This document shows positions 1-40,389 of a stretch of DNA of 40,389 nucleotides, piece after piece. Position 1 is the first letter of the stretch, and every line of letters begins with the position of its first letter. The translations under genes were made by a program, and so were the position numbers. The DNA is from Deltaproteobacteria bacterium (GTDB lineage: Bacteria > Desulfobacterota > Desulfobulbia > Desulfobulbales > SURF-16). The notes under the pieces were generated by a model. It was not told the DNA's origin and searched no databases. It saw only the letters and a list, made by a program, of their open reading frames with translations. The stretch is taken from contig JAOZSN010000003.1 of NCBI GenBank assembly GCA_029939635.1, forward strand, positions 1-40,389. The letters run 5' to 3'.

Positions 1-4
1 TGAT

Positions 5-1516
5 ATGAGCTTTTTGCAGACTGCTGTGCGGAGCATGATTGCCAGTCGACTGGCAGCCAGTGGCAAGGTGAAAATTGTTGAGCCCGGAGCTGACTATAGT
101 TTGCAGGGAACAATTACCGCCATTGGCAAGGGGGTGAGTATTAATGCTACAGTACTATGTGCTGATGGCTCGGTTCCCTCAGCCTCCTATGTATCTTCTG
201 CTGCAAATGAGGACGGTATTATTGCGGCGGTAGATGAGCTTGCTGCCAAGATTGCTGCAGGTTCCTTTGGGGCTGAAGATCCTGCCAAGAAGGTAGTTGC
301 TGTTGCCGCAGTACCTGTCGTAGCCCCTGCTCCTGCTTCATCAGCCTTTTCTACAGCTCATCCTGACCGTGCCTTTATTAAGGCTGCACCGGTGACAGCC
401 GCAAGACAACAGACCGGTCACGGGGCAATTGTCAAGGCTTCTGCTGTTGGTGCTGCTAGGCACGGTTTTATTAAGACCCAGACCTTGAAGGTTGCCATGC
501 AGGATATGGCGATTGGTGATATTGACGGTGATGGCTTTGACGATGTGGTCTTGGCTGATCAGTTTACGGCAACGGTGTATCGCCTCCAGGGTAAGCGCCT
601 TGTTAAATTTGCCGAGATTTCACTGCCAACCCAGCATAAAATTGTTTCCCTGGTGGTTGCTGATGTTGACGGTGATGGCCGTAATGAGCTGTATGTCAGT
701 GGTGCTAAAAAAGGTCGGCCTTCTTCTTTGGCAGTACAGTGGCAAGGATCAGCATGGCACTATTTGTATAAAGGGCAGGACTGGTTTGTGCGCCCCATGC
801 AACTTCCAGGGCGCGGTTGGGTTCTGGTTGGGCAGGGTGCTGGCATGAATGCCCCTTTTGCTGGGTCTATTTATGAATTACGCTTAGAGGGTACTACCCT
901 GCGCCACGGAGAACCGTTATCTGTACCTGCTACGGTAAATGTTTTCAGCTTTGAGATGGCTGATTTGGATGGTGATGGTGCGGTGGAGGTCATTGCCGTT
1001 GATGATAGTGATTTCCTGCGGGTTATGCATACCAGTGGTAGGTTGTTATGGAAGAGCTCTGATCGTTTCGGTGGTTCTGTACGCTATCTTGGTGGTCTGG
1101 ATGATCTGCGTCACCGGGCCGGTAAACCAGGGCATCAGGAGATGGACAGTATTGATGGTGAGGAGGTTAAACGTGTGTATCTGCCCACGCCTATTCTGAT
1201 AACAGATCTTAACAAAGATGGGTTGCCGGATATTATTGTCAATAAAAATGGTGATTCTGCCAGCCGTTTCTTTGACAACATCAAAACCTACCCCTCTGGT
1301 GAGATTATGGGTCTAACGTGGGACGGTCTTGGCTTAACAGAGTTATGGCGTACTAAGAAGGTTGATGGTTATGTGGCCTCCTATGCCTTGCGCAATCAGG
1401 GTCAACAACAAGATGATAGTCGGCTCTATGTTGGTGTAGTGCTTAGCCGTTCCATGGAAGATTTCTTCTCCGCCAAAGAGTCAACAGTGCTGATTTTTCC
1501 CATGCTGAAAGAATAA
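5..1516 (+). CDS. FG-GAP/VCBS-type repeat protein, possibly 5'-truncated by the window edge
   Basis: 503-aa ORF with four spaced DxDGDG-type motifs (DIDGDGFDDVV, DVDGDGRNELY, DLDGDGAVEVIA, DLNKDGLPDII) typical of FG-GAP propeller blades. The frame is open back to position 2, so the true start may lie upstream. Confidence 0.75.
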   Translation: MSFLQTAVRSMIASRLAASGKVKIVEPGADYSLQGTITAIGKGVSINATVLCADGSVPSASYVSSAANEDGIIAAVDELAAKIAAGSFGAEDPAKKVVAVAAVPVVAPAPASSAFSTAHPDRAFIKAAPVTAARQQTGHGAIVKASAVGAARHGFIKTQTLKVAMQDMAIGDIDGDGFDDVVLADQFTATVYRLQGKRLVKFAEISLPTQHKIVSLVVADVDGDGRNELYVSGAKKGRPSSLAVQWQGSAWHYLYKGQDWFVRPMQLPGRGWVLVGQGAGMNAPFAGSIYELRLEGTTLRHGEPLSVPATVNVFSFEMADLDGDGAVEVIAVDDSDFLRVMHTSGRLLWKSSDRFGGSVRYLGGLDDLRHRAGKPGHQEMDSIDGEEVKRVYLPTPILITDLNKDGLPDIIVNKNGDSASRFFDNIKTYPSGEIMGLTWDGLGLTELWRTKKVDGYVASYALRNQGQQQDDSRLYVGVVLSRSMEDFFSAKESTVLIFPMLKE

Positions 1517-1523
1517 AAAAACA

Positions 1524-1572
1524 GGAGTAGAGAAGTAAAGGAAGATGACATCTTCTTTACTTCTCTACTCCT
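1524..1572. terminator. Bidirectional rho-independent terminator between convergent genes
   Basis: GGAGTAGAGAAGTAAAGGAAGAT / ATCTTC-TTTACTTCTCTACTCC forms a stem of about 22 bp with one bulge. An A-run lies upstream (TAAAAAAA) and a T-run downstream (TTTCTATTTTTT). It sits between the stops at 1516 (+) and 1585 (-). Confidence 0.75.
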
Positions 1573-1584
1573 TTCTATTTTTTC

Positions 1585-1941
<357 letters not shown>

Positions 1942-1992
1942 TTAATAACAGGTGTCAGCAAGAAGCTAACACCTGATACCTGGTAGTTTAGT

Positions 1993-3204
1993 TTATATTG
2001 TATAGCCAATCTCGCTGTGCTGGGTCAAATCAAGCCCCTGGATTTCATCATCGCGGTCAACACGGAGGCCGATGAGCATGTCAATGGCCTTTAGGATAAT
2101 GAAAGAGGCACTGACAGAATAGATGATGGTGACTCCTGCGTCAATCAGCTGGGTGGTAAAGAGGCCAGGGTTGCCGTAGAAGAGGCCGTTGGCACCAGCG
2201 CTGTTGACAGTTGTGGTGGCAAACAGTCCCGTGGCCAGGGCACCCCATAGGCCACCAACACCATGGACACCAACAACATCAAGGGCGTCGTCGTAGCCCA
2301 ATTTACCCTTGGCAAGTACGGCAAAATAACAGAGAGAGCCACCCACCAGGCCGATGAGCATTGCTGAGCCCGGTGTTACAAAACCACAGCCTGGGGTGAT
2401 GGCCACCAGGCCTGCCACGGCACCAGAAGCGCCGCCAAGACAGGTGGGCTTTCCCTGGTTGAGCCATTCTGCTAAAATCCAGGCAAGGGCACCGCAACCA
2501 GCTGCAACCTGGGTGGTGAGAAAGGCATTAGCAGCAATGCCGTCGGCAGCAAGGGCAGAACCAGCATTAAAGCCAAACCAGCCAAACCAGAGGATGCCAG
2601 CACCCAGCAGGGTCATGCCCAGATTATGGGGATGCATGGCCTCGCGTCCCCAGCCTTTGCGTTTGCCGATTAGTAGTGCTGCCACCAGTGCCGCTGCACC
2701 TGAATTTATATGGATAACAGTGCCACCAGCAAAGTCAAGGCCGCCGTGATTGCTGATCCAGCCACCACCCCAAACCCAGTGGCATACAGGGAAATAAACA
2801 AGGGTGGTCCAGAGGATGGTGAAGAGTAGGAAGGCGGAGAATTTAATTCTTTCGGCAAAGGCACCGGTGATCAATGCCGGGGTGATAACGGCAAACATGA
2901 GCTGAAAGGCGCAAAAAACCAGGTGGGGGATGGTTGAGCCTTCCTGTGGCGAAGCTGTGACCCCATTGAGCATGAAAAAATCCATATTGCCCACCAGACC
3001 CCCAATGTCACCACCAAAGGCCATGGAGTAGCCGTATATTACCCATATAACGGTTACAACGCCAAGACAAATAAAGCTTTGCAGCAGGGTGGAAAGGACA
3101 TTTTTAGAGCGGACCATGCCGCCGTAAAAGAGGGCCAGGCCCGGGGTCATCAGCATGACCATGGCGGTGGCCACGAGCATAAATGCGGTATCTCCAGAAT
3201 TCAT
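1993..3204 (-). CDS. amtB: Ammonium transporter (Amt family)
   Basis: 403-aa polytopic membrane protein with Amt signatures (DFAGGTVIHINSGAAAL, FGWFGFNAGSA, VHGVGGLWG). An AAGGAG RBS lies about 8 nt upstream of the ATG. Confidence 0.95.
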   Translation of the reverse strand: MNSGDTAFMLVATAMVMLMTPGLALFYGGMVRSKNVLSTLLQSFICLGVVTVIWVIYGYSMAFGGDIGGLVGNMDFFMLNGVTASPQEGSTIPHLVFCAFQLMFAVITPALITGAFAERIKFSAFLLFTILWTTLVYFPVCHWVWGGGWISNHGGLDFAGGTVIHINSGAAALVAALLIGKRKGWGREAMHPHNLGMTLLGAGILWFGWFGFNAGSALAADGIAANAFLTTQVAAGCGALAWILAEWLNQGKPTCLGGASGAVAGLVAITPGCGFVTPGSAMLIGLVGGSLCYFAVLAKGKLGYDDALDVVGVHGVGGLWGALATGLFATTTVNSAGANGLFYGNPGLFTTQLIDAGVTIIYSVSASFIILKAIDMLIGLRVDRDDEIQGLDLTQHSEIGYTI

Positions 3205-3281
3205 TGTGTACAGCTCCTTGTGGTAAAATATGATAAAGAGGCGTTACTGTCAGTACGACACGGTGTGTTGTCTGTACTTAC

Positions 3282-3297
3282 AGCAAGGGCTGTGCCA
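3282..3297 (-). promoter_or_regulatory. Sigma-54 (-24/-12) promoter for amtB-glnK
   Basis: The minus strand reads TGGCAC-AGCCC-TTGCT, which matches TGGCAC-N5-TTGCW. It lies about 78 nt upstream of the amtB ATG and fits nitrogen control of amt-glnK operons. Confidence 0.7.
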
Positions 3298-3364
3298 TAG
3301 ATGTGTCCGGATATTTTTTTAGCGGTATATTAGGTGGTTACTGGATGGTGTTCTTTTGTTGGGG

Positions 3365-3418
3365 CGTAATCCCACCAAACAAAATGACATTTTTGTAATT
3401 TTGTTTGGTGGGATTACG
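3365..3418. repeat. Perfect 21-bp inverted repeat with a 12-nt spacer; function unclear (MCP gene terminator-like hairpin or upstream regulatory site for amtB)
   Basis: CGTAATCCCACCAAACAAAAT (3365-3385) pairs perfectly with ATTTTGTTTGGTGGGATTACG (3398-3418). It lies 19 nt past the MCP stop and about 70-135 nt upstream of the sigma-54 promoter. No U-tract follows on the minus strand. Confidence 0.6.
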
Positions 3419-3436
3419 AAAATGAAAGGCAGTGGG

Positions 3437-4951
3437 TTACGGTAGGAACATGGTGTCGTGATCAGCTTCATCCTGCTGCCAACTTTCCACTCCGCTTTCA
3501 GTGCTGTCTGTCTTGACCTTGAATTGGGACATGGAGGAGGAAAGGTTTCTGGCGTTTTCAGCAGTGTGCTGGATGCCACTGTCCAGCTCATGGATGGCTC
3601 GGTTGATTTGTTCAACACCTAGGGCCTGTTCAGTAGAGGCGGTGGTTATTTCGTTGATAATATTGGATACCTTGTCCATGTCTGTGGCAACATCACCAAA
3701 ATCTTCTTGGGCCTGAGTGACAAGATGTGATCCTTCTTGGACTTTATTAATGGTATTCTCTAAGAGCTCTGCAGTGCTCTTGGCTGCCTCGGCTGAGCGC
3801 ATGGCTAAATTCCGAACCTCTTCAGCCACCACAGCAAATCCTGCCCCTGCCTCACCAGCTCTTGCGGCCTCAACAGCCGCATTCAAGGCCAGCAGGTTAG
3901 TTTGAAAGGCTATCTCATCAATGGTTTTAATAATTTTTGATGTTTCTTGACTAGAGGTGGAAATGCCCTCCATGGCATGGGTGATTTTATTCATTGACTC
4001 GGCGGCACGAGTCACACCTTGGCCGGTATTTCCCACCATCTGATGGGCGGCACTGGTATTCTCTGAGTTTTGCTTTGTCATGGCATTGACCTCTTCCAGG
4101 GAAGAGGATGTTTCTTCCAATGATGCAGCCTGACTGCTGGCTGCATCAGAAAGCTTCAGCGATATGTCAGTGTTGGTCTGGATGGTCATATTGAGACTGC
4201 TGATGGCGCTGTTAAGGCTTTCGGCCATTTCTTGCAATTCATCTTCACCCTTGACCTCAAGCACGTGGGAAAAATCACTCATGCCTAATATTTTCGTGAA
4301 GGAGGTAACTTGGAGGAGACGTAAGATTACACTGCGTACCATAAGGATAAAGGCGACCATGGCAAAAATAATGATCGCCATGGTGATTATTGTCGTAACG
4401 CGCAAGGATGTCAGCGTTGAAAGCATGGTAGCAGAGGTCGTTGATTCGTCTTTTTTAATTACTGTGGTAATGGTTTTGAATGCCTCAAAGGCAGGGGTGT
4501 CGTCAATTTTAACAATTTTGTCAACCTCTGTTGCCGTCTTGCCTTGCGCTACGAGGGAGGCGGCGATATGCATATTGTCGCTGTAGGCCTTGGCAACGAG
4601 TTCAATCTTTTTTATGGCCTGCTGTTCTCTGTCTGTAGGGCTGATTTCTTTGAGCTGGCTGATGGCATTTTGCATGACGCTACTATTTTTCTTAAAACGA
4701 TCCTGGTACTTATCTTGGCCGCGGAGGACATAGTTTTTAAAATTATGAATAAAACCACCATAGCCAAATTGAGACTGAATTTCGCCAAGCAAGGCAAGTT
4801 TGGCCACGGACTGTTGATTATAGTCTGCCCATATCTGTTCAACCTGGTTCATGGAACGGTTCACCAAGATGATGGCTAATAAAATGGTAAGGCCAAGAAA
4901 CATGGAGAAAATTAAAGTTTTAAGTTTAATGGTGAGTCGCAAGGGATTCAT
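3437..4951 (-). CDS. Methyl-accepting chemotaxis protein
   Basis: Contains the conserved MCP signalling hairpin ([40 protein letters not shown]), two TM segments and a periplasmic sensor domain. I prefer the start at MNPLRL (4951; GAGG upstream) over the 5032 ORF start. Confidence 0.9.
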   Translation of the reverse strand: MNPLRLTIKLKTLIFSMFLGLTILLAIILVNRSMNQVEQIWADYNQQSVAKLALLGEIQSQFGYGGFIHNFKNYVLRGQDKYQDRFKKNSSVMQNAISQLKEISPTDREQQAIKKIELVAKAYSDNMHIAASLVAQGKTATEVDKIVKIDDTPAFEAFKTITTVIKKDESTTSATMLSTLTSLRVTTIITMAIIIFAMVAFILMVRSVILRLLQVTSFTKILGMSDFSHVLEVKGEDELQEMAESLNSAISSLNMTIQTNTDISLKLSDAASSQAASLEETSSSLEEVNAMTKQNSENTSAAHQMVGNTGQGVTRAAESMNKITHAMEGISTSSQETSKIIKTIDEIAFQTNLLALNAAVEAARAGEAGAGFAVVAEEVRNLAMRSAEAAKSTAELLENTINKVQEGSHLVTQAQEDFGDVATDMDKVSNIINEITTASTEQALGVEQINRAIHELDSGIQHTAENARNLSSSMSQFKVKTDSTESGVESWQQDEADHDTMFLP

Positions 4952-4995
4952 GGGAGGCCTCGTGGGAAAGGAATCAAGGATAGGATATTTATAGC

Positions 4996-5025
4996 AGTGT
5001 ATGGCTAAACTGGCTGAATTGTCAA
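4996..5025 (-). promoter_or_regulatory. Candidate sigma-70 promoter for the MCP gene
   Basis: The minus strand reads TTGACA-18 nt-TACACT, with the -10 element about 45 nt upstream of the 4951 ATG. This is a motif match only. Confidence 0.3.
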
Positions 5026-5209
5026 GAAACAACAGTCGACCCGGGAAAGCTGGTGACGTTAAAAGAGAATAACGCAGGGCAAAGCAGTGGGGTTGGCTTG
5101 ACTCTTTGGTAAATATTTTTAAGTACGAGATGTAGGGAGACCTCGCTGGTTCAGACCCAGGGAGGGCAAGAACCAGGAAGATCTAGGAAGGGGTGGGGTT
5201 GCTGGAGGG

Positions 5210-5521
5210 TTATGATGATTTTTGTTTGGCCAGTTCTGTGGTGTTTTCGGCAATGCGAAAGACTACCACCACCAGCTCCAGAAACATTCTGGCCCATAGC
5301 ACCATGATGAGAAAGGAGAGGGGGGCAGCAATAAGCAGGGTGAATATACCTGTGAGAAACGATTCGAAGAAACCTGAAAAACCAAGTACGAGAGCCGATA
5401 TGGCTGAACTGAGAATGGCAATGATGTAGAAGAATTTTATCATTTTGATGGTGATAAATTCCGAGAATGACATATCAAAAAGTGCGCCCAAGGTTTTCTT
5501 GACGATATTGCTCTCTTCCAT
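5210..5521 (-). CDS. DUF4282-like small membrane protein
   Basis: 103 aa. The N-terminal LFDMSFSEFITIKMIKFFYIIAIL followed by two hydrophobic helices matches the DUF4282 pattern. Confidence 0.75.
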   Translation of the reverse strand: MEESNIVKKTLGALFDMSFSEFITIKMIKFFYIIAILSSAISALVLGFSGFFESFLTGIFTLLIAAPLSFLIMVLWARMFLELVVVVFRIAENTTELAKQKSS

Positions 5522-5549
5522 AATGCTTTTCCTTGTTAATGGTTTGTGG

Positions 5550-7094
5550 TTAAAATGCGGAATTGGTATTGGCCTGTTTGGTCTTGGTTGCAGCCTGGTC
5601 TCGGCTGTCTATGATTTTCGCATTTTTTGTATTACCATACATAAGTATGAACTGATTCTCTAAGTCAAGCATTGCCATAATTCTATTGGAGCTGAATTCG
5701 GCAGAAACCAATAAGAGTGATTGGCCGGAATCCCTCTGCCATGCCTTGTTAAATATTTGCACGCCCTCTTTTGTTGTGTGTTTTTCATCTTCTGCTGGGT
5801 CACCATATTTTTGGATCAGTTTAGGGGCAATGGCTTTGAAGGCTTTCAGGTCATCAAGCATATAAGAAAAGGCGACAAGTTTGGCCTTGGGGCGGCGGAA
5901 CATGTCCTTCTGTACGACATATTGCGCCACACCCATGGCGGCTCCTAAGCCAATGGCGCTGGTGTCGTAAATTTCAGTAAATTGTGTCTCTGTTTCAGAG
6001 GCCTGCTCAGGCTCACGCATCATAAATGTACCGCCCACCTTTTCGATGGCTCGGCGGAATTTTTCTGGTGCTATGGAGGAGTTTGCCATGGCTATGGTGT
6101 TAAACAGCACCAGCTTTTCCCTTTCCCGTTTTTTGATTGACGCTATTTTTTGCTGCTGTTTGGCCTCCTCCTTTTTCTTTGCTACGGCTAGTTGTTGCTG
6201 GCGTTTTTTTTCGGCCTTGGCCTTGGCTGTTGCCGCTTTTTCTTTCTGCTGCTGTTCAATAGCCAGTTGTTGCTGGCGTTTTTCTGCCACCTCAACCCTG
6301 GTCTTTTCTTCATTTTGTTTCTGGATGACAAGTTGCTGCTGGCGTTTCTTCTCTTGCTGGTTTTGGCGGGTAACCTGCTGCTGTTGCTTCTCTTTCGCCA
6401 CAACCTTGGCTGCGGCTGCCGCTGCCTCTTGCGCCTTCAGTTCTCGCTCAAAGGCCAGTTCTGTTCCTGACGCGGCCAGCTTAAATTCTATAGTGTAATT
6501 GGTTTTGCCGTTAATACTACGGCCATCGCTGGCTACCTTGCCGTTATAGTTTCGAACTCGCCATTTATACTGCTTGAGCCATTTGGTGAAGGTATTCAGG
6601 GCTATTGTGCCTTTTTGGTTGTCATAGCTGCCATAAATCTCATAGGCCCAGGTATTACCACCGTAGGGGCCGTGAATTATTTCATGATCCATAATGGCGG
6701 TAATATTGGTGTGAAGCTTGTCACCAATATTAATGCGGTCAATCTTGATAATCTTTAGCTTGGCCTTGATTGGTGATTTGGCATAGGTATCATAATAGGC
6801 CCCGGCCCACACCTGGCCGGTGCTGAAAGGTTGATTTGTTGCCACGGCTGGCCTCTTGTTTCTTTTGGTTGCTGGCGTTGCGGTCTTAGTAACCGCTTTG
6901 GGCTGACCTTGAAAACGCTCGATCTGGCCCTGAACCTCTTTTGCCGACTGCTGGGCATTTTGAACATCGCTGGAGCCAATGGCCCCGCTGACCGTATCAA
7001 CTATCTTGCCCAGGTCGCTGAAACTGAAGGCAAAGGAAATGGTGGTGCTGGCCAACAGGCAGGCAAGGGTGAAAATGGCAACTCGTAATTTCAT
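5550..7094 (-). CDS. Secreted protein with a central K/Q/E-rich coiled coil (hypothetical)
   Basis: 514 aa with an N-terminal signal peptide (MKLRVAIFTLACLLASTTISFA). The central segment carries three (E)KKRQQQL(A/V) repeats. I recognise no family for the flanking globular domains. Confidence 0.75.
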   Translation of the reverse strand: MKLRVAIFTLACLLASTTISFAFSFSDLGKIVDTVSGAIGSSDVQNAQQSAKEVQGQIERFQGQPKAVTKTATPATKRNKRPAVATNQPFSTGQVWAGAYYDTYAKSPIKAKLKIIKIDRINIGDKLHTNITAIMDHEIIHGPYGGNTWAYEIYGSYDNQKGTIALNTFTKWLKQYKWRVRNYNGKVASDGRSINGKTNYTIEFKLAASGTELAFERELKAQEAAAAAAKVVAKEKQQQQVTRQNQQEKKRQQQLVIQKQNEEKTRVEVAEKRQQQLAIEQQQKEKAATAKAKAEKKRQQQLAVAKKKEEAKQQQKIASIKKREREKLVLFNTIAMANSSIAPEKFRRAIEKVGGTFMMREPEQASETETQFTEIYDTSAIGLGAAMGVAQYVVQKDMFRRPKAKLVAFSYMLDDLKAFKAIAPKLIQKYGDPAEDEKHTTKEGVQIFNKAWQRDSGQSLLLVSAEFSSNRIMAMLDLENQFILMYGNTKNAKIIDSRDQAATKTKQANTNSAF

Positions 7095-7126
7095 AATGGT
7101 ATAACTCTGAAGAAGATTGTTAAAAT

Positions 7127-7155
7127 AACGGCGATTCCAGGAAGGAATCGCCGTT
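7127..7155 (-). terminator. Rho-independent terminator after the PEP-CTERM-like gene
   Basis: Perfect 12-bp stem AACGGCGATTCC / GGAATCGCCGTT with a 5-nt loop, followed on the minus strand by ATTTTAA. It lies 19 nt past the stop at 7174. Confidence 0.65.
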
Positions 7156-7173
7156 GTCTGTAATGCCTTATGA

Positions 7174-7749
7174 CTAAGGGTGGATTTGTTTTTTACGGCG
7201 CATGGCCACCAGTCCCATCAGGCCTGAGCCCAAGAGATAAACGGCACCGGGGATGGGGGTAGGTGTGCTATTGGCATTCCAGTGACCCTGAACACCGCCA
7301 CTCATGCCTGAGTATGTGCCCCCTGTGATTGCGGTGTCCGTCACGCCTCCATAAAAGGTGTCATTAACATTCCAACTCTGCCTGGTGTTCTCGTTGTGTT
7401 TAAAGTTAAGCCTACCGTTATTTATCAGAAATGTTCCCGTAAAATTCCATATTTCAAGGTCAGGGAATTGCCAGGTTCCTGTTATGTCAAACAGGGTGCC
7501 GATTTCATTAAGTTCCTGGCTTTCGAAGCGTAATATCGAGCCATCTGGACTCTCACTGCCACTCCATGAAATCACCCAATCACGACCCGTTAAATCAACC
7601 GAGGCCGCCTCACATACAGGCGCTACAGTCAGAGCGCAGACGGATAAACAGGTGCTTAATGTAATAGTCTTTAGAATATTCACTTTTTTCTTTCTCCTTT
7701 TCTTATTCGGGGCCAACTGTTCAGAGCAATAGCCCGTAACAGTGAGCAC
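7174..7749 (-). CDS. Secreted protein with a PEP-CTERM-family (VPLPA-like) C-terminal sorting signal
   Basis: The C-terminus TPIPGAVYLLGSGLMGLVAMRRKK has the Pro-rich motif, TM helix and basic tail of PEP-CTERM-type anchors. The signal peptide is KKKVNILKTITLSTCLSVCALTVAPVCEA. An alternative GTG start at 7683 is preceded by AGGAG. Confidence 0.75.
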   Translation of the reverse strand: MLTVTGYCSEQLAPNKKRRKKKVNILKTITLSTCLSVCALTVAPVCEAASVDLTGRDWVISWSGSESPDGSILRFESQELNEIGTLFDITGTWQFPDLEIWNFTGTFLINNGRLNFKHNENTRQSWNVNDTFYGGVTDTAITGGTYSGMSGGVQGHWNANSTPTPIPGAVYLLGSGLMGLVAMRRKKQIHP

Positions 7750-7806
7750 GTCAATATCAGCCTTCTAGGGGCCAACGCTGAACAACACATTTCCTCACAC
7801 CTAAAA

Positions 7807-7822
7807 AGCAGAAACTATGCCA
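7807..7822 (-). promoter_or_regulatory. Candidate sigma-54 promoter upstream of the PEP-CTERM-like gene
   Basis: The minus strand reads TGGCAT-AGTTT-CTGCT, with correct GG-N10-GC spacing. It lies 58 nt upstream of the 7749 ATG, divergent from the adjacent AAA+ enhancer-binding-type regulator. Confidence 0.45.
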
Positions 7823-8032
7823 TCCTGATAAAAAAATCTCCTTGCCACCTAACCCCTTGAAATAGCGTCGGCGGGACAAACCGCCACCTATGCCGGGAAA
7901 TGGTCATAATGGGGAATATTGATTTGTGGTATTTTTTCGTGGTGTTATTCGTGATTTTGACTATAGTTCCGCCTTGATAGCAAACAACTGGTGTGCATAG
8001 TGCAAAAAAATACAAAGGCGGCAGGGTTATCT

Positions 8033-9745
8033 ATGAATTATTGCAGCAACAAACTTCATGTCCTGGTGGATTCCCGGGAATCGTCAATCTCCGGGGCCAT
8101 GCTTTATTTTCAGGAGCAGGGCCAGCCGGAGTTAGCATTGGTTGAGCATATCAGGGTCACCTCTTTTCCCCAGCGCTTTGCGGTGCTGTTGGCCAACTGT
8201 GGGGCCCAGGATGAACTGCTTATAGCTGTGCAATATCTGCCGCCAGAGCAGTTGGAACTGGCCGCCCTCCAGCTGGAGAGTTGCGATAATCGGCCTGGGC
8301 AGATCACCATGCTCAGCTATGACTGTTTTTCCCACCTTGAGTTGTGGTGTAAAAAGCACGACATTATTTTTCGCCATAACCCCCTCCAGGGCCGGGAGCT
8401 GAGCAATGAGTCATGCCATGAGATTGAGGAGTATTTAACTGGCCAGCGAGAGACTATCTCCGGTCCCCAGAAATTTAGTCTGGAACGGATCTGGATTCAG
8501 TACCGCTTGATACTGGCCATTATTGCCCGCCTTGAGTTGCTGGGGGAGATTATTCGCCAGCTCATCTTAGGCCAGCCTGGCCCCGGTAACAGCAAGGAGG
8601 GGGAATATGCCAGGGGCCTGCGTTATTTCAGTCTTGGTGAACCAGATATGGCCGGCGGTAGTTACTCCTGCGAGCAAGAGCAACAAAACGGTATTGATCT
8701 GCTGCGGGAGCGGGTCAACCTCATTGCGGCCACGGATTACCATGTTCTGCTCAGTGGCGATTCCGGCACCGGCAAGGAGGCTCTGGCCTGGGTGATTCAT
8801 GAATTCAGCACCCGTCGGGATCAGCCATTTCTGGCCATTAACTGTGCCGGGTTATCTGATCAGTTGCTGGAGAGTGAGATGTTTGGTTATCTGAAGGGCT
8901 CCCATAACCAGGCCTACGAAGAACATCTCGGTTTTTTGGAACGGGTGGATGGCGGCACCCTGTTTCTCGATGAACTGCCAGAGATGAGCCCCAGGATTCA
9001 GGCTAAACTGCTCCGCTTCCTGGAAAACGGCGAGTACCGGCCCTTGGGTGCGGCTGAGAATCGTTATGCCACGGTCCGCATAATTGCCGCTGGTCAGCCA
9101 GAGCTGCTGGCCGATCCCCAGCGGGTTCGGGTTGATTTGAAAAGTCGGATTGGCCAACTGGATGCCCATGCCCCGGCCCTCCAGGAGCTGGAGGAGATGC
9201 AGGCCGGAACCATCCTCAAGATTGCCTTCATCCTCCTCGAACGTTACACCTGGACTACGACCTTTCGCCAGCAGCAAAGGGTAACGGTATCACCGGCAGA
9301 CATCCAGCAGTACCAGCAAAAACTTGGCAGCCAGTATGGCGAGCTCATTGCCCGCTTCCCCTGGGCAGATTCAAATGTCCGAGAATTGAATAATTTCCTG
9401 CGGCGCTGGCTTGTTATTGGTGACGGTGAGTTCAGGCAATTGCAGCAGAAAGGTGGTTCCGGGCCTGATAGTAGGCCAGCAAACCGCCCTGAGCCAGAGC
9501 TGTTTGATAATAAACTGGCCGAATATCTTCAGGTTCCGACCAGCCGAGCAGGGTTGAAGGAGTTGCTGGCCCAAAAACCCCTAGCCAATATCAAAAAGGC
9601 CTATGTCCGTCATTTATTTGCGGCCTACGCCAACATCGTGGTCCAGGAAAATGAGGACAGGGATATGCCCAGACGTCCCACCCAGAAGGAACTGGCATTA
9701 CTGATGCAGGTCACGGAAAACACCCTCAGTCGCTATCGCAGTTAA
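8033..9745 (+). CDS. Sigma-54-interaction-domain (AAA+) transcriptional regulator, atypical
   Basis: Walker A GDSGTGKE, Walker B GTLFLDEL, RFLENGEYRPLG, and a C-terminal HTH (PTQKELALLMQVTENTLSRYR). The GAFTGA position reads GYLKGSHNQA. The start is taken at ATG 8033 (MNYCSN); the ORF track begins at GTG 7991. Confidence 0.85.
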   Translation: MNYCSNKLHVLVDSRESSISGAMLYFQEQGQPELALVEHIRVTSFPQRFAVLLANCGAQDELLIAVQYLPPEQLELAALQLESCDNRPGQITMLSYDCFSHLELWCKKHDIIFRHNPLQGRELSNESCHEIEEYLTGQRETISGPQKFSLERIWIQYRLILAIIARLELLGEIIRQLILGQPGPGNSKEGEYARGLRYFSLGEPDMAGGSYSCEQEQQNGIDLLRERVNLIAATDYHVLLSGDSGTGKEALAWVIHEFSTRRDQPFLAINCAGLSDQLLESEMFGYLKGSHNQAYEEHLGFLERVDGGTLFLDELPEMSPRIQAKLLRFLENGEYRPLGAAENRYATVRIIAAGQPELLADPQRVRVDLKSRIGQLDAHAPALQELEEMQAGTILKIAFILLERYTWTTTFRQQQRVTVSPADIQQYQQKLGSQYGELIARFPWADSNVRELNNFLRRWLVIGDGEFRQLQQKGGSGPDSRPANRPEPELFDNKLAEYLQVPTSRAGLKELLAQKPLANIKKAYVRHLFAAYANIVVQENEDRDMPRRPTQKELALLMQVTENTLSRYRS

Positions 9746-9765
9746 TTTATGGATGGTGGACAGCT

Positions 9766-11514
9766 CTAGCGAGTAGATAGTAATTGACCCATGGCTCGAT
9801 AGACATAGAGTAACAGGCCAACAAATACCAACAGTAAGGCCAGGGCAAGGAAATTATCGCCAAACTTGAATTGCCAGATGAAGAAGTAGGGCAAGATATA
9901 GGTCGCGGCAAAGACCAGACAGAGAAACACCCTTCTTTTCAGCTGATACTCTTCTTTGGCCATACCTGGTGGCCAAATACCACCTGTGCCTGTTTTTCGG
10001 ACAAACAAGGCAAGATGCTCTGCCCTGTCCGGCTGGGTGCAAGCCATGACCATGAGCCAGGTGGAGACAACCAACACCGTTAAAATAATCAGCTTCAGGG
10101 GATAATAGGAAAGGCTAAGGTGGTTGCATAAAAGATCAATCTGGCCATGGAAACCAAGGTGATTTTGATATAAGCCGTCAAAGATGAGGGTATAAACCAG
10201 GGAGCTGAGCATGGCACTGATCTGGGTCCAGGCGTTAATCCGCCACCAGAACCAACGGAGTAGGAAAACAGGAGCCACCCCGGCACTGATGGAAAAGATG
10301 AATTTTTGCAGGCTGATAATCCTGTCATGCTGAAAGGCAAAGACCAGGGAGATGGTGGCCACAATCAGCATGGCCGCAAATGAGAGCCAGCGGTAATGGC
10401 AGTCGCTGCCATTTTTATAGAGATATGTCTGGCAGATATCAACGGTAAGCAGCCCCCCACCCCAATTAATGATGCTCTCCAGGGTGGTGATAAAACTTAC
10501 CAGCACCGCGATAAGGACAAAGGCCCTGAAGCCATCGGGTAGATATTTCAGGGCAACGTGTAGATAAAAGGCCTCGTGATCAATATCTGCTGGCCTGGCC
10601 TGGTAATACTCCAGCAGGGCGCAGTCCCAGGTAATGCTCACCAATAAAAACATGAAACTGGTTATGAGGATGGGCAGGAACAGGTTGCGAAAGGATTCGA
10701 ATTGATTCTTGGCCTGGAAATGGCGCTGGGCGCAATGGTCAGAGTTATCAATAATATAGACCGACCACCATTGGATCATAATAAAAACCAGGAAATTGCT
10801 AAGGGCGGTACCCCCATCATCTTTCTGAAAGGTGGGCACCAGGGCGATCTTGTCAGCCATTAATGCTGGCAGGGTTTCATAGACCTCTGCGGTCCCACCA
10901 TGGCCTTTTAACAAAAAGTAACAGACAATGGCCGGGGCGCTGATGCAGATGGCGGCATGAAAGCAATCAGTACGAATTTTTTGATGAAATGAATTTTTAA
11001 AGATCAGCAGGAACAGGCAGCCAGAGAGCAGTAGTTCCGGAGAAAGGGGTAGTTCAGGCAGGGAAACGGCCAGTAATTTACGCAAGGCCAGGACAATAAA
11101 GGCCCCAAAAAATGGGATGACAAAGAGAGCCAGAAATAGGGCTCGAAAGATATGGAGATATCTGCCGCTGTTGCCGGAATAACGCAGACGGATCAGCTCG
11201 TTATCGGTTTGAAAATGCAACCTGGCCCACATAGGGGCAAAGAGGATGGCAGGCACCCCGGCCAGCCAGAAGCGATCCTTGAGGATCCATAGGCCTGAAT
11301 AACCGTTTTCCAGAATAATGCCCATACTCATCATGTCTCGCATGGGACTCCACTCAATCATCAGCAGGGATGAGGAAAGCAGCAACCAGGCTGGTCGTTT
11401 ATCCTCCCCGAACATTTGGACAAATTTTTTGGCCCGGTAGAGGATGGAGAGGATGATAAGGGCGCTTAGGTAGAGGGCGAGAACCCACAGATCAATAGGG
11501 GAGAATGATAGCAT
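9766..11514 (-). CDS. Polytopic membrane transporter, sodium:solute symporter (SSS)-like
   Basis: 582 aa with at least 12 predicted TM helices. The N-terminal pattern (DLWVLALYLSALIILSILYRAKK ... RPAWLLLSSSLLMIEWS, LIRLRYSG) resembles SSS family members. The family assignment is tentative. Confidence 0.6.
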   Translation of the reverse strand: MLSFSPIDLWVLALYLSALIILSILYRAKKFVQMFGEDKRPAWLLLSSSLLMIEWSPMRDMMSMGIILENGYSGLWILKDRFWLAGVPAILFAPMWARLHFQTDNELIRLRYSGNSGRYLHIFRALFLALFVIPFFGAFIVLALRKLLAVSLPELPLSPELLLSGCLFLLIFKNSFHQKIRTDCFHAAICISAPAIVCYFLLKGHGGTAEVYETLPALMADKIALVPTFQKDDGGTALSNFLVFIMIQWWSVYIIDNSDHCAQRHFQAKNQFESFRNLFLPILITSFMFLLVSITWDCALLEYYQARPADIDHEAFYLHVALKYLPDGFRAFVLIAVLVSFITTLESIINWGGGLLTVDICQTYLYKNGSDCHYRWLSFAAMLIVATISLVFAFQHDRIISLQKFIFSISAGVAPVFLLRWFWWRINAWTQISAMLSSLVYTLIFDGLYQNHLGFHGQIDLLCNHLSLSYYPLKLIILTVLVVSTWLMVMACTQPDRAEHLALFVRKTGTGGIWPPGMAKEEYQLKRRVFLCLVFAATYILPYFFIWQFKFGDNFLALALLLVFVGLLLYVYRAMGQLLSTR

Positions 11515-11545
11515 TGATGAGGGGGATTAGGGTAAGTATCTTGTC

Positions 11546-13231
11546 TTAGCGAAGGGTGCGGCTGTAGGCATCAACACCTTGGGCAATGCTATGGGCCAGA
11601 GAGGTGAGGTAGCTATTACTGCGCAGTCGCTTTTCTTCGGTTTTGTTGCTGACAAAGCCAATCTCAGTGAGAACCGAGGGCATGCTGGCACCAATAAGGA
11701 CGATGAAGGGCGCTTTTTTGACGCCTAGGTTACGGGTGGAAGGGTAGCTCTGGCGCAGGTCATTTACCATGGTACGCTGCATCACCCCAGCCATTTTTTT
11801 CGACTCATTGATCTTTGAGTTTTTCATCAGGTCAGAGAGGATATCCTGCAGAGCAGAGAGCTGCATGGAGGAGACGGCGTTTTCAAGGGCAGCAGCGGCA
11901 CGTTCCTCTGGGGTCGTGGCCAGGCTCAGGTAATAGGTTTCCACGCCATTGGCTCGACGGTTGGGGGCTGAGTTGGCATGGATGGAGACAAAGAGGTCGC
12001 CACCCTTGGTGTTGGCAATGGCGGTGCGTTCCTCTAGGGGGATAAATTTGTCACTGTCACGGGTGAGGATCACCTTGTAGCCTTTACGGCGTAATTCATC
12101 ACGTACCTTGCGGGCGACACGTAGGACAACATCTTTTTCCTGTAGACCGCTGATGCCGATGGCGCCAGGATCCTTGCCGCCATGCCCAGCATCAATGATC
12201 ACAGTCTTGACACCAAGCCCAAGCTGTTCCGCCAGGGTGTAATGGCGTCCTGTCTTGTTTGGGCGCGATTTGCGCTGGCGAGGCACCAGTTGCTTCACCT
12301 CTTTGCCGTGCACATCAATAACCACGCGGAATGGCTCCAAGAGGCTGAAAACCTTGTAGCGTCCAACAGATTCCATATCAAGGACAACCCGGGTGGTGGA
12401 TGGGTTAAATTGGGCGGCACGAGAACGTTTGAGCAGCCCGTCCTGGATGATGACTGGGTTTTGAAAGGTGCGGGGGATGCGAGTGTCCGACAGGTCAACA
12501 TAGAGGCGGCGTGGCGTATTGTCTTGGGCGTCAAGGATATGATCTTTAAAGCGCACAGGAGCAGAGGTCTCAATGACCACACGGGTATAGTTGTCACTGG
12601 ACCAGAAACGTATGGGGCCAGTAACATAGGCGGAACTGGGGGTAGGTAGGAGTGTGATCGGTGCGGCGGTTTCCTGGCCCGCCCGCTCTTTGGCATGTTC
12701 TTTAAGGCGCTGCAGGAGAAAACCAGCGGTGTTTTTTGCCTCTGGCTCAGTACCATAGCTGGTCAGGGCCTTGGCTAGCAGTCGTTCTTTATTTAGTATA
12801 CCTTCCTTATTCTTTAAAACCAAACGCCCCAGGGAGGCCATACCGCTTTCTGCCAGTTCATGGTTGGGGAAGTGGAAGATAAGATCTTCATAAAAGTCAG
12901 CTGATTTTTTTAGATCCTGGCGCTGCTTATGCTGCTGGTAGGACTTATTATACACCTTGCCCAACATGTACAAGGCCTTGGGGGCAACGGTGGTGTGCTC
13001 TGGATTTGAGTCATATGCCTTTTTAAACAGCGAGGCAGAGTAGAGCCAGTCGCTGCGGCTGGGAGATTTACTCTTAAAGCCAACAATGGTGTGGTAATGG
13101 GCTGCCGCCTGGGAGTAGCGTTTGCTGGTGATGTCGGGTGCATTGGTGGCTGCCAGGCAGATGGCTGAGGGTTGAAGGATGAAGAGGGTAAGGCACAGTA
13201 TAAAAAAGGAAAAGATTTGAATATTGAACAT
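11546..13231 (-). CDS. N-acetylmuramoyl-L-alanine amidase (AmiC-like, with AMIN domain)
   Basis: Amidase_3 motifs (IIDAGHGGKDPGA, FVSIHANS, GVETYYLS), an AMIN-like segment (IRFWSSDNYTRVVIETS) and an N-terminal signal peptide. All candidate starts (13231, 13303, 13342) lie inside repeat element A. Confidence 0.88.
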   Translation of the reverse strand: MFNIQIFSFFILCLTLFILQPSAICLAATNAPDITSKRYSQAAAHYHTIVGFKSKSPSRSDWLYSASLFKKAYDSNPEHTTVAPKALYMLGKVYNKSYQQHKQRQDLKKSADFYEDLIFHFPNHELAESGMASLGRLVLKNKEGILNKERLLAKALTSYGTEPEAKNTAGFLLQRLKEHAKERAGQETAAPITLLPTPSSAYVTGPIRFWSSDNYTRVVIETSAPVRFKDHILDAQDNTPRRLYVDLSDTRIPRTFQNPVIIQDGLLKRSRAAQFNPSTTRVVLDMESVGRYKVFSLLEPFRVVIDVHGKEVKQLVPRQRKSRPNKTGRHYTLAEQLGLGVKTVIIDAGHGGKDPGAIGISGLQEKDVVLRVARKVRDELRRKGYKVILTRDSDKFIPLEERTAIANTKGGDLFVSIHANSAPNRRANGVETYYLSLATTPEERAAAALENAVSSMQLSALQDILSDLMKNSKINESKKMAGVMQRTMVNDLRQSYPSTRNLGVKKAPFIVLIGASMPSVLTEIGFVSNKTEEKRLRSNSYLTSLAHSIAQGVDAYSRTLR

Positions 13232-13345
13232 CGAACATCGAACATCGAATTTTAAATAAGGTAATTGTTTTGTTGAATCGTGCCAGCGCAGCGTCTTCCG
13301 CATTGGATGTTCAGTGTTCAATGTTCGATGTTCGATGTTCATCTG
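13219..13345. repeat. Heptamer-armed inverted-repeat element, copy A (ORF-less)
   Basis: The left arm GAATATTGAACATCGAACATCGAACATCGAAT and right arm CATTGGATGTTCAGTGTTCAATGTTCGATGTTCGATGTTCATCTG flank a core with AATAAGGTA...TTGAATC...GCGCAGCG.CTTCC.CATT, homologous to copies B-E. It starts 1 nt after the mutS stop. Confidence 0.85.
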
Positions 13346-16030
13346 TTAGCTATCTTCCGCTTCGCTCTTCAGCTCATACAGCAAATTCAAAGCCTCCAAG
13401 GGGCTTATACTGTCCAAGGATAACCCTGCCACCTTTTCTTTAAAGCTGTCTGGTGCCTTGGGAAAGAGGGTAAGTTGGTTTGGCTCTCCTTTCTTGGCTG
13501 GAGGGCCAGGGGCAATAACCGGTGTGCCCTGGGCGTTTAGTTCTCCTGATTCAATATTGTGGAGGATCTCTTTGGCACGCTTGACTACATTTTTTGGCAC
13601 ACCAGCCAAGGCAGCTACCTGGATACCATAACTGCGGCTGGTGCCGCCGGCCAGTAATTTATGCAGGAAGATGATGGTGTCATCCCATTCACGTACACCA
13701 ATATGGAAATTTTTTACTCGTTTATGGGTTAAAGCAATCTCGGTAAGCTCATGATAATGGGTGGCAAAGATGGTTTTGCAGCCCTTGCCTTGCAGGTTGA
13801 CTAACTCTTCGGTGACAGCCCAGGCAATGGACAGGCCGTCAAAGGTAGAGGTGCCACGACCTATCTCGTCAAGGATGACTAGACTATGTGCCGTGGCATT
13901 GTTGAGGATATTTGCTGTCTCATTCATCTCCACCATAAAGGTGGATTGGCCGCGGCGCAGATCATCCATGGCTCCTACCCTGGTGAAAATACGATCCACC
14001 ACGCCGATTCTGGCTTCCTGGGCCGGCACAAAGGAACCCATCTGCGCCATGAGGGTGATGAGTGCTGTCTGGCGCAGCACCGTTGATTTGCCGGCCATGT
14101 TGGGGCCGGTAATAATGAGCACCTCTTGCCTGCTCTGATCCAGGTGGATATCGTTGGGCACAAAGCGACCACTGGCCAGAGAGCGTTCAATAACCGGGTG
14201 ACGTCCTTCCTTGATGATGATTTCATCACTGGTGTCAACCTGGGGCCGGGTGAAATGATAGCGTCGGGCTGCCTCGGCCATGGCTGTGTAAAAGTCTGTT
14301 GTGGCAACAAAGGCAGCTGCTGCCAGGATGCGAGAAGAGGCAGCAGCTATTTGGTTGCGGATCTCACTGAAGAGTTGGTATTCCAGTTCCAGTCGTTTTT
14401 CCTCTGCCCCTAAGACCTTGGCCTCAAACTCTTTAAGTTCCGGCGTGATAAAACGCTCGGCATTAGCCAGGGTCTGTTTGCGGATGTAGTGTTCCGGTAC
14501 CTTGTCCTGTTGGGCGCGGCTCACCTCAAGGAAGTAACCAAACACTTTGTTGAAGCCAATCTTCAGTTTGGCAATGCCGGTGCGTTCGCGCTCTTGACTC
14601 TCCAGGCCGAGGATGAGGCCTTTGCCATCTCTAAGGATATGGAGGAGTTCATCCAGCTCACTGTGGAATCCTTGCTTAATAAGCTTGCCTTCGCGTAATC
14701 CAACAGGTGAATCGTCGCGAATGGCCTCATCTAGTAAGGTTTGCATGTCTGTTACGGTGTCGAGTTTGACTGCCTCATCATGCAATATGCCTTGGCTGTT
14801 AGCGCAGAGTTCTTGTAAGCGCGGTAAGGTAGTGAGGGAGTGTTTAAGGGCGGTAAGGTCTCGGGCATTGGCAGACCCCAACACCACACGGCTGTTGAGC
14901 CGTTCCAGGTCATAGACCCCGTCCAGTAATTCGCGCAGTTCTTCGCGGATAGCCGTACCCGTGGCTTGGTGTTGCAGGCCCATGAGATCGGCCTGCACAG
15001 GGCCACCTCCATGGAAGAAGGCCACTGTGTCCAGGCGAGCATTAATGCGTATGGCGTCACGTAAGGGAAAGAGCAGGTTCTTTTTTAACAGCCGTGCCCC
15101 CATGGGGGTCTGGGTCAGGTCAAGGTTGGCAAGCAAGGAACCCTCGCGTTTGCCACCGATAATGGTTTGGGTCAGCTCAAGGTTGCGGCGTGAGGATTCA
15201 TCCAGCATGAGGATGGCTTCGCGTTCAATAAGGGTGAGGCGTTCAATATGGTTCAGGCTTGCCTTTTGGCTTTCTTGGATATAGTTGAGAAGGCCTCCTG
15301 CTGCCGCAATGCCGGCCTTAAACTGCTCACACCCAAAACCAGCCAGGTTGGTGGTTTGAAAATGTTCCAGCAGGGTCTCTCTGGCTGTTTCTGGGTGAAA
15401 GAGGGCGTGGGGTCGGGGGGTGAGGCAGAGGGTGGGCATGACCTCCAAGGCTTCGGTGAGGGTAGGGTCATCCTGTAGCTTCTCGGGCAGTAATAGCTCT
15501 GCCGGGGCCAGACGGCCAAGCTCTTCTATAACCTCAGCCAAATCCTCTGCCTCGCTGACCAGGAATTCACCGGTGGAGATGTCAAGCAGGCTGACGCCCC
15601 ATGTATGGTTGAAGGCAATGGCAGCCAGGTAACGGTTGCTTTTGTCGTCCAGTACAGCATCTTCGGTGACCACACCGGGGCTCACCACTCGTACCACCTC
15701 ACGCTTAACCACGCCTTTGGCGGTCTTCGGGTCTTCAACCTGTTCGCAGACGGCCACTCGATAGCCATTATTAACCAATTTGGCCAAATAGGAGGCCCCT
15801 GCATGGTGAGGTACACCGCAAAGTGGCACCCTGTTTTCATCATCCTTGCTGTTGCGCGAGGTAAGGGTGATGCCTAAGACCTTTGAGGCGGTGATGGCAT
15901 CATCAAAGAACATCTCATAGAAATCACCTAGCCGGTAAAAGAGTATGGCATCAGCATGCTGTTCCTTAATCTCTAGATATTGGCGCATCATGGGAGTTAT
16001 TTTAGGTTTGCTTTTCTTTTTTGTGGCCAT
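13346..16030 (-). CDS. mutS: DNA mismatch repair protein MutS
   Basis: 894 aa with the full-length MutS pattern: TPMMRQYLEIK, the GDFYEMF mismatch-binding motif, Walker A GPNMAGKST and the ST(F)MVEM motif. Confidence 0.97.
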   Translation of the reverse strand: MATKKKSKPKITPMMRQYLEIKEQHADAILFYRLGDFYEMFFDDAITASKVLGITLTSRNSKDDENRVPLCGVPHHAGASYLAKLVNNGYRVAVCEQVEDPKTAKGVVKREVVRVVSPGVVTEDAVLDDKSNRYLAAIAFNHTWGVSLLDISTGEFLVSEAEDLAEVIEELGRLAPAELLLPEKLQDDPTLTEALEVMPTLCLTPRPHALFHPETARETLLEHFQTTNLAGFGCEQFKAGIAAAGGLLNYIQESQKASLNHIERLTLIEREAILMLDESSRRNLELTQTIIGGKREGSLLANLDLTQTPMGARLLKKNLLFPLRDAIRINARLDTVAFFHGGGPVQADLMGLQHQATGTAIREELRELLDGVYDLERLNSRVVLGSANARDLTALKHSLTTLPRLQELCANSQGILHDEAVKLDTVTDMQTLLDEAIRDDSPVGLREGKLIKQGFHSELDELLHILRDGKGLILGLESQERERTGIAKLKIGFNKVFGYFLEVSRAQQDKVPEHYIRKQTLANAERFITPELKEFEAKVLGAEEKRLELEYQLFSEIRNQIAAASSRILAAAAFVATTDFYTAMAEAARRYHFTRPQVDTSDEIIIKEGRHPVIERSLASGRFVPNDIHLDQSRQEVLIITGPNMAGKSTVLRQTALITLMAQMGSFVPAQEARIGVVDRIFTRVGAMDDLRRGQSTFMVEMNETANILNNATAHSLVILDEIGRGTSTFDGLSIAWAVTEELVNLQGKGCKTIFATHYHELTEIALTHKRVKNFHIGVREWDDTIIFLHKLLAGGTSRSYGIQVAALAGVPKNVVKRAKEILHNIESGELNAQGTPVIAPGPPAKKGEPNQLTLFPKAPDSFKEKVAGLSLDSISPLEALNLLYELKSEAEDS

Positions 16031-16074
16031 GTTTATTTTTTTAGAAGATGAACAGGGGGTTAATCTTTTGTTAT

Positions 16075-16566
16075 TCAGAAGTGCCGAGGAACCTCATATA
16101 TCTTAGCACTAAGACCACCCTTGGTTTCAAGGATGGCAAAGGTTCCGGGGGTGCCATAACGTCCAGTGCCGGTGAAGCTGCCTGGGTTAACAAAGAGGGT
16201 GTCAAAGAGGCGGTGGCAGACAGGACGATGGGTATGGCCAGAGACAATGCAGTCCACTTCTTCAAAATGGTTGAGAAGGTTCTCCTCCACGTTGGTACGA
16301 TATTCACGACCATGGGTCAGGCCAAAGCGATAACCATCAATTTCGATCACTGCTTCCTGGGGCAGAGTCTGGTAAGAGGAGGGGTGGCACATATTACCAT
16401 GGACACCATGTACCTCTTTGCCTGCAAAGGCCTGCAGAATTGAAATGTCGGTGAGGTCTCCGGCATGGAGAATAACCGGGCAATGGGCAAAGCAGAGCTG
16501 TATCTGTTGTAAGAACAGCTCTGAAGGGGCATTAAGATGGGTGTCTGACAGGATACCAATTTTCAT
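16075..16566 (-). CDS. Metallophosphoesterase, YfcE/MJ0936 family
   Basis: 163 aa with motifs ILSDTH, HAGD, GNMC (GNCD-like), LTHG and SGHTH in canonical order. Confidence 0.88.
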   Translation of the reverse strand: MKIGILSDTHLNAPSELFLQQIQLCFAHCPVILHAGDLTDISILQAFAGKEVHGVHGNMCHPSSYQTLPQEAVIEIDGYRFGLTHGREYRTNVEENLLNHFEEVDCIVSGHTHRPVCHRLFDTLFVNPGSFTGTGRYGTPGTFAILETKGGLSAKIYEVPRHF

Positions 16567-16828
16567 GGATGAGAGTTGTTTATTTACCGTGGTAAGGGGA
16601 AGTGTTTAGCTCCCCTGAACCATAAACGAAAGGCCAGGAAATCTCAACAGCAAGGAGGGCTATCAATAAAGAGTTGGCGTTTCAGTCAATGCTAATGTAA
16701 AATACATAATGTATTTGAATAGATATCTTGTGTGTTTTTTGAGCACACGCTGATGGATAGTTATCTCTGAAATGATTAAACATGGTGGTGATTTTCCTGA
16801 ACCCCCGCCCCCTGGCACCTAGAAAAAA

Positions 16829-17368
16829 ATGTTACTTGGCGAAGCACTCATTGAAGCATCAATAATTTCGGCGGATCAGCTTAAAAAAGCGATTGTTGCC
16901 CAGCAGCGTTTCCCGAATCATTCTTTGGGGCGTATTATCGTTAAGCTTTTTGGCGTACCGGTGGAAATCGTTGAGACGACCTTTATCAAGAAGGTGGTCT
17001 TACCCTTTATAGATGAGTGGTTCCGGGAGGAGTTGGCCAAGAAACCCGGCATTGGAGGAGTTAACCTGGCAGACATGATTTCCAGCATTGATTTGGATCT
17101 CTCCTCGTATCGTCGCTATGAGGGTGAGCAGGTTTATTTTCAACGCAATGATCAGGGTTATTACGTCGAACAGAACAGAGATACCAAACTAGAGAAGATT
17201 TCTGTCAAAATAGATTTTTTTCTTGTTCGTACTATTCGTCGGCAGGAGGTGGTGCTGAAGGATGCCCTCTTTGAGGTGACCTTGGGGCGGAAGAGTATTC
17301 GGCCAGAGAATCCTGGTTTTGTGGCTGAGTACAGGTTGAAATTGCTGCATGCCATGAAAGAAAAGTAA
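16829..17368 (+). CDS. Hypothetical protein with a T2SSE_N/MshEN-like N-terminus
   Basis: 179-aa ORF. Residues 2-25 (LLGEALIEASIISADQLKKAIVAQQ) fit most positions of the GspE/MshE N-terminal helix motif. The remainder is unrecognised. Confidence 0.55.
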   Translation: MLLGEALIEASIISADQLKKAIVAQQRFPNHSLGRIIVKLFGVPVEIVETTFIKKVVLPFIDEWFREELAKKPGIGGVNLADMISSIDLDLSSYRRYEGEQVYFQRNDQGYYVEQNRDTKLEKISVKIDFFLVRTIRRQEVVLKDALFEVTLGRKSIRPENPGFVAEYRLKLLHAMKEK

Positions 17369-17419
17369 CTGTCCAGCTTACCCCATCTTGGCCCATTCGG
17401 AGTCTCTGTCTCCGCTTTC

Positions 17420-17713
17420 CTAGGGATTCTCGATCATTTCTCGTGCCTCGTCGGCAGTAATACCTGCAAGGCTCAGCTGCTTATGGCGGCTATGTTGGCC
17501 GCGAATCAGGGTAATGGTGCTTTTGGATAGGCCAAAGAATTTGGCCAAGAAGGCGATGATGGCTTTGTTTGCCTTGCCATCTACTGGTGGCGCAGTGGTA
17601 GCCACCTTGAGTTCCTCGCCATGGAGACCAACGATTTTGTTTTTTGAGGCTTTTGGTTGGACATAGATGTTGAGCAGGCACTGCCCATTCCTGTCAGTGC
17701 CCAAATATTCCAT
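17420..17713 (-). CDS. DUF167 (YggU) family protein
   Basis: 97 aa. The segment YVQPKASKNKIVG...LKVATTAPPVDGKANKAIIAFLAKFFGLSKSTITLIRG is the DUF167 signature. Confidence 0.85.
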   Translation of the reverse strand: MEYLGTDRNGQCLLNIYVQPKASKNKIVGLHGEELKVATTAPPVDGKANKAIIAFLAKFFGLSKSTITLIRGQHSRHKQLSLAGITADEAREMIENP

Positions 17714-17714
17714 T

Positions 17715-18581
17715 CTACTCTTCAGTTTTTTTTAGCGGTTCAATTACCACGGCAGGTTCTTCTGGTGGATCTAATGGGTCTTCCAGGGTGAAGAGCATGT
17801 CGTCATCAAGATCAGGAATGCTGGCCGGGTCTGGCAGCTGATCATCCCCCAGCAGGTTGGTGGCAAAGGAAAGGTCTGAAAGCTCTTCCGGGGCAGGGGT
17901 ACTCTCCTGCGTGTCCGCAGAAGACTGCTCCATGGGGTTTTCCACATTCTCCAGATTGAGGTCCCCTGCCAGGTCATCTGGCAGCTCAATTTTTTCATAC
18001 AGGTCAGTCAGGTCATCGTCACGGGCTTCAAATTCTGGAACTTCGTCTTGCTGTTCCTTGGCAGGTTCTAGCTCTAGCCCTGGCTCTGCTTGGGGGTCTT
18101 GGCCTGGTTCATGGATGGGTGCAGAGGTCATACTGGCCGTGGAGATCTCGTTCTCAAGATTGTCAATCTGGCTGGTCAGGAAGTCACGGAGCTCATCTTT
18201 TATTCTCGCTTTTTCCCCCTGCAAGGCGGTGATCTGCTCTTCTAGGTGTGCCACCTTGCTGTTAGCTTCGTCAACAATGGCCGTTGCCTGCTCCCGTGCT
18301 GAAGAAATGGCAACGTCAGCCTCTTCAGTTGCCTTCTTTTTCATCTCATCAGCAATGGTTTGCGCCGAGATGATGGCATTTTTGAAGGTGTCTTCCTGGG
18401 ATTGATTGGCGGCCTGTTGACCTTGCATCGCCTCCAGTTCTGCCTCCATTCTTTTATTTTCTTCTGCCAGAAGGGTGTAGTGTTCTGCCACCTTTTCCAG
18501 GAAGGCATCGACTTCATCAACGTCGAAACCACGAAAACGGACATGAAATTGTTGGGTCTGGATATTTTCAGCTGTGAGCAT
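17715..18581 (-). CDS. divIVA: DivIVA domain protein with an acidic C-terminal tail
   Basis: The N-terminus LTAENIQTQQFHVRFRGFDVDEVDAFLEKVAEHY is the DivIVA motif, followed by a coiled coil and a D/E/P-rich tail. Confidence 0.88.
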   Translation of the reverse strand: MLTAENIQTQQFHVRFRGFDVDEVDAFLEKVAEHYTLLAEENKRMEAELEAMQGQQAANQSQEDTFKNAIISAQTIADEMKKKATEEADVAISSAREQATAIVDEANSKVAHLEEQITALQGEKARIKDELRDFLTSQIDNLENEISTASMTSAPIHEPGQDPQAEPGLELEPAKEQQDEVPEFEARDDDLTDLYEKIELPDDLAGDLNLENVENPMEQSSADTQESTPAPEELSDLSFATNLLGDDQLPDPASIPDLDDDMLFTLEDPLDPPEEPAVVIEPLKKTEE

Positions 18582-18591
18582 GGTTCACTCC

Positions 18592-18894
18592 CTATTGAAA
18601 TGATGAGGCAATAACGTACATGGTTTGCACCAGAAAACTCTGGAGAAAAATAATGGCGAGCATGACCAGCATAGGCGAGAAATCTATGCCGCTACTATAG
18701 GTAAAGGGTAAGGCCTTGCGGACCCGGTAGAGTACTGGTTCTGTAACCGAATTGAGGAATTTAACAATGGGGTTATATGGGTCAGGATTCACCCAAGAGA
18801 TAAGGGCTCTGCCCACCAGGATGATCATGTAAGCGTTGAGGATAAAATCAACCAGTTTGGCCAAAGATACGAGAAATATTCCAATTATTTGCAT
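18592..18894 (-). CDS. yggT: YggT family membrane protein
   Basis: 100 aa with two TM segments and LVGRALISWVNPDPYNPIVKFLNSVTEPVL, typical of YggT/Ycf19. Confidence 0.88.
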   Translation of the reverse strand: MQIIGIFLVSLAKLVDFILNAYMIILVGRALISWVNPDPYNPIVKFLNSVTEPVLYRVRKALPFTYSSGIDFSPMLVMLAIIFLQSFLVQTMYVIASSFQ

Positions 18895-19640
18895 GATTTT
18901 TCTATCTGTTCAGCTAGTGTTCTTACAGCCTTGCCGGCCCGGCAGTTGGGGGTCGTTACAAGGAATGGGCGTTGGCTGCGGATGGCTTTCACTACATTGC
19001 TATCTTGGGGGATTGGGCCGAGATAGCTTGGTTTTACCTCGATAAATTTTTCCATCACCGCTGCCAGGATGGTGAAGGTTTCCAAGGCCTCTTTTTTACT
19101 TTTAACATTGTTTACAACCAGTTGAAACTTCTTTTTGTCATAGTGATTGGCCATAACTTTCATCAGGGCATAGGCATCGGTGAGGGAGGTGGGGTCTGGG
19201 GTGAGGATGATAATGTTCTCCGTTGCCCATTGATTAAACCAGAGTACGGCATCACCAATGCCCGCTGCGGTGTCAATGAGCACCAGATCAAAATTACCGA
19301 TGATATCTCCAAGCACTGCGGTAAGGAAGGCCTGTTCCTCTTGGCTTAGTGCTGCCATTTCCGGTACTCCTGAACTGGCAGGGAGGACAAAGAACCTAGG
19401 ATCAACCTCCACCAGTAAATCCTGTGGGTCGCGTCCCTCTTCCACTGTTTCTTGTAGGGTATGGCTGACTTGCAGGCCCAGCAGCACGTCAACATTGCCA
19501 AGACCGAGATCTCCATCAATGAGCAGAATTTTTTGGCCGCGGTCAGACAGGGCAGTGGCGAGATTCACCGAAAAGGTGGTTTTGCCAACGCCGCCTTTCC
19601 CGCTGCTGATGGATATGATGGGAGGTATCTGTTGTGTCAT
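18885..19640 (-). CDS. MinD/ParA-family P-loop ATPase (FlhG/MinD-like)
   Basis: Deviant Walker A SGKGGVGKTT, then LLIDGDLGLGNVD and a Walker B-like LVLIDTAAG. It overlaps the yggT start by 10 nt. Confidence 0.88.
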   Translation of the reverse strand: MTQQIPPIISISSGKGGVGKTTFSVNLATALSDRGQKILLIDGDLGLGNVDVLLGLQVSHTLQETVEEGRDPQDLLVEVDPRFFVLPASSGVPEMAALSQEEQAFLTAVLGDIIGNFDLVLIDTAAGIGDAVLWFNQWATENIIILTPDPTSLTDAYALMKVMANHYDKKKFQLVVNNVKSKKEALETFTILAAVMEKFIEVKPSYLGPIPQDSNVVKAIRSQRPFLVTTPNCRAGKAVRTLAEQIEKSCK

Positions 19641-19642
19641 AA

Positions 19643-19930
19643 TTATTTGTTTAAGAAGGCAAAGAGTTGCGCCTTCTCCTCAGCTGTTACCTGGCAGTGG
19701 ACTGTTGCGTTTTGGGCTGCTGAGTCCGCTAAAACGGGGTTGGTATGGCCATTATTTTCACTGAGTTCTTGCAGGCACTGGCGCAGGAGGTGGAGCTTTT
19801 TACCTTGGCGTACCTCGCTGGCAAAGAGCACTATTCCCTGGCCTTCTGCAAATGCAGTGGTTTGGACATTAAACGATTCTGCCTGGGCCATGGTTTTTGA
19901 AAAAAAATGCAGGGTATCGGGAGTGCTCAT
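19643..19930 (-). CDS. Hypothetical 95-aa protein
   Basis: The ORF ends 2 nt before the MinD-like gene start on the same strand. I recognise no family. Confidence 0.5.
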   Translation of the reverse strand: MSTPDTLHFFSKTMAQAESFNVQTTAFAEGQGIVLFASEVRQGKKLHLLRQCLQELSENNGHTNPVLADSAAQNATVHCQVTAEEKAQLFAFLNK

Positions 19931-20120
19931 AACGCTCAGTTCAAGGGAGTAATAGGTTTGGAATCAGAATACTAAGACACTATAGCATAAAGCCTTTAAC
20001 AACTTGCCATTTTTTCACCATTATTCACTGGATATGGCTGTTTTCCAGGCTTGTTTAAATAGCTATTTTTTTTCTTGGGTTTTAGCCATCTCTCAACCTA
20101 TACTGTTTAGAGGTGTGCCT

Positions 20121-22160
20121 ATGCACATGTGGCTATCTATCTTGTGTCTCTATACTCTTGGAGTGGTGTTAATCAGGATGTCTTCTGCGTTACGGGGATT
20201 ATTTTATTTCATTGTGCTGCTGGTTGTGGTTAGTGGCTTCGTTTCTCCATGCCTGGCCGGAGGTAATGGTGATATTGACCACGTCTTTGATATGAGTTTT
20301 GCCGAGCTGATGGAGCTAGAGATTGTCACCACCAGTAAACAGCAGGAAAGTTTCTTGCGCACCCCGGCAGCAGTAGATGTGTTGACCGCAGAAGATATCC
20401 GTCTCCTCAATTTTAATACCCTGGAAGAGTGTCTCGAATATGTTACCGGCCTTTCCTCGATCAATGGTGAAGGAAATGTTTTCACCACCACCACCATCCG
20501 TGGCAATACCCTGGTCAATTATAACACCAACACCCTGCTGCTTTTTGATGGTATCCCCCTCTACAGTCCGTACCACGGCAGTTTTGATTTTAGTCTTATT
20601 CCTTTGGCTGCCATAGAGAGGGTAGAGATTGTCAAGGGGGCTAATTCTGTGCTCTACGGTTCCAACACCATTAGTGCTGTGATCAATGTTATCTCAAAAA
20701 AGAAGATTACTGATGAAAGGCACGCTGAGATGGTGATGCGGGTAGGCAGTCATGAAACATGGCATGGCCAGGTTGCCCTGCTCAGCCCTGAAGATGAACA
20801 TGGTTGGCAACTACGCCTCTTCAATGATGTTACCAAGACGGGTGGCGAGCCCATGACCATCCACGACGAGGCTGGCCATGGGCTTGATTTTAGCCAGGAT
20901 AAACAGCTGGGCACGGTAGTTATGAAGGCTGATTATCGTAGTTTAGCCCTGCATCTACAGTTTTTTGATCGTCAACTGCCTACCTACCGGACTCGCAATT
21001 TTAACTATGGGCAGGATAATCATGAACAGGCTGTGGTGGCGAATATTGATTTTCAGCAGCAATTTTCAGCTGCCACTACTCTGCGTCTGCGTAGCAATAT
21101 TTATGACTGGCAGCTCAGCAAGGATTATTTTCCCGCCTTTACCACTACCCCGGCCCCCTATTACTGGGATTATAGCGGCAGGCTTTGGTCAACCGATCTT
21201 GAAATGGTAGGTAACTGGCGCACCCACCGCTATACCGTGGGCAGTAATTATAACATCAGCAATGGTCGGCGTTATAAGAGCAATAGTGATAGCTATGATG
21301 TGGGTTTGTATAATGAAGAGACCAAGGAGTATTCCCTCTATCTGAACGGTAGCAGTGATCTCTCCCATGGGCTTGATCTGGTCTATGGTGGGCGCTACAC
21401 CAACTCTTCCTATTATTCTCCGGCAGTGGGAGAAAAGCAGGTCAATGAAAATTTTTCCTCCCGAGGTGGAGTGGTGTACAGCCCGCAGGAGGACACCTAT
21501 GTTAAATTGCTCTATGGTGAGTCTTTCCGGGTTCCTACCTATTTTGAGAAGGGGGTGGCAAGCCTCCATGTCCTTGGTAACCCGGCTCTGCGTCCGGAGG
21601 AATCTTCCTCATGGGATTTTATTGTTTCAACGCTGGTGTCCGAGGTGTATCTCAGTGTGGACTTTTTCCAGCTACAGATAGATGATAAGATTACCCGGGT
21701 TCCCATTGGCGGTGGTATTTACCAAAACCAGAATATTGGTAAGGTTTGTTTTCGAGGGGTGGAGGTGAGCAGTAAATTTCAGCTCTTTGATGATCTCTCC
21801 GGTTTTGCTGGCTACAGCTATAGTAAGGGTAAAAATCGTCAGAGTGGAGAAGCCCTGGAGTTTACCTATGAGCACATGCTCACTGGTGCCTTGAGGTGGC
21901 GTTGGCAAGAGGGCTTGGAGTCAACATTGTCAGGCAAATATCTCAGTGACTGGGGGGCTGCTGATTCCTATGTGCTGGTCAATATGGGACTTAATTATCA
22001 GCCTGCCCACCTGGCCGGATTCACCTTTGAGCTCAAGGCAGATAATATTTTTGCTACAGCTATTGATCGGCCCGAGATTGGCCGGGCCAGCAACGCTGTG
22101 CCCACCATCCCATTAACTAGAGATCCCTGGTTGTATATGGGGGTACGGTGGCAATTATGA
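20121..22160 (+). CDS. TonB-dependent outer-membrane receptor
   Basis: Has a signal peptide and a plug domain (EIVTTSKQQESFLRTPAAVDVLTAEDI, IERVEIVKGANSVLYGSN), then a long beta-barrel with an aromatic-rich C-terminus. I prefer the start at ATG 20121 (GAGG RBS) over TTG 20004. Confidence 0.88.
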   Translation: MHMWLSILCLYTLGVVLIRMSSALRGLFYFIVLLVVVSGFVSPCLAGGNGDIDHVFDMSFAELMELEIVTTSKQQESFLRTPAAVDVLTAEDIRLLNFNTLEECLEYVTGLSSINGEGNVFTTTTIRGNTLVNYNTNTLLLFDGIPLYSPYHGSFDFSLIPLAAIERVEIVKGANSVLYGSNTISAVINVISKKKITDERHAEMVMRVGSHETWHGQVALLSPEDEHGWQLRLFNDVTKTGGEPMTIHDEAGHGLDFSQDKQLGTVVMKADYRSLALHLQFFDRQLPTYRTRNFNYGQDNHEQAVVANIDFQQQFSAATTLRLRSNIYDWQLSKDYFPAFTTTPAPYYWDYSGRLWSTDLEMVGNWRTHRYTVGSNYNISNGRRYKSNSDSYDVGLYNEETKEYSLYLNGSSDLSHGLDLVYGGRYTNSSYYSPAVGEKQVNENFSSRGGVVYSPQEDTYVKLLYGESFRVPTYFEKGVASLHVLGNPALRPEESSSWDFIVSTLVSEVYLSVDFFQLQIDDKITRVPIGGGIYQNQNIGKVCFRGVEVSSKFQLFDDLSGFAGYSYSKGKNRQSGEALEFTYEHMLTGALRWRWQEGLESTLSGKYLSDWGAADSYVLVNMGLNYQPAHLAGFTFELKADNIFATAIDRPEIGRASNAVPTIPLTRDPWLYMGVRWQL

Positions 22161-22178
22161 TCTGTTTTAAGGAGTATT

Positions 22179-24743
22179 ATGAAGAGTAAATGGACCGTTA
22201 TAGCTGCCCTCATGTTGCTCCTGGGCGTCAGTGCCATAGCCTTTGTTCTCTTTTTTGTCAGCAAGAGTCAACAGGGGCTGGAACGTTCCATCAATACCCA
22301 GGTTCGCGACACCAGAATTTTTATAGAAAGCCTTGAGGATCAGCTTGGTAATAGTTATCGCCGGCGAATTAAAGGGCTTCTTGATTACCGTACTGCGAAA
22401 ACTAAGGAGAAGGTTCTTCGATCTTTTGAGGAGCAGGACAGGGCTACTCTGCTGCGTTTATGCACGCCATTTTTACAACTCTTTCAAAACGAAAATTCTG
22501 GTTTTGCTACTTTTAGCTGGGTGCTACCTGATAACGAGGCTTTTCTGTTGGTGCATAACCCCAAGAAATTTGGTTTTGATGTCACGCCAATGCGGCCAGA
22601 TGTTGTAGAAGCTAACAGATCCATGCGGCAAATATCAAGCTATACGGTGTCTCCCGGTGGTCTGCATTTAAGCATTGTCCAGCCAGTGTTGTACGAGCAA
22701 CGACACCTTGGTGTTGTCCAGTTTGGGGTGCGGTATACATTTATTCTTGATGCCTTGCTGGAAAATACGAATCTGCTCGCGGCCATTGTTGTTGATGCTG
22801 ATCGGTTAAGTATTGTCAAAAAGGAGAAAAAACCAGCCATCATGGCGAATGATTATGCCATCCACACCCTGGATGAAGAGTTCTTCCGCGCCAGCAAGGA
22901 TAAGGTTGACTGGGGGCGTGATTGGCAGCGTGTCTCCATAGATGAGCGGCAGTATGTCTTTGTTAAGGCTAGGGCTTTGGCTGATTACCAGGGCCGCCCT
23001 GTGGCCCAGATTTTTGTGGCTCTGGATATCTCTGAGCAATCAGCGGCCTTGAGACGAGATATCCTCCTCATAGTGCTCCTTGCTGTGGCAGTGTTGATCA
23101 GCTCCTTGCTTATCCTCTATTTTGGCTATACCCCTCTCTTTACCCGGCTTATGGATGTGCAGTTGGTTGAGCATCTCAATGAGGAGTTGGAGGAGCGGGT
23201 GGCCCAGCGTACAGCAGCCCTTGAGGCCAGTGAAGATCGCTATCGTAGCATGTTTACCAATACCCATACCATTATGTATGTCATTGACCCTGTGACCGGC
23301 AGGATTATTGACGCCAACCCTGCCGCCAGTGGTTATTACGGTTACAGCCATGCTGAGCTGCTGACAATGAATATTGGCGATATAAATACGCTCTCAAAAG
23401 AAGAAATAGCAATAGAGGTGGAGCGTGCCAAAAATGAAGAGCGCAGCCATTTTAACTTTAGGCATCGCTTGGTTGATGGCACGGTGACGGATGTAGAGGC
23501 GTTCAGCGGTCCCATTATTCGAGATGGCAAGCAGCTGCTCTTTTCCATCATCCATGATGTGACCGAGAAGAAACGCATGGAGGATGAGCTGCTGCAGTCG
23601 CGGAAGATGGAGGCCATGGGTACCCTGGCTGGTGGTATTGCCCATGATTTCAATAATATTCTCACCGCCATTATCGGCTATGCTGAGCTGGTCAGGGATG
23701 AACTTGGCCCAGAGAGCCAGGAGAGGCATGATATTGAGCAGGTTCTTATTGGTGGTAAACGGGCTGCGTCTTTGGTTGCCCAGATTCTCACCTTCAGCCG
23801 TAAGTCTGACCATCGTCACCAGGTGATTAAGCCGCAGCAGGTGGTGGAGGAGGCCATGGAGATGATACGGGCATCATTGCCATCCACCATTGAAATGGTC
23901 ACCGAGATTGATGAGGCGTGTCCACAAATTTTAGCTGACCCCACCAATCTGCATCAGATTATTGTCAATCTCTGCACCAATGGCGCTCATGCCATGGTAG
24001 GTGATAAGGGACGTTTAGTTGTAAAGTTGGGCCAACGGCAGATTGGTGTTGCCGAGCTGCAAGGTATACGGAATGTGGAGCCAGGTCACTTTGTGGTGCT
24101 CTCTGTCAACGATAATGGTGCCGGGATGGATAGCCAGACCAAGGCACGCATCTTTGAGCCATATTTTACCACCAAGGAATTGCACAAGGGCAGTGGGCTT
24201 GGGTTGGCGGTTGTGCATGGGATCGTGAGTGCCTGTGCTGGTTTTATCACGGTGGATAGTGCCTTGGGCAAGGGTACCACTGTGGCTGTTCATCTGCCTG
24301 TGGTTATGGCGGGCGCAGAGGATAGCCCGCAGGACGACGTTGCCCTGGCAGTGCCCCATGGGGTGGAACATCTCTTGGTGGTGGATGATGAGGCTGTTAT
24401 CCTGGAGTTGCATACCATTATTCTGACAAAGTTGGGCTACAGGGTGACCGCCTGTTCCACGCCCCAGCAGGCCTTGGCTGAGATCAAGGCAGACCAGCAT
24501 GATTTTGACCTGTTGCTGACTGACCAGACCATGCCAGAAATGACCGGTATGGAATTGGCCCATGAGGTGATGAAGATCAGGGCGGATTTGCCCATTATTT
24601 TATGTACTGGTTATTCCTTTCACCTCTCAGAGCAAGAGGCCTTGGCCTTGGGTATCAGAAAATTTATCCAGAAACCACTGGAGCATAAAGACATGGCCCT
24701 GGCGGTGCGGGAGGTGCTGGATGGGATGAATAACGAACCGTAG
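22179..24743 (+). CDS. Hybrid sensor histidine kinase HK1 (periplasmic sensor, PAS, HisKA, HATPase, REC)
   Basis: Two TM segments flank a sensor domain of about 260 aa. It also has a PAS domain, the H-box AGGIAHDFNNILTAIIGYAEL, N/G boxes (DNGAGM, GSGLGLAVVHG) and a C-terminal receiver (LLVVDDE...LLLTDQTMPEMTG). Confidence 0.92.
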   Translation: MKSKWTVIAALMLLLGVSAIAFVLFFVSKSQQGLERSINTQVRDTRIFIESLEDQLGNSYRRRIKGLLDYRTAKTKEKVLRSFEEQDRATLLRLCTPFLQLFQNENSGFATFSWVLPDNEAFLLVHNPKKFGFDVTPMRPDVVEANRSMRQISSYTVSPGGLHLSIVQPVLYEQRHLGVVQFGVRYTFILDALLENTNLLAAIVVDADRLSIVKKEKKPAIMANDYAIHTLDEEFFRASKDKVDWGRDWQRVSIDERQYVFVKARALADYQGRPVAQIFVALDISEQSAALRRDILLIVLLAVAVLISSLLILYFGYTPLFTRLMDVQLVEHLNEELEERVAQRTAALEASEDRYRSMFTNTHTIMYVIDPVTGRIIDANPAASGYYGYSHAELLTMNIGDINTLSKEEIAIEVERAKNEERSHFNFRHRLVDGTVTDVEAFSGPIIRDGKQLLFSIIHDVTEKKRMEDELLQSRKMEAMGTLAGGIAHDFNNILTAIIGYAELVRDELGPESQERHDIEQVLIGGKRAASLVAQILTFSRKSDHRHQVIKPQQVVEEAMEMIRASLPSTIEMVTEIDEACPQILADPTNLHQIIVNLCTNGAHAMVGDKGRLVVKLGQRQIGVAELQGIRNVEPGHFVVLSVNDNGAGMDSQTKARIFEPYFTTKELHKGSGLGLAVVHGIVSACAGFITVDSALGKGTTVAVHLPVVMAGAEDSPQDDVALAVPHGVEHLLVVDDEAVILELHTIILTKLGYRVTACSTPQQALAEIKADQHDFDLLLTDQTMPEMTGMELAHEVMKIRADLPIILCTGYSFHLSEQEALALGIRKFIQKPLEHKDMALAVREVLDGMNNEP

Positions 24744-24830
24744 AATATCAAACAAGGAATTTCGAATTTAGAAGGATGATATTCCGGAGTCTCGCAGGCT
24801 CGCTTACTTGCGGTTCGCTGTTTAGCCGCT
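24743..24830. repeat. Degenerate or partial copy (G) of the F-subtype inverted-repeat element
   Basis: GAATATCAAACAAGGAATTTCGAATTTAGAAGGATGAT parallels copy F GAATATCGAGGTCACAAGAAATGTCGAATGATCAAGGGTGGATGAT. The downstream TGCGGTTCGCTGTTTAG parallels F TGCGGTTCGTTTGTTTTA. It begins within the HK1 stop codon. Confidence 0.4.
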
Positions 24831-24871
24831 GGTTGGTGTTGATTTTTTTGAACCTGAAAACAGGAGACAGA

Positions 24872-25708
24872 ATGAAAAAAGATAAAATAGCATATATCTT
24901 GTTGGTGGTTGCGTTGGTGTTGTTGCCATTTTCTTCACTGGCAGCAGATAAAGCCCTGCGTTTTGGGGTCTTTCCCTATAAAAGTCCCAAGGAGATGATG
25001 AAGCTCTTTCTGCCTATTGCCAGGCAGCTGGAGGAGGCCATTGGTCGGCCGGTTCACCTTGTCACAACTCCTAATGCCGTCACCTTTAATCAGCGTGCCA
25101 TTGCCGGTGACTACGATCTTATCTGGGCCTGTAATACCTGCTATCTGCAGATCCATGCCAAGGCAGGCTATGAGGTGGTGGCCCGTGGCTATCCCTCCTT
25201 TCAGGGTGGAGTTATTGTCAGAAAGGATAGCCATCTCAGCGAACTGTCCCAGCTCCAGGGCAAGAAGATTGCGGCCATAGGTAAAGGCTCCTATGCCGGC
25301 TATCAGTTTTTTGCAAACAGTATGGAGGTGCTGGGGTACACCATGCCTGGGGCAGTTAAGGTGAGCTTTTTGCGTAAGCTTGACTCCATTGTTTTCAGCG
25401 TGGTGGGGCGGCAATATGATGCTGGTATCATTCGTCTTGATGCCCTGGCTAGTCACCGTTTTGCCCGGGTACGCGATCAGCTCACCGTCATCCACACCTC
25501 CACAGTCATTCCTCAGTTCCCCTTTGCCGTTAATCCTGGCACCGATCAGGAGTTGATTGCCCAGATCATTGAAGTGTTGACCGGCATCAATAATAGCACC
25601 CCCCAAGGCAAGGATATTCTGCAAAAGTTGAAGATTAAGGGGATAGAGACGTGTATGGATCATGACTATGATGGTTTTCGTACGGTATTTCCCGGTGCCC
25701 ACTGGTAA
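24872..25708 (+). CDS. PhnD-family periplasmic substrate-binding protein (orphan; no ABC permease or ATPase nearby)
   Basis: Signal peptide, then ALRFGVFPYKSPKEMMKLFLPIARQLEEAIGRPVHLV, typical of phosphonate/phosphite-type SBPs. The start is at ATG 24872 (GGAG RBS). Confidence 0.82.
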   Translation: MKKDKIAYILLVVALVLLPFSSLAADKALRFGVFPYKSPKEMMKLFLPIARQLEEAIGRPVHLVTTPNAVTFNQRAIAGDYDLIWACNTCYLQIHAKAGYEVVARGYPSFQGGVIVRKDSHLSELSQLQGKKIAAIGKGSYAGYQFFANSMEVLGYTMPGAVKVSFLRKLDSIVFSVVGRQYDAGIIRLDALASHRFARVRDQLTVIHTSTVIPQFPFAVNPGTDQELIAQIIEVLTGINNSTPQGKDILQKLKIKGIETCMDHDYDGFRTVFPGAHW

Positions 25709-25730
25709 TTAAAAGAGGAGTAGGACGAAT

Positions 25731-28700
25731 ATGATTGCCCTAAAGCTACGTAGTCACTTTATCATCTATTTGACTCTTATTACTCTGGTTCTGTCGCTAA
25801 TTTTGGTCTATCTCTTGACCAATCGTTTAGCCGAGCAGGCCCTGCTGGGTTTAGATGAGTATGGTCAGGCCATGACTATGAACAGCGCTCTTATCTCTGC
25901 TGATTATCTGCTTACCGAGGACTATGCCACTCTGCAACAGTTTGCCGAGGATTATGCCAGTCGACCCAAGGTAAAAAAAGTCAGTATTGCTGATCGCTAT
26001 GGCTCCACCATTGCTTCTTCTGATATGAGTCGATTGGGTCAGCACTTAGCGGGGTCCCGTGCGGAGTGGGGAGAGGGAAGCACCTGCGAGATTAGTAGGG
26101 ATGCTGATGGCAAGGGACAGCTTATCGTCATGGCACCAATCAAGATGGATACCGTGCTTATTGGTTTTACCAAGGTGGTGATTTGCATGGATGCCATGGA
26201 GGCCTCTGTTGCTGCCAGTCGTCGCCAGGGGATATTGGTTGGTTTGGTCGCTTGGTGTTTGAGTGTTCTCTTTGGTCTCTATGTCGCAGGAAGCTTAAGT
26301 AAGCCCATGCAGCAGTTGACCAGGCGGGCTAACAAGATCAAGGCAGGTGATTTTAGCAGTGAGGAAGAGGTGGGCCAGCAGGTTCGTGAGCTGGGGGAAT
26401 TTTCCCAGGCCCTCAACGTCATGGCCAAGACCATCGGTGCCCGGGAAAAATCTCTGCGGGAAATGGTGGCTAATCTTGACATCTTACCCACCCCGGTTTT
26501 CTCCATTGATGCCCAGTTCCTTGTAACCTATATAAATCCAGCCGGGGCGGCGGCAGCCCATCTGACCCCGGCAGAATGTCTGGGCCATAAATGTGCGGAA
26601 CTGTTCAATACCCCCATCTGTAATACGGCCCACTGTCCCATGCGCCAGGCCATGGACAGTGGCCTGGTGAGTAATGGTGAAACCACCATTGGCCGTAATC
26701 AAGAGATTATACCCGTAAAGTTTACCACGGTGGCCTTTCGTGATGGGGATGGAGTGGTAACCGGTGGCCTGGAAAGTTTTATTGATATCTCAGAGTTACA
26801 GCACGCCTTTGCCCAGGCAGAGCTGGAGAATACGCTGCGTAATGCCCAGCTTGAGATCAGCGATAGATTACGGGGGGAGCAGGATGAGGAAACTCTCTGC
26901 ACTACCCTGCTGCGTGAACTTGCCAAGCATATTCCTTTTCAGGCTGGCACAATTTATCTGGTGGGTGAAGGTCATCTCCTTAATTTGCTGGCCAGTTATG
27001 CTGGCCAGCATAACTTTGAGTCTCGCCCTGTCTTTCATTTTGGCGAAGGTATCACCGGCCAGGCAGCCGTGGAAAAAAGACCCATTATGCTCAGCAACAT
27101 CCCGGATGATTATGTGCCGGTGTTATCCGCTTCCGGTAGCAGCATGCCTCGTCATATAATTGCCCTGCCCATTCTCTTTGAAGGCCATGTTTCGGGAGTG
27201 ATAGAGTTGGCGACCTTGAATGAGTTTGATGGCTTTTCCTTGGAATTGTTAGATCGGGTTCTGGAGAATGCCGCCATTGCCATTAATATGGCCCAGGCCA
27301 GGGCACGGGTTGGTCTATTGCTGGGCCAGACCCAGCAACAGGCTGAGGAGTTACAGTCTCAGCAGGAGGAGTTGCAGGCCAGCAATGAGGAGTTGCGTGA
27401 GCAGACTCAAGCCCTGCAAAAAACAGAAACCCAGCTCCAGCAGCAGGCGGAAGAACTCCAATCACAACAGGAGGAACTCCAGGTCACCAACGAGGAGTTG
27501 GCTGAACGGACGCAGAATCTGGAGCTCCAGCAAAACGAGGTGAGTCGAAAAAATGAGGCCTTGGCCACCCAACGTAATGAACTGCTCCATAAGACCGAGG
27601 CGCTTGAGACCAGCAATCGTTATAAGGCTGAGTTTTTGGCAAACATGTCCCATGAATTACGCACGCCGCTCAACTCTATTCTCATCCTCTCCCAACTCTT
27701 TGCCACCAATAAGGAGGGCAACCTGAATGGTAAGCAGTTGGAGTTTGCCCGCACCATCAATAGTTCTGGTACAGAACTCCTTACCCTTATTAACGAGGTG
27801 CTTGATCTGTCTAAGGTGGAGGCCGGTCATGTCCAACTGGACATTGTATCTTTAGATTTGCGTGATTTTTTGGACGCCATGGAACAGTCATTTGCTCCGG
27901 TTGCGACAGAGCGTAATATTACCCTGGTTACAGAGTTGCTTGATGTGCCGGCAAGCATAACTACCGATGCCCAGAAGTTGTTACAGGTTGTTAAAAATCT
28001 GCTGTCTAATGCCTTGAAATTTACTGAAAAGGGGGAGGTGCGGCTGCGTATCAGTCGGCCACCGGCAGATATGGATTGTGGAGTGCTGGCTGGTCGAGAC
28101 GGTGTGGCCATATCAGTTATGGATAGCGGTATTGGTATTGCCCCTGAAAAGCAAGATCTCATCTTTGAGGCCTTCCAGCAGGTGGATGGCTCCATAAGCC
28201 GCCGCTATGGCGGCACAGGTCTTGGTCTCTCCATTGCCAAGGAGTTTGCTGGCCTGTTAGGTGGAGAGATCCGCCTGACCAGTGAGGTTGGTCACGGTTC
28301 ATGCTTTACCGTCCTGGTGCCAGATATTCTTGCTGAACAATCTGTCCAGGAGGGTGAGACCACAAAGGTGGTCAGCGTTGCCCCTGTTGTTCTCCCTGCG
28401 GAGAAAAAGGAGTCGGTTCTAAAGGCAGGCCAACAGGCGGAAGAGGACAGGGCAGAGGAGGGGCAGGATGTTGCTGATGATCGGAAGAATTTGGCAGATG
28501 ATGACAAGATTCTGTTGATAATCGAGGATGATTCGGCCTTTAGTGAGGTTCTTGCTGATTTGGCCCATGAACGTGGTTTTAAGTGTGTCCTGGCCAGTGA
28601 TGGTGAGAGTGGTCTCCATTATGCTGATTATTATCAGCCTGGTGCCATTATTCTTGATATTGGTCTGCCTGGCATGGATGGCTGGCAGGTCATGGATAGT

Positions 28701-29675
28701 CTGAAGAAAAATTCCAAGACCAGTCATATCCCGGTTCATTTTATGTCTGCTGCTGATAAATCCCAACAGGCCAGGGAAATGGGTGCTATTGGTTATCTGG
28801 TGAAACCGGTAAGTGTGGAAAAGGTGCAGGAAACCTTTGCCATGCTGGAGGATGAGATCAGCCGCACTGTGAAAAAATTACTCATCGTTGAAGATCACCG
28901 TGATCAACGACGCAGTATGGTGGAGTTGATCAGTGACCCCCATATCGATATAAGCGGGGTGGCCACAGGTACTGAGGCCTGGAAACTGCTCAAAAAGGCC
29001 TCCTTTGACTGTATGATCCTTGATCTTGGTCTACAAGACATGGAGGGCTTCAAGTTGCTGGAGATGATCCGGGGCGATGAGGCACTCTGTAACCTACCGG
29101 TTATTATCTATACAGGCCGGGAGTTAACTCCGGATGAGGATGAGAAACTACGCCATTATTCATCGTCAATTATCATCAAGGGGGTCCAGTCACCAGAGAG
29201 GTTGCTGGCTGAGACCACCCTGTTCCTCCATCAGGTTGAGGCTGACCTGCCCGAGGATAAACAGCGCATGCTGGCCATGGCCCATAAGCGGGAGGATATC
29301 TTTGCGGCCAAAAAGGTATTGGTGGTGGATGATGATATGCGCAACGTCTTTGCCCTCTCCAGCGTATTGGAAGAAAAGGGCATGGAGGTGTTGGCCGCAG
29401 AAAACGGCAAAAAGGCCCTGGATATACTGGACAAAATTCAAGGTGTCAGCGTGGTGTTGATGGATATTATGATGCCGGAGATGGATGGTTTTGAGGCCAT
29501 GGCCCGGATTCGTTCCCAAGCCAAGTTTGCTAAACTTCCCATCATCGCCCTGACTGCCAAGGCCATGAAGGGTGATCGCCATAAATGCATTGAGGCTGGA
29601 GCCAATGATTATTTGGCCAAGCCGGTGGATGTGGAGAGACTTGTTTCTATGTTGCGGGTGTGGCTGTGTCAGTGA
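25731..29675 (+). CDS. Large hybrid sensor kinase HK2 (TM, sensor, TM, HAMP, Cys4-PAS, GAF, EELQ coiled coil, HisKA, HATPase, REC x3)
   Basis: 1314 aa. It contains HAMP (KPMQQLTRRANKIKAGDF), a PAS domain with C283/C288/C297/C302, and a GAF domain. It also has a duplicated 28-aa QQAEELQSQQEELQ(A/V)(S/T)NEEL coil and the H-box FLANMSHELRTPLN (His641). The G boxes are DSGIGI and GGTGLGLSI. The three receivers carry the motifs LLIIEDD, LLIVEDH and VLVVDDD. Confidence 0.93.
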   Translation: MIALKLRSHFIIYLTLITLVLSLILVYLLTNRLAEQALLGLDEYGQAMTMNSALISADYLLTEDYATLQQFAEDYASRPKVKKVSIADRYGSTIASSDMSRLGQHLAGSRAEWGEGSTCEISRDADGKGQLIVMAPIKMDTVLIGFTKVVICMDAMEASVAASRRQGILVGLVAWCLSVLFGLYVAGSLSKPMQQLTRRANKIKAGDFSSEEEVGQQVRELGEFSQALNVMAKTIGAREKSLREMVANLDILPTPVFSIDAQFLVTYINPAGAAAAHLTPAECLGHKCAELFNTPICNTAHCPMRQAMDSGLVSNGETTIGRNQEIIPVKFTTVAFRDGDGVVTGGLESFIDISELQHAFAQAELENTLRNAQLEISDRLRGEQDEETLCTTLLRELAKHIPFQAGTIYLVGEGHLLNLLASYAGQHNFESRPVFHFGEGITGQAAVEKRPIMLSNIPDDYVPVLSASGSSMPRHIIALPILFEGHVSGVIELATLNEFDGFSLELLDRVLENAAIAINMAQARARVGLLLGQTQQQAEELQSQQEELQASNEELREQTQALQKTETQLQQQAEELQSQQEELQVTNEELAERTQNLELQQNEVSRKNEALATQRNELLHKTEALETSNRYKAEFLANMSHELRTPLNSILILSQLFATNKEGNLNGKQLEFARTINSSGTELLTLINEVLDLSKVEAGHVQLDIVSLDLRDFLDAMEQSFAPVATERNITLVTELLDVPASITTDAQKLLQVVKNLLSNALKFTEKGEVRLRISRPPADMDCGVLAGRDGVAISVMDSGIGIAPEKQDLIFEAFQQVDGSISRRYGGTGLGLSIAKEFAGLLGGEIRLTSEVGHGSCFTVLVPDILAEQSVQEGETTKVVSVAPVVLPAEKKESVLKAGQQAEEDRAEEGQDVADDRKNLADDDKILLIIEDDSAFSEVLADLAHERGFKCVLASDGESGLHYADYYQPGAIILDIGLPGMDGWQVMDSLKKNSKTSHIPVHFMSAADKSQQAREMGAIGYLVKPVSVEKVQETFAMLEDEISRTVKKLLIVEDHRDQRRSMVELISDPHIDISGVATGTEAWKLLKKASFDCMILDLGLQDMEGFKLLEMIRGDEALCNLPVIIYTGRELTPDEDEKLRHYSSSIIIKGVQSPERLLAETTLFLHQVEADLPEDKQRMLAMAHKREDIFAAKKVLVVDDDMRNVFALSSVLEEKGMEVLAAENGKKALDILDKIQGVSVVLMDIMMPEMDGFEAMARIRSQAKFAKLPIIALTAKAMKGDRHKCIEAGANDYLAKPVDVERLVSMLRVWLCQ

Positions 29676-29684
29676 TTAAAAAAA

Positions 29685-30194
29685 TTGAACATCGAACGTC
29701 CAACATCGAACATCGAATGATGAATGAAAAGACAAAAGATGAAGACACAAACGTATGATTTGGAAGAGCGGTTGCTTGAGTATTCTGTACGAATTATAAA
29801 AATTGTTGAGCAGTTGCCAAACTCAAGAACGGGTAATCATGTTGCTGGGCAGTTATTACGCTCAGGAACATCGCCCTATCCAAATCATGGTGAGGCTCAG
29901 GCCGCTGAGTCACCAAATGATTTTATTCATAAGTTGCGTATCTCTCTAAAGGAGCTACGGGAATCGCAAAGATGGTTAAAGTTAAGTCAAAGGATCCCAC
30001 TCATAACAAAACCTGAGCTATTGGATAATATTTTGCTGGAGACAGAAGAGTTAATTAAGATTTTTGTAACCAGTATTAAGACGGCAGAGAAGAATAAGAG
30101 AAGGTGAATATGCTATCTCCTTGTCAATTAGTTAGAGCGCAGCTATTTCCTCATTCGACGTTGAACGTTCGATGTTCGATGTTCGACGTTCATC
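29685..30194. mobile_element. Heptamer-armed inverted-repeat cassette, copy E, carrying a four-helix-bundle protein gene
   Basis: The left arm is TTGAACATCGAACGTCCAACATCGAACATCGAATGATGAATG (29685-29726). The right arm is CATTCGACGTTGAACGTTCGATGTTCGATGTTCGACGTTCATC (30152-30194). They enclose ORF 29724-30107 and a 44-nt tail homologous to the cores of the short copies. Confidence 0.7.
29724..30107 (+). CDS. Four-helix-bundle protein (23S rRNA intervening-sequence protein family; Avd-like)
   Basis: 127 aa. YDLEERLLEYSVRIIKIVEQLP...GNHVAGQLLRSGTSPYPNHGEAQAAES..DFIHKLRISLKELRESQRWL matches the TIGR02436/PF05635-type pattern. An alternative ATG lies at 29739. Confidence 0.82.
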   Translation: MKRQKMKTQTYDLEERLLEYSVRIIKIVEQLPNSRTGNHVAGQLLRSGTSPYPNHGEAQAAESPNDFIHKLRISLKELRESQRWLKLSQRIPLITKPELLDNILLETEELIKIFVTSIKTAEKNKRR

Positions 30195-30206
30195 TTCTTC
30201 AAGGAT

Positions 30207-31043
30207 GTGCCAGTGACAACTGATCATGAAACCTCAAAAATCGAAGTCACCCTCCTTCTAGAGGCGATCTATCTGAAGTACGGCTATGATTTCCGCAATT
30301 ATTCCAGTGCCCATATCAGGCGCCGGATCAGGCGGCGTCAGGAGTTGACAGGTATGGAGAATATCTCGGCCATGCAGCATCGTCTCCTCCATGATGAAGA
30401 GTTTTTTCAGACCGTACTATATGACCTGTCGATTAATGTTACGGAGATGTTTCGTGATCCTGCCTTCTATCTGGCTGTACGTGAGAAAGTTGTGCCGATT
30501 TTGGCCACCCATTCTTTTATAAAGGTCTGGCATGCAGGTTGTTCAACCGGAGAGGAACTTTACTCCATGGCTATCCTGCTCAAGGAGGCAGGGTTGTATG
30601 ATCGTTTGCAGCTTTATGGCACTGATTTTAACGAATTAGTTTTACAGAAGGCCAGGGAAGGGATTGTGCCGGCCAAGGCGATAAAGGATTATACCGATAA
30701 TTATCAACGGGGCGGTGGCATCAGTTCATTTTCAGACTACTACACCGCAAAATATGAGCGTGCCTTGCTGGCTCCAGAGCTAAAAAAAAAGATACTCTTT
30801 GCCAATCATAACCTGGTCACCGATCAGGTCTTTGGGGAGATGCAGATGATTGTCTGTCGCAACGTGCTTATTTATTTTAGTCGAGAATTGCAAAAAAAGG
30901 TTATCACCCTTTTTTACGACAGCCTCTGTCGCGGCGGCATCCTCTGTCTTGGCAGCAGAGAGAGTCTGCAATTTTCAGGGTTGGCAGATCGTTTCAGCCA
31001 GCTGGTGGATGGTGAGCAGATTTATCAGAAGATGTATGAGTGA
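30207..31043 (+). CDS. cheR: CheR-type protein-glutamate O-methyltransferase
   Basis: Has the CheR N-terminal helical domain (YGYDFRNY, TEMFRDP) and the SAM-binding fold (VWHAGCSTGEELYSMAILL, IVCRNVLIYF). The start is GTG 30207 or 30213 (AAGGA RBS). Confidence 0.9.
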   Translation: MPVTTDHETSKIEVTLLLEAIYLKYGYDFRNYSSAHIRRRIRRRQELTGMENISAMQHRLLHDEEFFQTVLYDLSINVTEMFRDPAFYLAVREKVVPILATHSFIKVWHAGCSTGEELYSMAILLKEAGLYDRLQLYGTDFNELVLQKAREGIVPAKAIKDYTDNYQRGGGISSFSDYYTAKYERALLAPELKKKILFANHNLVTDQVFGEMQMIVCRNVLIYFSRELQKKVITLFYDSLCRGGILCLGSRESLQFSGLADRFSQLVDGEQIYQKMYE

Positions 31044-31050
31044 AAAGGAA

Positions 31051-31184
31051 TGAATGCCGAACATCGAACATTGAACATTGAACAGCGAATTTTGAATGTG
31101 GAAGCCGCTGCGCTCGGATTGATTCAAGGGATTCTGAAATAGATAAATACCTCATTGGGCGTTGGATGTTGGATGTTCGACGTT
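31051..31184. repeat. Heptamer-armed inverted-repeat element, copy B (ORF-less, inverted relative to C/D)
   Basis: The sequence reads GAACATCGAACATTGAACATTGAACAGCGAATTTTGAATGTGGAAGCCGCTGCGCTCGG...CCTCATTGGGCGTTGGATGTTGGATGTTCGACGTT. Its reverse complement aligns with copies C, D and A. Confidence 0.85.
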
Positions 31185-31212
31185 AAGTCTGTAAAATAGT
31201 GCAGGTGAGGCC

Positions 31213-31842
31213 ATGGCACAGCGAGAACAAAAAAAAATAGCCTACGACGCCATCGTCATCGGTGTCTCCTTCGGCGGTCTCCAGGCCCTGTTGTCTCTCT
31301 TGCCGAGCCTGGGTGCTGATTTTCCGGTGCCGATCATGGTGGTGCAGCATCATGCCGCCCAGGCCGATGATTTCTTGGCTCGTCATTTAGATAGCTTGTG
31401 TCAGCTTCAGGTTAAGATGGCTGAGGAAAAGGAGATGGCGCAGGCAGGAGTTGTCTATCTGGCCCCGGCTAATTATCATTTACTGGTAGAGGATAATCAG
31501 AGCCTCTCCCTTTCGGTTGATGAGAAGGTGAATTTTGCCAGACCAGCCATTGATGTCCTCTTTGAGAGTGCTGCAGATGCCTATGGGGCACGGTTGGTTG
31601 GTGTTGTCCTCACCGGTGCCAATAATGATGGTAGTAAGGGCTTGCGATGCATCAAGGAGTATGGTGGTTTGGCTGTGGTGCAGGACCCGCAAACTGCGGA
31701 GGCACCAAGTATGCCAGAGGCTGCCTTGGCAGCGTGCGAGGTGGATCATGTTGTGCCCCTTGCTGAAATAGGAGCGTTTTTGAATACGCTATTAATGGGA
31801 AAAATAAAAGATGAACGTCGAACATCGAACATTCAACATTGA
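31213..31842 (+). CDS. cheB: CheB-type protein-glutamate methylesterase, catalytic domain only (no receiver)
   Basis: 209 aa with GVSFGG (Ser), VVQH (His) and ARPAIDVLF (Asp) triad contexts, plus LTGANNDG. The last 10 codons and the stop lie inside element C. Confidence 0.88.
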   Translation: MAQREQKKIAYDAIVIGVSFGGLQALLSLLPSLGADFPVPIMVVQHHAAQADDFLARHLDSLCQLQVKMAEEKEMAQAGVVYLAPANYHLLVEDNQSLSLSVDEKVNFARPAIDVLFESAADAYGARLVGVVLTGANNDGSKGLRCIKEYGGLAVVQDPQTAEAPSMPEAALAACEVDHVVPLAEIGAFLNTLLMGKIKDERRTSNIQH

Positions 31843-31932
31843 ACATCTAATAAGGTACTATCAAGTTGAATTAGTGAGAGTGAAGCGATTCCTACATTCA
31901 AAATTCGATGTTCAATGTTCGACGTTCATCTG
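31810..31932. repeat. Heptamer-armed inverted-repeat element, copy C (ORF-less)
   Basis: The termini AGATGAACGTCGAACAT and ATGTTCGACGTTCATCT are perfect 17-nt inverted repeats. The core is AATAAGGTACTATCAAGTTGAATTAGTGAGAGTGAAGCGATTCCTACATTCAAAATTCG. Confidence 0.9.
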
Positions 31933-31952
31933 TGAAATTAAAAAATAAGACT

Positions 31953-32606
31953 ATGTCCCCCAAAACTACCATCCTCGCCGTTGATGATCGGCCAGAGAAT
32001 ATCTTAAGTTTAGAAGCCATGCTGGATGACCCTGATCTTAATATCATCTCCGCATCATCTGGTAATGAGGGCTTGGCTTTACTGCTTCAACATGATTGCG
32101 CCCTGGTGCTGCTTGATGTGCAGATGCCAGGGATGAATGGTTTTGAGGTGGCGGAACTCATGCGGGCCAGCAAGAAAACCCGAGAGATACCCATCATCTT
32201 TATTACTGCCATCAGCAAGGAGCGGGAGCATATTTTCAAGGGGTATGAATCGGGTGCGGTGGATTATATCTGTAAGCCGATCCAAGATCCCCTGGTGTTA
32301 CGGAGCAAGGTGCGGGTTTTCTGCCAACTCCATGAACAAAAACGTTTGATTGAGCAAAATTTGGAGGAACTGGCTGAAAAGAATAACCAGTTGGAAAAAC
32401 ACCTTGCTGAAATTCAAACCCTGCGAGGTATCTTGCCCATTTGTGCTGTCTGTAAGAAAATACGGGACGACAAGGGCTATTGGAACCAGTTGGAATCGTA
32501 TATGCATGAACACTCCGAGGTCAGGTTCAGTCATGGCTATTGTCCAGAATGTGCCGAGGCGGCCATGGCAGAGATTGACAAAATGAAAGTGGACAAAGAT
32601 GAGTGA
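31953..32606 (+). CDS. Response regulator: REC, coiled coil, and a Cys/His-rich C-terminal domain
   Basis: Receiver motifs ILAVDDRPEN, LVLLDVQMPGMNG and the conserved Lys context CKP. The C-terminus is PICAVCKKIRDDKGYWNQLESYMHEHSEVRFSHGYCPECAEAA. The start is at ATG 31953; the 31908 start is an artefact of the repeat arm. Confidence 0.9.
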   Translation: MSPKTTILAVDDRPENILSLEAMLDDPDLNIISASSGNEGLALLLQHDCALVLLDVQMPGMNGFEVAELMRASKKTREIPIIFITAISKEREHIFKGYESGAVDYICKPIQDPLVLRSKVRVFCQLHEQKRLIEQNLEELAEKNNQLEKHLAEIQTLRGILPICAVCKKIRDDKGYWNQLESYMHEHSEVRFSHGYCPECAEAAMAEIDKMKVDKDE

Positions 32607-32613
32607 TTAAAAA

Positions 32614-32718
32614 GATGAACATCGAACGTAGAACATTGAACATTCAACGTCGAATAAGGTACTATCTAATTTGAGTGAGAGTGAAGCGAATTCTACATTC
32701 AAAATTCGACGTTCATCT
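32614..32718. repeat. Heptamer-armed inverted-repeat element, copy D (ORF-less, short right arm)
   Basis: The sequence is GATGAACATCGAACGTAGAACATTGAACATTCAACGTCGAATAAGGTACTATCTAATTTGAGTGAGAGTGAAGCGAATTCTACATTCAAAATTCGACGTTCATCTG, nearly collinear with copy C. Confidence 0.9.
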
Positions 32719-32739
32719 GTTAAAATTTAAGATAAGGTC

Positions 32740-34686
32740 ATGTCCCCACAAACCACTATTCTCATCGTTGATGATCGCCCTGAAAATCTCTTGAGCCTGC
32801 GGGCCATGTTGGAAGATCTTGATATCAACATCATCTCTGCCTCCTCTGGCAATGAGGCCCTTGCCCTGTTGTTAGAGCATGAGTGTGCCTTAGTGCTGCT
32901 CGATGTGCAGATGCCGGAGATGAATGGTTTTGAGGTGGCTGAATTGATGCAGGCCAATACAAAGACCAGCACAATCCCCATCATCTTTATCACTGCCATC
33001 AGCAAGGATCAGGAACATATTTTTAAGGGCTATGCGGCCGGGGCGGTGGACTATATTTTTAAGCCCCTTGATCAGGCCCAGATCCTGGTCAGTAAGGTAA
33101 AGGTCTTTTGTGAGCTGTATGAGGCTAGGGAAAAGATCAAGCAGGCAGTTGATACCCAGCGCTTAAGTGAGCAACAATGGCAGCTGACCTTTGAGGCCAT
33201 CAGTGACCTGGTGACTATCCATGACACCAAATTTCACCTGCTGCGGGTGAATCGGGCCACGGCTGAGTTTTTTGGTAAGGAGCCGGAAGAGCTGGTGGGG
33301 CGCAAGTGTTATGATGTCTTTTGTGGCCAGAACAGCAAGTGCACATCGTGCCCAATTATCTCCTTGGAGCAGGATTTGCGTCCGCATACAGCAGAAATAA
33401 ATCATTCCGTGCTCAAAAAGACCTTTCAGGTCTCTGTCTCTCCCATCTTTGATGAGGCTGAGCAATTTATTGGTGTTGTCCATATTGCCAAGGATATCAG
33501 TGCCAGAAAAAAATTGGAGACCCAGTTGCACCAGGCCCAGAAAATGGAGGCCATTGGCACCTTGGCTGGTGGCATTGCCCATGATTTCAATAATATACTG
33601 ACCCCTATAGTTGGTTATGCAGCTCTGCTGCGGCGAGATGCCAAACCTGGTAGCCCCTTGCATAAGGGCTTGGGTATAATTGAGCAGGCAGCAGGGCGTG
33701 CTACTGAATTGGTAAAACAGATTCTCTCTTTTAGTCGTCAGCACGAGCATGAGATGATCAGTATTGCCATCCAGCCTATTATCAAAGAGGCTCTGAAGCT
33801 GTTGCGCTCCAGCTTGCCCGCCACCATAGAGATCCGTCAAGATATCGACATGGAGTGTGGAGCAATTATGGCTGACTCCACTCAGATTCACCAATTGTTG
33901 ATGAATCTCTGCACTAATAGCGGTCATGCCATGGCTGAGCATGGTGGGGTGTTAGAGATCTCTCTCCGCTGCCAAGAATTGTTGGCCAAAGATTGTGTCC
34001 AGTGGCCAGACCTTTCTTCTGGTCAGTATCTCCTGCTTGAGGTGAGTGATAGCGGATGTGGTATGGCTGCTGATCTGTTGGATCGGATTTTTGAACCCTA
34101 TTTCACCACCAAGGAAAAAGATCAGGGTACGGGTATGGGTTTGGCGGTGGTGCATAGTATTGTCACAGCCCAACAAGGGCAGATTAGTGTTACCAGTGAG
34201 ATTGGTCAGGGTACAACATTTCATATCCTCTTGCCTGTAGTAGGAAAACCTGGGGGGCGGCACAAGAAGGAGAAGAGTGATACGGTGCTCCCTTCAGGTA
34301 ACGAACATGTATTGTTGGTGGATGATGAAGAGTATGTGGTTATGGTCTATGGAGAGATCCTCCTCTCTCTAGGCTATCAGGTAAGCACAGAGACCAGTAG
34401 CCAGAAGGCGCTGGACTTGTTTCTGGCTGGTAAGGATGATTTTGATATAGTCATCACCGATCTCACCATGCCAGAGATGACCGGTATTGAACTGGCACAC
34501 GAAATCATAGCTATTCGGCCTGAAATTCCCATAATACTATGTACAGGGATTAGTGAGTTGATTGACGCTGAGCAGGCCCAGGATATTGGTCTTCGTGCCT
34601 ATCTCCATAAGCCGGTAAGCATCCAAGATATGGGCCAGGTAGTACGGCGTGTTTTGGATGGGGAAAAACTACCTGAAATCCTTTGA
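32740..34686 (+). CDS. Hybrid sensor kinase HK3 (REC, Cys4-PAS, HisKA, HATPase, REC)
   Basis: The N-terminal receiver appears roughly 70-75% identical by eye to that of the preceding response regulator. It has a PAS domain with CYDVFCGQNSKCTSC and the H-box AGGIAHDFNNILTPIVGYAALL. It also has DSGCGM and GTGMGLAVVH boxes and a C-terminal receiver paralogous to that of HK1. Confidence 0.93.
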   Translation: MSPQTTILIVDDRPENLLSLRAMLEDLDINIISASSGNEALALLLEHECALVLLDVQMPEMNGFEVAELMQANTKTSTIPIIFITAISKDQEHIFKGYAAGAVDYIFKPLDQAQILVSKVKVFCELYEAREKIKQAVDTQRLSEQQWQLTFEAISDLVTIHDTKFHLLRVNRATAEFFGKEPEELVGRKCYDVFCGQNSKCTSCPIISLEQDLRPHTAEINHSVLKKTFQVSVSPIFDEAEQFIGVVHIAKDISARKKLETQLHQAQKMEAIGTLAGGIAHDFNNILTPIVGYAALLRRDAKPGSPLHKGLGIIEQAAGRATELVKQILSFSRQHEHEMISIAIQPIIKEALKLLRSSLPATIEIRQDIDMECGAIMADSTQIHQLLMNLCTNSGHAMAEHGGVLEISLRCQELLAKDCVQWPDLSSGQYLLLEVSDSGCGMAADLLDRIFEPYFTTKEKDQGTGMGLAVVHSIVTAQQGQISVTSEIGQGTTFHILLPVVGKPGGRHKKEKSDTVLPSGNEHVLLVDDEEYVVMVYGEILLSLGYQVSTETSSQKALDLFLAGKDDFDIVITDLTMPEMTGIELAHEIIAIRPEIPIILCTGISELIDAEQAQDIGLRAYLHKPVSIQDMGQVVRRVLDGEKLPEIL

Positions 34687-34761
34687 TTTGATGTCATAAC
34701 GCCGCATGAGGCGTTGTAATCCATGGCGATCCAGACCCAGTTTCTTTTGCTGCCATGTCAT
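34669..34761 (-). pseudogene. Possible relic of a Fis-type (HTH_8) C-terminal DNA-binding helix
   Basis: The 30-codon frame MTWQQKKLGLDRHGLQRLMRRYDIKSKDFR* resembles the ...LGISRxTLxRKLKxYGI ends of NtrC-family regulators. An in-frame stop at 34786-34788 removes any upstream body. It overlaps the HK3 3' end convergently. Confidence 0.25.
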
Positions 34762-34917
34762 TCTTCGTGCATCTTTTGTGATGCGCTAGAGAAATGGTAT
34801 TTCCACAATAGGCCATACGTGTTGACGTTTCAGCACGATTGCTATAATCAACGGAGGGTAATTGGCAGGTTAGGGTGAGGCTGGTGCGTCCCTGGGGCCT
34901 GCTCAGCTCTCGTGGCT

Positions 34918-36837
34918 TTACGCCACCTTGGAGCCGGGGGTGGTGGTTTGGCTGACAGTGGAAAGAATCAGGTGATCGCCATCCTTGGCAGCCAGCACCA
35001 TACCTTGGGAGCTGATGCCCATGAGTTTTGCTGGCTTGAGATTGGCAACGATGATGACCTGTAAGCCGATGATATCTTCAGGTTGATACGATTCGGCAAT
35101 ACCCGCAACAATAGTACGTTCTTCAGGGGCCTTGACAGTGAGTTTTAAGAGGCGATCTGATTTTTTTACCTTTTCTGCCGCAACTATCTCTGCTACCCGT
35201 AACTCTACCTTGCCAAATTCTTCAAAGGTGATGACACCTTCTGGCAGTTTTTCAGATTTCTTCTCTGCTGATTTTTTCTTTTTGGCCTTGGGTTGTTGTT
35301 GGCCCTTGGGGGCCTTCTTCTTCTCCAGGCGAGGAAAGAGGGGTTCGGGTTTGGCAATGACCGTGCCAGGGATAAGCTGGCCCCAGGCGCTGCGACTGGC
35401 CAGGGTTCCCGTTGTCTCCACGCCCAAGCCTGTATTCATTTTAGCTGCAGTACCAGGCATGATTGGCTCTACTACTAGAGCCAGCAGGCGTAGGGTTTCA
35501 AGCAGGGTATGAAAGACGGTGGCAAGATTTTTCTGGCCATCTTCAGCCTTGGCCATCTCCCAGGGGGCATTTTCAACAATATACTTATTGGCCAGTCCTA
35601 CCACCTTCCACACTGCCTCTAAGGCGCGGTTAAAGCGGAAGATGTCCATTTCTCGGCCATAGGTCTCCAGCATGACGGCACAGGCGTCTTGCATCTCTTG
35701 GTCTATGGGGCGTAACTGGTTGGGGGCAGGTACCTTGCCATCCATAAATTTGCCCACCATGGTCAGCGAGCGGGAAAAGAGGTTGCCTAGATCATTGGCC
35801 AGGTCAGAATTTTGTCGTGCTACCACGGCATCGTTTGAGTAGCCTGAGTCAAGGCCAAAGGACATATCACGCAGCAGAAAATAGCGAACCACATCAACAC
35901 CAAACTCTTCAACCATCTCTTTGGGGCGTACCACATTGCCCAGGGATTTACTCATCTTGGTCTCGCCCATATTCCAATAACCATGGACATGGAGTTTTTG
36001 ATAGGTGGGCAGGCCCATGGATTTAAGCATGGTGGGCCAGAAGATGGCGTGGGGCTTGAGGATATCTTTTGCTATGACATGCTCGGCAACTGGCCAGAAT
36101 TGCGCAAATTTTTCGTTCTCAGGATATCCCAGACCGGTGAGATAGTTGATTAGGGCATCAAACCAGACATAGGTGACAAATTTGTCATCAAAGGGTAGAG
36201 GAATACCCCAGGTCAGCCGACTGGTGGGGCGGGAAATACATAAATCCTCCAGCGGTTCACTTAAAAAGGCCAACATCTCATTGGCGTAGCGCTGGGGGGT
36301 GATGAAGTCAGGGTTGGTCTTGATATGGTCAATGAGCCAGTCCTGGTATTTGGACATGCGGAAGAAATAATTTTGTTCACTGATCCGCTCTGGTTCGCAG
36401 AGATGATCTGGGCATTTGCCACCCACCAACTCTTTTTCGGTGAGAAAGCGTTCACAGCCCTTGCAGTATAACCCCTCATACTCGCTGAAATAGATATCCC
36501 CTTGTTCATACACCTTCTGCAGGATGTCATGCACTGTTTTGATGTGATCAGCGTCAGTGGTGCGGATAAAATTGTCCGGTTCAATGGCTAAGGGAGGCCA
36601 GGCCTCACTGAACATGGCGGAGATACGGTCTACATATTGACGGGGCGACTCATCTGCAGCCTCAGCGGCCTGAACGATCTTGTCACCATGTTCATCCGTA
36701 CCAGTCTGGAAGCGGACTGTATTGCCACAGAGACGCTTATAGCGAGCAAAGGTGTCAGCGACAATGGTGGAGTAGGCATGGCCCAGGTGGGGTTGGGCAT
36801 TAACGTAGAAAATGGGGGTGGTGATGTAAGTATTCAT
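34918..36837 (-). CDS. metG: Methionine--tRNA ligase with a C-terminal tRNA-binding (Trbp111/EMAP-like) domain
   Basis: 639 aa with the HIGH motif (PHLGHAYS), KMSKS, a Zn knuckle (CKGCERF...CPDHLC) and a C-terminal VELRVAEIVAAEKV...LKLTV OB-fold. Confidence 0.97.
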   Translation of the reverse strand: MNTYITTPIFYVNAQPHLGHAYSTIVADTFARYKRLCGNTVRFQTGTDEHGDKIVQAAEAADESPRQYVDRISAMFSEAWPPLAIEPDNFIRTTDADHIKTVHDILQKVYEQGDIYFSEYEGLYCKGCERFLTEKELVGGKCPDHLCEPERISEQNYFFRMSKYQDWLIDHIKTNPDFITPQRYANEMLAFLSEPLEDLCISRPTSRLTWGIPLPFDDKFVTYVWFDALINYLTGLGYPENEKFAQFWPVAEHVIAKDILKPHAIFWPTMLKSMGLPTYQKLHVHGYWNMGETKMSKSLGNVVRPKEMVEEFGVDVVRYFLLRDMSFGLDSGYSNDAVVARQNSDLANDLGNLFSRSLTMVGKFMDGKVPAPNQLRPIDQEMQDACAVMLETYGREMDIFRFNRALEAVWKVVGLANKYIVENAPWEMAKAEDGQKNLATVFHTLLETLRLLALVVEPIMPGTAAKMNTGLGVETTGTLASRSAWGQLIPGTVIAKPEPLFPRLEKKKAPKGQQQPKAKKKKSAEKKSEKLPEGVITFEEFGKVELRVAEIVAAEKVKKSDRLLKLTVKAPEERTIVAGIAESYQPEDIIGLQVIIVANLKPAKLMGISSQGMVLAAKDGDHLILSTVSQTTTPGSKVA

Positions 36838-36870
36838 TGGGGGAGCCAGGTAACGCCTTTATATTATTAA

Positions 36871-37001
36871 CAACGAATATCGAGGTCACAAGAAATGTCG
36901 AATGATCAAGGGTGGATGATGTCTTAATAAATAAAGAAAATATACCCCCAAGGGCACTTCCTTCGACATTCGAAATTTCTTGTTCGATATTCTGCGGTTC
37001 G
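36871..37001. repeat. Inverted-repeat element, diverged subtype, copy F
   Basis: GAATATCGAGGTCACAAGAAATGTCGAATG pairs with CATTCGAAATTTCTTGTTCGATATTC. The core ...GGGCACTTCCTTCGACATTCG echoes the G.G.CTTCC.CATTC core of copies A-E. It lies between the PSP1 gene stop (37008) and the metG start (36837). Confidence 0.7.
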
Positions 37002-37007
37002 TTTGTT

Positions 37008-37946
37008 TTATTTTTTCTTGCCCTTGGATTTATGCGAACCAGTTCCTTTCGAGCGCTGCGGTTTTGTTGGTTTCTTGGCAATGGCTTCCCATTCGCTGCG
37101 TGGCACATCACGCAGGGTGTCACGGTCTTTGGTGTCGACCACTGTCAGAGATTCCGAGAGGATATTTTGCCTAATAATCTTCCATTTAGAGCCATCTAGC
37201 TGGATAGTTGTCCCGCAGCGTGGCATCTCTTTACGAATCCGCCGGTAGGTGGGGAATTCGTAGGTGAGACAGCATAGCAATCTGTTGCAGATGCCAGATA
37301 TCTTGGTGGGGTTAAGGGGCAGGCGCTGTTCTTTGGCCATCTTAATAGAGACCGGCGCAAAATTATCAATAAAAGTAGAGCAGCAAAGCTCGCGTCCGCA
37401 ACTGCCAATGCCACCAATCATTTTAGTCTCATGGCGAACCCCTACCTGCCGCATCTCCACCCTGGTGCGAAATTCCTGCACAAGATCTTTAACCAGGGCC
37501 CGGAAATCAACACGGTTATCAGCGGTAAAGTAGAAGATAATCTTGCTACCATTAAAAAAACGCTCAACCTTAATGAGTTTCATAGCCAGTTTATGTCTGG
37601 CTATCATCTCAGAGCAGATAGTAAATGCCTGGGTTTCCCGTTCGGTCAGGCGGGTATACTTGCCCTGTTCATCCCGGTTACAACGGCGGTGGATGGCAAG
37701 TGCTGGTTGTAGGTCTGCCAGGTCACCAATGAGAATGGGTTGGGGGCCAAGGCCGGTGATGGTGGCAGGTTCCAGACCATGCTTCGAGGCCACCATAACC
37801 ATTTCATCTGTTTTCAGGTTTTGGATACGGGCACTGGCAGTATGGATTTGCTCTCCCTTACGAAACTGGATATTATACCAGCGGTCAGGCTTTGTATCCT
37901 TTTTCTTGTCCACAGGGGCAGCTTTTGTTTTATCTTGTTGGCTCAT
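37008..37946 (-). CDS. PSP1 domain protein (YaaT/RicT-like)
   Basis: PSP1 core with the Cys cluster (GSCGRELCCSTF...ISGICNRLLCCLTYE) and a basic C-terminal tail. The start at ATG 37946 avoids overlap with holB. The holB-PSP1-metG order is a common conserved arrangement. Confidence 0.85.
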   Translation of the reverse strand: MSQQDKTKAAPVDKKKDTKPDRWYNIQFRKGEQIHTASARIQNLKTDEMVMVASKHGLEPATITGLGPQPILIGDLADLQPALAIHRRCNRDEQGKYTRLTERETQAFTICSEMIARHKLAMKLIKVERFFNGSKIIFYFTADNRVDFRALVKDLVQEFRTRVEMRQVGVRHETKMIGGIGSCGRELCCSTFIDNFAPVSIKMAKEQRLPLNPTKISGICNRLLCCLTYEFPTYRRIRKEMPRCGTTIQLDGSKWKIIRQNILSESLTVVDTKDRDTLRDVPRSEWEAIAKKPTKPQRSKGTGSHKSKGKKK

Positions 37947-38022
37947 ATGAAAACAGGTGTCAGGTGTCAGAAGAGGTTGAGGCAAGGCTTGATCTCTAGT
38001 CCAGGATATATACTCACTGCAA

Positions 38023-39030
38023 TTAACATTTTTCTGCCAGTAAGGCAAAAAAAAGAACCTCCAGTACCAGGGTGCGATTGCAGTGGCGAGCCAGTTGGCG
38101 ACGAGCCTGGTCTAGGCTGTGTAGTTTGTTTTGCAAGGCATGCTGGCTCCAGCACCTACTTCCCTGCTCTAGAAGATCACCAAGATCATGGCTAATGGGG
38201 TGTGAACCTGCCCCAGAGCGGAGTACAAGTACGTCTCGTAGCCAGGTGGTGAGCAGGTTTAAAAAATCATCGAGATTTTCTTTTAGGGCGGCAGCCTCGG
38301 CAGCCATGGGGAAGACCTGTTGTACTGTTTCTGTGCAATCTTCGGGCAGGATGGTGAGCTGTTCAATAATAGTACGGCGTAGGGGTAAAAGGTTTTTCTT
38401 CTGCAGGGTACGGGCACGACCCAGGCTGCCCTCGCTGATAGCGGCATAGGTCATGGCCTGTTTCTCAGCGAGCTCTGCATCATCGTTCATGAGCATTCGA
38501 CTCACCTCTGCCAAGGGCAAGGGAATAAGGGGTATGATCTGGCAGCGTGACAGTATGGTGGGTAAAATGGTTCCAGATTCGTTGCCGCTTAAAATGAGCA
38601 GAGTATGCTTGGGTGGTTCTTCCAGGGTTTTAAGCAGGGCATTGGCCACCTCAGGGCGGCGCATGGTTTCATGGATATCTGCCAGCAATACCAGCCTGCT
38701 CTTGGCCTCAAAGGGGGGGAAGGTTAGTTGCTGCTGTAAGGCACGAATTTGCTTAATCTTGATGCCTGCCCCTTCTGGTTCTATGACCAGGAGGTCAGGA
38801 TGATTGCCAGAGGCAAATTTTTTACACGATGGGCAATGACCGCATACTTCAATATCCTGAGGGTGAGCACAGTTAATCAGGGCAGCAAAGGCGTGGGCCA
38901 CCATCTTTTTACCTACCCCGCTGGGACCTTTAAGCAGGTAGGCGTGCCCGAGCTTATCCTTGTTAAAGGAGGAGGTGAGGAAATTAATGGCCCACTGCTG
39001 GCCAATGATGGTTGAAAATGGAATGAGCAT
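38023..39030 (-). CDS. holB: DNA polymerase III subunit delta prime
   Basis: GHAYLLKGPSGVGKK Walker A-like motif, Zn module CGHCPSCKKFASGNHPDL and SRCQ sensor motif. The length and order are typical of HolB. Confidence 0.9.
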   Translation of the reverse strand: MLIPFSTIIGQQWAINFLTSSFNKDKLGHAYLLKGPSGVGKKMVAHAFAALINCAHPQDIEVCGHCPSCKKFASGNHPDLLVIEPEGAGIKIKQIRALQQQLTFPPFEAKSRLVLLADIHETMRRPEVANALLKTLEEPPKHTLLILSGNESGTILPTILSRCQIIPLIPLPLAEVSRMLMNDDAELAEKQAMTYAAISEGSLGRARTLQKKNLLPLRRTIIEQLTILPEDCTETVQQVFPMAAEAAALKENLDDFLNLLTTWLRDVLVLRSGAGSHPISHDLGDLLEQGSRCWSQHALQNKLHSLDQARRQLARHCNRTLVLEVLFFALLAEKC

Positions 39031-39271
39031 GGGCAGCCATTATAAATGGAAAGGGCAATGGCTGCAAGTAGGCGGCTCACCTTTGTTCCTTGTCCTCGAA
39101 CAGGTAAGCTGATTTACGAGACTCCGAAATGTCTAATTATTCAAGACACCCTTATGTTGTGGTGCTTAGGAAGCATATTGAGTAGCAAAATGTTAAGAGC
39201 CATAAGTTTTAACGTGGTTCTTAACCTCACTGGTGATATCTCACGCTGAGTTTCCTTTAGAGGCACAAATG

Positions 39272-40389
39272 TTAATAATCAATTTGTGTCAGGTTTGTCC
39301 CTTGTTTAGTCAGGGAGTAGCGTCCTTCTCCTGCCTCAATCATCTCTGAGAGTTCGGCAGTGATAATGGCCAGCTCCTCAGCGTCCTGTTGCATTTTCTC
39401 AGCCATGGCGGAAGAGTCCAGGGCTGTAGCAGCATTTTGTTGGGTGATGGAGTCCATCTCGGTGATGGCAATATTGATTTGATTAACCCCTTCTGATTGC
39501 TCCTGGATGGCATTAGCCACCTCGTCGGTGAGGGTGGCAACCTTGCCAGAGGTCGCGGTTAACTGCTGGAAGATTTCAGAGGTCTCGGTTACCAGATTAT
39601 TACCGTCACTTATCTTGTTGGTGACATCTTCTATGAGCCCAGAGGTATTGGTGGCGGCCTCTGATGAACGCATGGCTAAGTTGCGTACCTCTTCTGCCAC
39701 CACGGCAAACCCTGCTCCAACCTCTCCGGCTCTGGCCGCCTCTACGGCAGCATTTAGGGCCAGCAGGTTAGTTTGAAAGGCAATCTCCTCAATGGTATGA
39801 AGGATCTTGCCAATTTGCTGACCGGCATTTGATATATCAGCCATAGCGCTGGTAAGCTGATCCATATGGCCCTGGGCCTTACTGGTGATCTGCTGATTTT
39901 CATGCATCAGCCCCTTGGTTTCCTGGGTGTTGCTGGTGTTCTGACGGGATGTGGCCGTGACCTCTTCCAGGGAGGCAGATGATTCCTCCAATGCGGCGGC
40001 CTGGCTGGAGGCGCGGTCTGCCACTTCATGGGCTCCGGCAGAGACAGAGGATGAGGAGTGGCTCAATGTGGCAGAATTACTGGCCAGACGTGCCATGATG
40101 TCATCCAAGGGGCCGGTTACTTTTTTGCGGGCAAAGAGGATGGCAGCCAAGGCGGCCAGGTTGGTGATGAAAAAGATGAGGAACTGACCCATGATGACCT
40201 TGTTGGCATCATTAGCCTTCTCATAAAGCCCAACCGCCTCATTCATGGTGGAGAGCAGAGGCAGGTTATGTTCTTTGATGGCCTTGATCGCTGCTTCTAC
40301 TTCCTGGCTTCCTGGCTGGTGGGTGATAACTTTCTCAAGCTCTTTTTTGAAAATTTGCCAAAGTGTTTTTACCTCAGCCAGCTTAGCTA
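39272..40389 (-). CDS. Methyl-accepting chemotaxis protein, 5'-partial (continues past the window end)
   Basis: MCP signalling hairpin [40 protein letters not shown]. The frame stays open from 40246 to the window edge (…[25 protein letters not shown]…), so the listed Met is internal. Confidence 0.9.

What the first reader, a model, noticed from the sequence alone, without database searches (positions are those of the whole stretch)
25731..34686. CheR plus receiver-less CheB embedded among three hybrid kinases, with no CheA, CheW, MCP, Hpt or DNA-binding output
Seen in sequence: the same-strand run is HK2 (HAMP, PAS, GAF, coil, kinase, three receivers), CheR, CheB, REC-Zn-tail regulator, then HK3 (REC, PAS, kinase, REC). 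Upstream lie the TonB-dependent receptor, HK1 and the binding protein. CheB has only the catalytic domain (Ser/His/Asp contexts present). It therefore cannot be activated by CheA-type phosphotransfer. The two MCP genes in the window (3437-4951 and 39272 to beyond 40389) are distant, on the opposite strand, and not linked to CheA or CheW here. Established knowledge: CheR and CheB normally methylate and demethylate glutamates of MCP coiled coils for adaptation. Inference: this methylation pair probably acts on a kinase in the locus rather than on an MCP, giving an adaptive or memory layer on a phosphorelay. The locus has seven receiver domains and three transmitters. It has no Hpt or classical output domain, so the output is probably the Cys-rich regulator or a partner encoded elsewhere. 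Similar gene orders are annotated in other genomes, but I know of no mechanistic description.
Basis: partly seen in the sequence, partly recalled or inferred. Interest (0 to 1): 0.7.

Follow-up and report, generated by a model that had tools for sequence, protein, structure and literature searches.

The report
Kinase-methylating CheR/CheB module, known type
A chemotaxis-type methylation and demethylation enzyme pair sits beside a large sensor kinase whose coiled-coil linker carries conserved glutamate pairs resembling chemoreceptor methylation sites, so the pair most likely tunes that kinase, but this arrangement is widespread and its Bacillus cereus and Pseudomonas versions are already described.

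Summary
Pfam confirms HK2 (HAMP-PAS-GAF-coil-kinase-3 receivers), CheR, a catalytic-only CheB, a receiver protein with a Cys/His tail, and HK3. The window has no CheA, CheW or Hpt.

Its linker between GAF and the kinase (aa 528-635) carries two blocks of heptad-spaced Glu-Glu pairs (QQEELQASNEEL, QQEELQVTNEEL). These pairs are nearly invariant in 37 homologues from at least 10 phyla, and indels are multiples of seven. Among 47 genomic loci with this linker and enough flanking DNA, 36 have CheR nearby and 33 have both CheR and CheB, on the same strand. All 51 linked CheBs lack a receiver. HK1, HK3 and the regulator lack the motif.

This is not new in kind. Bacillus cereus RsbM, a CheR homologue, methylates the signalling helix of the hybrid kinase RsbK. 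Pseudomonas putida cfcABCDE has the same gene order.

No role has been reported for a receiver-less CheB in this setting. The function of the Cys/His tail is also unknown.

Verdict: new member of a known kind, of moderate-to-low interest.

The parts
20004..22160 (+). TonB-dependent receptor, first gene of the same-strand run
   Evidence: Pfam Plug + TonB_dep_Rec_b-barrel. A 19-nt gap separates it from HK1.
22179..24743 (+). HK1: dCache_3-PAS-HisKA-HATPase-REC hybrid kinase
   Evidence: Pfam. It has no Glu-Glu heptad motif. An HK1-like kinase with a PhnD-like binding protein recurs near CheR-CheB in L093.
24776..25708 (+). PhnD-family periplasmic binding protein, a probable ligand-binding partner of HK2 (or HK1)
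   Evidence: Pfam Phosphonate-bd, E 1.2e-47. The same family lies directly upstream of the orthologous kinase in L002.
25731..29675 (+). HK2: membrane sensor-HAMP-PAS-GAF-signalling helix-HisKA-HATPase-REC-REC-REC, the proposed methyl-accepting kinase
   Evidence: Pfam. It is 36-45% identical over its full length to 36 homologues from many phyla. GAF, HisKA, HATPase and REC occur in 37/37. H641 and the acceptor Asps D976, D1098 and D1245 are conserved.
27312..27635 (+). Signalling helix of HK2 (aa 528-635) linking GAF to the kinase
   Evidence: It has a continuous heptad pattern. Indels among homologues are 7 residues long. An 'ERT' motif lies at aa 592-594. Used alone as a query, it finds 786 protein clusters.
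27342..27404 (+). Glu-Glu heptad block 1 (aa 538-558: AEELQSQ QEELQAS NEELREQ), candidate methylation sites E539/540, E546/547 and E553/554
   Evidence: E546, E547, E553 and E554 are conserved in 34-35 of 37 homologues. EELQAS fits the classical EExxA(S/T) half-site. The window's own MCP has EESSASLEE.
27429..27449 (+). Window-specific extra heptad (aa 567-573, TQLQQQA); the second-block pair E574/E575 follows it immediately
   Evidence: It is present in 1 of 37 aligned homologues and is exactly 7 residues long.
27450..27512 (+). Glu-Glu heptad block 2 (aa 574-594: EELQSQ QEELQVT NEELAERT), candidate sites E574/575, E581/582 and E588/589
   Evidence: E581, E582 and E589 are conserved in 34-36 of 37, and N587 and L590 in 37 of 37.
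29724..30107 (+). Four-helix-bundle protein gene (23S rRNA intervening-sequence protein family), a lineage-specific insertion between HK2 and cheR
   Evidence: PF05635 E 2.8e-13 and TIGR02436 E 9.7e-24. It is absent from all 80 related loci. It is flanked by a 52-nt inverted repeat, 29676-29727 / 30151-30202.
30207..31043 (+). CheR-type protein-glutamate O-methyltransferase
   Evidence: CheR_N + CheR. The SAM motif AGCSTGEE is present. The best solved relative is B. subtilis CheR 5FTW, E 3.4e-31. It is 47-64% identical to the CheRs next to S-helix kinases in other phyla.
31213..31842 (+). Receiver-less CheB methylesterase/deamidase
   Evidence: CheB_methylest only, E 7.3e-59. Triad Ser19/His46/Asp139. 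The 120 best homologues are 185-240 aa with only this domain.
31953..32606 (+). Response regulator: REC, coiled linker and a conserved Cys/His tail (the longer ORF starts at 31908)
   Evidence: REC E 1.4e-22. The tail has no Pfam or NCBIfam match. Its REC is 73% identical to the N-terminal REC of HK3.
32421..32552 (+). Cys/His tail module (aa 172-215 of the long ORF): LRGILPICAVCKKIRDDKGYWNQLESYMHEHSEVRFSHGYCPEC
   Evidence: C179, C182, H202, H209, C212 and C215 are at least 90% conserved in 71 sequences. The module also follows PAS, HAMP and MASE3 domains or stands alone.
32740..34686 (+). HK3: REC-PAS-HisKA-HATPase-REC kinase, a recurrent downstream partner
   Evidence: Pfam. A similar REC-(PAS)-kinase(-REC) gene follows CheB in L001, L009, L093, L095, L071, L089 and Swit_5356. 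It has no Glu-Glu heptads.

Best explanation
The locus encodes a phosphorelay whose central hybrid kinase, HK2, is itself the methyl-accepting protein.

Proposed signal path (inferred): signals reach HK2 through its periplasmic domain, probably with the adjacent PhnD-like binding protein, and through its PAS and GAF domains. They pass along a dimeric signalling helix (aa 528-635) to the kinase core, where H641 is the phosphorylated histidine.

Proposed methylation step (inferred by homology with RsbK/RsbM): CheR uses SAM to methyl-esterify glutamates of the heptad-spaced Glu-Glu pairs on that helix. The candidates are E546/547, E553/554, E581/582 and E588/589, plus E539/540 and E574/575. The receiver-less CheB removes the methyl groups and may deamidate neighbouring Gln residues.

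Proposed effect (inferred): neutralising these charges changes helix packing and shifts the kinase between output states. In RsbK, methylation holds the kinase off together with its receiver domain.

Proposed feedback (inferred): CheB has no receiver, so feedback cannot be phospho-controlled. It would have to come from the signalling state of the helix determining how good a substrate it is.

Proposed output (inferred): phosphoryl groups go to HK2's own three receivers, to the paralogous receivers of the Cys/His-tail regulator and of HK3, and possibly to an Hpt protein encoded elsewhere.

Shown here: the domain content, the motif and its conservation, and the gene linkage. Everything about the actual chemistry and signalling is inferred.
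For: (1) Motif. The helix after GAF carries AEELQSQ-QEELQAS-NEELREQ and AEELQSQ-QEELQVT-NEELAER. In 37 full-length homologues from many phyla, E546, E547, E553, E554, E581, E582 and E589 are kept in 34-36 of 37, and N552, N587, L548, L555, L583 and L590 in 36-37 of 37. Length changes are exactly 7 residues.

(2) Linkage from the motif. A scan of 185,579 species genomes with the motif gave at least 540 confirmed sites. Among the best 80, CheR is within the held DNA in 55 and CheB in 51. Among the 47 loci with at least 6 kb upstream and 8 kb downstream, 36 have CheR and 33 have both. They lie on the same strand, usually immediately after the kinase gene.

(3) Linkage from CheB. Of 9 homologous receiver-less CheBs looked up, 7 lie beside CheR and a GAF hybrid kinase. 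None has CheA or CheW within 8-10 kb.

(4) All 51 linked CheBs lack a receiver.

(5) Specificity within the locus. Three consecutive heptad-spaced [EQ]E pairs occur only in HK2 among all open frames of the window. HK1, HK3 and the regulator have none.

(6) Resemblance to real methylation sites. HK2 has EELQASNEE; the window's own MCP has EESSASLEE.

(7) Both enzymes look active.

(8) Precedent. The CheR-type RsbM methylates the S-helix of the CHASE3-HAMP-GAF hybrid kinase RsbK and thereby represses it (PMC4574943).

(9) The CheR/CheB pair of the P. putida cfc cluster has no role in chemotaxis, as cited in PMC4951495.

(10) CHASE3-type kinases carrying the same helix motif sit beside annotated CheR and CheB genes on alphaproteobacterial plasmids.
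Against: There is no biochemical evidence for this protein. The motif meets only part of the ten-residue MCP consensus as I recall it ([ASTG][ASTG]xx[EQ][EQ]xx[ASTG][ASTG]); the flanking small residues are often Gln, Arg or Glu. About a quarter of the well-flanked loci with the motif (11 of 47) have no CheR nearby. One CheR-CheB pair (L095) sits beside only an HK3-like kinase, and one CheB (L094) is an orphan. So the linkage is strong but not obligatory, and action in trans is possible. I could not obtain the RsbK or CfcA sequences, so homology of the helix to the experimentally methylated one rests on shared domain order, not on an alignment. In B. cereus no esterase takes part, so the CheB half has no precedent. 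P. putida mutants in the cfc genes other than cfcA kept the crinkly colony phenotype (authors' unpublished remark in PMC4951495). The pair is therefore not essential for that kinase's output under those conditions.
Confidence: 0.68

Rival explanations
1. The CheR/CheB pair serves ordinary chemoreceptors encoded elsewhere, including the two MCPs in the window, and is only coincidentally placed among kinase genes.
For: Pfam and NCBIfam place both proteins in the chemotaxis enzyme families. The window has two MCPs with typical methylation motifs. MCP genes lie 6-8 kb from the pair in L003, L009 and L094.
Against: None of the 9 sampled neighbourhoods has CheA or CheW. An MCP signalling domain occurs in only 1 of 80 loci that carry the helix motif, whereas CheR occurs in 55. 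The same-strand order kinase-CheR-CheB is kept across at least 10 phyla. The homologous P. putida pair was reported to have no chemotaxis role (PMC4951495).
Confidence: 0.12
2. The pair modifies a different protein of the locus (HK3, HK1 or the Cys/His-tail regulator) rather than HK2.
For: An HK3-like REC-(PAS)-kinase gene recurs after CheB in many loci. In L095 it is the only kinase beside CheR-CheB.
Against: HK1, HK3, the regulator and four HK3-like homologues have no heptad-spaced Glu pairs. The gene after CheB varies: REC-GGDEF in 8 of 33, REC-kinase in about 9, others or none in the rest. The GAF-helix kinase is the constant partner.
Confidence: 0.06
3. HK2 is one of several substrates. 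The pair also acts in trans on paralogous proteins carrying the same helix elsewhere in the genome, including proteins without a kinase. The helix would then be a portable methyl-accepting module.
For: Two genomes each carry two motif-bearing kinases, of which only one is next to CheR/CheB (L017 vs L019; L045 vs L044). A Chloroflexi locus has a 463-aa GAF protein that ends in the helix motif with no kinase, directly after CheB (L008 10582-11973).
Against: Nothing here tests trans action. The unlinked paralogues may simply be unmethylated.
Confidence: 0.1
4. The pair is an inactive remnant of a degraded Che cluster.
For: Repeat hairpins and a foreign gene have been inserted around cheR and cheB in this genome.
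Against: Both reading frames are intact and the catalytic and SAM-binding residues are kept. The proteins are 47-64% (CheR) and 39-59% (CheB) identical to counterparts in distant phyla in the same gene order.
Confidence: 0.02

Closest known systems
Bacillus cereus RsbK-RsbM(-RsbY) module (Chen et al. 2012 Environ Microbiol 14:2788; Chen et al. 2015, PMC4574943)
   Same: Both have a hybrid kinase with an extracellular sensor, HAMP, GAF, a signalling helix, a kinase core and a C-terminal receiver. Both have an adjacent CheR-type methyltransferase. In B. cereus, methylation of the helix by that enzyme was shown and represses the kinase.
   Different: RsbK has a CHASE3 sensor and one receiver; HK2 has a Cache-like sensor, an added PAS domain and three receivers. 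RsbM has no partner esterase, whereas a receiver-less CheB is present here. The B. cereus output is the PP2C regulator RsbY and sigma-B, neither of which is in the window. I could not align the sequences.
Pseudomonas putida cfcABCDE cluster with CfcR (PMC4951495, PMC6849547; Tagua et al. 2022) and the P. alkylphenolica BmsA cluster (Lee et al. 2016; PMC8175716)
   Same: The gene order is the same: hybrid GAF kinase, CheR, CheB, receiver protein, second kinase. There is no CheA, CheW or MCP in the cluster. In close relatives of the window the gene after CheB is a REC-GGDEF protein, matching the CfcA-to-CfcR diguanylate cyclase output.
   Different: CfcA and BmsA have a CHASE3 sensor. Their known output, CfcR, is unlinked and makes c-di-GMP. 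The window has a Cys/His-tail regulator and no GGDEF protein. No role for CfcB or CfcC has been published in the papers I could read.
Canonical chemosensory adaptation (CheR and CheB acting on MCP methylation helices)
   Same: The enzyme families and catalytic residues are the same. The candidate sites are Glu-Glu pairs spaced by heptads on a coiled coil, with an EExxAS half-site.
   Different: The proposed substrate is a histidine kinase linker rather than an MCP. There is no CheA or CheW, CheB has no receiver domain, and no C-terminal pentapeptide tether is evident.
Signalling helix (S-helix) of Anantharaman, Balaji and Aravind 2006 (recalled from memory)
   Same: It is a parallel coiled-coil linker between a sensor domain and an output domain, has an ERT signature (aa 592-594) and preserves heptad register.
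   Different: It is much longer (about 100 aa) and contains an internally duplicated Glu-rich block that is not part of the generic S-helix definition.

Membership tests
RsbK/RsbM-type methylatable hybrid kinase module | Hybrid kinase with sensor-HAMP-GAF-signalling helix-HisKA-HATPase-REC | tested here: met
   Pfam on HK2. The helix lies at aa 528-635.
RsbK/RsbM-type methylatable hybrid kinase module | CheR-type methyltransferase gene adjacent to the kinase gene | tested here: met
   cheR is at 30207-31043, separated from HK2 only by an inserted 127-aa gene.
RsbK/RsbM-type methylatable hybrid kinase module | The methyltransferase methylates glutamate(s) of the signalling helix | not testable with these tools
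   This needs an in vitro assay and mass spectrometry. Only candidate sites were identified.
RsbK/RsbM-type methylatable hybrid kinase module | Output through the REC-PP2C regulator RsbY and the sigma-B partner-switching genes | tested here: not met
   No PP2C/SpoIIE, anti-sigma or sigma-B-type genes appear in the Pfam scans of the window's larger ORFs (28 of the 71 ORFs of at least 100 aa; the rest overlap these).
RsbK/RsbM-type methylatable hybrid kinase module | Sequence-level orthology of kinase and helix to RsbK | not tested
   The RsbK sequence could not be obtained. Paenibacillus members of the motif family exist (L071, L089), and the RsbK authors list a Paenibacillus homologue.
Pseudomonas cfcABCDE / bms cluster | Gene order hybrid kinase - CheR - CheB - receiver protein - kinase, without CheA, CheW or MCP | tested here: met
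   compared with the published description in PMC4951495 and PMC8175716.
Pseudomonas cfcABCDE / bms cluster | CHASE3 sensor domain on the first kinase | tested here: not met
   HK2 has only a weak sCache_3_2 match and no CHASE3. CHASE3 versions do belong to the same motif family (4 of 37; L084, L085, Swit_5353).
Pseudomonas cfcABCDE / bms cluster | GAF domain followed by kinase core and receivers | tested here: met
Pseudomonas cfcABCDE / bms cluster | Signals to a REC-GGDEF(-EAL) diguanylate cyclase (CfcR) | tested here: not met
   The scanned ORFs of the window include no GGDEF protein. In relatives, REC-GGDEF follows CheB.
Canonical Che chemosensory cluster | CheA kinase and CheW coupling protein encoded with CheR/CheB | tested here: not met
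   Neither was found in the window or within 8-10 kb in 9 related neighbourhoods. The window is the whole contig, so more distant genes are unknown.
Canonical Che chemosensory cluster | CheB with an N-terminal receiver domain | tested here: not met
   The protein is 209 aa with the catalytic domain only. The same holds for 51 of 51 linked homologues.
Canonical Che chemosensory cluster | MCP substrate encoded in the cluster | tested here: not met
   The nearest MCPs lie about 20 kb upstream of HK2 and 4.6 kb downstream of HK3, on the opposite strand with housekeeping genes between.
MCP-type methylation site | Glu-Glu (or Gln-Glu) pairs at heptad spacing with small residues at +4/+5 (EExxA-S/T) | tested here: inconclusive
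   EELQAS at 546-551 fits the half-site and the 7-residue spacing holds. The full ten-residue consensus (recalled from memory) is not met, and positions +4/+5 vary in the family.
Signalling helix (S-helix) | Coiled-coil linker between sensor and output domains, register-preserving, with an ERT signature | tested here: met
   ERT is at 592-594. Indels are 7 residues long. The family definition is recalled from memory.

The most novel reading that the evidence does not exclude
The duplicated QQEELxxxNEEL helix would be a portable, ancient methyl-accepting module that gives sensory adaptation to two-component kinases, and even to kinase-less GAF proteins, in many phyla without any chemotaxis machinery. 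It would be run by a constitutively active receiver-less CheB, so that feedback relies purely on substrate conformation. The Cys/His tail would be an undescribed zinc-binding output domain of this pathway.
Probability: 0.25. Interest if true: 0.6.

Novelty: new member of a known kind. Interest (0 to 1): 0.35.

Why it matters
Reversible glutamate methylation is the textbook memory device of chemotaxis. The comparative data here indicate that the same enzymes are wired to a large family of hybrid kinases across at least ten phyla. In relatives the output is often c-di-GMP synthesis.

Only the methyltransferase half has been tested, in one species (B. cereus). The specific, nearly invariant Glu pairs identified here give a direct experimental handle. 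They allow a test of whether these kinases adapt as chemoreceptors do, and of what a CheB without a receiver contributes.

For this window itself the result is mainly a correct annotation. The cheR and cheB genes should not be read as chemotaxis genes.

Tried and rejected
(1) I tried to obtain RsbK or CfcA sequences for a direct alignment. tblastn of the GAF-helix segment against plasmids matched only the GAF part, because the low-complexity filter masks the coil. It led to an unrelated multi-HAMP protein in Rhizobium. A homologue search with a CHASE3-type family member returned no Pseudomonas or Bacillus entry in the top 120. The key papers (Chen 2012, de Been 2011, Garcia-Fontana 2013, Kaczmarczyk 2015) are not held.

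(2) I predicted the structure of the Cys/His-tail regulator. The tail had pLDDT 62-95, but the receiver domain was poorly modelled (mean pLDDT 64.5). The PDB fold search gave no match with E at or below 0.001.

It gave 0 hits, but this is a weak test. The Pfam-annotated neighbourhoods are the stronger evidence.

(4) The two best non-self hits of the coil-only search are eukaryotic FAZ1 coiled-coil proteins, which I take as chance compositional similarity.

(5) Three apparently long CheB ORFs (about 370 aa) in high-GC loci looked like receiver-containing CheBs. They are over-extended frames with Arg/Gly/Pro-rich N-termini, not receiver domains.

(6) The Rfam scan of the window found nothing. 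The promoter and terminator scans were at background level.

(7) I considered the four-helix-bundle gene between HK2 and cheR as a possible Hpt substitute and rejected the idea. It belongs to the 23S rRNA intervening-sequence protein family, is absent from all related loci, and sits inside a repeat-flanked insertion.

Full report
**1. What is in the sequence**

The window carries nine same-strand genes from 20004 to 34686:
- a TonB-dependent receptor
- HK1 (dCache_3-PAS-HisKA-HATPase-REC)
- a PhnD-family binding protein
- HK2 (1314 aa; weak Cache-like periplasmic region, HAMP, PAS, GAF, about 100 aa of coil, HisKA, HATPase, three REC)
- CheR (CheR_N + CheR)
- a 209-aa CheB with only the methylesterase domain
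- a REC protein with a Cys/His-rich tail
- HK3 (REC-PAS-HisKA-HATPase-REC)

Gaps between the first four genes are 19-33 nt. The count of seven receivers and three transmitters is right.

CheB aligns with the solved CheB catalytic domains (3SFT, E 3.7e-33; also 1CHD and 1A2O). It keeps the triad as Ser19, His46 and Asp139. CheR aligns with B. subtilis CheR (5FTW, E 3.4e-31) and keeps the AGCSTGEE SAM-binding motif.

The rest of the window holds housekeeping and unrelated genes: amtB/glnB, mutS, an amidase, divIVA, metG, holB and others. It also holds two MCPs on the other strand, one of which runs off the end. It has no CheA, CheW or Hpt domain. The window is the entire contig, so nothing beyond it can be checked for this organism. 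The closest named relatives are Desulfocapsa and other Desulfobulbales.

**2. The candidate substrate**

The segment of HK2 between GAF and the H-box reads ...LLLGQTQQQAEELQSQQEELQASNEELREQTQALQKTETQLQQQAEELQSQQEELQVTNEELAERTQNL.... It contains two copies of a block in which Leu recurs every seven residues and is preceded by a Glu-Glu pair.

The kinases found next to receiver-less CheBs in other organisms have the same segment. The consensus is TQxQAEELQxQQEELRxxNEELEEQTxAL...LQxQQEELRVxNEELEERTxxL. The only length differences are insertions or deletions of exactly seven residues. HK2 has one extra heptad (aa 567-573) seen in no other of 37 aligned homologues.

In that 37-sequence alignment, the homologues come from Desulfobacterota, Bacteroidota, Firmicutes, Leptospira, Nitrospirota, Acidobacteriota, Chloroflexota, Alpha- and Gammaproteobacteria and others. 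They are 36-45% identical to HK2 over the full length. The conservation is as follows:
- E546, E547, E553, E554, E581, E582 and E589 are kept in 34-36 of 37.
- N552, N587, L548, L555, L583 and L590 are kept in 36-37 of 37.

The half-site EELQAS matches the classical MCP motif EExxA(S/T). The window's own MCP has EESSASLEE where HK2 has EELQASNEE. The full ten-residue MCP consensus, as I recall it, is not met.

Within the window, three consecutive heptad-spaced [EQ]E pairs occur only in HK2. HK1, HK3, the regulator and four HK3-like homologues have none.

**3. Is the linkage to CheR/CheB real?**

The 80 best loci come from at least ten phyla.
- tblastn with the window's CheR and CheB finds CheR in 55 and CheB in 51 of the 80.
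- Among the 47 loci that have at least 6 kb upstream and 8 kb downstream, 36 have CheR and 33 have both. They are on the same strand, mostly starting 2.0-2.2 or about 3.7 kb after the helix (just past the kinase gene), and sometimes just upstream.
- An MCP signalling domain is found in 1 of 80.

*Starting from CheB.* The 120 best homologues are all 185-240 aa with only the esterase domain. Nine of them were looked up in their contigs, with these results:
- Seven lie in the order [sensor-GAF-kinase-REC(n)] - CheR - CheB, or CheR-CheB-kinase.
- One has CheR-CheB followed only by an HK3-like kinase.
- One is an orphan.
- None has CheA or CheW within 8-10 kb.

All 51 CheBs next to motif-bearing kinases lack a receiver. 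Their median length is 194 aa, and three longer ORFs are over-extended frames.

*Domain content of the family.* All 37 scanned motif-bearing proteins have GAF, HisKA, HATPase and REC, and 28 have HAMP. The N-terminal sensor varies: dCache_1 in 11, CHASE3 in 4, 4HB_MCP in 4, NIT in 2, or PAS.

The gene after CheB also varies. A receiver is present in 20 of 33. It is fused to GGDEF in 8, to a kinase in about 9, and to HD, PilZ or EAL domains once each.

A search with the coil alone found 786 protein clusters at E up to 0.001. Almost all are full-length coil matches at the same position of 1200-1500-aa proteins.

So the constant core is GAF-helix-kinase plus CheR plus receiver-less CheB. Sensors and outputs are interchangeable.

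**4. What is already known**

In Bacillus cereus the CheR-type methyltransferase RsbM methylates the hybrid kinase RsbK (CHASE3-HAMP-GAF-S-helix-kinase-REC) on its signalling helix. Methylation, together with the kinase's own receiver domain, keeps the sigma-B pathway off. The authors counted 127 RsbK-like kinases in 10 phyla (PMC4574943; also PMC12848376 and PMC10950880).

In Pseudomonas putida the CHASE3/GAF hybrid kinase CfcA is the first gene of cfcABCDE. There, cfcB and cfcC encode a CheR/CheB pair reported to have no role in chemotaxis, and CfcD carries a receiver. CfcA activates the diguanylate cyclase CfcR (PMC4951495; bioRxiv 10.1101/2024.11.25.625174).

The P. alkylphenolica BmsA and P. 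brassicacearum clusters are described in the same way (PMC8175716).

CHASE3 versions of the motif-bearing kinase lie next to genes annotated as CheR and CheB on plasmids of Rhizorhabdus wittichii RW1 (Swit_5353-5356) and Agrobacterium pusense.

I found no paper that assigns a function to the CheB, or to CfcB/CfcC. I could not obtain RsbK or CfcA sequences. Placement of the window in their family therefore rests on domain order, gene order and CHASE3-type intermediates, not on a direct alignment.

**5. How it most likely works**

- *Shown:* the gene content, intact catalytic residues, the conserved Glu-pair helix, and the conserved linkage.
- *Inferred by homology with RsbK/RsbM:* CheR methylates Glu residues of the HK2 helix.
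- *Inferred from enzyme family:* CheB reverses this and may deamidate adjacent Gln.
- *Inferred from the missing receiver:* the receiver domain inhibits canonical CheB, and that inhibition is relieved by phosphorylation (established knowledge). This CheB is therefore expected to be constitutively active. Any feedback must arise from the signalling state of the helix controlling its quality as a substrate.
- *Inferred:* charge neutralisation changes coiled-coil packing and shifts the kinase's output.

All three receivers of HK2 keep the acceptor Asp (D976, D1098, D1245), in 33-37 of 37 homologues. They could act as intramolecular sinks, as the inhibitory element described for RsbK, or as steps of a relay that needs an Hpt protein encoded elsewhere.

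The regulator's receiver and the N-terminal receiver of HK3 are 73% identical. The receivers encoded after CheB in other loci align with them. These are therefore the likely external phospho-acceptors.

I put 0.68 on HK2 being a substrate of the pair. I put about 0.12 on the classical MCP role and small values on the other rivals.

**6. The output question**

The regulator's tail (LPICAVCKKIRDDKGYWNQLESYMHEHSEVRFSHGYCPEC) is a conserved module of about 45 residues. It has a CxxC...H...H...CxxC pattern, at least 90% conserved in 71 sequences. It also occurs after PAS, HAMP and MASE3 domains or on its own, mostly in Desulfobacterota metagenomes.

It has no Pfam or NCBIfam model. A structure model was confident only for the tail and found no structural relative. 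Its function remains unknown. Only 2 of the 80 loci have it, so it is a lineage-specific output choice.

**7. Verdict**

The central inference is supported by comparative evidence and sharpened to a specific helix of HK2. However, the arrangement is a new member of a known and very widespread kind (the RsbK/RsbM and cfc/bms type).

Three points remain open and testable: whether the invariant Glu pairs are the methylation sites, what the receiver-less CheB does, and what the Cys/His tail does.

Interest 0.35.

Noticed in passing
window 13220-13339; 29676-30202; 31060-31184; 31814-31926; 32618-32633: A family of palindromic elements is built from tandem 7-nt units (GAACATC, 3-5 copies) paired with their reverse complement 70-460 nt downstream. 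There are 22 matches to AACATCGAACATCGAA with up to 2 mismatches, against 0.03 expected. Two of the short copies fold into long hairpins (z = -7.9 and -6.2); the third, in the cheR-cheB gap, is not significant (z = -1.9). The elements fill the cheR-cheB gap and overlap the cheB stop and the regulator's first codons. They are absent from all 92 loci fetched up to that point and have no Rfam match.
   Followed up: partly
window 29724-30107 (flanks 29676-29727 and 30151-30202): A four-helix-bundle gene of the 23S rRNA intervening-sequence protein family (PF05635/TIGR02436) sits in the loop of one of these heptamer-repeat inverted repeats (52-nt arms, 75% complementary), between HK2 and cheR. In relatives the kinase and cheR genes abut, so this is a recent insertion. 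The layout resembles the stem-and-ORF arrangement of rRNA intervening sequences.
   Followed up: partly
window 32421-32552: A conserved Cys/His module (LPICxxCKKIRDDxGxW..E.Y...H....F.H..C..C) lies at the C-terminus of the response regulator. It has no Pfam or NCBIfam model and no structural match. It is also found after PAS, HAMP and MASE3 domains and as a stand-alone small protein.
   Followed up: partly
L008 10582-11973 (Chloroflexota MAG): A 463-aa GAF protein ends in the same Glu-pair helix motif but has no kinase domain. It is encoded directly after CheR-CheB and before a full GAF-helix kinase.
   Followed up: no
window 31953-32360 versus 32740-33150: The regulator's receiver and the N-terminal receiver of HK3 are 73% identical, which suggests a recent local duplication and a shared phosphodonor.
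   Followed up: yes
window 3437-5032 (minus strand): This MCP has a weak CHASE3 match (E about 1e-3) plus HAMP. CHASE3 is the sensor type found on the CfcA/RsbK-type kinases. It lies about 20 kb from the locus.
   Followed up: no
window 20004-25708; L002 2794-3639; L093 1-1739: A PhnD-family binding protein lies directly upstream of the orthologous kinase in the closest relative (L002). It is paired with an HK1-like PAS kinase near CheR-CheB in L093. The binding protein, and perhaps HK1, may therefore be a recurring sensory accessory in Desulfobulbales. The TonB-dependent receptor was seen only in the window.
   Followed up: partly

Follow-up and report, generated by a model that had tools for sequence, protein, structure and literature searches.

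The window analysed here is a 40,389-nt stretch of a Deltaproteobacteria bacterium assembly (GCA_029939635.1, contig JAOZSN010000003.1). Read from the sequence, a 531-nt gap separates a hybrid histidine kinase gene (HK, stop codon at 29673-29675) from a cheR ORF that runs from GTG 30207. The gap holds a gene for a four-helix-bundle (4HB) protein enclosed by inverted arrays of heptamers, an arrangement that we refer to as the cassette. Its features, with those at its edges, are:

29665-29675, plus strand: left copy of a candidate target-site duplication (TGTGTCAGTGA), made of the last HK codons and the stop TGA; an 11-nt direct repeat with one mismatch to 30206-30216.
29685-29726, plus strand: left arm, six tandem heptamers (TTGAACA TCGAACG TCCAACA TCGAACA TCGAATG ATGAATG), paired with the right arm in the MFE and centroid RNA folds.
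29739-30107, plus strand: 4HB protein gene, 122 aa (PF05635, TIGR02436, PDB 2RLD), with its start mapped across the family.
30108-30151, plus strand: 3' spacer with the conserved GAGCG-N-AGC motif (GAGCGCAGC, 30135-30143) just inside the right arm, from cassette comparison.
30152-30194, plus strand: right arm (CATTCGACGTTGAACGTTCGATGTTCGATGTTCGACGTTCATC), a reverse-complement heptamer array (CATTCGAC GTTGAAC GTTCGAT GTTCGAT GTTCGAC GTTCATC), from repeat searches and the RNA fold.
30195-30216, plus strand: right end of the insert with AAGGA (30201-30205), then the right duplication copy TGTGCCAGTGA (30206-30216), read from the sequence.

The right duplication copy contains both candidates for the cheR start, GTG 30207 and GTG 30213, and AAGGA lies 7 nt before the second of these.

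The initial annotation had placed the ORF in the 4HB family known from 23S rRNA intervening sequences (IVSs) and from Avd proteins, and profile HMM searches bear this out, with matches to PF05635 (E 2.8e-13, 50.4 bits versus a cutoff of 33.8) and TIGR02436 (E 9.7e-24, 83.7 bits versus a cutoff of 24). The protein is also similar to PDB 2RLD, an entry of five chains (E 2.1e-16, residues 9-119). In Pfam and NCBIfam these two were the only models above cutoff, two PRK12275 NCBIfam models matched weakly below it, and no HUH or transposase model was found. The protein has no recognisable catalytic domain or motif, and no match in PADLOC or PHROGs. An AlphaFold2 model built with 21 close homologues contains five helical segments, at a poor mean pLDDT of 52.8. 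The length of 127 aa given at first is possible from the in-frame ATG 29724 (29724-30107), but across 71 homologous loci the start that is conserved corresponds to ATG 29739 (MK.QTYDLEER, 122 aa); an exact-sequence contig look-up returned no record for the 127-aa ORF. Searches of the window and 12 loci with Rfam, run with both gathering and E-value thresholds, returned no family of relevance to the cassette or to the related hairpins described below, and no rRNA or other Rfam family is present in the window.

The arms are 31-52 nt long and 75-87% complementary in repeat searches, and TRF reports period-7 arrays at 29687-29717 and 30167-30191. Each arm of the window cassette comprises six in-phase NNN[GCT]AA[CT] units. 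The sequence GAACATCGAACATC occurs 35 times in the window with at most 3 mismatches, versus 3.0 expected and a maximum of 8 in shuffled sequence, and the arms are therefore not a chance feature. When positions 29670-30210 are folded as RNA, the arms pair in both the MFE and the centroid structures (-151.3 kcal/mol, z = -4.2) in a stem of ~30 bp. The heptamer-built inverted repeat that had been proposed around the ORF thus stands, both as an array and as a predicted stem. Stems across the family have a median of 28-32 bp and are 93-95% Watson-Crick paired, with six as the modal number of units per arm. A match between five units per arm and a protein pentamer was considered and dropped on this count; the mode of six has no simple mapping onto a pentamer.

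Arms within one element match each other slightly better than arms taken across elements (24.3 versus 22.9; 2 of 5000 permutations reach the observed value). We used the asymmetry of G:U wobbles to separate selection on the stem at the RNA level from selection at the DNA level. Arm mismatches showed no G:U excess in the sense RNA (32-51 in sense versus 47-70 in antisense, p ~0.1), and selection on the stem at the RNA level is therefore not demonstrated. Because loci share conserved arm sequences, the comparison does not distinguish selection for pairing from selection on a binding site.

An excess of heptamer simple-sequence repeats, whose length changes through slippage, is known from bacterial intergenic DNA (PMC4692102), so one might suppose that the arms arose by local replication slippage and chance, unlinked to the ORF. 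This origin is hardly credible. Besides the excess of GAACATCGAACATC, the order of the variant heptamers is mirrored between the two arms, the same arms flank homologous ORFs in ~70 other loci, and control ORFs lack such flanks. The comparative data thus refute it.

Avd forms a basic pentameric barrel and binds both nucleic acid and the reverse transcriptase (RT) of diversity-generating retroelements (DGRs). The cassette protein belongs to the same fold family, and Avd-like proteins encoded beside DGR reverse transcriptases are included in Pfam PF05635 (PMC10053308), which would allow the 4HB gene to be an orphan Avd gene left by a DGR. However, in a Pfam scan the eight neighbouring proteins showed signalling, transport and receptor domains only, and no RT. 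A repeat search of 29600-30300 gave no template/variable repeat (TR/VR) pair, only the heptamer arms and short trivial repeats. Moreover, the neighbours across 80 homologous loci are ordinary host genes and not DGR parts. A DGR remnant at the HK-cheR locus is thus very improbable and effectively refuted, in agreement with the initial annotation, which had recognised no DGR. What the neighbour domains and the RNA fold do sustain is its description of a stem-bounded cassette inside a polycistronic signalling operon, between a hybrid histidine kinase and CheR.

Many other copies of the cassette exist in other genomes. The layout of arms, ORF and arms recurs in at least about 70 of 80 homologous loci, with a plus-sense GAACATC array 0-62 nt upstream of the ORF and the complementary array 3-140 nt downstream. 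Across 74 homologues the gene has a median dN of 0.08, dS of 0.77 and dN/dS of 0.097; it is under strong purifying selection, and seven of the 80 cassette copies are pseudogenes. Near-identical cassettes adjoin unrelated genes in many genomes, from bins assigned to several phyla, and copies inside one genome are often less alike than copies across genomes. From the window 4HB sequence alone, 6,985 clusters at 50% identity are detectable.

In 66 of 71 loci the cassette lies just downstream of a co-directional gene, as it does in nine of the 12 annotated plasmid loci. This near-constant site directly downstream of a co-directional host gene makes a promoter of its own unlikely and suggests that the cassette is transcribed within the host operon. 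No promoter-like site was found on the plus strand upstream of the 4HB ORF, and a promoter and terminator scan gave no sites beyond shuffle expectation. An intrinsic terminator, with a GC-rich stem and a U tract, is not present at the right arm, which is followed by CTTCTTC and no U run.

Comparison with orthologous operons supports the proposal that the cassette at the HK-cheR junction is an inserted, dispersed element. The closest orthologous junctions, from relatives that are only ~75% identical, are empty and have overlapping stop and start codons. Two of these loci (L082 and L083; CheR 74-75% identical, same HK C-terminus) share the empty junction TGTCAATAATGG, and have no hairpins at any operon junction and no 4HB gene. 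In the window, 11 nt of the junction appear to be duplicated on the two sides of the insert (TGTGTCAGTGA and TGTGCCAGTGA), and a score as high was reached in ~2% of cross-locus controls. Removal of the insert together with one copy of the duplication rebuilds an overlap of HK stop and cheR start (GTGA), like the TAATG and TGATG of relatives. Across 74 loci, target duplications next to the arms were not consistent and showed no excess over cross-locus controls. Arm pairing, the family match, empty sites and further copies were points on which the initial annotation could have failed, and on each of them the data agree with it.

The window also contains at least four hairpins that have GAACATC-type arms and no ORF, and three of these occupy the junctions that follow in the HK-cheR operon:

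13219-13340, unstranded: ORF-less hairpin with cassette heptamers between two minus-strand genes (RNA fold -51.9 kcal/mol, z = -6.75); its loop ends are similar to the long cassette's inner ends.
31052-31185, unstranded: ORF-less hairpin at the cheR-cheB junction, with the loop in reverse orientation (z = -2.3).
31813-31927, unstranded: ORF-less hairpin at the junction of cheB and the response regulator gene (z = -5.8).
32614-32717, unstranded: ORF-less hairpin at the junction of the response regulator gene and the next hybrid kinase gene (z = -3.6).

The ends of the loops in these short hairpins match the sequence just inside the arms of the long cassette. In ~21 of 81 long cassettes the GAGCG-N-AGC motif occupies the same place; the ORF-less hairpins have it too, and its C variant is common to sites 1 and 3 of the window. 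With arms and loop ends shared, the ORF-less hairpins are derivatives of the cassette.

Arrays at four consecutive junctions of one operon could also be seen as parts of a host regulatory module, with the 4HB protein as a post-transcriptional regulator of the TRAP or CsrA type and the hairpins at HK-cheR, cheR-cheB, cheB-response regulator and response regulator-HK as operators that set how strongly the cistrons are expressed, or how stable they are, relative to one another. The strong purifying selection on the protein would fit such a role, as would the occupation of the HK-cheR junction of other lineages by three different 4HB subfamilies. Against it, neither the hairpins nor the gene is present in the closest orthologous operons, cassettes that are nearly identical have unrelated neighbours in many genomes and in bins of several phyla, pseudogene copies exist, and within-genome copies often differ more than between-genome copies. 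The empty orthologous operons, unrelated neighbours, pseudogenes and within-genome divergence are instead typical of a selfish element, and we consider a host module quite improbable.

The association with inverted arrays extends well beyond the close relatives of the window cassette. Each divergent 4HB gene that we examined closely, from 18 lineages in five phyla, has inverted arrays of 7-9-nt units on its two sides, with a repeat unit that differs between 4HB subfamilies; arrays with a different unit each flank the genes in L109/L118, L155-157, L001, L003, L011 and L095. Inverted unit arrays also flank 4HB genes in 12 plasmid loci from Cyanobacteriota, Chloroflexota, Bacteroidota, Spirochaetota and Bacillota, and were found at 11 or more of the 16 viral-contig 4HB loci examined. 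The inverted-repeat scores of control ORFs from the same loci have a median of 6 and a 95th percentile of 9, and this percentile is exceeded by 12 of 16 4HB genes (Mann-Whitney p = 1e-8). Among the controls, scores of 12 or above were reached only by two 4HB genes that had not been masked and by one spurious ORF derived from repeats. In L119, an ORF with high flank scores proved to be spurious in this way. In two whole plasmids, the strong period-7 arrays are mainly 4HB-flanking units lying at most ~7 kb from the 4HB gene, and in one of the two, from Gloeocapsa, a pair of AATCAAA arrays also lies nearby. The sampled genes mostly lie within operons, and several of these are defence operons (CRISPR-cas, type I R-M, helicase-methylase).

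Judged from sequence comparison, closely related 4HB proteins have related units. Two proteins that are 73% identical have units AATTCGT and AATTCGC; two that are 69% identical have AATCGTA and AATCTAA; and in another pair, again 69% identical, the unit is GATGAAG in both. Against such a link, the proteins of Bernardetia and Treponema, at 57% identity, have unrelated units. The subfamily-specific arrays, the family of junction hairpins and the start at 29739 are observations that go beyond the initial annotation.

In nine loci with both outer ends mapped, and probably in several more, the cassette is nested inside a separate element with ends CATAAGCGCTAAGTT...AACTTAGCGCTTATG, most copies of which are flanked by 8-12-bp direct duplications. 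Together with the excess of ORF-less hairpins over the single ORF-bearing copy in the window, the 11-nt duplication there and the absence of a catalytic motif from the protein, this nesting lends some weight to the idea that mobility resides in the hairpin, with the 4HB gene as a passenger captured in its loop. The arms would then be the ends of a non-autonomous element, MITE- or REP-like, that depends for its movement on a transposase from another locus. Such a passenger would not be expected to show a dN/dS of 0.1 across hundreds of copies, nor would one expect each subfamily and phylum to have inverted tandem arrays whose unit follows the protein. Moreover, no transposase was seen next to any copy in the flanks inspected. 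We therefore regard this idea as unlikely.

We suggest instead that the HK-cheR gap probably holds an inserted copy of a widespread selfish IVS-like cassette, in which a functional 4HB gene lies within subfamily-specific heptamer arrays, is co-transcribed with the operon, and encodes a protein that probably recognises its own arrays. In the operon mRNA, the arms would form the ~30-bp stem and loop out the 4HB ORF. This would bring the HK stop near the cheR ribosome-binding site and may thereby lessen the damage to the operon. By analogy with the 23S rRNA IVSs that carry homologous ORFs, the length of the stem would suit it as an RNase III substrate, and such putative processing might affect the stability of the HK and cheR transcripts, as initially proposed. 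Relatives of the 4HB protein are pentameric and bind nucleic acid. Putative binding of the protein to its own tandem arrays would explain why arrays of 7-9-nt units occur in every subfamily and why the unit changes with the protein, and such binding could serve autoregulation, propagation, or both. Insertion would have taken place at the DNA level with duplication of ~11 nt of target, by an enzyme encoded outside the cassette. It counts against the selfish cassette that nothing in it could cut or join DNA.

Among the nearest known counterparts are the 23S rRNA IVSs. Those containing ORFs were reportedly described by Ralph and McClelland in 1993. They are present in Leptospira and in Coxiella burnetii, where the protein is S23p (Warrier et al. 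2016, PMC4990558). Like the cassette, they carry a homologous PF05635 ORF enclosed by complementary ends that form a long stem, they are transcribed within a host RNA and encode no enzyme of their own, and their patchy distribution, shared with the cassette, suggests horizontal spread. The IVSs, however, interrupt helix 9, 25 or 45 of the rRNA, whereas the cassette lies between protein-coding cistrons of an mRNA. The cassette has arms made of tandem heptamer arrays, a build that the IVS stems may or may not share, and is accompanied by ORF-less derivatives nearby.

The cassette also resembles the REP/BIME sequences and their RAYT genes (REPtrons). In both systems palindromic extragenic repeats occupy gene junctions, and the gene is flanked by inverted copies of a dispersed repeat specific to the protein subfamily. 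RAYTs, however, are Y1 (HUH) transposases with a known catalytic fold, unlike the 4HB protein, and REPs are single imperfect palindromes, whereas the cassette repeats are arrays of 7-9-nt tandem units. With MITEs and the ends of IR/DR-type transposons, the cassette shares terminal inverted repeats, internal-deletion derivatives that outnumber the ORF-bearing copy, dispersed copies and a candidate target duplication; it differs from them in the lack of a transposase in the inspected flanks and of a consistent target duplication across the 74 loci.

Heptamer repeats themselves are known as the cyanobacterial STRR, as GGGAATC in Xanthomonas and as GGGGA(T/C)T in Nostoc (PMC4692102), and TAACTGA heptamers occur in Beggiatoaceae, Cyanobacteria and Bacteroidetes (PMC4679880). 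Like the cassette arms, they are intergenic, comprise 2-26 tandem heptamers that are sometimes inverted, and have a lineage-specific unit, but the published arrays are mostly direct, whereas the arms are inverted pairs. Neither paper mentions the 4HB gene. In our sample, AATCCCC, which is GGGGATT read on the opposite strand, flanks a Planktothrix 4HB gene, and TAACTGA-like units flank a Chondrinema 4HB gene. From this limited sample we infer a link between the published heptamer repeats and 4HB genes. No published link of 4HB genes with heptamer arrays was found in the open-access literature and bioRxiv, and the combination points to a class of operon-dwelling selfish elements of which we found no description in the same sources.

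We tentatively advance a broader conjecture, which we hold possible but somewhat short of probable: that PF05635 4HB proteins are sequence-specific binders of short tandem arrays and that each protein, with its cognate arrays, makes up a selfish protein-plus-repeat element of a new class, RAYT-REP-like in design and with no known catalytic protein. Such elements would reside, looped out, in operon junctions and also in rRNA, as the classical ORF-bearing IVSs, and their ORF-less derivatives would make up part of the excess of heptamer repeats (STRR, GGGAATC/GGGGATT, TAACTGA).

The function of the 4HB protein of 23S rRNA IVSs, and the reason why some IVSs contain ORFs at all, have been puzzles since 1993, and the over-representation of heptamers in bacterial intergenic regions is unexplained (PMC4692102, PMC4679880). 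The locus described here and its relatives join these two puzzles, and the 4HB element class may help to explain why heptamer repeats are so frequent in bacterial genomes. Binding of each protein to its cognate repeat is a directly testable hypothesis. The rRNA IVSs would be recast as one habitat of a much larger family of elements, and the design of the cassette suggests how an insert between translationally coupled genes may spare the operon.

Profile searches bore out the initial annotation of a four-helix-bundle (4HB) ORF in the gap between a hybrid histidine kinase (HK) gene and cheR: the ORF matches PF05635 (E = 2.8e-13, above the cutoff), TIGR02436, 'four helix bundle protein' (E = 9.7e-24), and the solved structure 2RLD (five chains, E = 2e-16), and by its predicted sequence the protein is a PF05635/TIGR02436 member. 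The length of 127 aa ascribed to it is probably too great: family members share a start that corresponds to ATG 29739, from which the protein has 122 aa; this is the sole correction to the observation.

29675, end of the HK ORF (window sequence)
29685-29726, left arm, six heptamers (sequence and repeat searches)
29724-30107, 4HB ORF in its longest form, 127 aa (ORF call)
30152-30194, right arm, six heptamers (sequence and repeat searches)
30207, GTG start of the cheR ORF (ORF call)

The two arms, likewise described as inverted tandem heptamers, are indeed reverse complements of each other down to the order of the variant units, and they pair in the RNA fold of 29670-30210, in its MFE and centroid structures alike (z = -4.2). 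The window contains 35 occurrences of the double-heptamer motif versus 3 expected. The neighbours of this cassette (arms plus ORF) are, by Pfam, the hybrid HK, CheR, CheB, a receiver protein and another hybrid HK; as had been judged from the sequence, the scan, which covered eight neighbouring proteins, found no reverse transcriptase, and the cassette is not a diversity-generating retroelement.

In keeping with the earlier proposal of a mobile cassette, comparison with 80 metagenomic cheR relatives revealed empty sites. In the closest two (L082 and L083; CheR 74-75% identical, same HK C-terminus, ...RVWLCQ*), stop of HK and start of cheR overlap (TGTCAATAATGG); the junction reads TGATG in more distant relatives, and L082 has no inverted repeat of at least 16 nt anywhere in HK-cheR-cheB-response regulator. 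The cassette is an insert. The window sequence TGTGTCAGTGA (29665-29675) has a second copy, TGTGCCAGTGA (30206-30216), and an equally good repeat is found in ~2% of cross-locus controls. Taking out the insert and one repeat copy leaves ...TGTCAGTGACAACTG, in which the HK stop TGA overlaps a cheR GTG start, the arrangement of the relatives. We read the repeat as a probable target-site duplication of ~11 nt that leaves both genes intact; AAGGA, 7 nt before GTG 30213, is supplied by the right end of the insert. Across the cassette family, a consistent duplication beside the arms was not found. At least nine loci (L012, L020, L022, L023, L027, L033, L037, L038 and L055) hold the cassette nested in a separate element of ~600-730 bp, extending ~75 nt on either side and ending in CATAAGCGCTAAGTT...AACTTAGCGCTTATG. 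Most copies of this enclosing element show 8-12-bp direct duplications of host sequence (CTGGAGACCCCC in L020, GGTGGTAAGCCT in L023; weak in L022), and it has the look of a genuine MITE-type vehicle. The HK-cheR junction is occupied, in separate lineages, by three unrelated 4HB subfamilies that each have their own heptamer arms (L109, 586-939; L118, 2064-2417; L155/L156, 2052-2441; L157, 2017-2397; window, 29676-30205), and in L119 this junction is a repeat-filled stretch of ~500 nt. Overlapping stop/start junctions may be hotspots for insertion, or the recurrence may reflect a functional link.

Databases contain more than 7,900 relatives of the window protein at E < 1e-5, the best 120 of which are 80-92% identical, fall into separate 90% clusters and come mostly from Desulfobacterota MAGs; a full scan matched 6,985 clusters at 50% identity (E <= 1e-3). 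Further copies (73-90% identity to the window protein) came from 80 loci in species-representative genomes, nearly all sharing the layout array-ATG...stop-spacer-complementary array. Its left side reads AAAAGATGAAC ATCGAAC ATCGAAC GTCCAAC ATCGAAT GTTGAAT GGGAAAAG-ATG, and its right side comprises the stop, a spacer of 20-140 nt and CATTCGATGTTGGACGTTCGATGTTCGATGTTCATCTTTTAA. Family stems have a median length of 28-32 bp and are 93-95% Watson-Crick. The ORF, typically 121 aa and interrupted in 7 of the 80 copies, has substitution rates (dN 0.08, dS 0.77, dN/dS 0.097) indicating that it is under strong purifying selection; the window copy shares ~78% DNA identity but 88-90% protein identity with its nearest sampled relatives. 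In 66/71 loci the next gene upstream runs in the same direction, and a promoter scan found no promoter-like site ahead of the window ORF, which suggests dependence on read-through from the host gene and suggests, but does not prove, co-transcription with the host operon. The cassette also occurs in some bins assigned to other phyla, namely Kiritimatiellae, PVC, Nitrospirota and Chlamydiota, which may reflect horizontal transfer or binning error.

Many homologues among the protein matches P0124-P0269 carry 20-70 extra N-terminal residues in their annotation, likely because gene callers read through the stop-free upstream array. Direct arrays of different units (GGGTACT, CACAGRG, GGTTTCA, AGTTTCA, TAACACC) adjoin the cassettes in L002, L007, L018, L033 and L006, whose genomes seem to hold several heptamer families. 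Elsewhere (L026, L025, L071, L046, L028) the arms are broken by short GC-rich palindromes such as CGCCAAAGGCGAGCAAGCACTTGTCCGCCTCCGGCGG, which suggests a second small element inserting into arrays.

The cassette heptamers also form inverted pairs at four more window sites, with loops of 50-75 nt lacking an ORF; all fold strongly (z -2.3 to -6.8).

13219-13340, ORF-less hairpin, same heptamers, inverted
31052-31185, the same, at the cheR-cheB junction
31813-31927, the same, at the cheB-response regulator junction
32614-32717, the same, between the response regulator and the next kinase

The short hairpins look as if they arose from the long cassette by internal deletion: their loop ends are similar to its inner ends (GAATTTTGAATAAGGTA like GAATGTTGAATGGGAAA), and both have a GAGCG-N-AGCG...CATT motif immediately inside the right arm. 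GAGCG-N-AGC lies at 30135-30143, and at the equivalent position in ~21/81 homologous cassettes and in short hairpins, N alone varying (G 14, A 5, C 1, T 1). Its core, GCGNAGC, fits the pattern of the DNA mini-hairpin with a GNA loop, which is very stable; this may hint at a single-stranded DNA stage. A weaker inverted repeat between two minus-strand genes (36868-36992, z = -5.3) folds strongly and is related in composition (CGAATATCGA...TCGATATTCG), without heptamer periodicity. In another lineage, the cheR-cheB gap of L091 (~3310-3480) has at the same junction an ORF-less hairpin of another heptamer, GGTTCAG / GTGAACC.

The design extends to divergent 4HB genes. Each divergent ORF found with the family HMM over the fetched loci lies between inverted tandem arrays of a different unit, as do the 4HB genes in 12/12 plasmid records fetched (31 found by tblastn) and in at least 11 of the 16 viral-contig loci examined (17 returned).

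Flanking units of divergent 4HB genes
L109 and L118: TTGAAGA / TCTTCAA
L155-L157: AATTGRA / ATTTCAA
L003: TYAGTGA / TCACTNA
L011: GGATTCA / TGAATCC
L095: 8-mer
L001: 9-mer
Nostoc flagelliforme plasmid: AATTCGT x4 / ACGAATT x4, perfect 36-bp stem, z = -7.8
Nostoc punctiforme plasmid: AATTCGC
Gloeocapsa plasmid: ATTTTAG
Planktothrix plasmids: AATCGTA and AATCCCC
Anabaena cylindrica plasmid: GTAAAAA
Euhalothece plasmid: CACTGGT
Pseudanabaena and Chlorohelix plasmids: GATGAAG
Bernardetia plasmid: TTAGTGA x16
Chondrinema plasmid: TAACTGA-like
Treponema plasmid: GGAAAGY
Monoglobus plasmid: AATTAGG

In many of these cassettes the array on the right starts at the stop codon, and a few bases separate the array on the left from the ATG. 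For flank score, 12/16 4HB genes exceed the 95th percentile of control ORFs from the same loci (p = 1e-8); the controls lack such flanks, the only high scorers being two unmasked 4HB genes and one spurious ORF made of repeats. Closely related 4HB proteins carry related units, at times with the two arms swapped; one 57%-identical pair has unrelated units. Strong period-7 arrays in two complete plasmids are mainly cognate units near the 4HB gene; the Gloeocapsa plasmid also has two nearby AATCAAA arrays. The usual hosts are co-directional gene pairs, several in defence operons. Such defence contexts are frequent; those of L163, L167, L161, L164, L169 and L172 include csx2-cas1, cas2/cas1 (antisense), helicase-methylase, DUF1156-Swt1 HEPN and hsdS-hsdR.

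Among known systems, the cassette would work like an ORF-bearing 23S intervening sequence (IVS) but is not one, because it sits in mRNA rather than rRNA. With RAYT-REP it shares the logic of a protein gene set between copies of its own dispersed repeat, though an HUH enzyme is absent. Heptamer arrays of no known function have been documented in Xanthomonas and Nostoc (PMC4692102) and in Beggiatoaceae (PMC4679880), neither paper mentioning a 4HB gene. The Planktothrix plasmid3 unit AATCCCC (L164) reads GGGGATT on the other strand, which was reported for Nostoc PCC 7120 as a G-quadruplex repeat (PMC4692102), and the TAACTGA-like units of the Chondrinema plasmid (L171) correspond to the Beggiatoaceae repeat (PMC4679880); these arrays link published orphan repeats to the 4HB family. 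A search of open-access literature yielded no paper connecting 4HB genes with heptamer arrays; an earlier description may exist in subscription journals.

The cassette carries a functional gene, its arms are able to pair and it leaves ORF-less derivatives. The HK stop lies 13 nt before the stem base and the cheR ribosome-binding site 5 nt after it; in mRNA, the stem would loop out the 4HB ORF, bring these two close together and so mitigate the loss of ancestral HK-cheR translational coupling. It would be long enough to be a candidate substrate for RNase III, the enzyme that cuts the homologous ORF-bearing IVSs out of 23S rRNA (PMC4990558). Any inverted repeat gives a stem, and only a reader of 7-9-nt units would explain the periodicity and why it persists despite unit change; the 4HB protein is the obvious candidate for this putative reader. 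Its relatives Avd and S23p are pentameric nucleic-acid binders. Two points may count against this mechanism: the arms show no sense-strand G:U bias, and arms most often have six units, a number that does not fit a pentamer. The role of IVS ORFs and the excess of heptamer repeats, two old puzzles, are here joined in one testable hypothesis.

Follow-up and report, generated by a model that had tools for sequence, protein, structure and literature searches.

Miniature elements in the gaps of a chemotaxis-like operon as probable deletion derivatives of a four-helix-bundle cassette with inverted heptamer arms

Elements that enclose an ORF within a terminal stem have been described from ribosomal RNA genes: 23S rRNA IVS with an S23p ORF are found in Leptospira (Ralph & McClelland 1993) and in Coxiella burnetii, where the IVS of 428–444 nt has its S23p ORF enclosed by a 28-bp terminal stem, in the middle of which RNase III cuts (Warrier et al. 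2016, PMC4990558). Such ORF-bearing 23S rRNA IVS have been known since the early 1990s, and where they come from, how they move and what their protein does are still unexplained; the 28 bp of the Coxiella stem equal 4 x 7. Amongst short elements, the Correia/NEMIS elements of Neisseria (100–150 bp) exhibit terminal inverted repeats and a TA duplication and form mRNA hairpins that are cut by RNase III, whilst the REP/BIME elements are palindromes of 20–40 nt with a GTAG-type head that are associated with RAYT. Tandem heptamer repeats of cyanobacteria (STRR) were reportedly described by Mazel and colleagues in 1990. Direct repeats of the heptamer TAACTGA occur in Beggiatoaceae, Cyanobacteria and Bacteroidetes (MacGregor 2015, PMC4679880), and no binding protein or mechanism of spread is known for tandem heptamers of this type (PMC4679880). 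The heptamer repeats of cyanobacteria and sulfur bacteria have remained a long-standing puzzle.

Here we analysed a stretch of 40,389 nucleotides from a Deltaproteobacteria bacterium (the window; contig JAOZSN010000003.1), for which an original prediction had proposed that three ORF-less miniatures (B, C and D) in the gaps of a chemotaxis-like operon carry the same heptamer arms, (GAACATC)n in inverted orientation, as a nearby cassette with an ORF (E). Using the pattern CGAACATCGAACAT with up to three mismatches, 31 matches were obtained in the window against 2.3 expected, a number reached in none of 100 shuffles, and 30 of the 31 were confined to five places (13218–13341, 29686–30192, 31058–31186, 31812–31928 and 32616–32643). 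TRF placed period-7 arrays with 2.4–5 copies per arm at the same five places, confirming that B, C and D carry arms of the E type, and the boundaries proposed for these miniatures were reproduced to within a few bases (Table 1). Five copies had been counted in about 3 kb: four of them (E, B, C and D) lie there and the fifth (A) was located 16 kb away. Together with a degenerate sixth copy (F: nhmmer E 0.005 on one strand and 0.011 on the other; hairpin z -4.9) this amounts to 5–6 copies of the element in the 40 kb, with the miniatures measuring 105–137 nt. Every copy sits between protein-coding genes, and the window is free of rRNA.

Table 1. Positions of the cassette, its parts and the miniature copies in the window
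Feature	Position	Strand	Location or basis
Cassette E, full-length element	29680..30196	+	gap between hybrid histidine kinase gene and cheR
E left arm, ~4.4 units of GAACATC	29687..29720	+	TRF period 7 at 29687-29717; pattern matches
E four-helix-bundle gene, PF05635 23S_rRNA_IVP / TIGR02436	29739..30107	+	profile matches
E 3' tail, stop codon to right arm, part kept in miniature cores	30108..30153	+	local alignment
E right arm, (GATGTTC)n, end = GTTCATCT	30154..30196	+	inverted repeat, pattern matches, TRF
Miniature B	31050..31186	-	cheR/cheB gap; arms 31058-31089 and 31161-31184
Miniature C	31809..31931	+	cheB/response-regulator gap; arms 31813-31847 and 31897-31927; nhmmer match
Miniature D	32612..32716	+	response-regulator/HK3 gap; left arm 32616-32654; right arm shortened, ~32700-32716; nhmmer match
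Miniature A	13218..13344	+	between mutS (13346-16030, minus strand) and amidase gene; nhmmer match
Degenerate sixth copy F	~36866..37006		between PSP1-domain gene and metG

The inverted arms of cassette E (29687–29724 and 30147–30184) are 82% complementary; the longest ORF between them begins at 29724, and homologues begin at the ATG at 29739. Miniature C terminates in a perfect inverted repeat of 17 nt (AGATGAACGTCGAACAT), as had been noticed beforehand, and reaches into the preceding gene: the cheB ORF terminates within the left arm of C (stop at 31840–31842), with the last 11 cheB codons falling within element C. The inverted orientation of B relative to C and D was also confirmed (79% complementarity over 62 nt between 31066–31127 and 31866–31927; nhmmer E 6e-35, minus strand), and B is inverted relative to the operon as well. 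Copy A shares the + strand orientation of C and D and hence lies opposite to the local transcription. A Shine-Dalgarno-like sequence of its own is retained by each downstream gene.

Comparison of the operon with that of relatives, from lineages in which CheB is 72–76% identical, revealed orthologous gaps that are filled in one lineage and empty in another. At the E site of the relatives, the histidine kinase stop and the cheR start are 3 nt apart or overlap; at the B site, the cheR/cheB gap measures 18–22 nt or the genes overlap, again without heptamers. The C site comprises 21 nt in one relative (L006) and 123–153 nt without heptamers in two others (L002 and L005), both of which are also empty at the D site. 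L006 exhibits a truncated element directly after the response-regulator stop and an element end upstream of cheR, yet its cheR/cheB and cheB/response-regulator gaps are short and empty. As orthologous gaps of 0–22 nt in relatives lack arms at the E, B and C sites, these copies are insertions: cassette and miniatures arrived in the operon once its lineage had diverged from these relatives, with the E-site and D-site insertions being older and common to one relative and those of B and C being newer. The candidate filled/empty pair L011 and L012 was set aside, as the region is too rearranged (94.6% identity) for clean boundaries.

An alternative origin of the copies would be local duplication or gene conversion within the operon, for example of C and D along with the paralogous receiver domains. 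This would fit a 107-nt direct repeat (31902–32008 and 32689–32795, 77%) that covers the right end of both C and D as well as the 5' end of each receiver gene, the high similarity of the C and D cores and the filling of four adjacent gaps. We consider it highly improbable nonetheless: the receivers are old paralogues (74% nucleotide identity here against 68–72% in relatives in which both genes occur without elements), unrelated operons harbour A and F, B is inverted and the family is dispersed over many genomes. That C and D stem from a recent tandem duplication was rejected, given that the receiver paralogues are old and that relatives lack the elements; local copying from D to the C site is possible, and would itself be a form of spread.

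Relationships amongst the copies were analysed using cores from which the arms had been removed. These cores proved homologous: the most similar pair was C and D (score 57 against a null of 12.4 +/- 2.2), and A and B scored 34 and B and C 29, values that none of 2000 shuffles attained in either case. As for the proposed homology between these cores and the tail of E, similarity was significant for C, with 1 of 2000 shuffles doing as well, and for B, with 20 of 2000, and was marginal for A and D (about 0.08–0.1). The miniatures had further been explained by a clean deletion of the ORF from E. Within E the join is not exact: the C/D junction can be obtained from E only with extra gaps, and thus E is not the direct parent of C or D. 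The same junction, ATCGAATAAGG, is however exact in another genome (L009) when its miniature is compared with a full copy: in this miniature the 3' tail follows that genome's own left arm, the two meeting at ATCGAATAAGG; the junction is the same in A, C and D of the window. Amongst the matches listed (at least 120 loci), elements with paired arms vary continuously in size from 91 to 610 nt, with four full ORFs and 20 partial remnants of either ORF end, and a deletion series connects the miniatures to longer partners with the same termini (E, L009, L010, L011, L078 and L117). The miniatures form by deletion between short direct repeats, one being the final left-arm unit and the other an ATCGAAT close to the ORF's 3' end, which leaves the arms and the 3' tail.

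If the motif were a peculiarity of this locus, as the original prediction had allowed, a locus-specific regulatory structure would be favoured; a scan of public genomes with a degenerate 22-nt pattern of the terminus (AGATGAACRTCGAACRTYSAAC) instead returned at least 120 stretches, mainly from Desulfobacterota. Beyond this phylum, the matches listed include a 1.2-Mb Planctomycetia contig, a 559-kb Verrucomicrobiae contig and a cas1/cas2 gap of Akkermansiaceae, with mis-binning being possible for several of the non-Desulfobacterota matches, which lie on short MAG contigs. Cassettes that bear the same arms occupy gaps next to RNase II (RNase II/x), between PFK and GDT1 (PFK/x/GDT1) and between pilB and pilC (pilB/x/pilC). 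The elements favour such positions: 49 of 67 lie between co-directional genes and 5 of 81 inside long ORFs, and full copies are co-oriented with both flanking genes in 6/6 cases, as are 3/3 Bacteroides cassettes and 8/12 plasmid cases, two plasmid cases not being co-oriented with their neighbours. No clear promoter of the cassette's own was found; as it sits in operon gaps, usually in sense orientation, it can be expressed by read-through. For the miniatures, BLAST comparison with the full copies proved an unreliable guide to orientation: copy A was miscalled, and an apparent 27:8 sense bias was therefore left out of the argument. ORF-less copies far exceed ORF-bearing ones amongst the terminus matches listed. 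In Bacteroides, a cassette occupies the same araD/araA site where the proteins are only 75% identical to the query, indicating that such elements can be very stable rather than actively mobile. Viral contigs with one-armed GAACATC arrays did not bear a PF05635 gene in the pieces examined.

We infer mobility from this distribution alone. No consistent target-site duplication was apparent in the aligned termini of 41 elements, and in 81 flank pairs the longest shared words averaged 5.3 nt compared with 4.9 nt in mismatched controls, without a constant motif; what appeared as additional conservation beyond the termini turned out to be either the actual inverted repeat (AAAAG/CTTTT) or else an outer nested element. 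The elements share several properties with MITEs such as Correia/NEMIS: they are short and ORF-less, exhibit terminal inverted repeats, arise by internal deletion of a longer ORF-bearing element and lie between genes in either orientation, often co-transcribed and with many copies per genome. They differ in that their arms are internally repetitive (7 nt), their terminal sequence recurs across phyla, and neither a consistent target-site duplication nor a recognisable transposase in the full-length partner was found. The MITE-like relationship that had been suggested thus stands as regards ORF-less derivatives of an E-like cassette in a dispersed family that gains new sites; owing to the last two differences, the elements are not MITEs in the strict sense.

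The empty orthologous gaps, the common deletion junction, the continuum of derivatives with ORF remnants and the occurrence in several phyla together form the core evidence for derivation. We consider it likely that B, C, D, A and the decayed copy F are non-autonomous internal-deletion copies of a selfish cassette of about 0.5 kb, of which E is an intact example. The cassette consists of a four-helix-bundle gene between two inverted arrays, each with 4–5 units of GAACATC and ending in (A)AAGATGAAC.

The original prediction had offered a family of structured intercistronic RNA elements, comparable to REP/BIME or ERIC, as its second reading. In this case, the host would have selected the elements as stabilisers, processing sites or attenuators that tune cheR, cheB, the response regulator and the kinase, and the likeness to the cassette would be secondary. 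Folding of the predicted RNA did yield strong hairpins (z -2.4 to -6.4 overall; C, -6.3; D, -3.5; A, -5.8 and -6.4), and the RNA of full-length E folds with its arms paired (z -4.2). A role in RNA would also fit the position of each copy in a transcribed gap between co-directional genes, the Shine-Dalgarno-like sequences kept by the downstream genes and the processing of related rRNA elements by RNase III. However, G.U mismatches in the stems do not exceed A.C mismatches either on the transcribed strand (46 vs 49) or by element orientation (70 vs 66), and thus nothing indicates selection for RNA pairing. Orientation is not fixed, with A and B being inverted; the same operon exists without elements and with tightly coupled genes in relatives, and the same sequence recurs in unrelated operons of several phyla. 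Rfam gave no match at the gathering threshold over the whole window, and at E<=1 for 29600–32800 it gave only sub-threshold microRNA precursor models and one sRNA model, as for a generic hairpin. Intrinsic terminators and promoters were no more numerous than in shuffled sequence, with the sole terminator-like match in an element being the right arm of E folding on itself. The likeness to REP/BIME and ERIC (IRU) lies in imperfect palindromes of high copy number that occur in either orientation in transcribed gaps within operons; there is no relation in sequence or size, the present units exceed 100 nt and carry heptamer arrays, and they derive from a protein-coding cassette. Overall, we regard a host-selected RNA element as unlikely. 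In the mRNA, the predicted hairpins would nevertheless form, with possible side effects.

Turning to the protein of cassette E, profile searches matched Pfam PF05635 (E 2.8e-13, 50.4 bits; cutoff 33.8) and TIGR02436 (E 9.7e-24, 83.7 bits; cutoff 24), and the PDB search matched 2RLD (E 2e-16). The AF2 model (pLDDT 92.7) has its helices arranged as a four-helix bundle, with 2RLD (TM-score 0.79–0.89), 2GSC (0.74–0.87) and Avd (4DWL, 0.72–0.80) as the top Foldseek matches. The homologue structures 2RLD and 2GSC each contain chains A–E, by analogy with which the window protein is probably pentameric. Cassette proteins measure 122–127 residues, and dN/dS values of 0.05–0.23, obtained where synonymous sites are unsaturated, indicate purifying selection on the protein. 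In pairs that involve the gene from the window, synonymous sites are saturated (pS 0.75–0.83; pN 0.07–0.10); despite this saturation, the degenerate 22-nt terminus pattern recurs across genomes. Neither a catalytic domain or motif nor a recognisable transposase was found in the cassette protein by profile and PDB searches.

PF05635 genes are usually flanked by such arrays. Amongst 68 PF05635 loci for which both flanks were available, period-7 arrays occurred in 44 upstream and 52 downstream flanks, as opposed to 11 of 366 control windows, and the signal was specific to this period, with periods of 5, 6, 8 and 9 being near zero. In several phyla, inverted arrays of 4–5 tandem heptamers (median arm length 4.4 units; 4–5 units in 88 of 120 arms) bracket most of the remaining PF05635 genes that were inspected, with arrays being weak or non-inverted at some (L283, L290 and L293). 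The heptamer differs between protein subfamilies: AACATCG, AACATCC, AACATTC and AATTGCG were found, together with AATTGAC in Bacteroides. On plasmids we observed CAATTCG and TAATTCG (Nostoc), AATCCCC/AATCGTA (Planktothrix), ATGAAGG (Chlorohelix), GAAAGTG (Treponema), ATTAGTG (Bernardetia) and ACTGGTC (Euhalothece). Protein identity correlates with heptamer distance (rho -0.59; none of 500 permutations as extreme), a co-variation that is equally expected from simple co-inheritance of linked sequences. The family is thus usually flanked by subfamily-specific inverted arrays of 7 bases, a link that we did not find in the literature searched: no paper connecting PF05635 to heptamer repeats was retrieved, although one search was obscured by the clinical usage of 'AVD', and the heptamer strings of these arrays appeared in no paper of that literature.

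The arms might also be read by an enzyme encoded outside the cassette, such as a recombinase of the host or of another element, a reverse transcriptase or an ssDNA transposase resembling those of IS200/IS605 or RAYT, with the four-helix-bundle gene being cargo or an Avd-like accessory. Avd, a DGR accessory protein (PDB 4DWL), takes the shape of a five-subunit barrel with positive charge, which binds a particular RNA element and which its reverse transcriptase needs; it shares the four-helix-bundle fold with the window protein, whilst sequence identity is only about 15%. That this structural relative works only together with a reverse transcriptase speaks for an outside enzyme, as do the small size of the cassette protein (only about 120 residues, without a known catalytic motif), the excess of ORF-less copies in the terminus matches listed and the missing target duplication, which resembles hairpin-dependent ssDNA transposition. 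On the other hand, no other gene was consistently linked to the cassette in about 100 loci inspected. Neither in the window nor at the loci inspected does the cassette have a reverse transcriptase, a template repeat or a variable repeat beside it, and no IS200/IS605-like or RAYT gene was present amongst the gene calls of either. Moreover, the heptamer type shifts together with the four-helix-bundle subfamily across phyla, which is hard to reconcile with an unlinked arm-reading enzyme. We therefore regard an outside reader of the arms as rather doubtful.

For the selfish cassette and its deletion copies, several steps of a mechanism can be envisaged. The heptamer arrays could be recognition sites of the cassette's own protein, with one heptamer per subunit of the pentamer; we infer this step with about even confidence for and against, and it would account for the persistence of miniatures reduced to their arms and for their being served in trans. 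By analogy with the rRNA elements, the arms may pair in the polycistronic transcript to give a stem of about 25–35 bp, cleavage of which by RNase III would separate the cistrons, a proposal that could equally well turn out right or wrong. As regards movement of the DNA, one possibility is that a host or retroelement enzyme is recruited by the Avd-like protein.

A relationship to the rRNA IVS is suggested by the shared PF05635 ORF, by similar sizes (428–444 nt in Coxiella, ~470–610 nt here), by terminal inverted repeats that form a stem around the ORF (~28 bp in Coxiella, 25–35 bp here) and by the fact that both are regarded as selfish and horizontally acquired. In contrast to the IVS, which lie in 23S or 16S rRNA (helix 25 or 45), the elements described here occupy gaps of protein-coding operons, are present in multiple copies with ORF-less deletion derivatives and exhibit arms of tandem heptamers. 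As a wider and distinctly more tentative proposal, PF05635 proteins may be sequence-specific readers of heptamer arrays, and the gene with its inverted arrays may represent a widespread, unrecognised class of mobile cassette without a transposase that includes the ORF-bearing rRNA IVS and acts as the source of operon miniatures in many phyla and of at least some STRR/TAACTGA-like arrays. Our evidence ties the two puzzles together, in that the IVS protein family usually lies within inverted heptamer arrays that vary by subfamily and operon gaps receive ORF-less hairpin copies shed by the cassette; that a PF05635 protein binds its own heptamers is a testable hypothesis. If true, the reported associations of PF05635 genes with CRISPR-Cas and other defence operons would be hitch-hiking insertions and not functional partnerships. 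There are also consequences for the host operon and its annotation: arms extend or truncate genes, as for cheB here, and tightly coupled genes become separated by long hairpins, by which expression of the operon may change.

With the STRR and TAACTGA repeats, the arrays share an intergenic position, tandem heptamers of 2–6 units, a patchy distribution across phyla and a suspected horizontal spread, and arrays of this kind flank cyanobacterial and Bacteroidota PF05635 genes (AATCCCC, TAATTCG, CAATTCG, ACTGGTC and ATTAGTG). The described repeats are direct, one-sided, mostly located just upstream of start codons and without a linked gene family, whereas the arrays here form inverted pairs that surround a PF05635 gene or derive from one. 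The unit of the window, GAACATC, differs from the described CCCCAGT, TTGGTCA, CAACAGT and TAACTGA; of these described heptamers only near-variants were seen, beside the PF05635 genes of Euhalothece (ACTGGTC) and Chondrinema.

The region from 25.7 to 34.7 kb of the window is an operon of five genes, all on the same strand, and all of its gaps are filled by an element exhibiting inverted arrays of the heptamer GAACATC at both ends. When 3 or fewer mismatches are allowed, CGAACATCGAACAT finds 31 matches in the window against 2.3 expected, and none of 100 shuffles yielded as many. The observation made in the original prediction is real: it was right about the coordinates of the ORF-less miniatures B, C and D, about the perfect 17-nt repeat at the termini of C and about the inverted orientation of B, whilst its five copies in 3 kb become four, as A sits elsewhere. 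The heptamers of copy F have decayed and a long hairpin is still predicted there (fold z -4.9). The last 11 codons of cheB are element C sequence, with the reading frame entering C by 34 nt (31809-31842). In the window, cheR has a GTG start and an N-terminus that differs from the one in relatives (30207-30250). A very weak match to the miniature profile was also seen on both strands at 24722-24794 (E 0.05-0.1), where 32 nt separate a sensor kinase gene from one for a phosphonate-binding protein; this may be a remnant or chance.

Operon genes and element copies in the window
Feature	Position	Remarks
A (fifth copy)	13218-13344	mutS/amidase gene gap, genes on other strand
Hybrid histidine kinase	25731-29675	operon gene 1
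E (full-length cassette)	29680-30196	intact ORF inside
cheR	30207-31043	operon gene 2
B	31050-31186	inverted relative to C and D; without ORF
cheB	31213-31842	operon gene 3
C	31809-31931	without ORF
Single-domain response regulator	about 31953-32606	operon gene 4
D	32612-32716	without ORF
Response-regulator/histidine-kinase hybrid	32740-34686	operon gene 5
F (decayed sixth copy)	about 36866-37006	PSP1-domain gene/metG gap, minus-strand genes; miniature-built profile, nhmmer E 0.005

The nearest CheB homologues are just 72-76% identical, and their contigs have the same operon. In L003 and L005 (L-numbers denote DNA stretches fetched from other genomes for comparison) cheR begins 3 nt from the kinase stop or overlaps it, the cheR/cheB gap of the relatives is 18-22 nt or an overlap, and the gaps on either side of the response regulator in L002 and L005, though larger, contain no heptamers. 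In L006, the closest relative, the right end of an element lies just upstream of cheR and a truncated element directly follows the response-regulator stop, with the cheR/cheB and cheB/response-regulator gaps short and empty. Measured against these relatives, the elements in the window operon are insertions; in the simplest history, those at the E and D sites would be older, with B and C added later in the window lineage. A recent tandem duplication was considered as the source of C and D and rejected: the flanking receiver domains are old paralogues (74% nucleotide identity in the window, 68-72% in relatives), and such a duplication therefore fails to account for C and D. The last codons of the kinase (..VWLCQ and stop) lie downstream of the element right end in L006 (1-80) and upstream of E in the window (29650-29690); either the insertion points are about 20 nt apart or the target stretch was duplicated, the L006 contig being without the left side.

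With the arms removed, the cores of the miniatures are clearly related to one another by alignment score: C-D reaches 57 against a null of 12.4 +/- 2.2, and A-B and B-C reach 34 and 29, values attained in none of 2000 shuffles. The predicted homology of these cores to the 3' tail of E held for C (1/2000 shuffles) and B (20/2000) and is marginal for A and D. A clean deletion of the ORF within E had also been proposed: the C/D junction needs extra gaps in E, whilst the identical junction is exact in L009, a Thermodesulfobacteriota MAG, where a miniature combines the left arm and the 3' tail of that genome's full copy, which meet at ATCGAATAAGG. This junction is also present in window copies A, C and D, and the deletion endpoints are the last left-arm unit and an ATCGAAT towards the ORF's 3' end. 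Because the tail similarity to A and D is marginal and the C/D junction requires extra gaps, E is, on these alignments, a relative of the miniatures' parent and not the parent itself. These comparisons show that ORF-less derivatives arise by deletion and turn up at new sites. The notion of an autonomous cassette plus miniatures survives in substance, although the element departs from the formal definition of a MITE in two criteria; the best description is a four-helix-bundle cassette of the IVS type (IVS, rRNA intervening sequence) that occupies gaps in operons, along with the derivatives formed from it by deletion.

In the species-representative genome collection, at least 120 stretches match the degenerate terminus pattern AGATGAACRTCGAACRTYSAAC, with Desulfobacterota in the majority among the matches listed. 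Genuine copies were also found on a Planctomycetia contig of 1.2 Mb, on a Verrucomicrobiae contig of 559 kb and in an Akkermansiaceae gap followed by a reading frame that resembles cas2; each of these carriers is a high-GC genome. Paired-arm elements among the matches listed span a continuous size range of 91-610 nt, and the 120 listed loci include 4 with a full-length ORF and 20 with partial remnants of either ORF end, which by their sequence form a deletion series. Both neighbours could be called for 67 listed elements (49 co-directional, 14 convergent, 4 divergent), only 5 of 81 listed elements lie inside long ORFs, and all 6 full-length copies between co-directional genes in the listed loci are co-oriented with them. 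Three full copies on long contigs exhibit the same arms and lie in sense in operon gaps, beside RNase II, between PFK and GDT1 and between pilB and pilC. In several other MAGs (L120 6500-6900, L190 2240-2720, L144, L169, L104, L164) the GAACATC element is nested in an outer inverted-repeat element with ends CATAAGCGCTAAGTTrTTTT...AAAACAACTTAGCGCTTATG and with asymmetric, conserved inner halves; the window has no such outer element. The contigs L011 (19244-20060) and L012 (19400-20240), 94.6% identical over this region, differ in a cluster of tandem deletion derivatives, of which one contig has three and the other two. One is rearranged, as recombination among adjacent copies might produce.

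The ORF of E belongs to PF05635 (23S_rRNA_IVP) and TIGR02436 ('four helix bundle protein') and matches PDB 2RLD (Bacteroides BT_0352) with an E of 2e-16. The AlphaFold model of its protein (pLDDT 92.7) superposes on 2RLD, 2GSC (Xanthomonas Xcc0516) and Avd (4DWL) with TM-scores of 0.72-0.89; Avd is a retroelement protein that forms a pentameric barrel and binds a defined RNA element. PF05635 is the family encoded within the 23S rRNA intervening sequences of Leptospira and Coxiella; the Coxiella IVS measures 428-444 nt with a 28-bp terminal stem cut by RNase III, and the origin and mobility of IVS with an S23p ORF are unexplained (PMC4990558). Homologues of the four-helix-bundle protein at 80-90% identity number in the thousands, whereas the neighbouring host genes have none above 76%. 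Copies from different genomes show dN/dS of 0.05-0.23 where synonymous sites are unsaturated, and the window gene differs from other copies by pS 0.75-0.83 and pN 0.07-0.10. Judged by their substitutions, these genes are old and functional, not the product of a recent sweep. The arms, too, seem to be under constraint for their particular sequence, since they are kept across genomes whereas a hairpin could persist with any sequence.

Heptamer arms are found well beyond the window family. The Bacteroides gene of 2RLD type lies in araD/araA and aminotransferase/DAHP-synthase gaps, and is flanked by inverted arrays of 31 nt that are 94-97% complementary and built from another heptamer, as (AATTGAC)n and (GTCAATT)n. 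A metagenome scan gave 80 PF05635 loci 40-90% identical to the window protein. In the 68 PF05635 loci of this analysis for which both flanks were available, period-7 arrays occur upstream in 44 and downstream in 52, against 11 of 366 control windows, and periods 5, 6, 8 and 9 yield almost nothing. The unit is AACATCG at 77-90% protein identity, AACATCC or AACATTC at 55-61%, and AATTGCG, AAGGCGT and others at 40-48%; heptamer distance correlates with protein identity (rho -0.59; 0 of 500 label permutations as extreme). Arms have a median of 4.4 units, with 4-5 units in 88 of 120. Of twelve plasmid-borne PF05635 genes from cultured organisms, nine lie between clearly inverted arrays built from a heptamer of their own (Nostoc CAATTCG and TAATTCG; Planktothrix AATCCCC/AATCGTA; Chlorohelix ATGAAGG; Treponema GAAAGTG; Bernardetia ATTAGTG; Gloeocapsa ATTTTAG; Euhalothece ACTGGTC), and in the other 3 the arrays are weak or not simply inverted. 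Across some 100 loci, heptamer-array arms accompany PF05635 in most of those inspected and, as far as sequence can tell, co-vary with the protein. This wider pattern is what would surprise a specialist, and with it two old puzzles become testable. The heptamers are of the same kind as the tandem heptamers long known in cyanobacteria and the TAACTGA repeats of Beggiatoaceae and Bacteroidetes, which are without known mechanism or binding protein (MacGregor 2015, PMC4679880); in the part of the literature covered by our search, we found no paper in which the heptamer strings seen here occur or PF05635 is tied to heptamer repeats. Single arms can expand to 8-28 units (L240, 190-nt array; L258, 83 nt; L287 1300-1400; L292 1340-1430; L009 9937-9992), for example (ATTAGTG)15 in Bernardetia and (ACTGGTC)12 in Euhalothece, so that the arrays show tandem-repeat instability as well. 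In Bacteroides (L197 2936-2999) and Treponema (L286 1300-1480) an inverted array immediately follows the left arm of the full cassette, the pair forming an 'arms-only' hairpin just 5' of the ORF, with a third array after it.

The cassette lies in sense orientation a few tens of bases past the upstream stop codon; no clear promoter of its own was found, promoter-like matches being at chance level. We give an even chance to the proposal that the arrays are bound by the protein which the cassette encodes, with each subunit of a pentamer taking one unit, because 2RLD and 2GSC crystallise with five chains, Avd is an RNA-binding pentameric barrel, the arms hold 4-5 units and the heptamer changes in step with the protein. 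Such co-variation would also follow from co-inheritance alone. In RNA folding the arms are able to pair, and the odds seem balanced that the resulting stem of about 25-35 bp in the operon transcript would be an RNase III substrate, by analogy with Coxiella; cleavage would then uncouple cistrons that are translationally coupled in relatives. Among stem mismatches, A.C is as frequent as G.U (49 vs 46 on the transcribed strand, 66 vs 70 in element sense), which counts against a selected RNA role. No target duplication was found at the element ends and no catalytic domain in the cassette protein. The Bacteroides cassette between araD and araA stayed at the same site while its protein diverged to 75% identity to the query, and movement may therefore be rare.

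Defence operons repeatedly hold PF05635 cassettes or hairpins (L099 5079-5216; L283 1510-1857; L290; L284, L285, L289; L291), the contexts being cas1/cas2, a helicase and N6-methylase pair in three unrelated taxa, and DUF1156 with Swt1-HEPN, in the latter two with the insert between the genes. The published 'associations' of PF05635 with CRISPR-Cas may simply reflect operon-gap insertion. Many one-armed (GAACATC)4-5 arrays occur on virus-like contigs of high GC (L016 3330-3368, 3561-3598, 4987-5025 and 5654-5691; also L054, L068 and L076, IMG/VR contigs 3300012347_000612 and 3300033145_001804), with neither partner arm nor PF05635 gene in the pieces examined. These arrays lie on the coding strand and are followed directly by a purine-rich stretch, similar to a ribosome-binding site, and a start codon; they resemble the TAACTGA arrangement (MacGregor 2015, PMC4679880).
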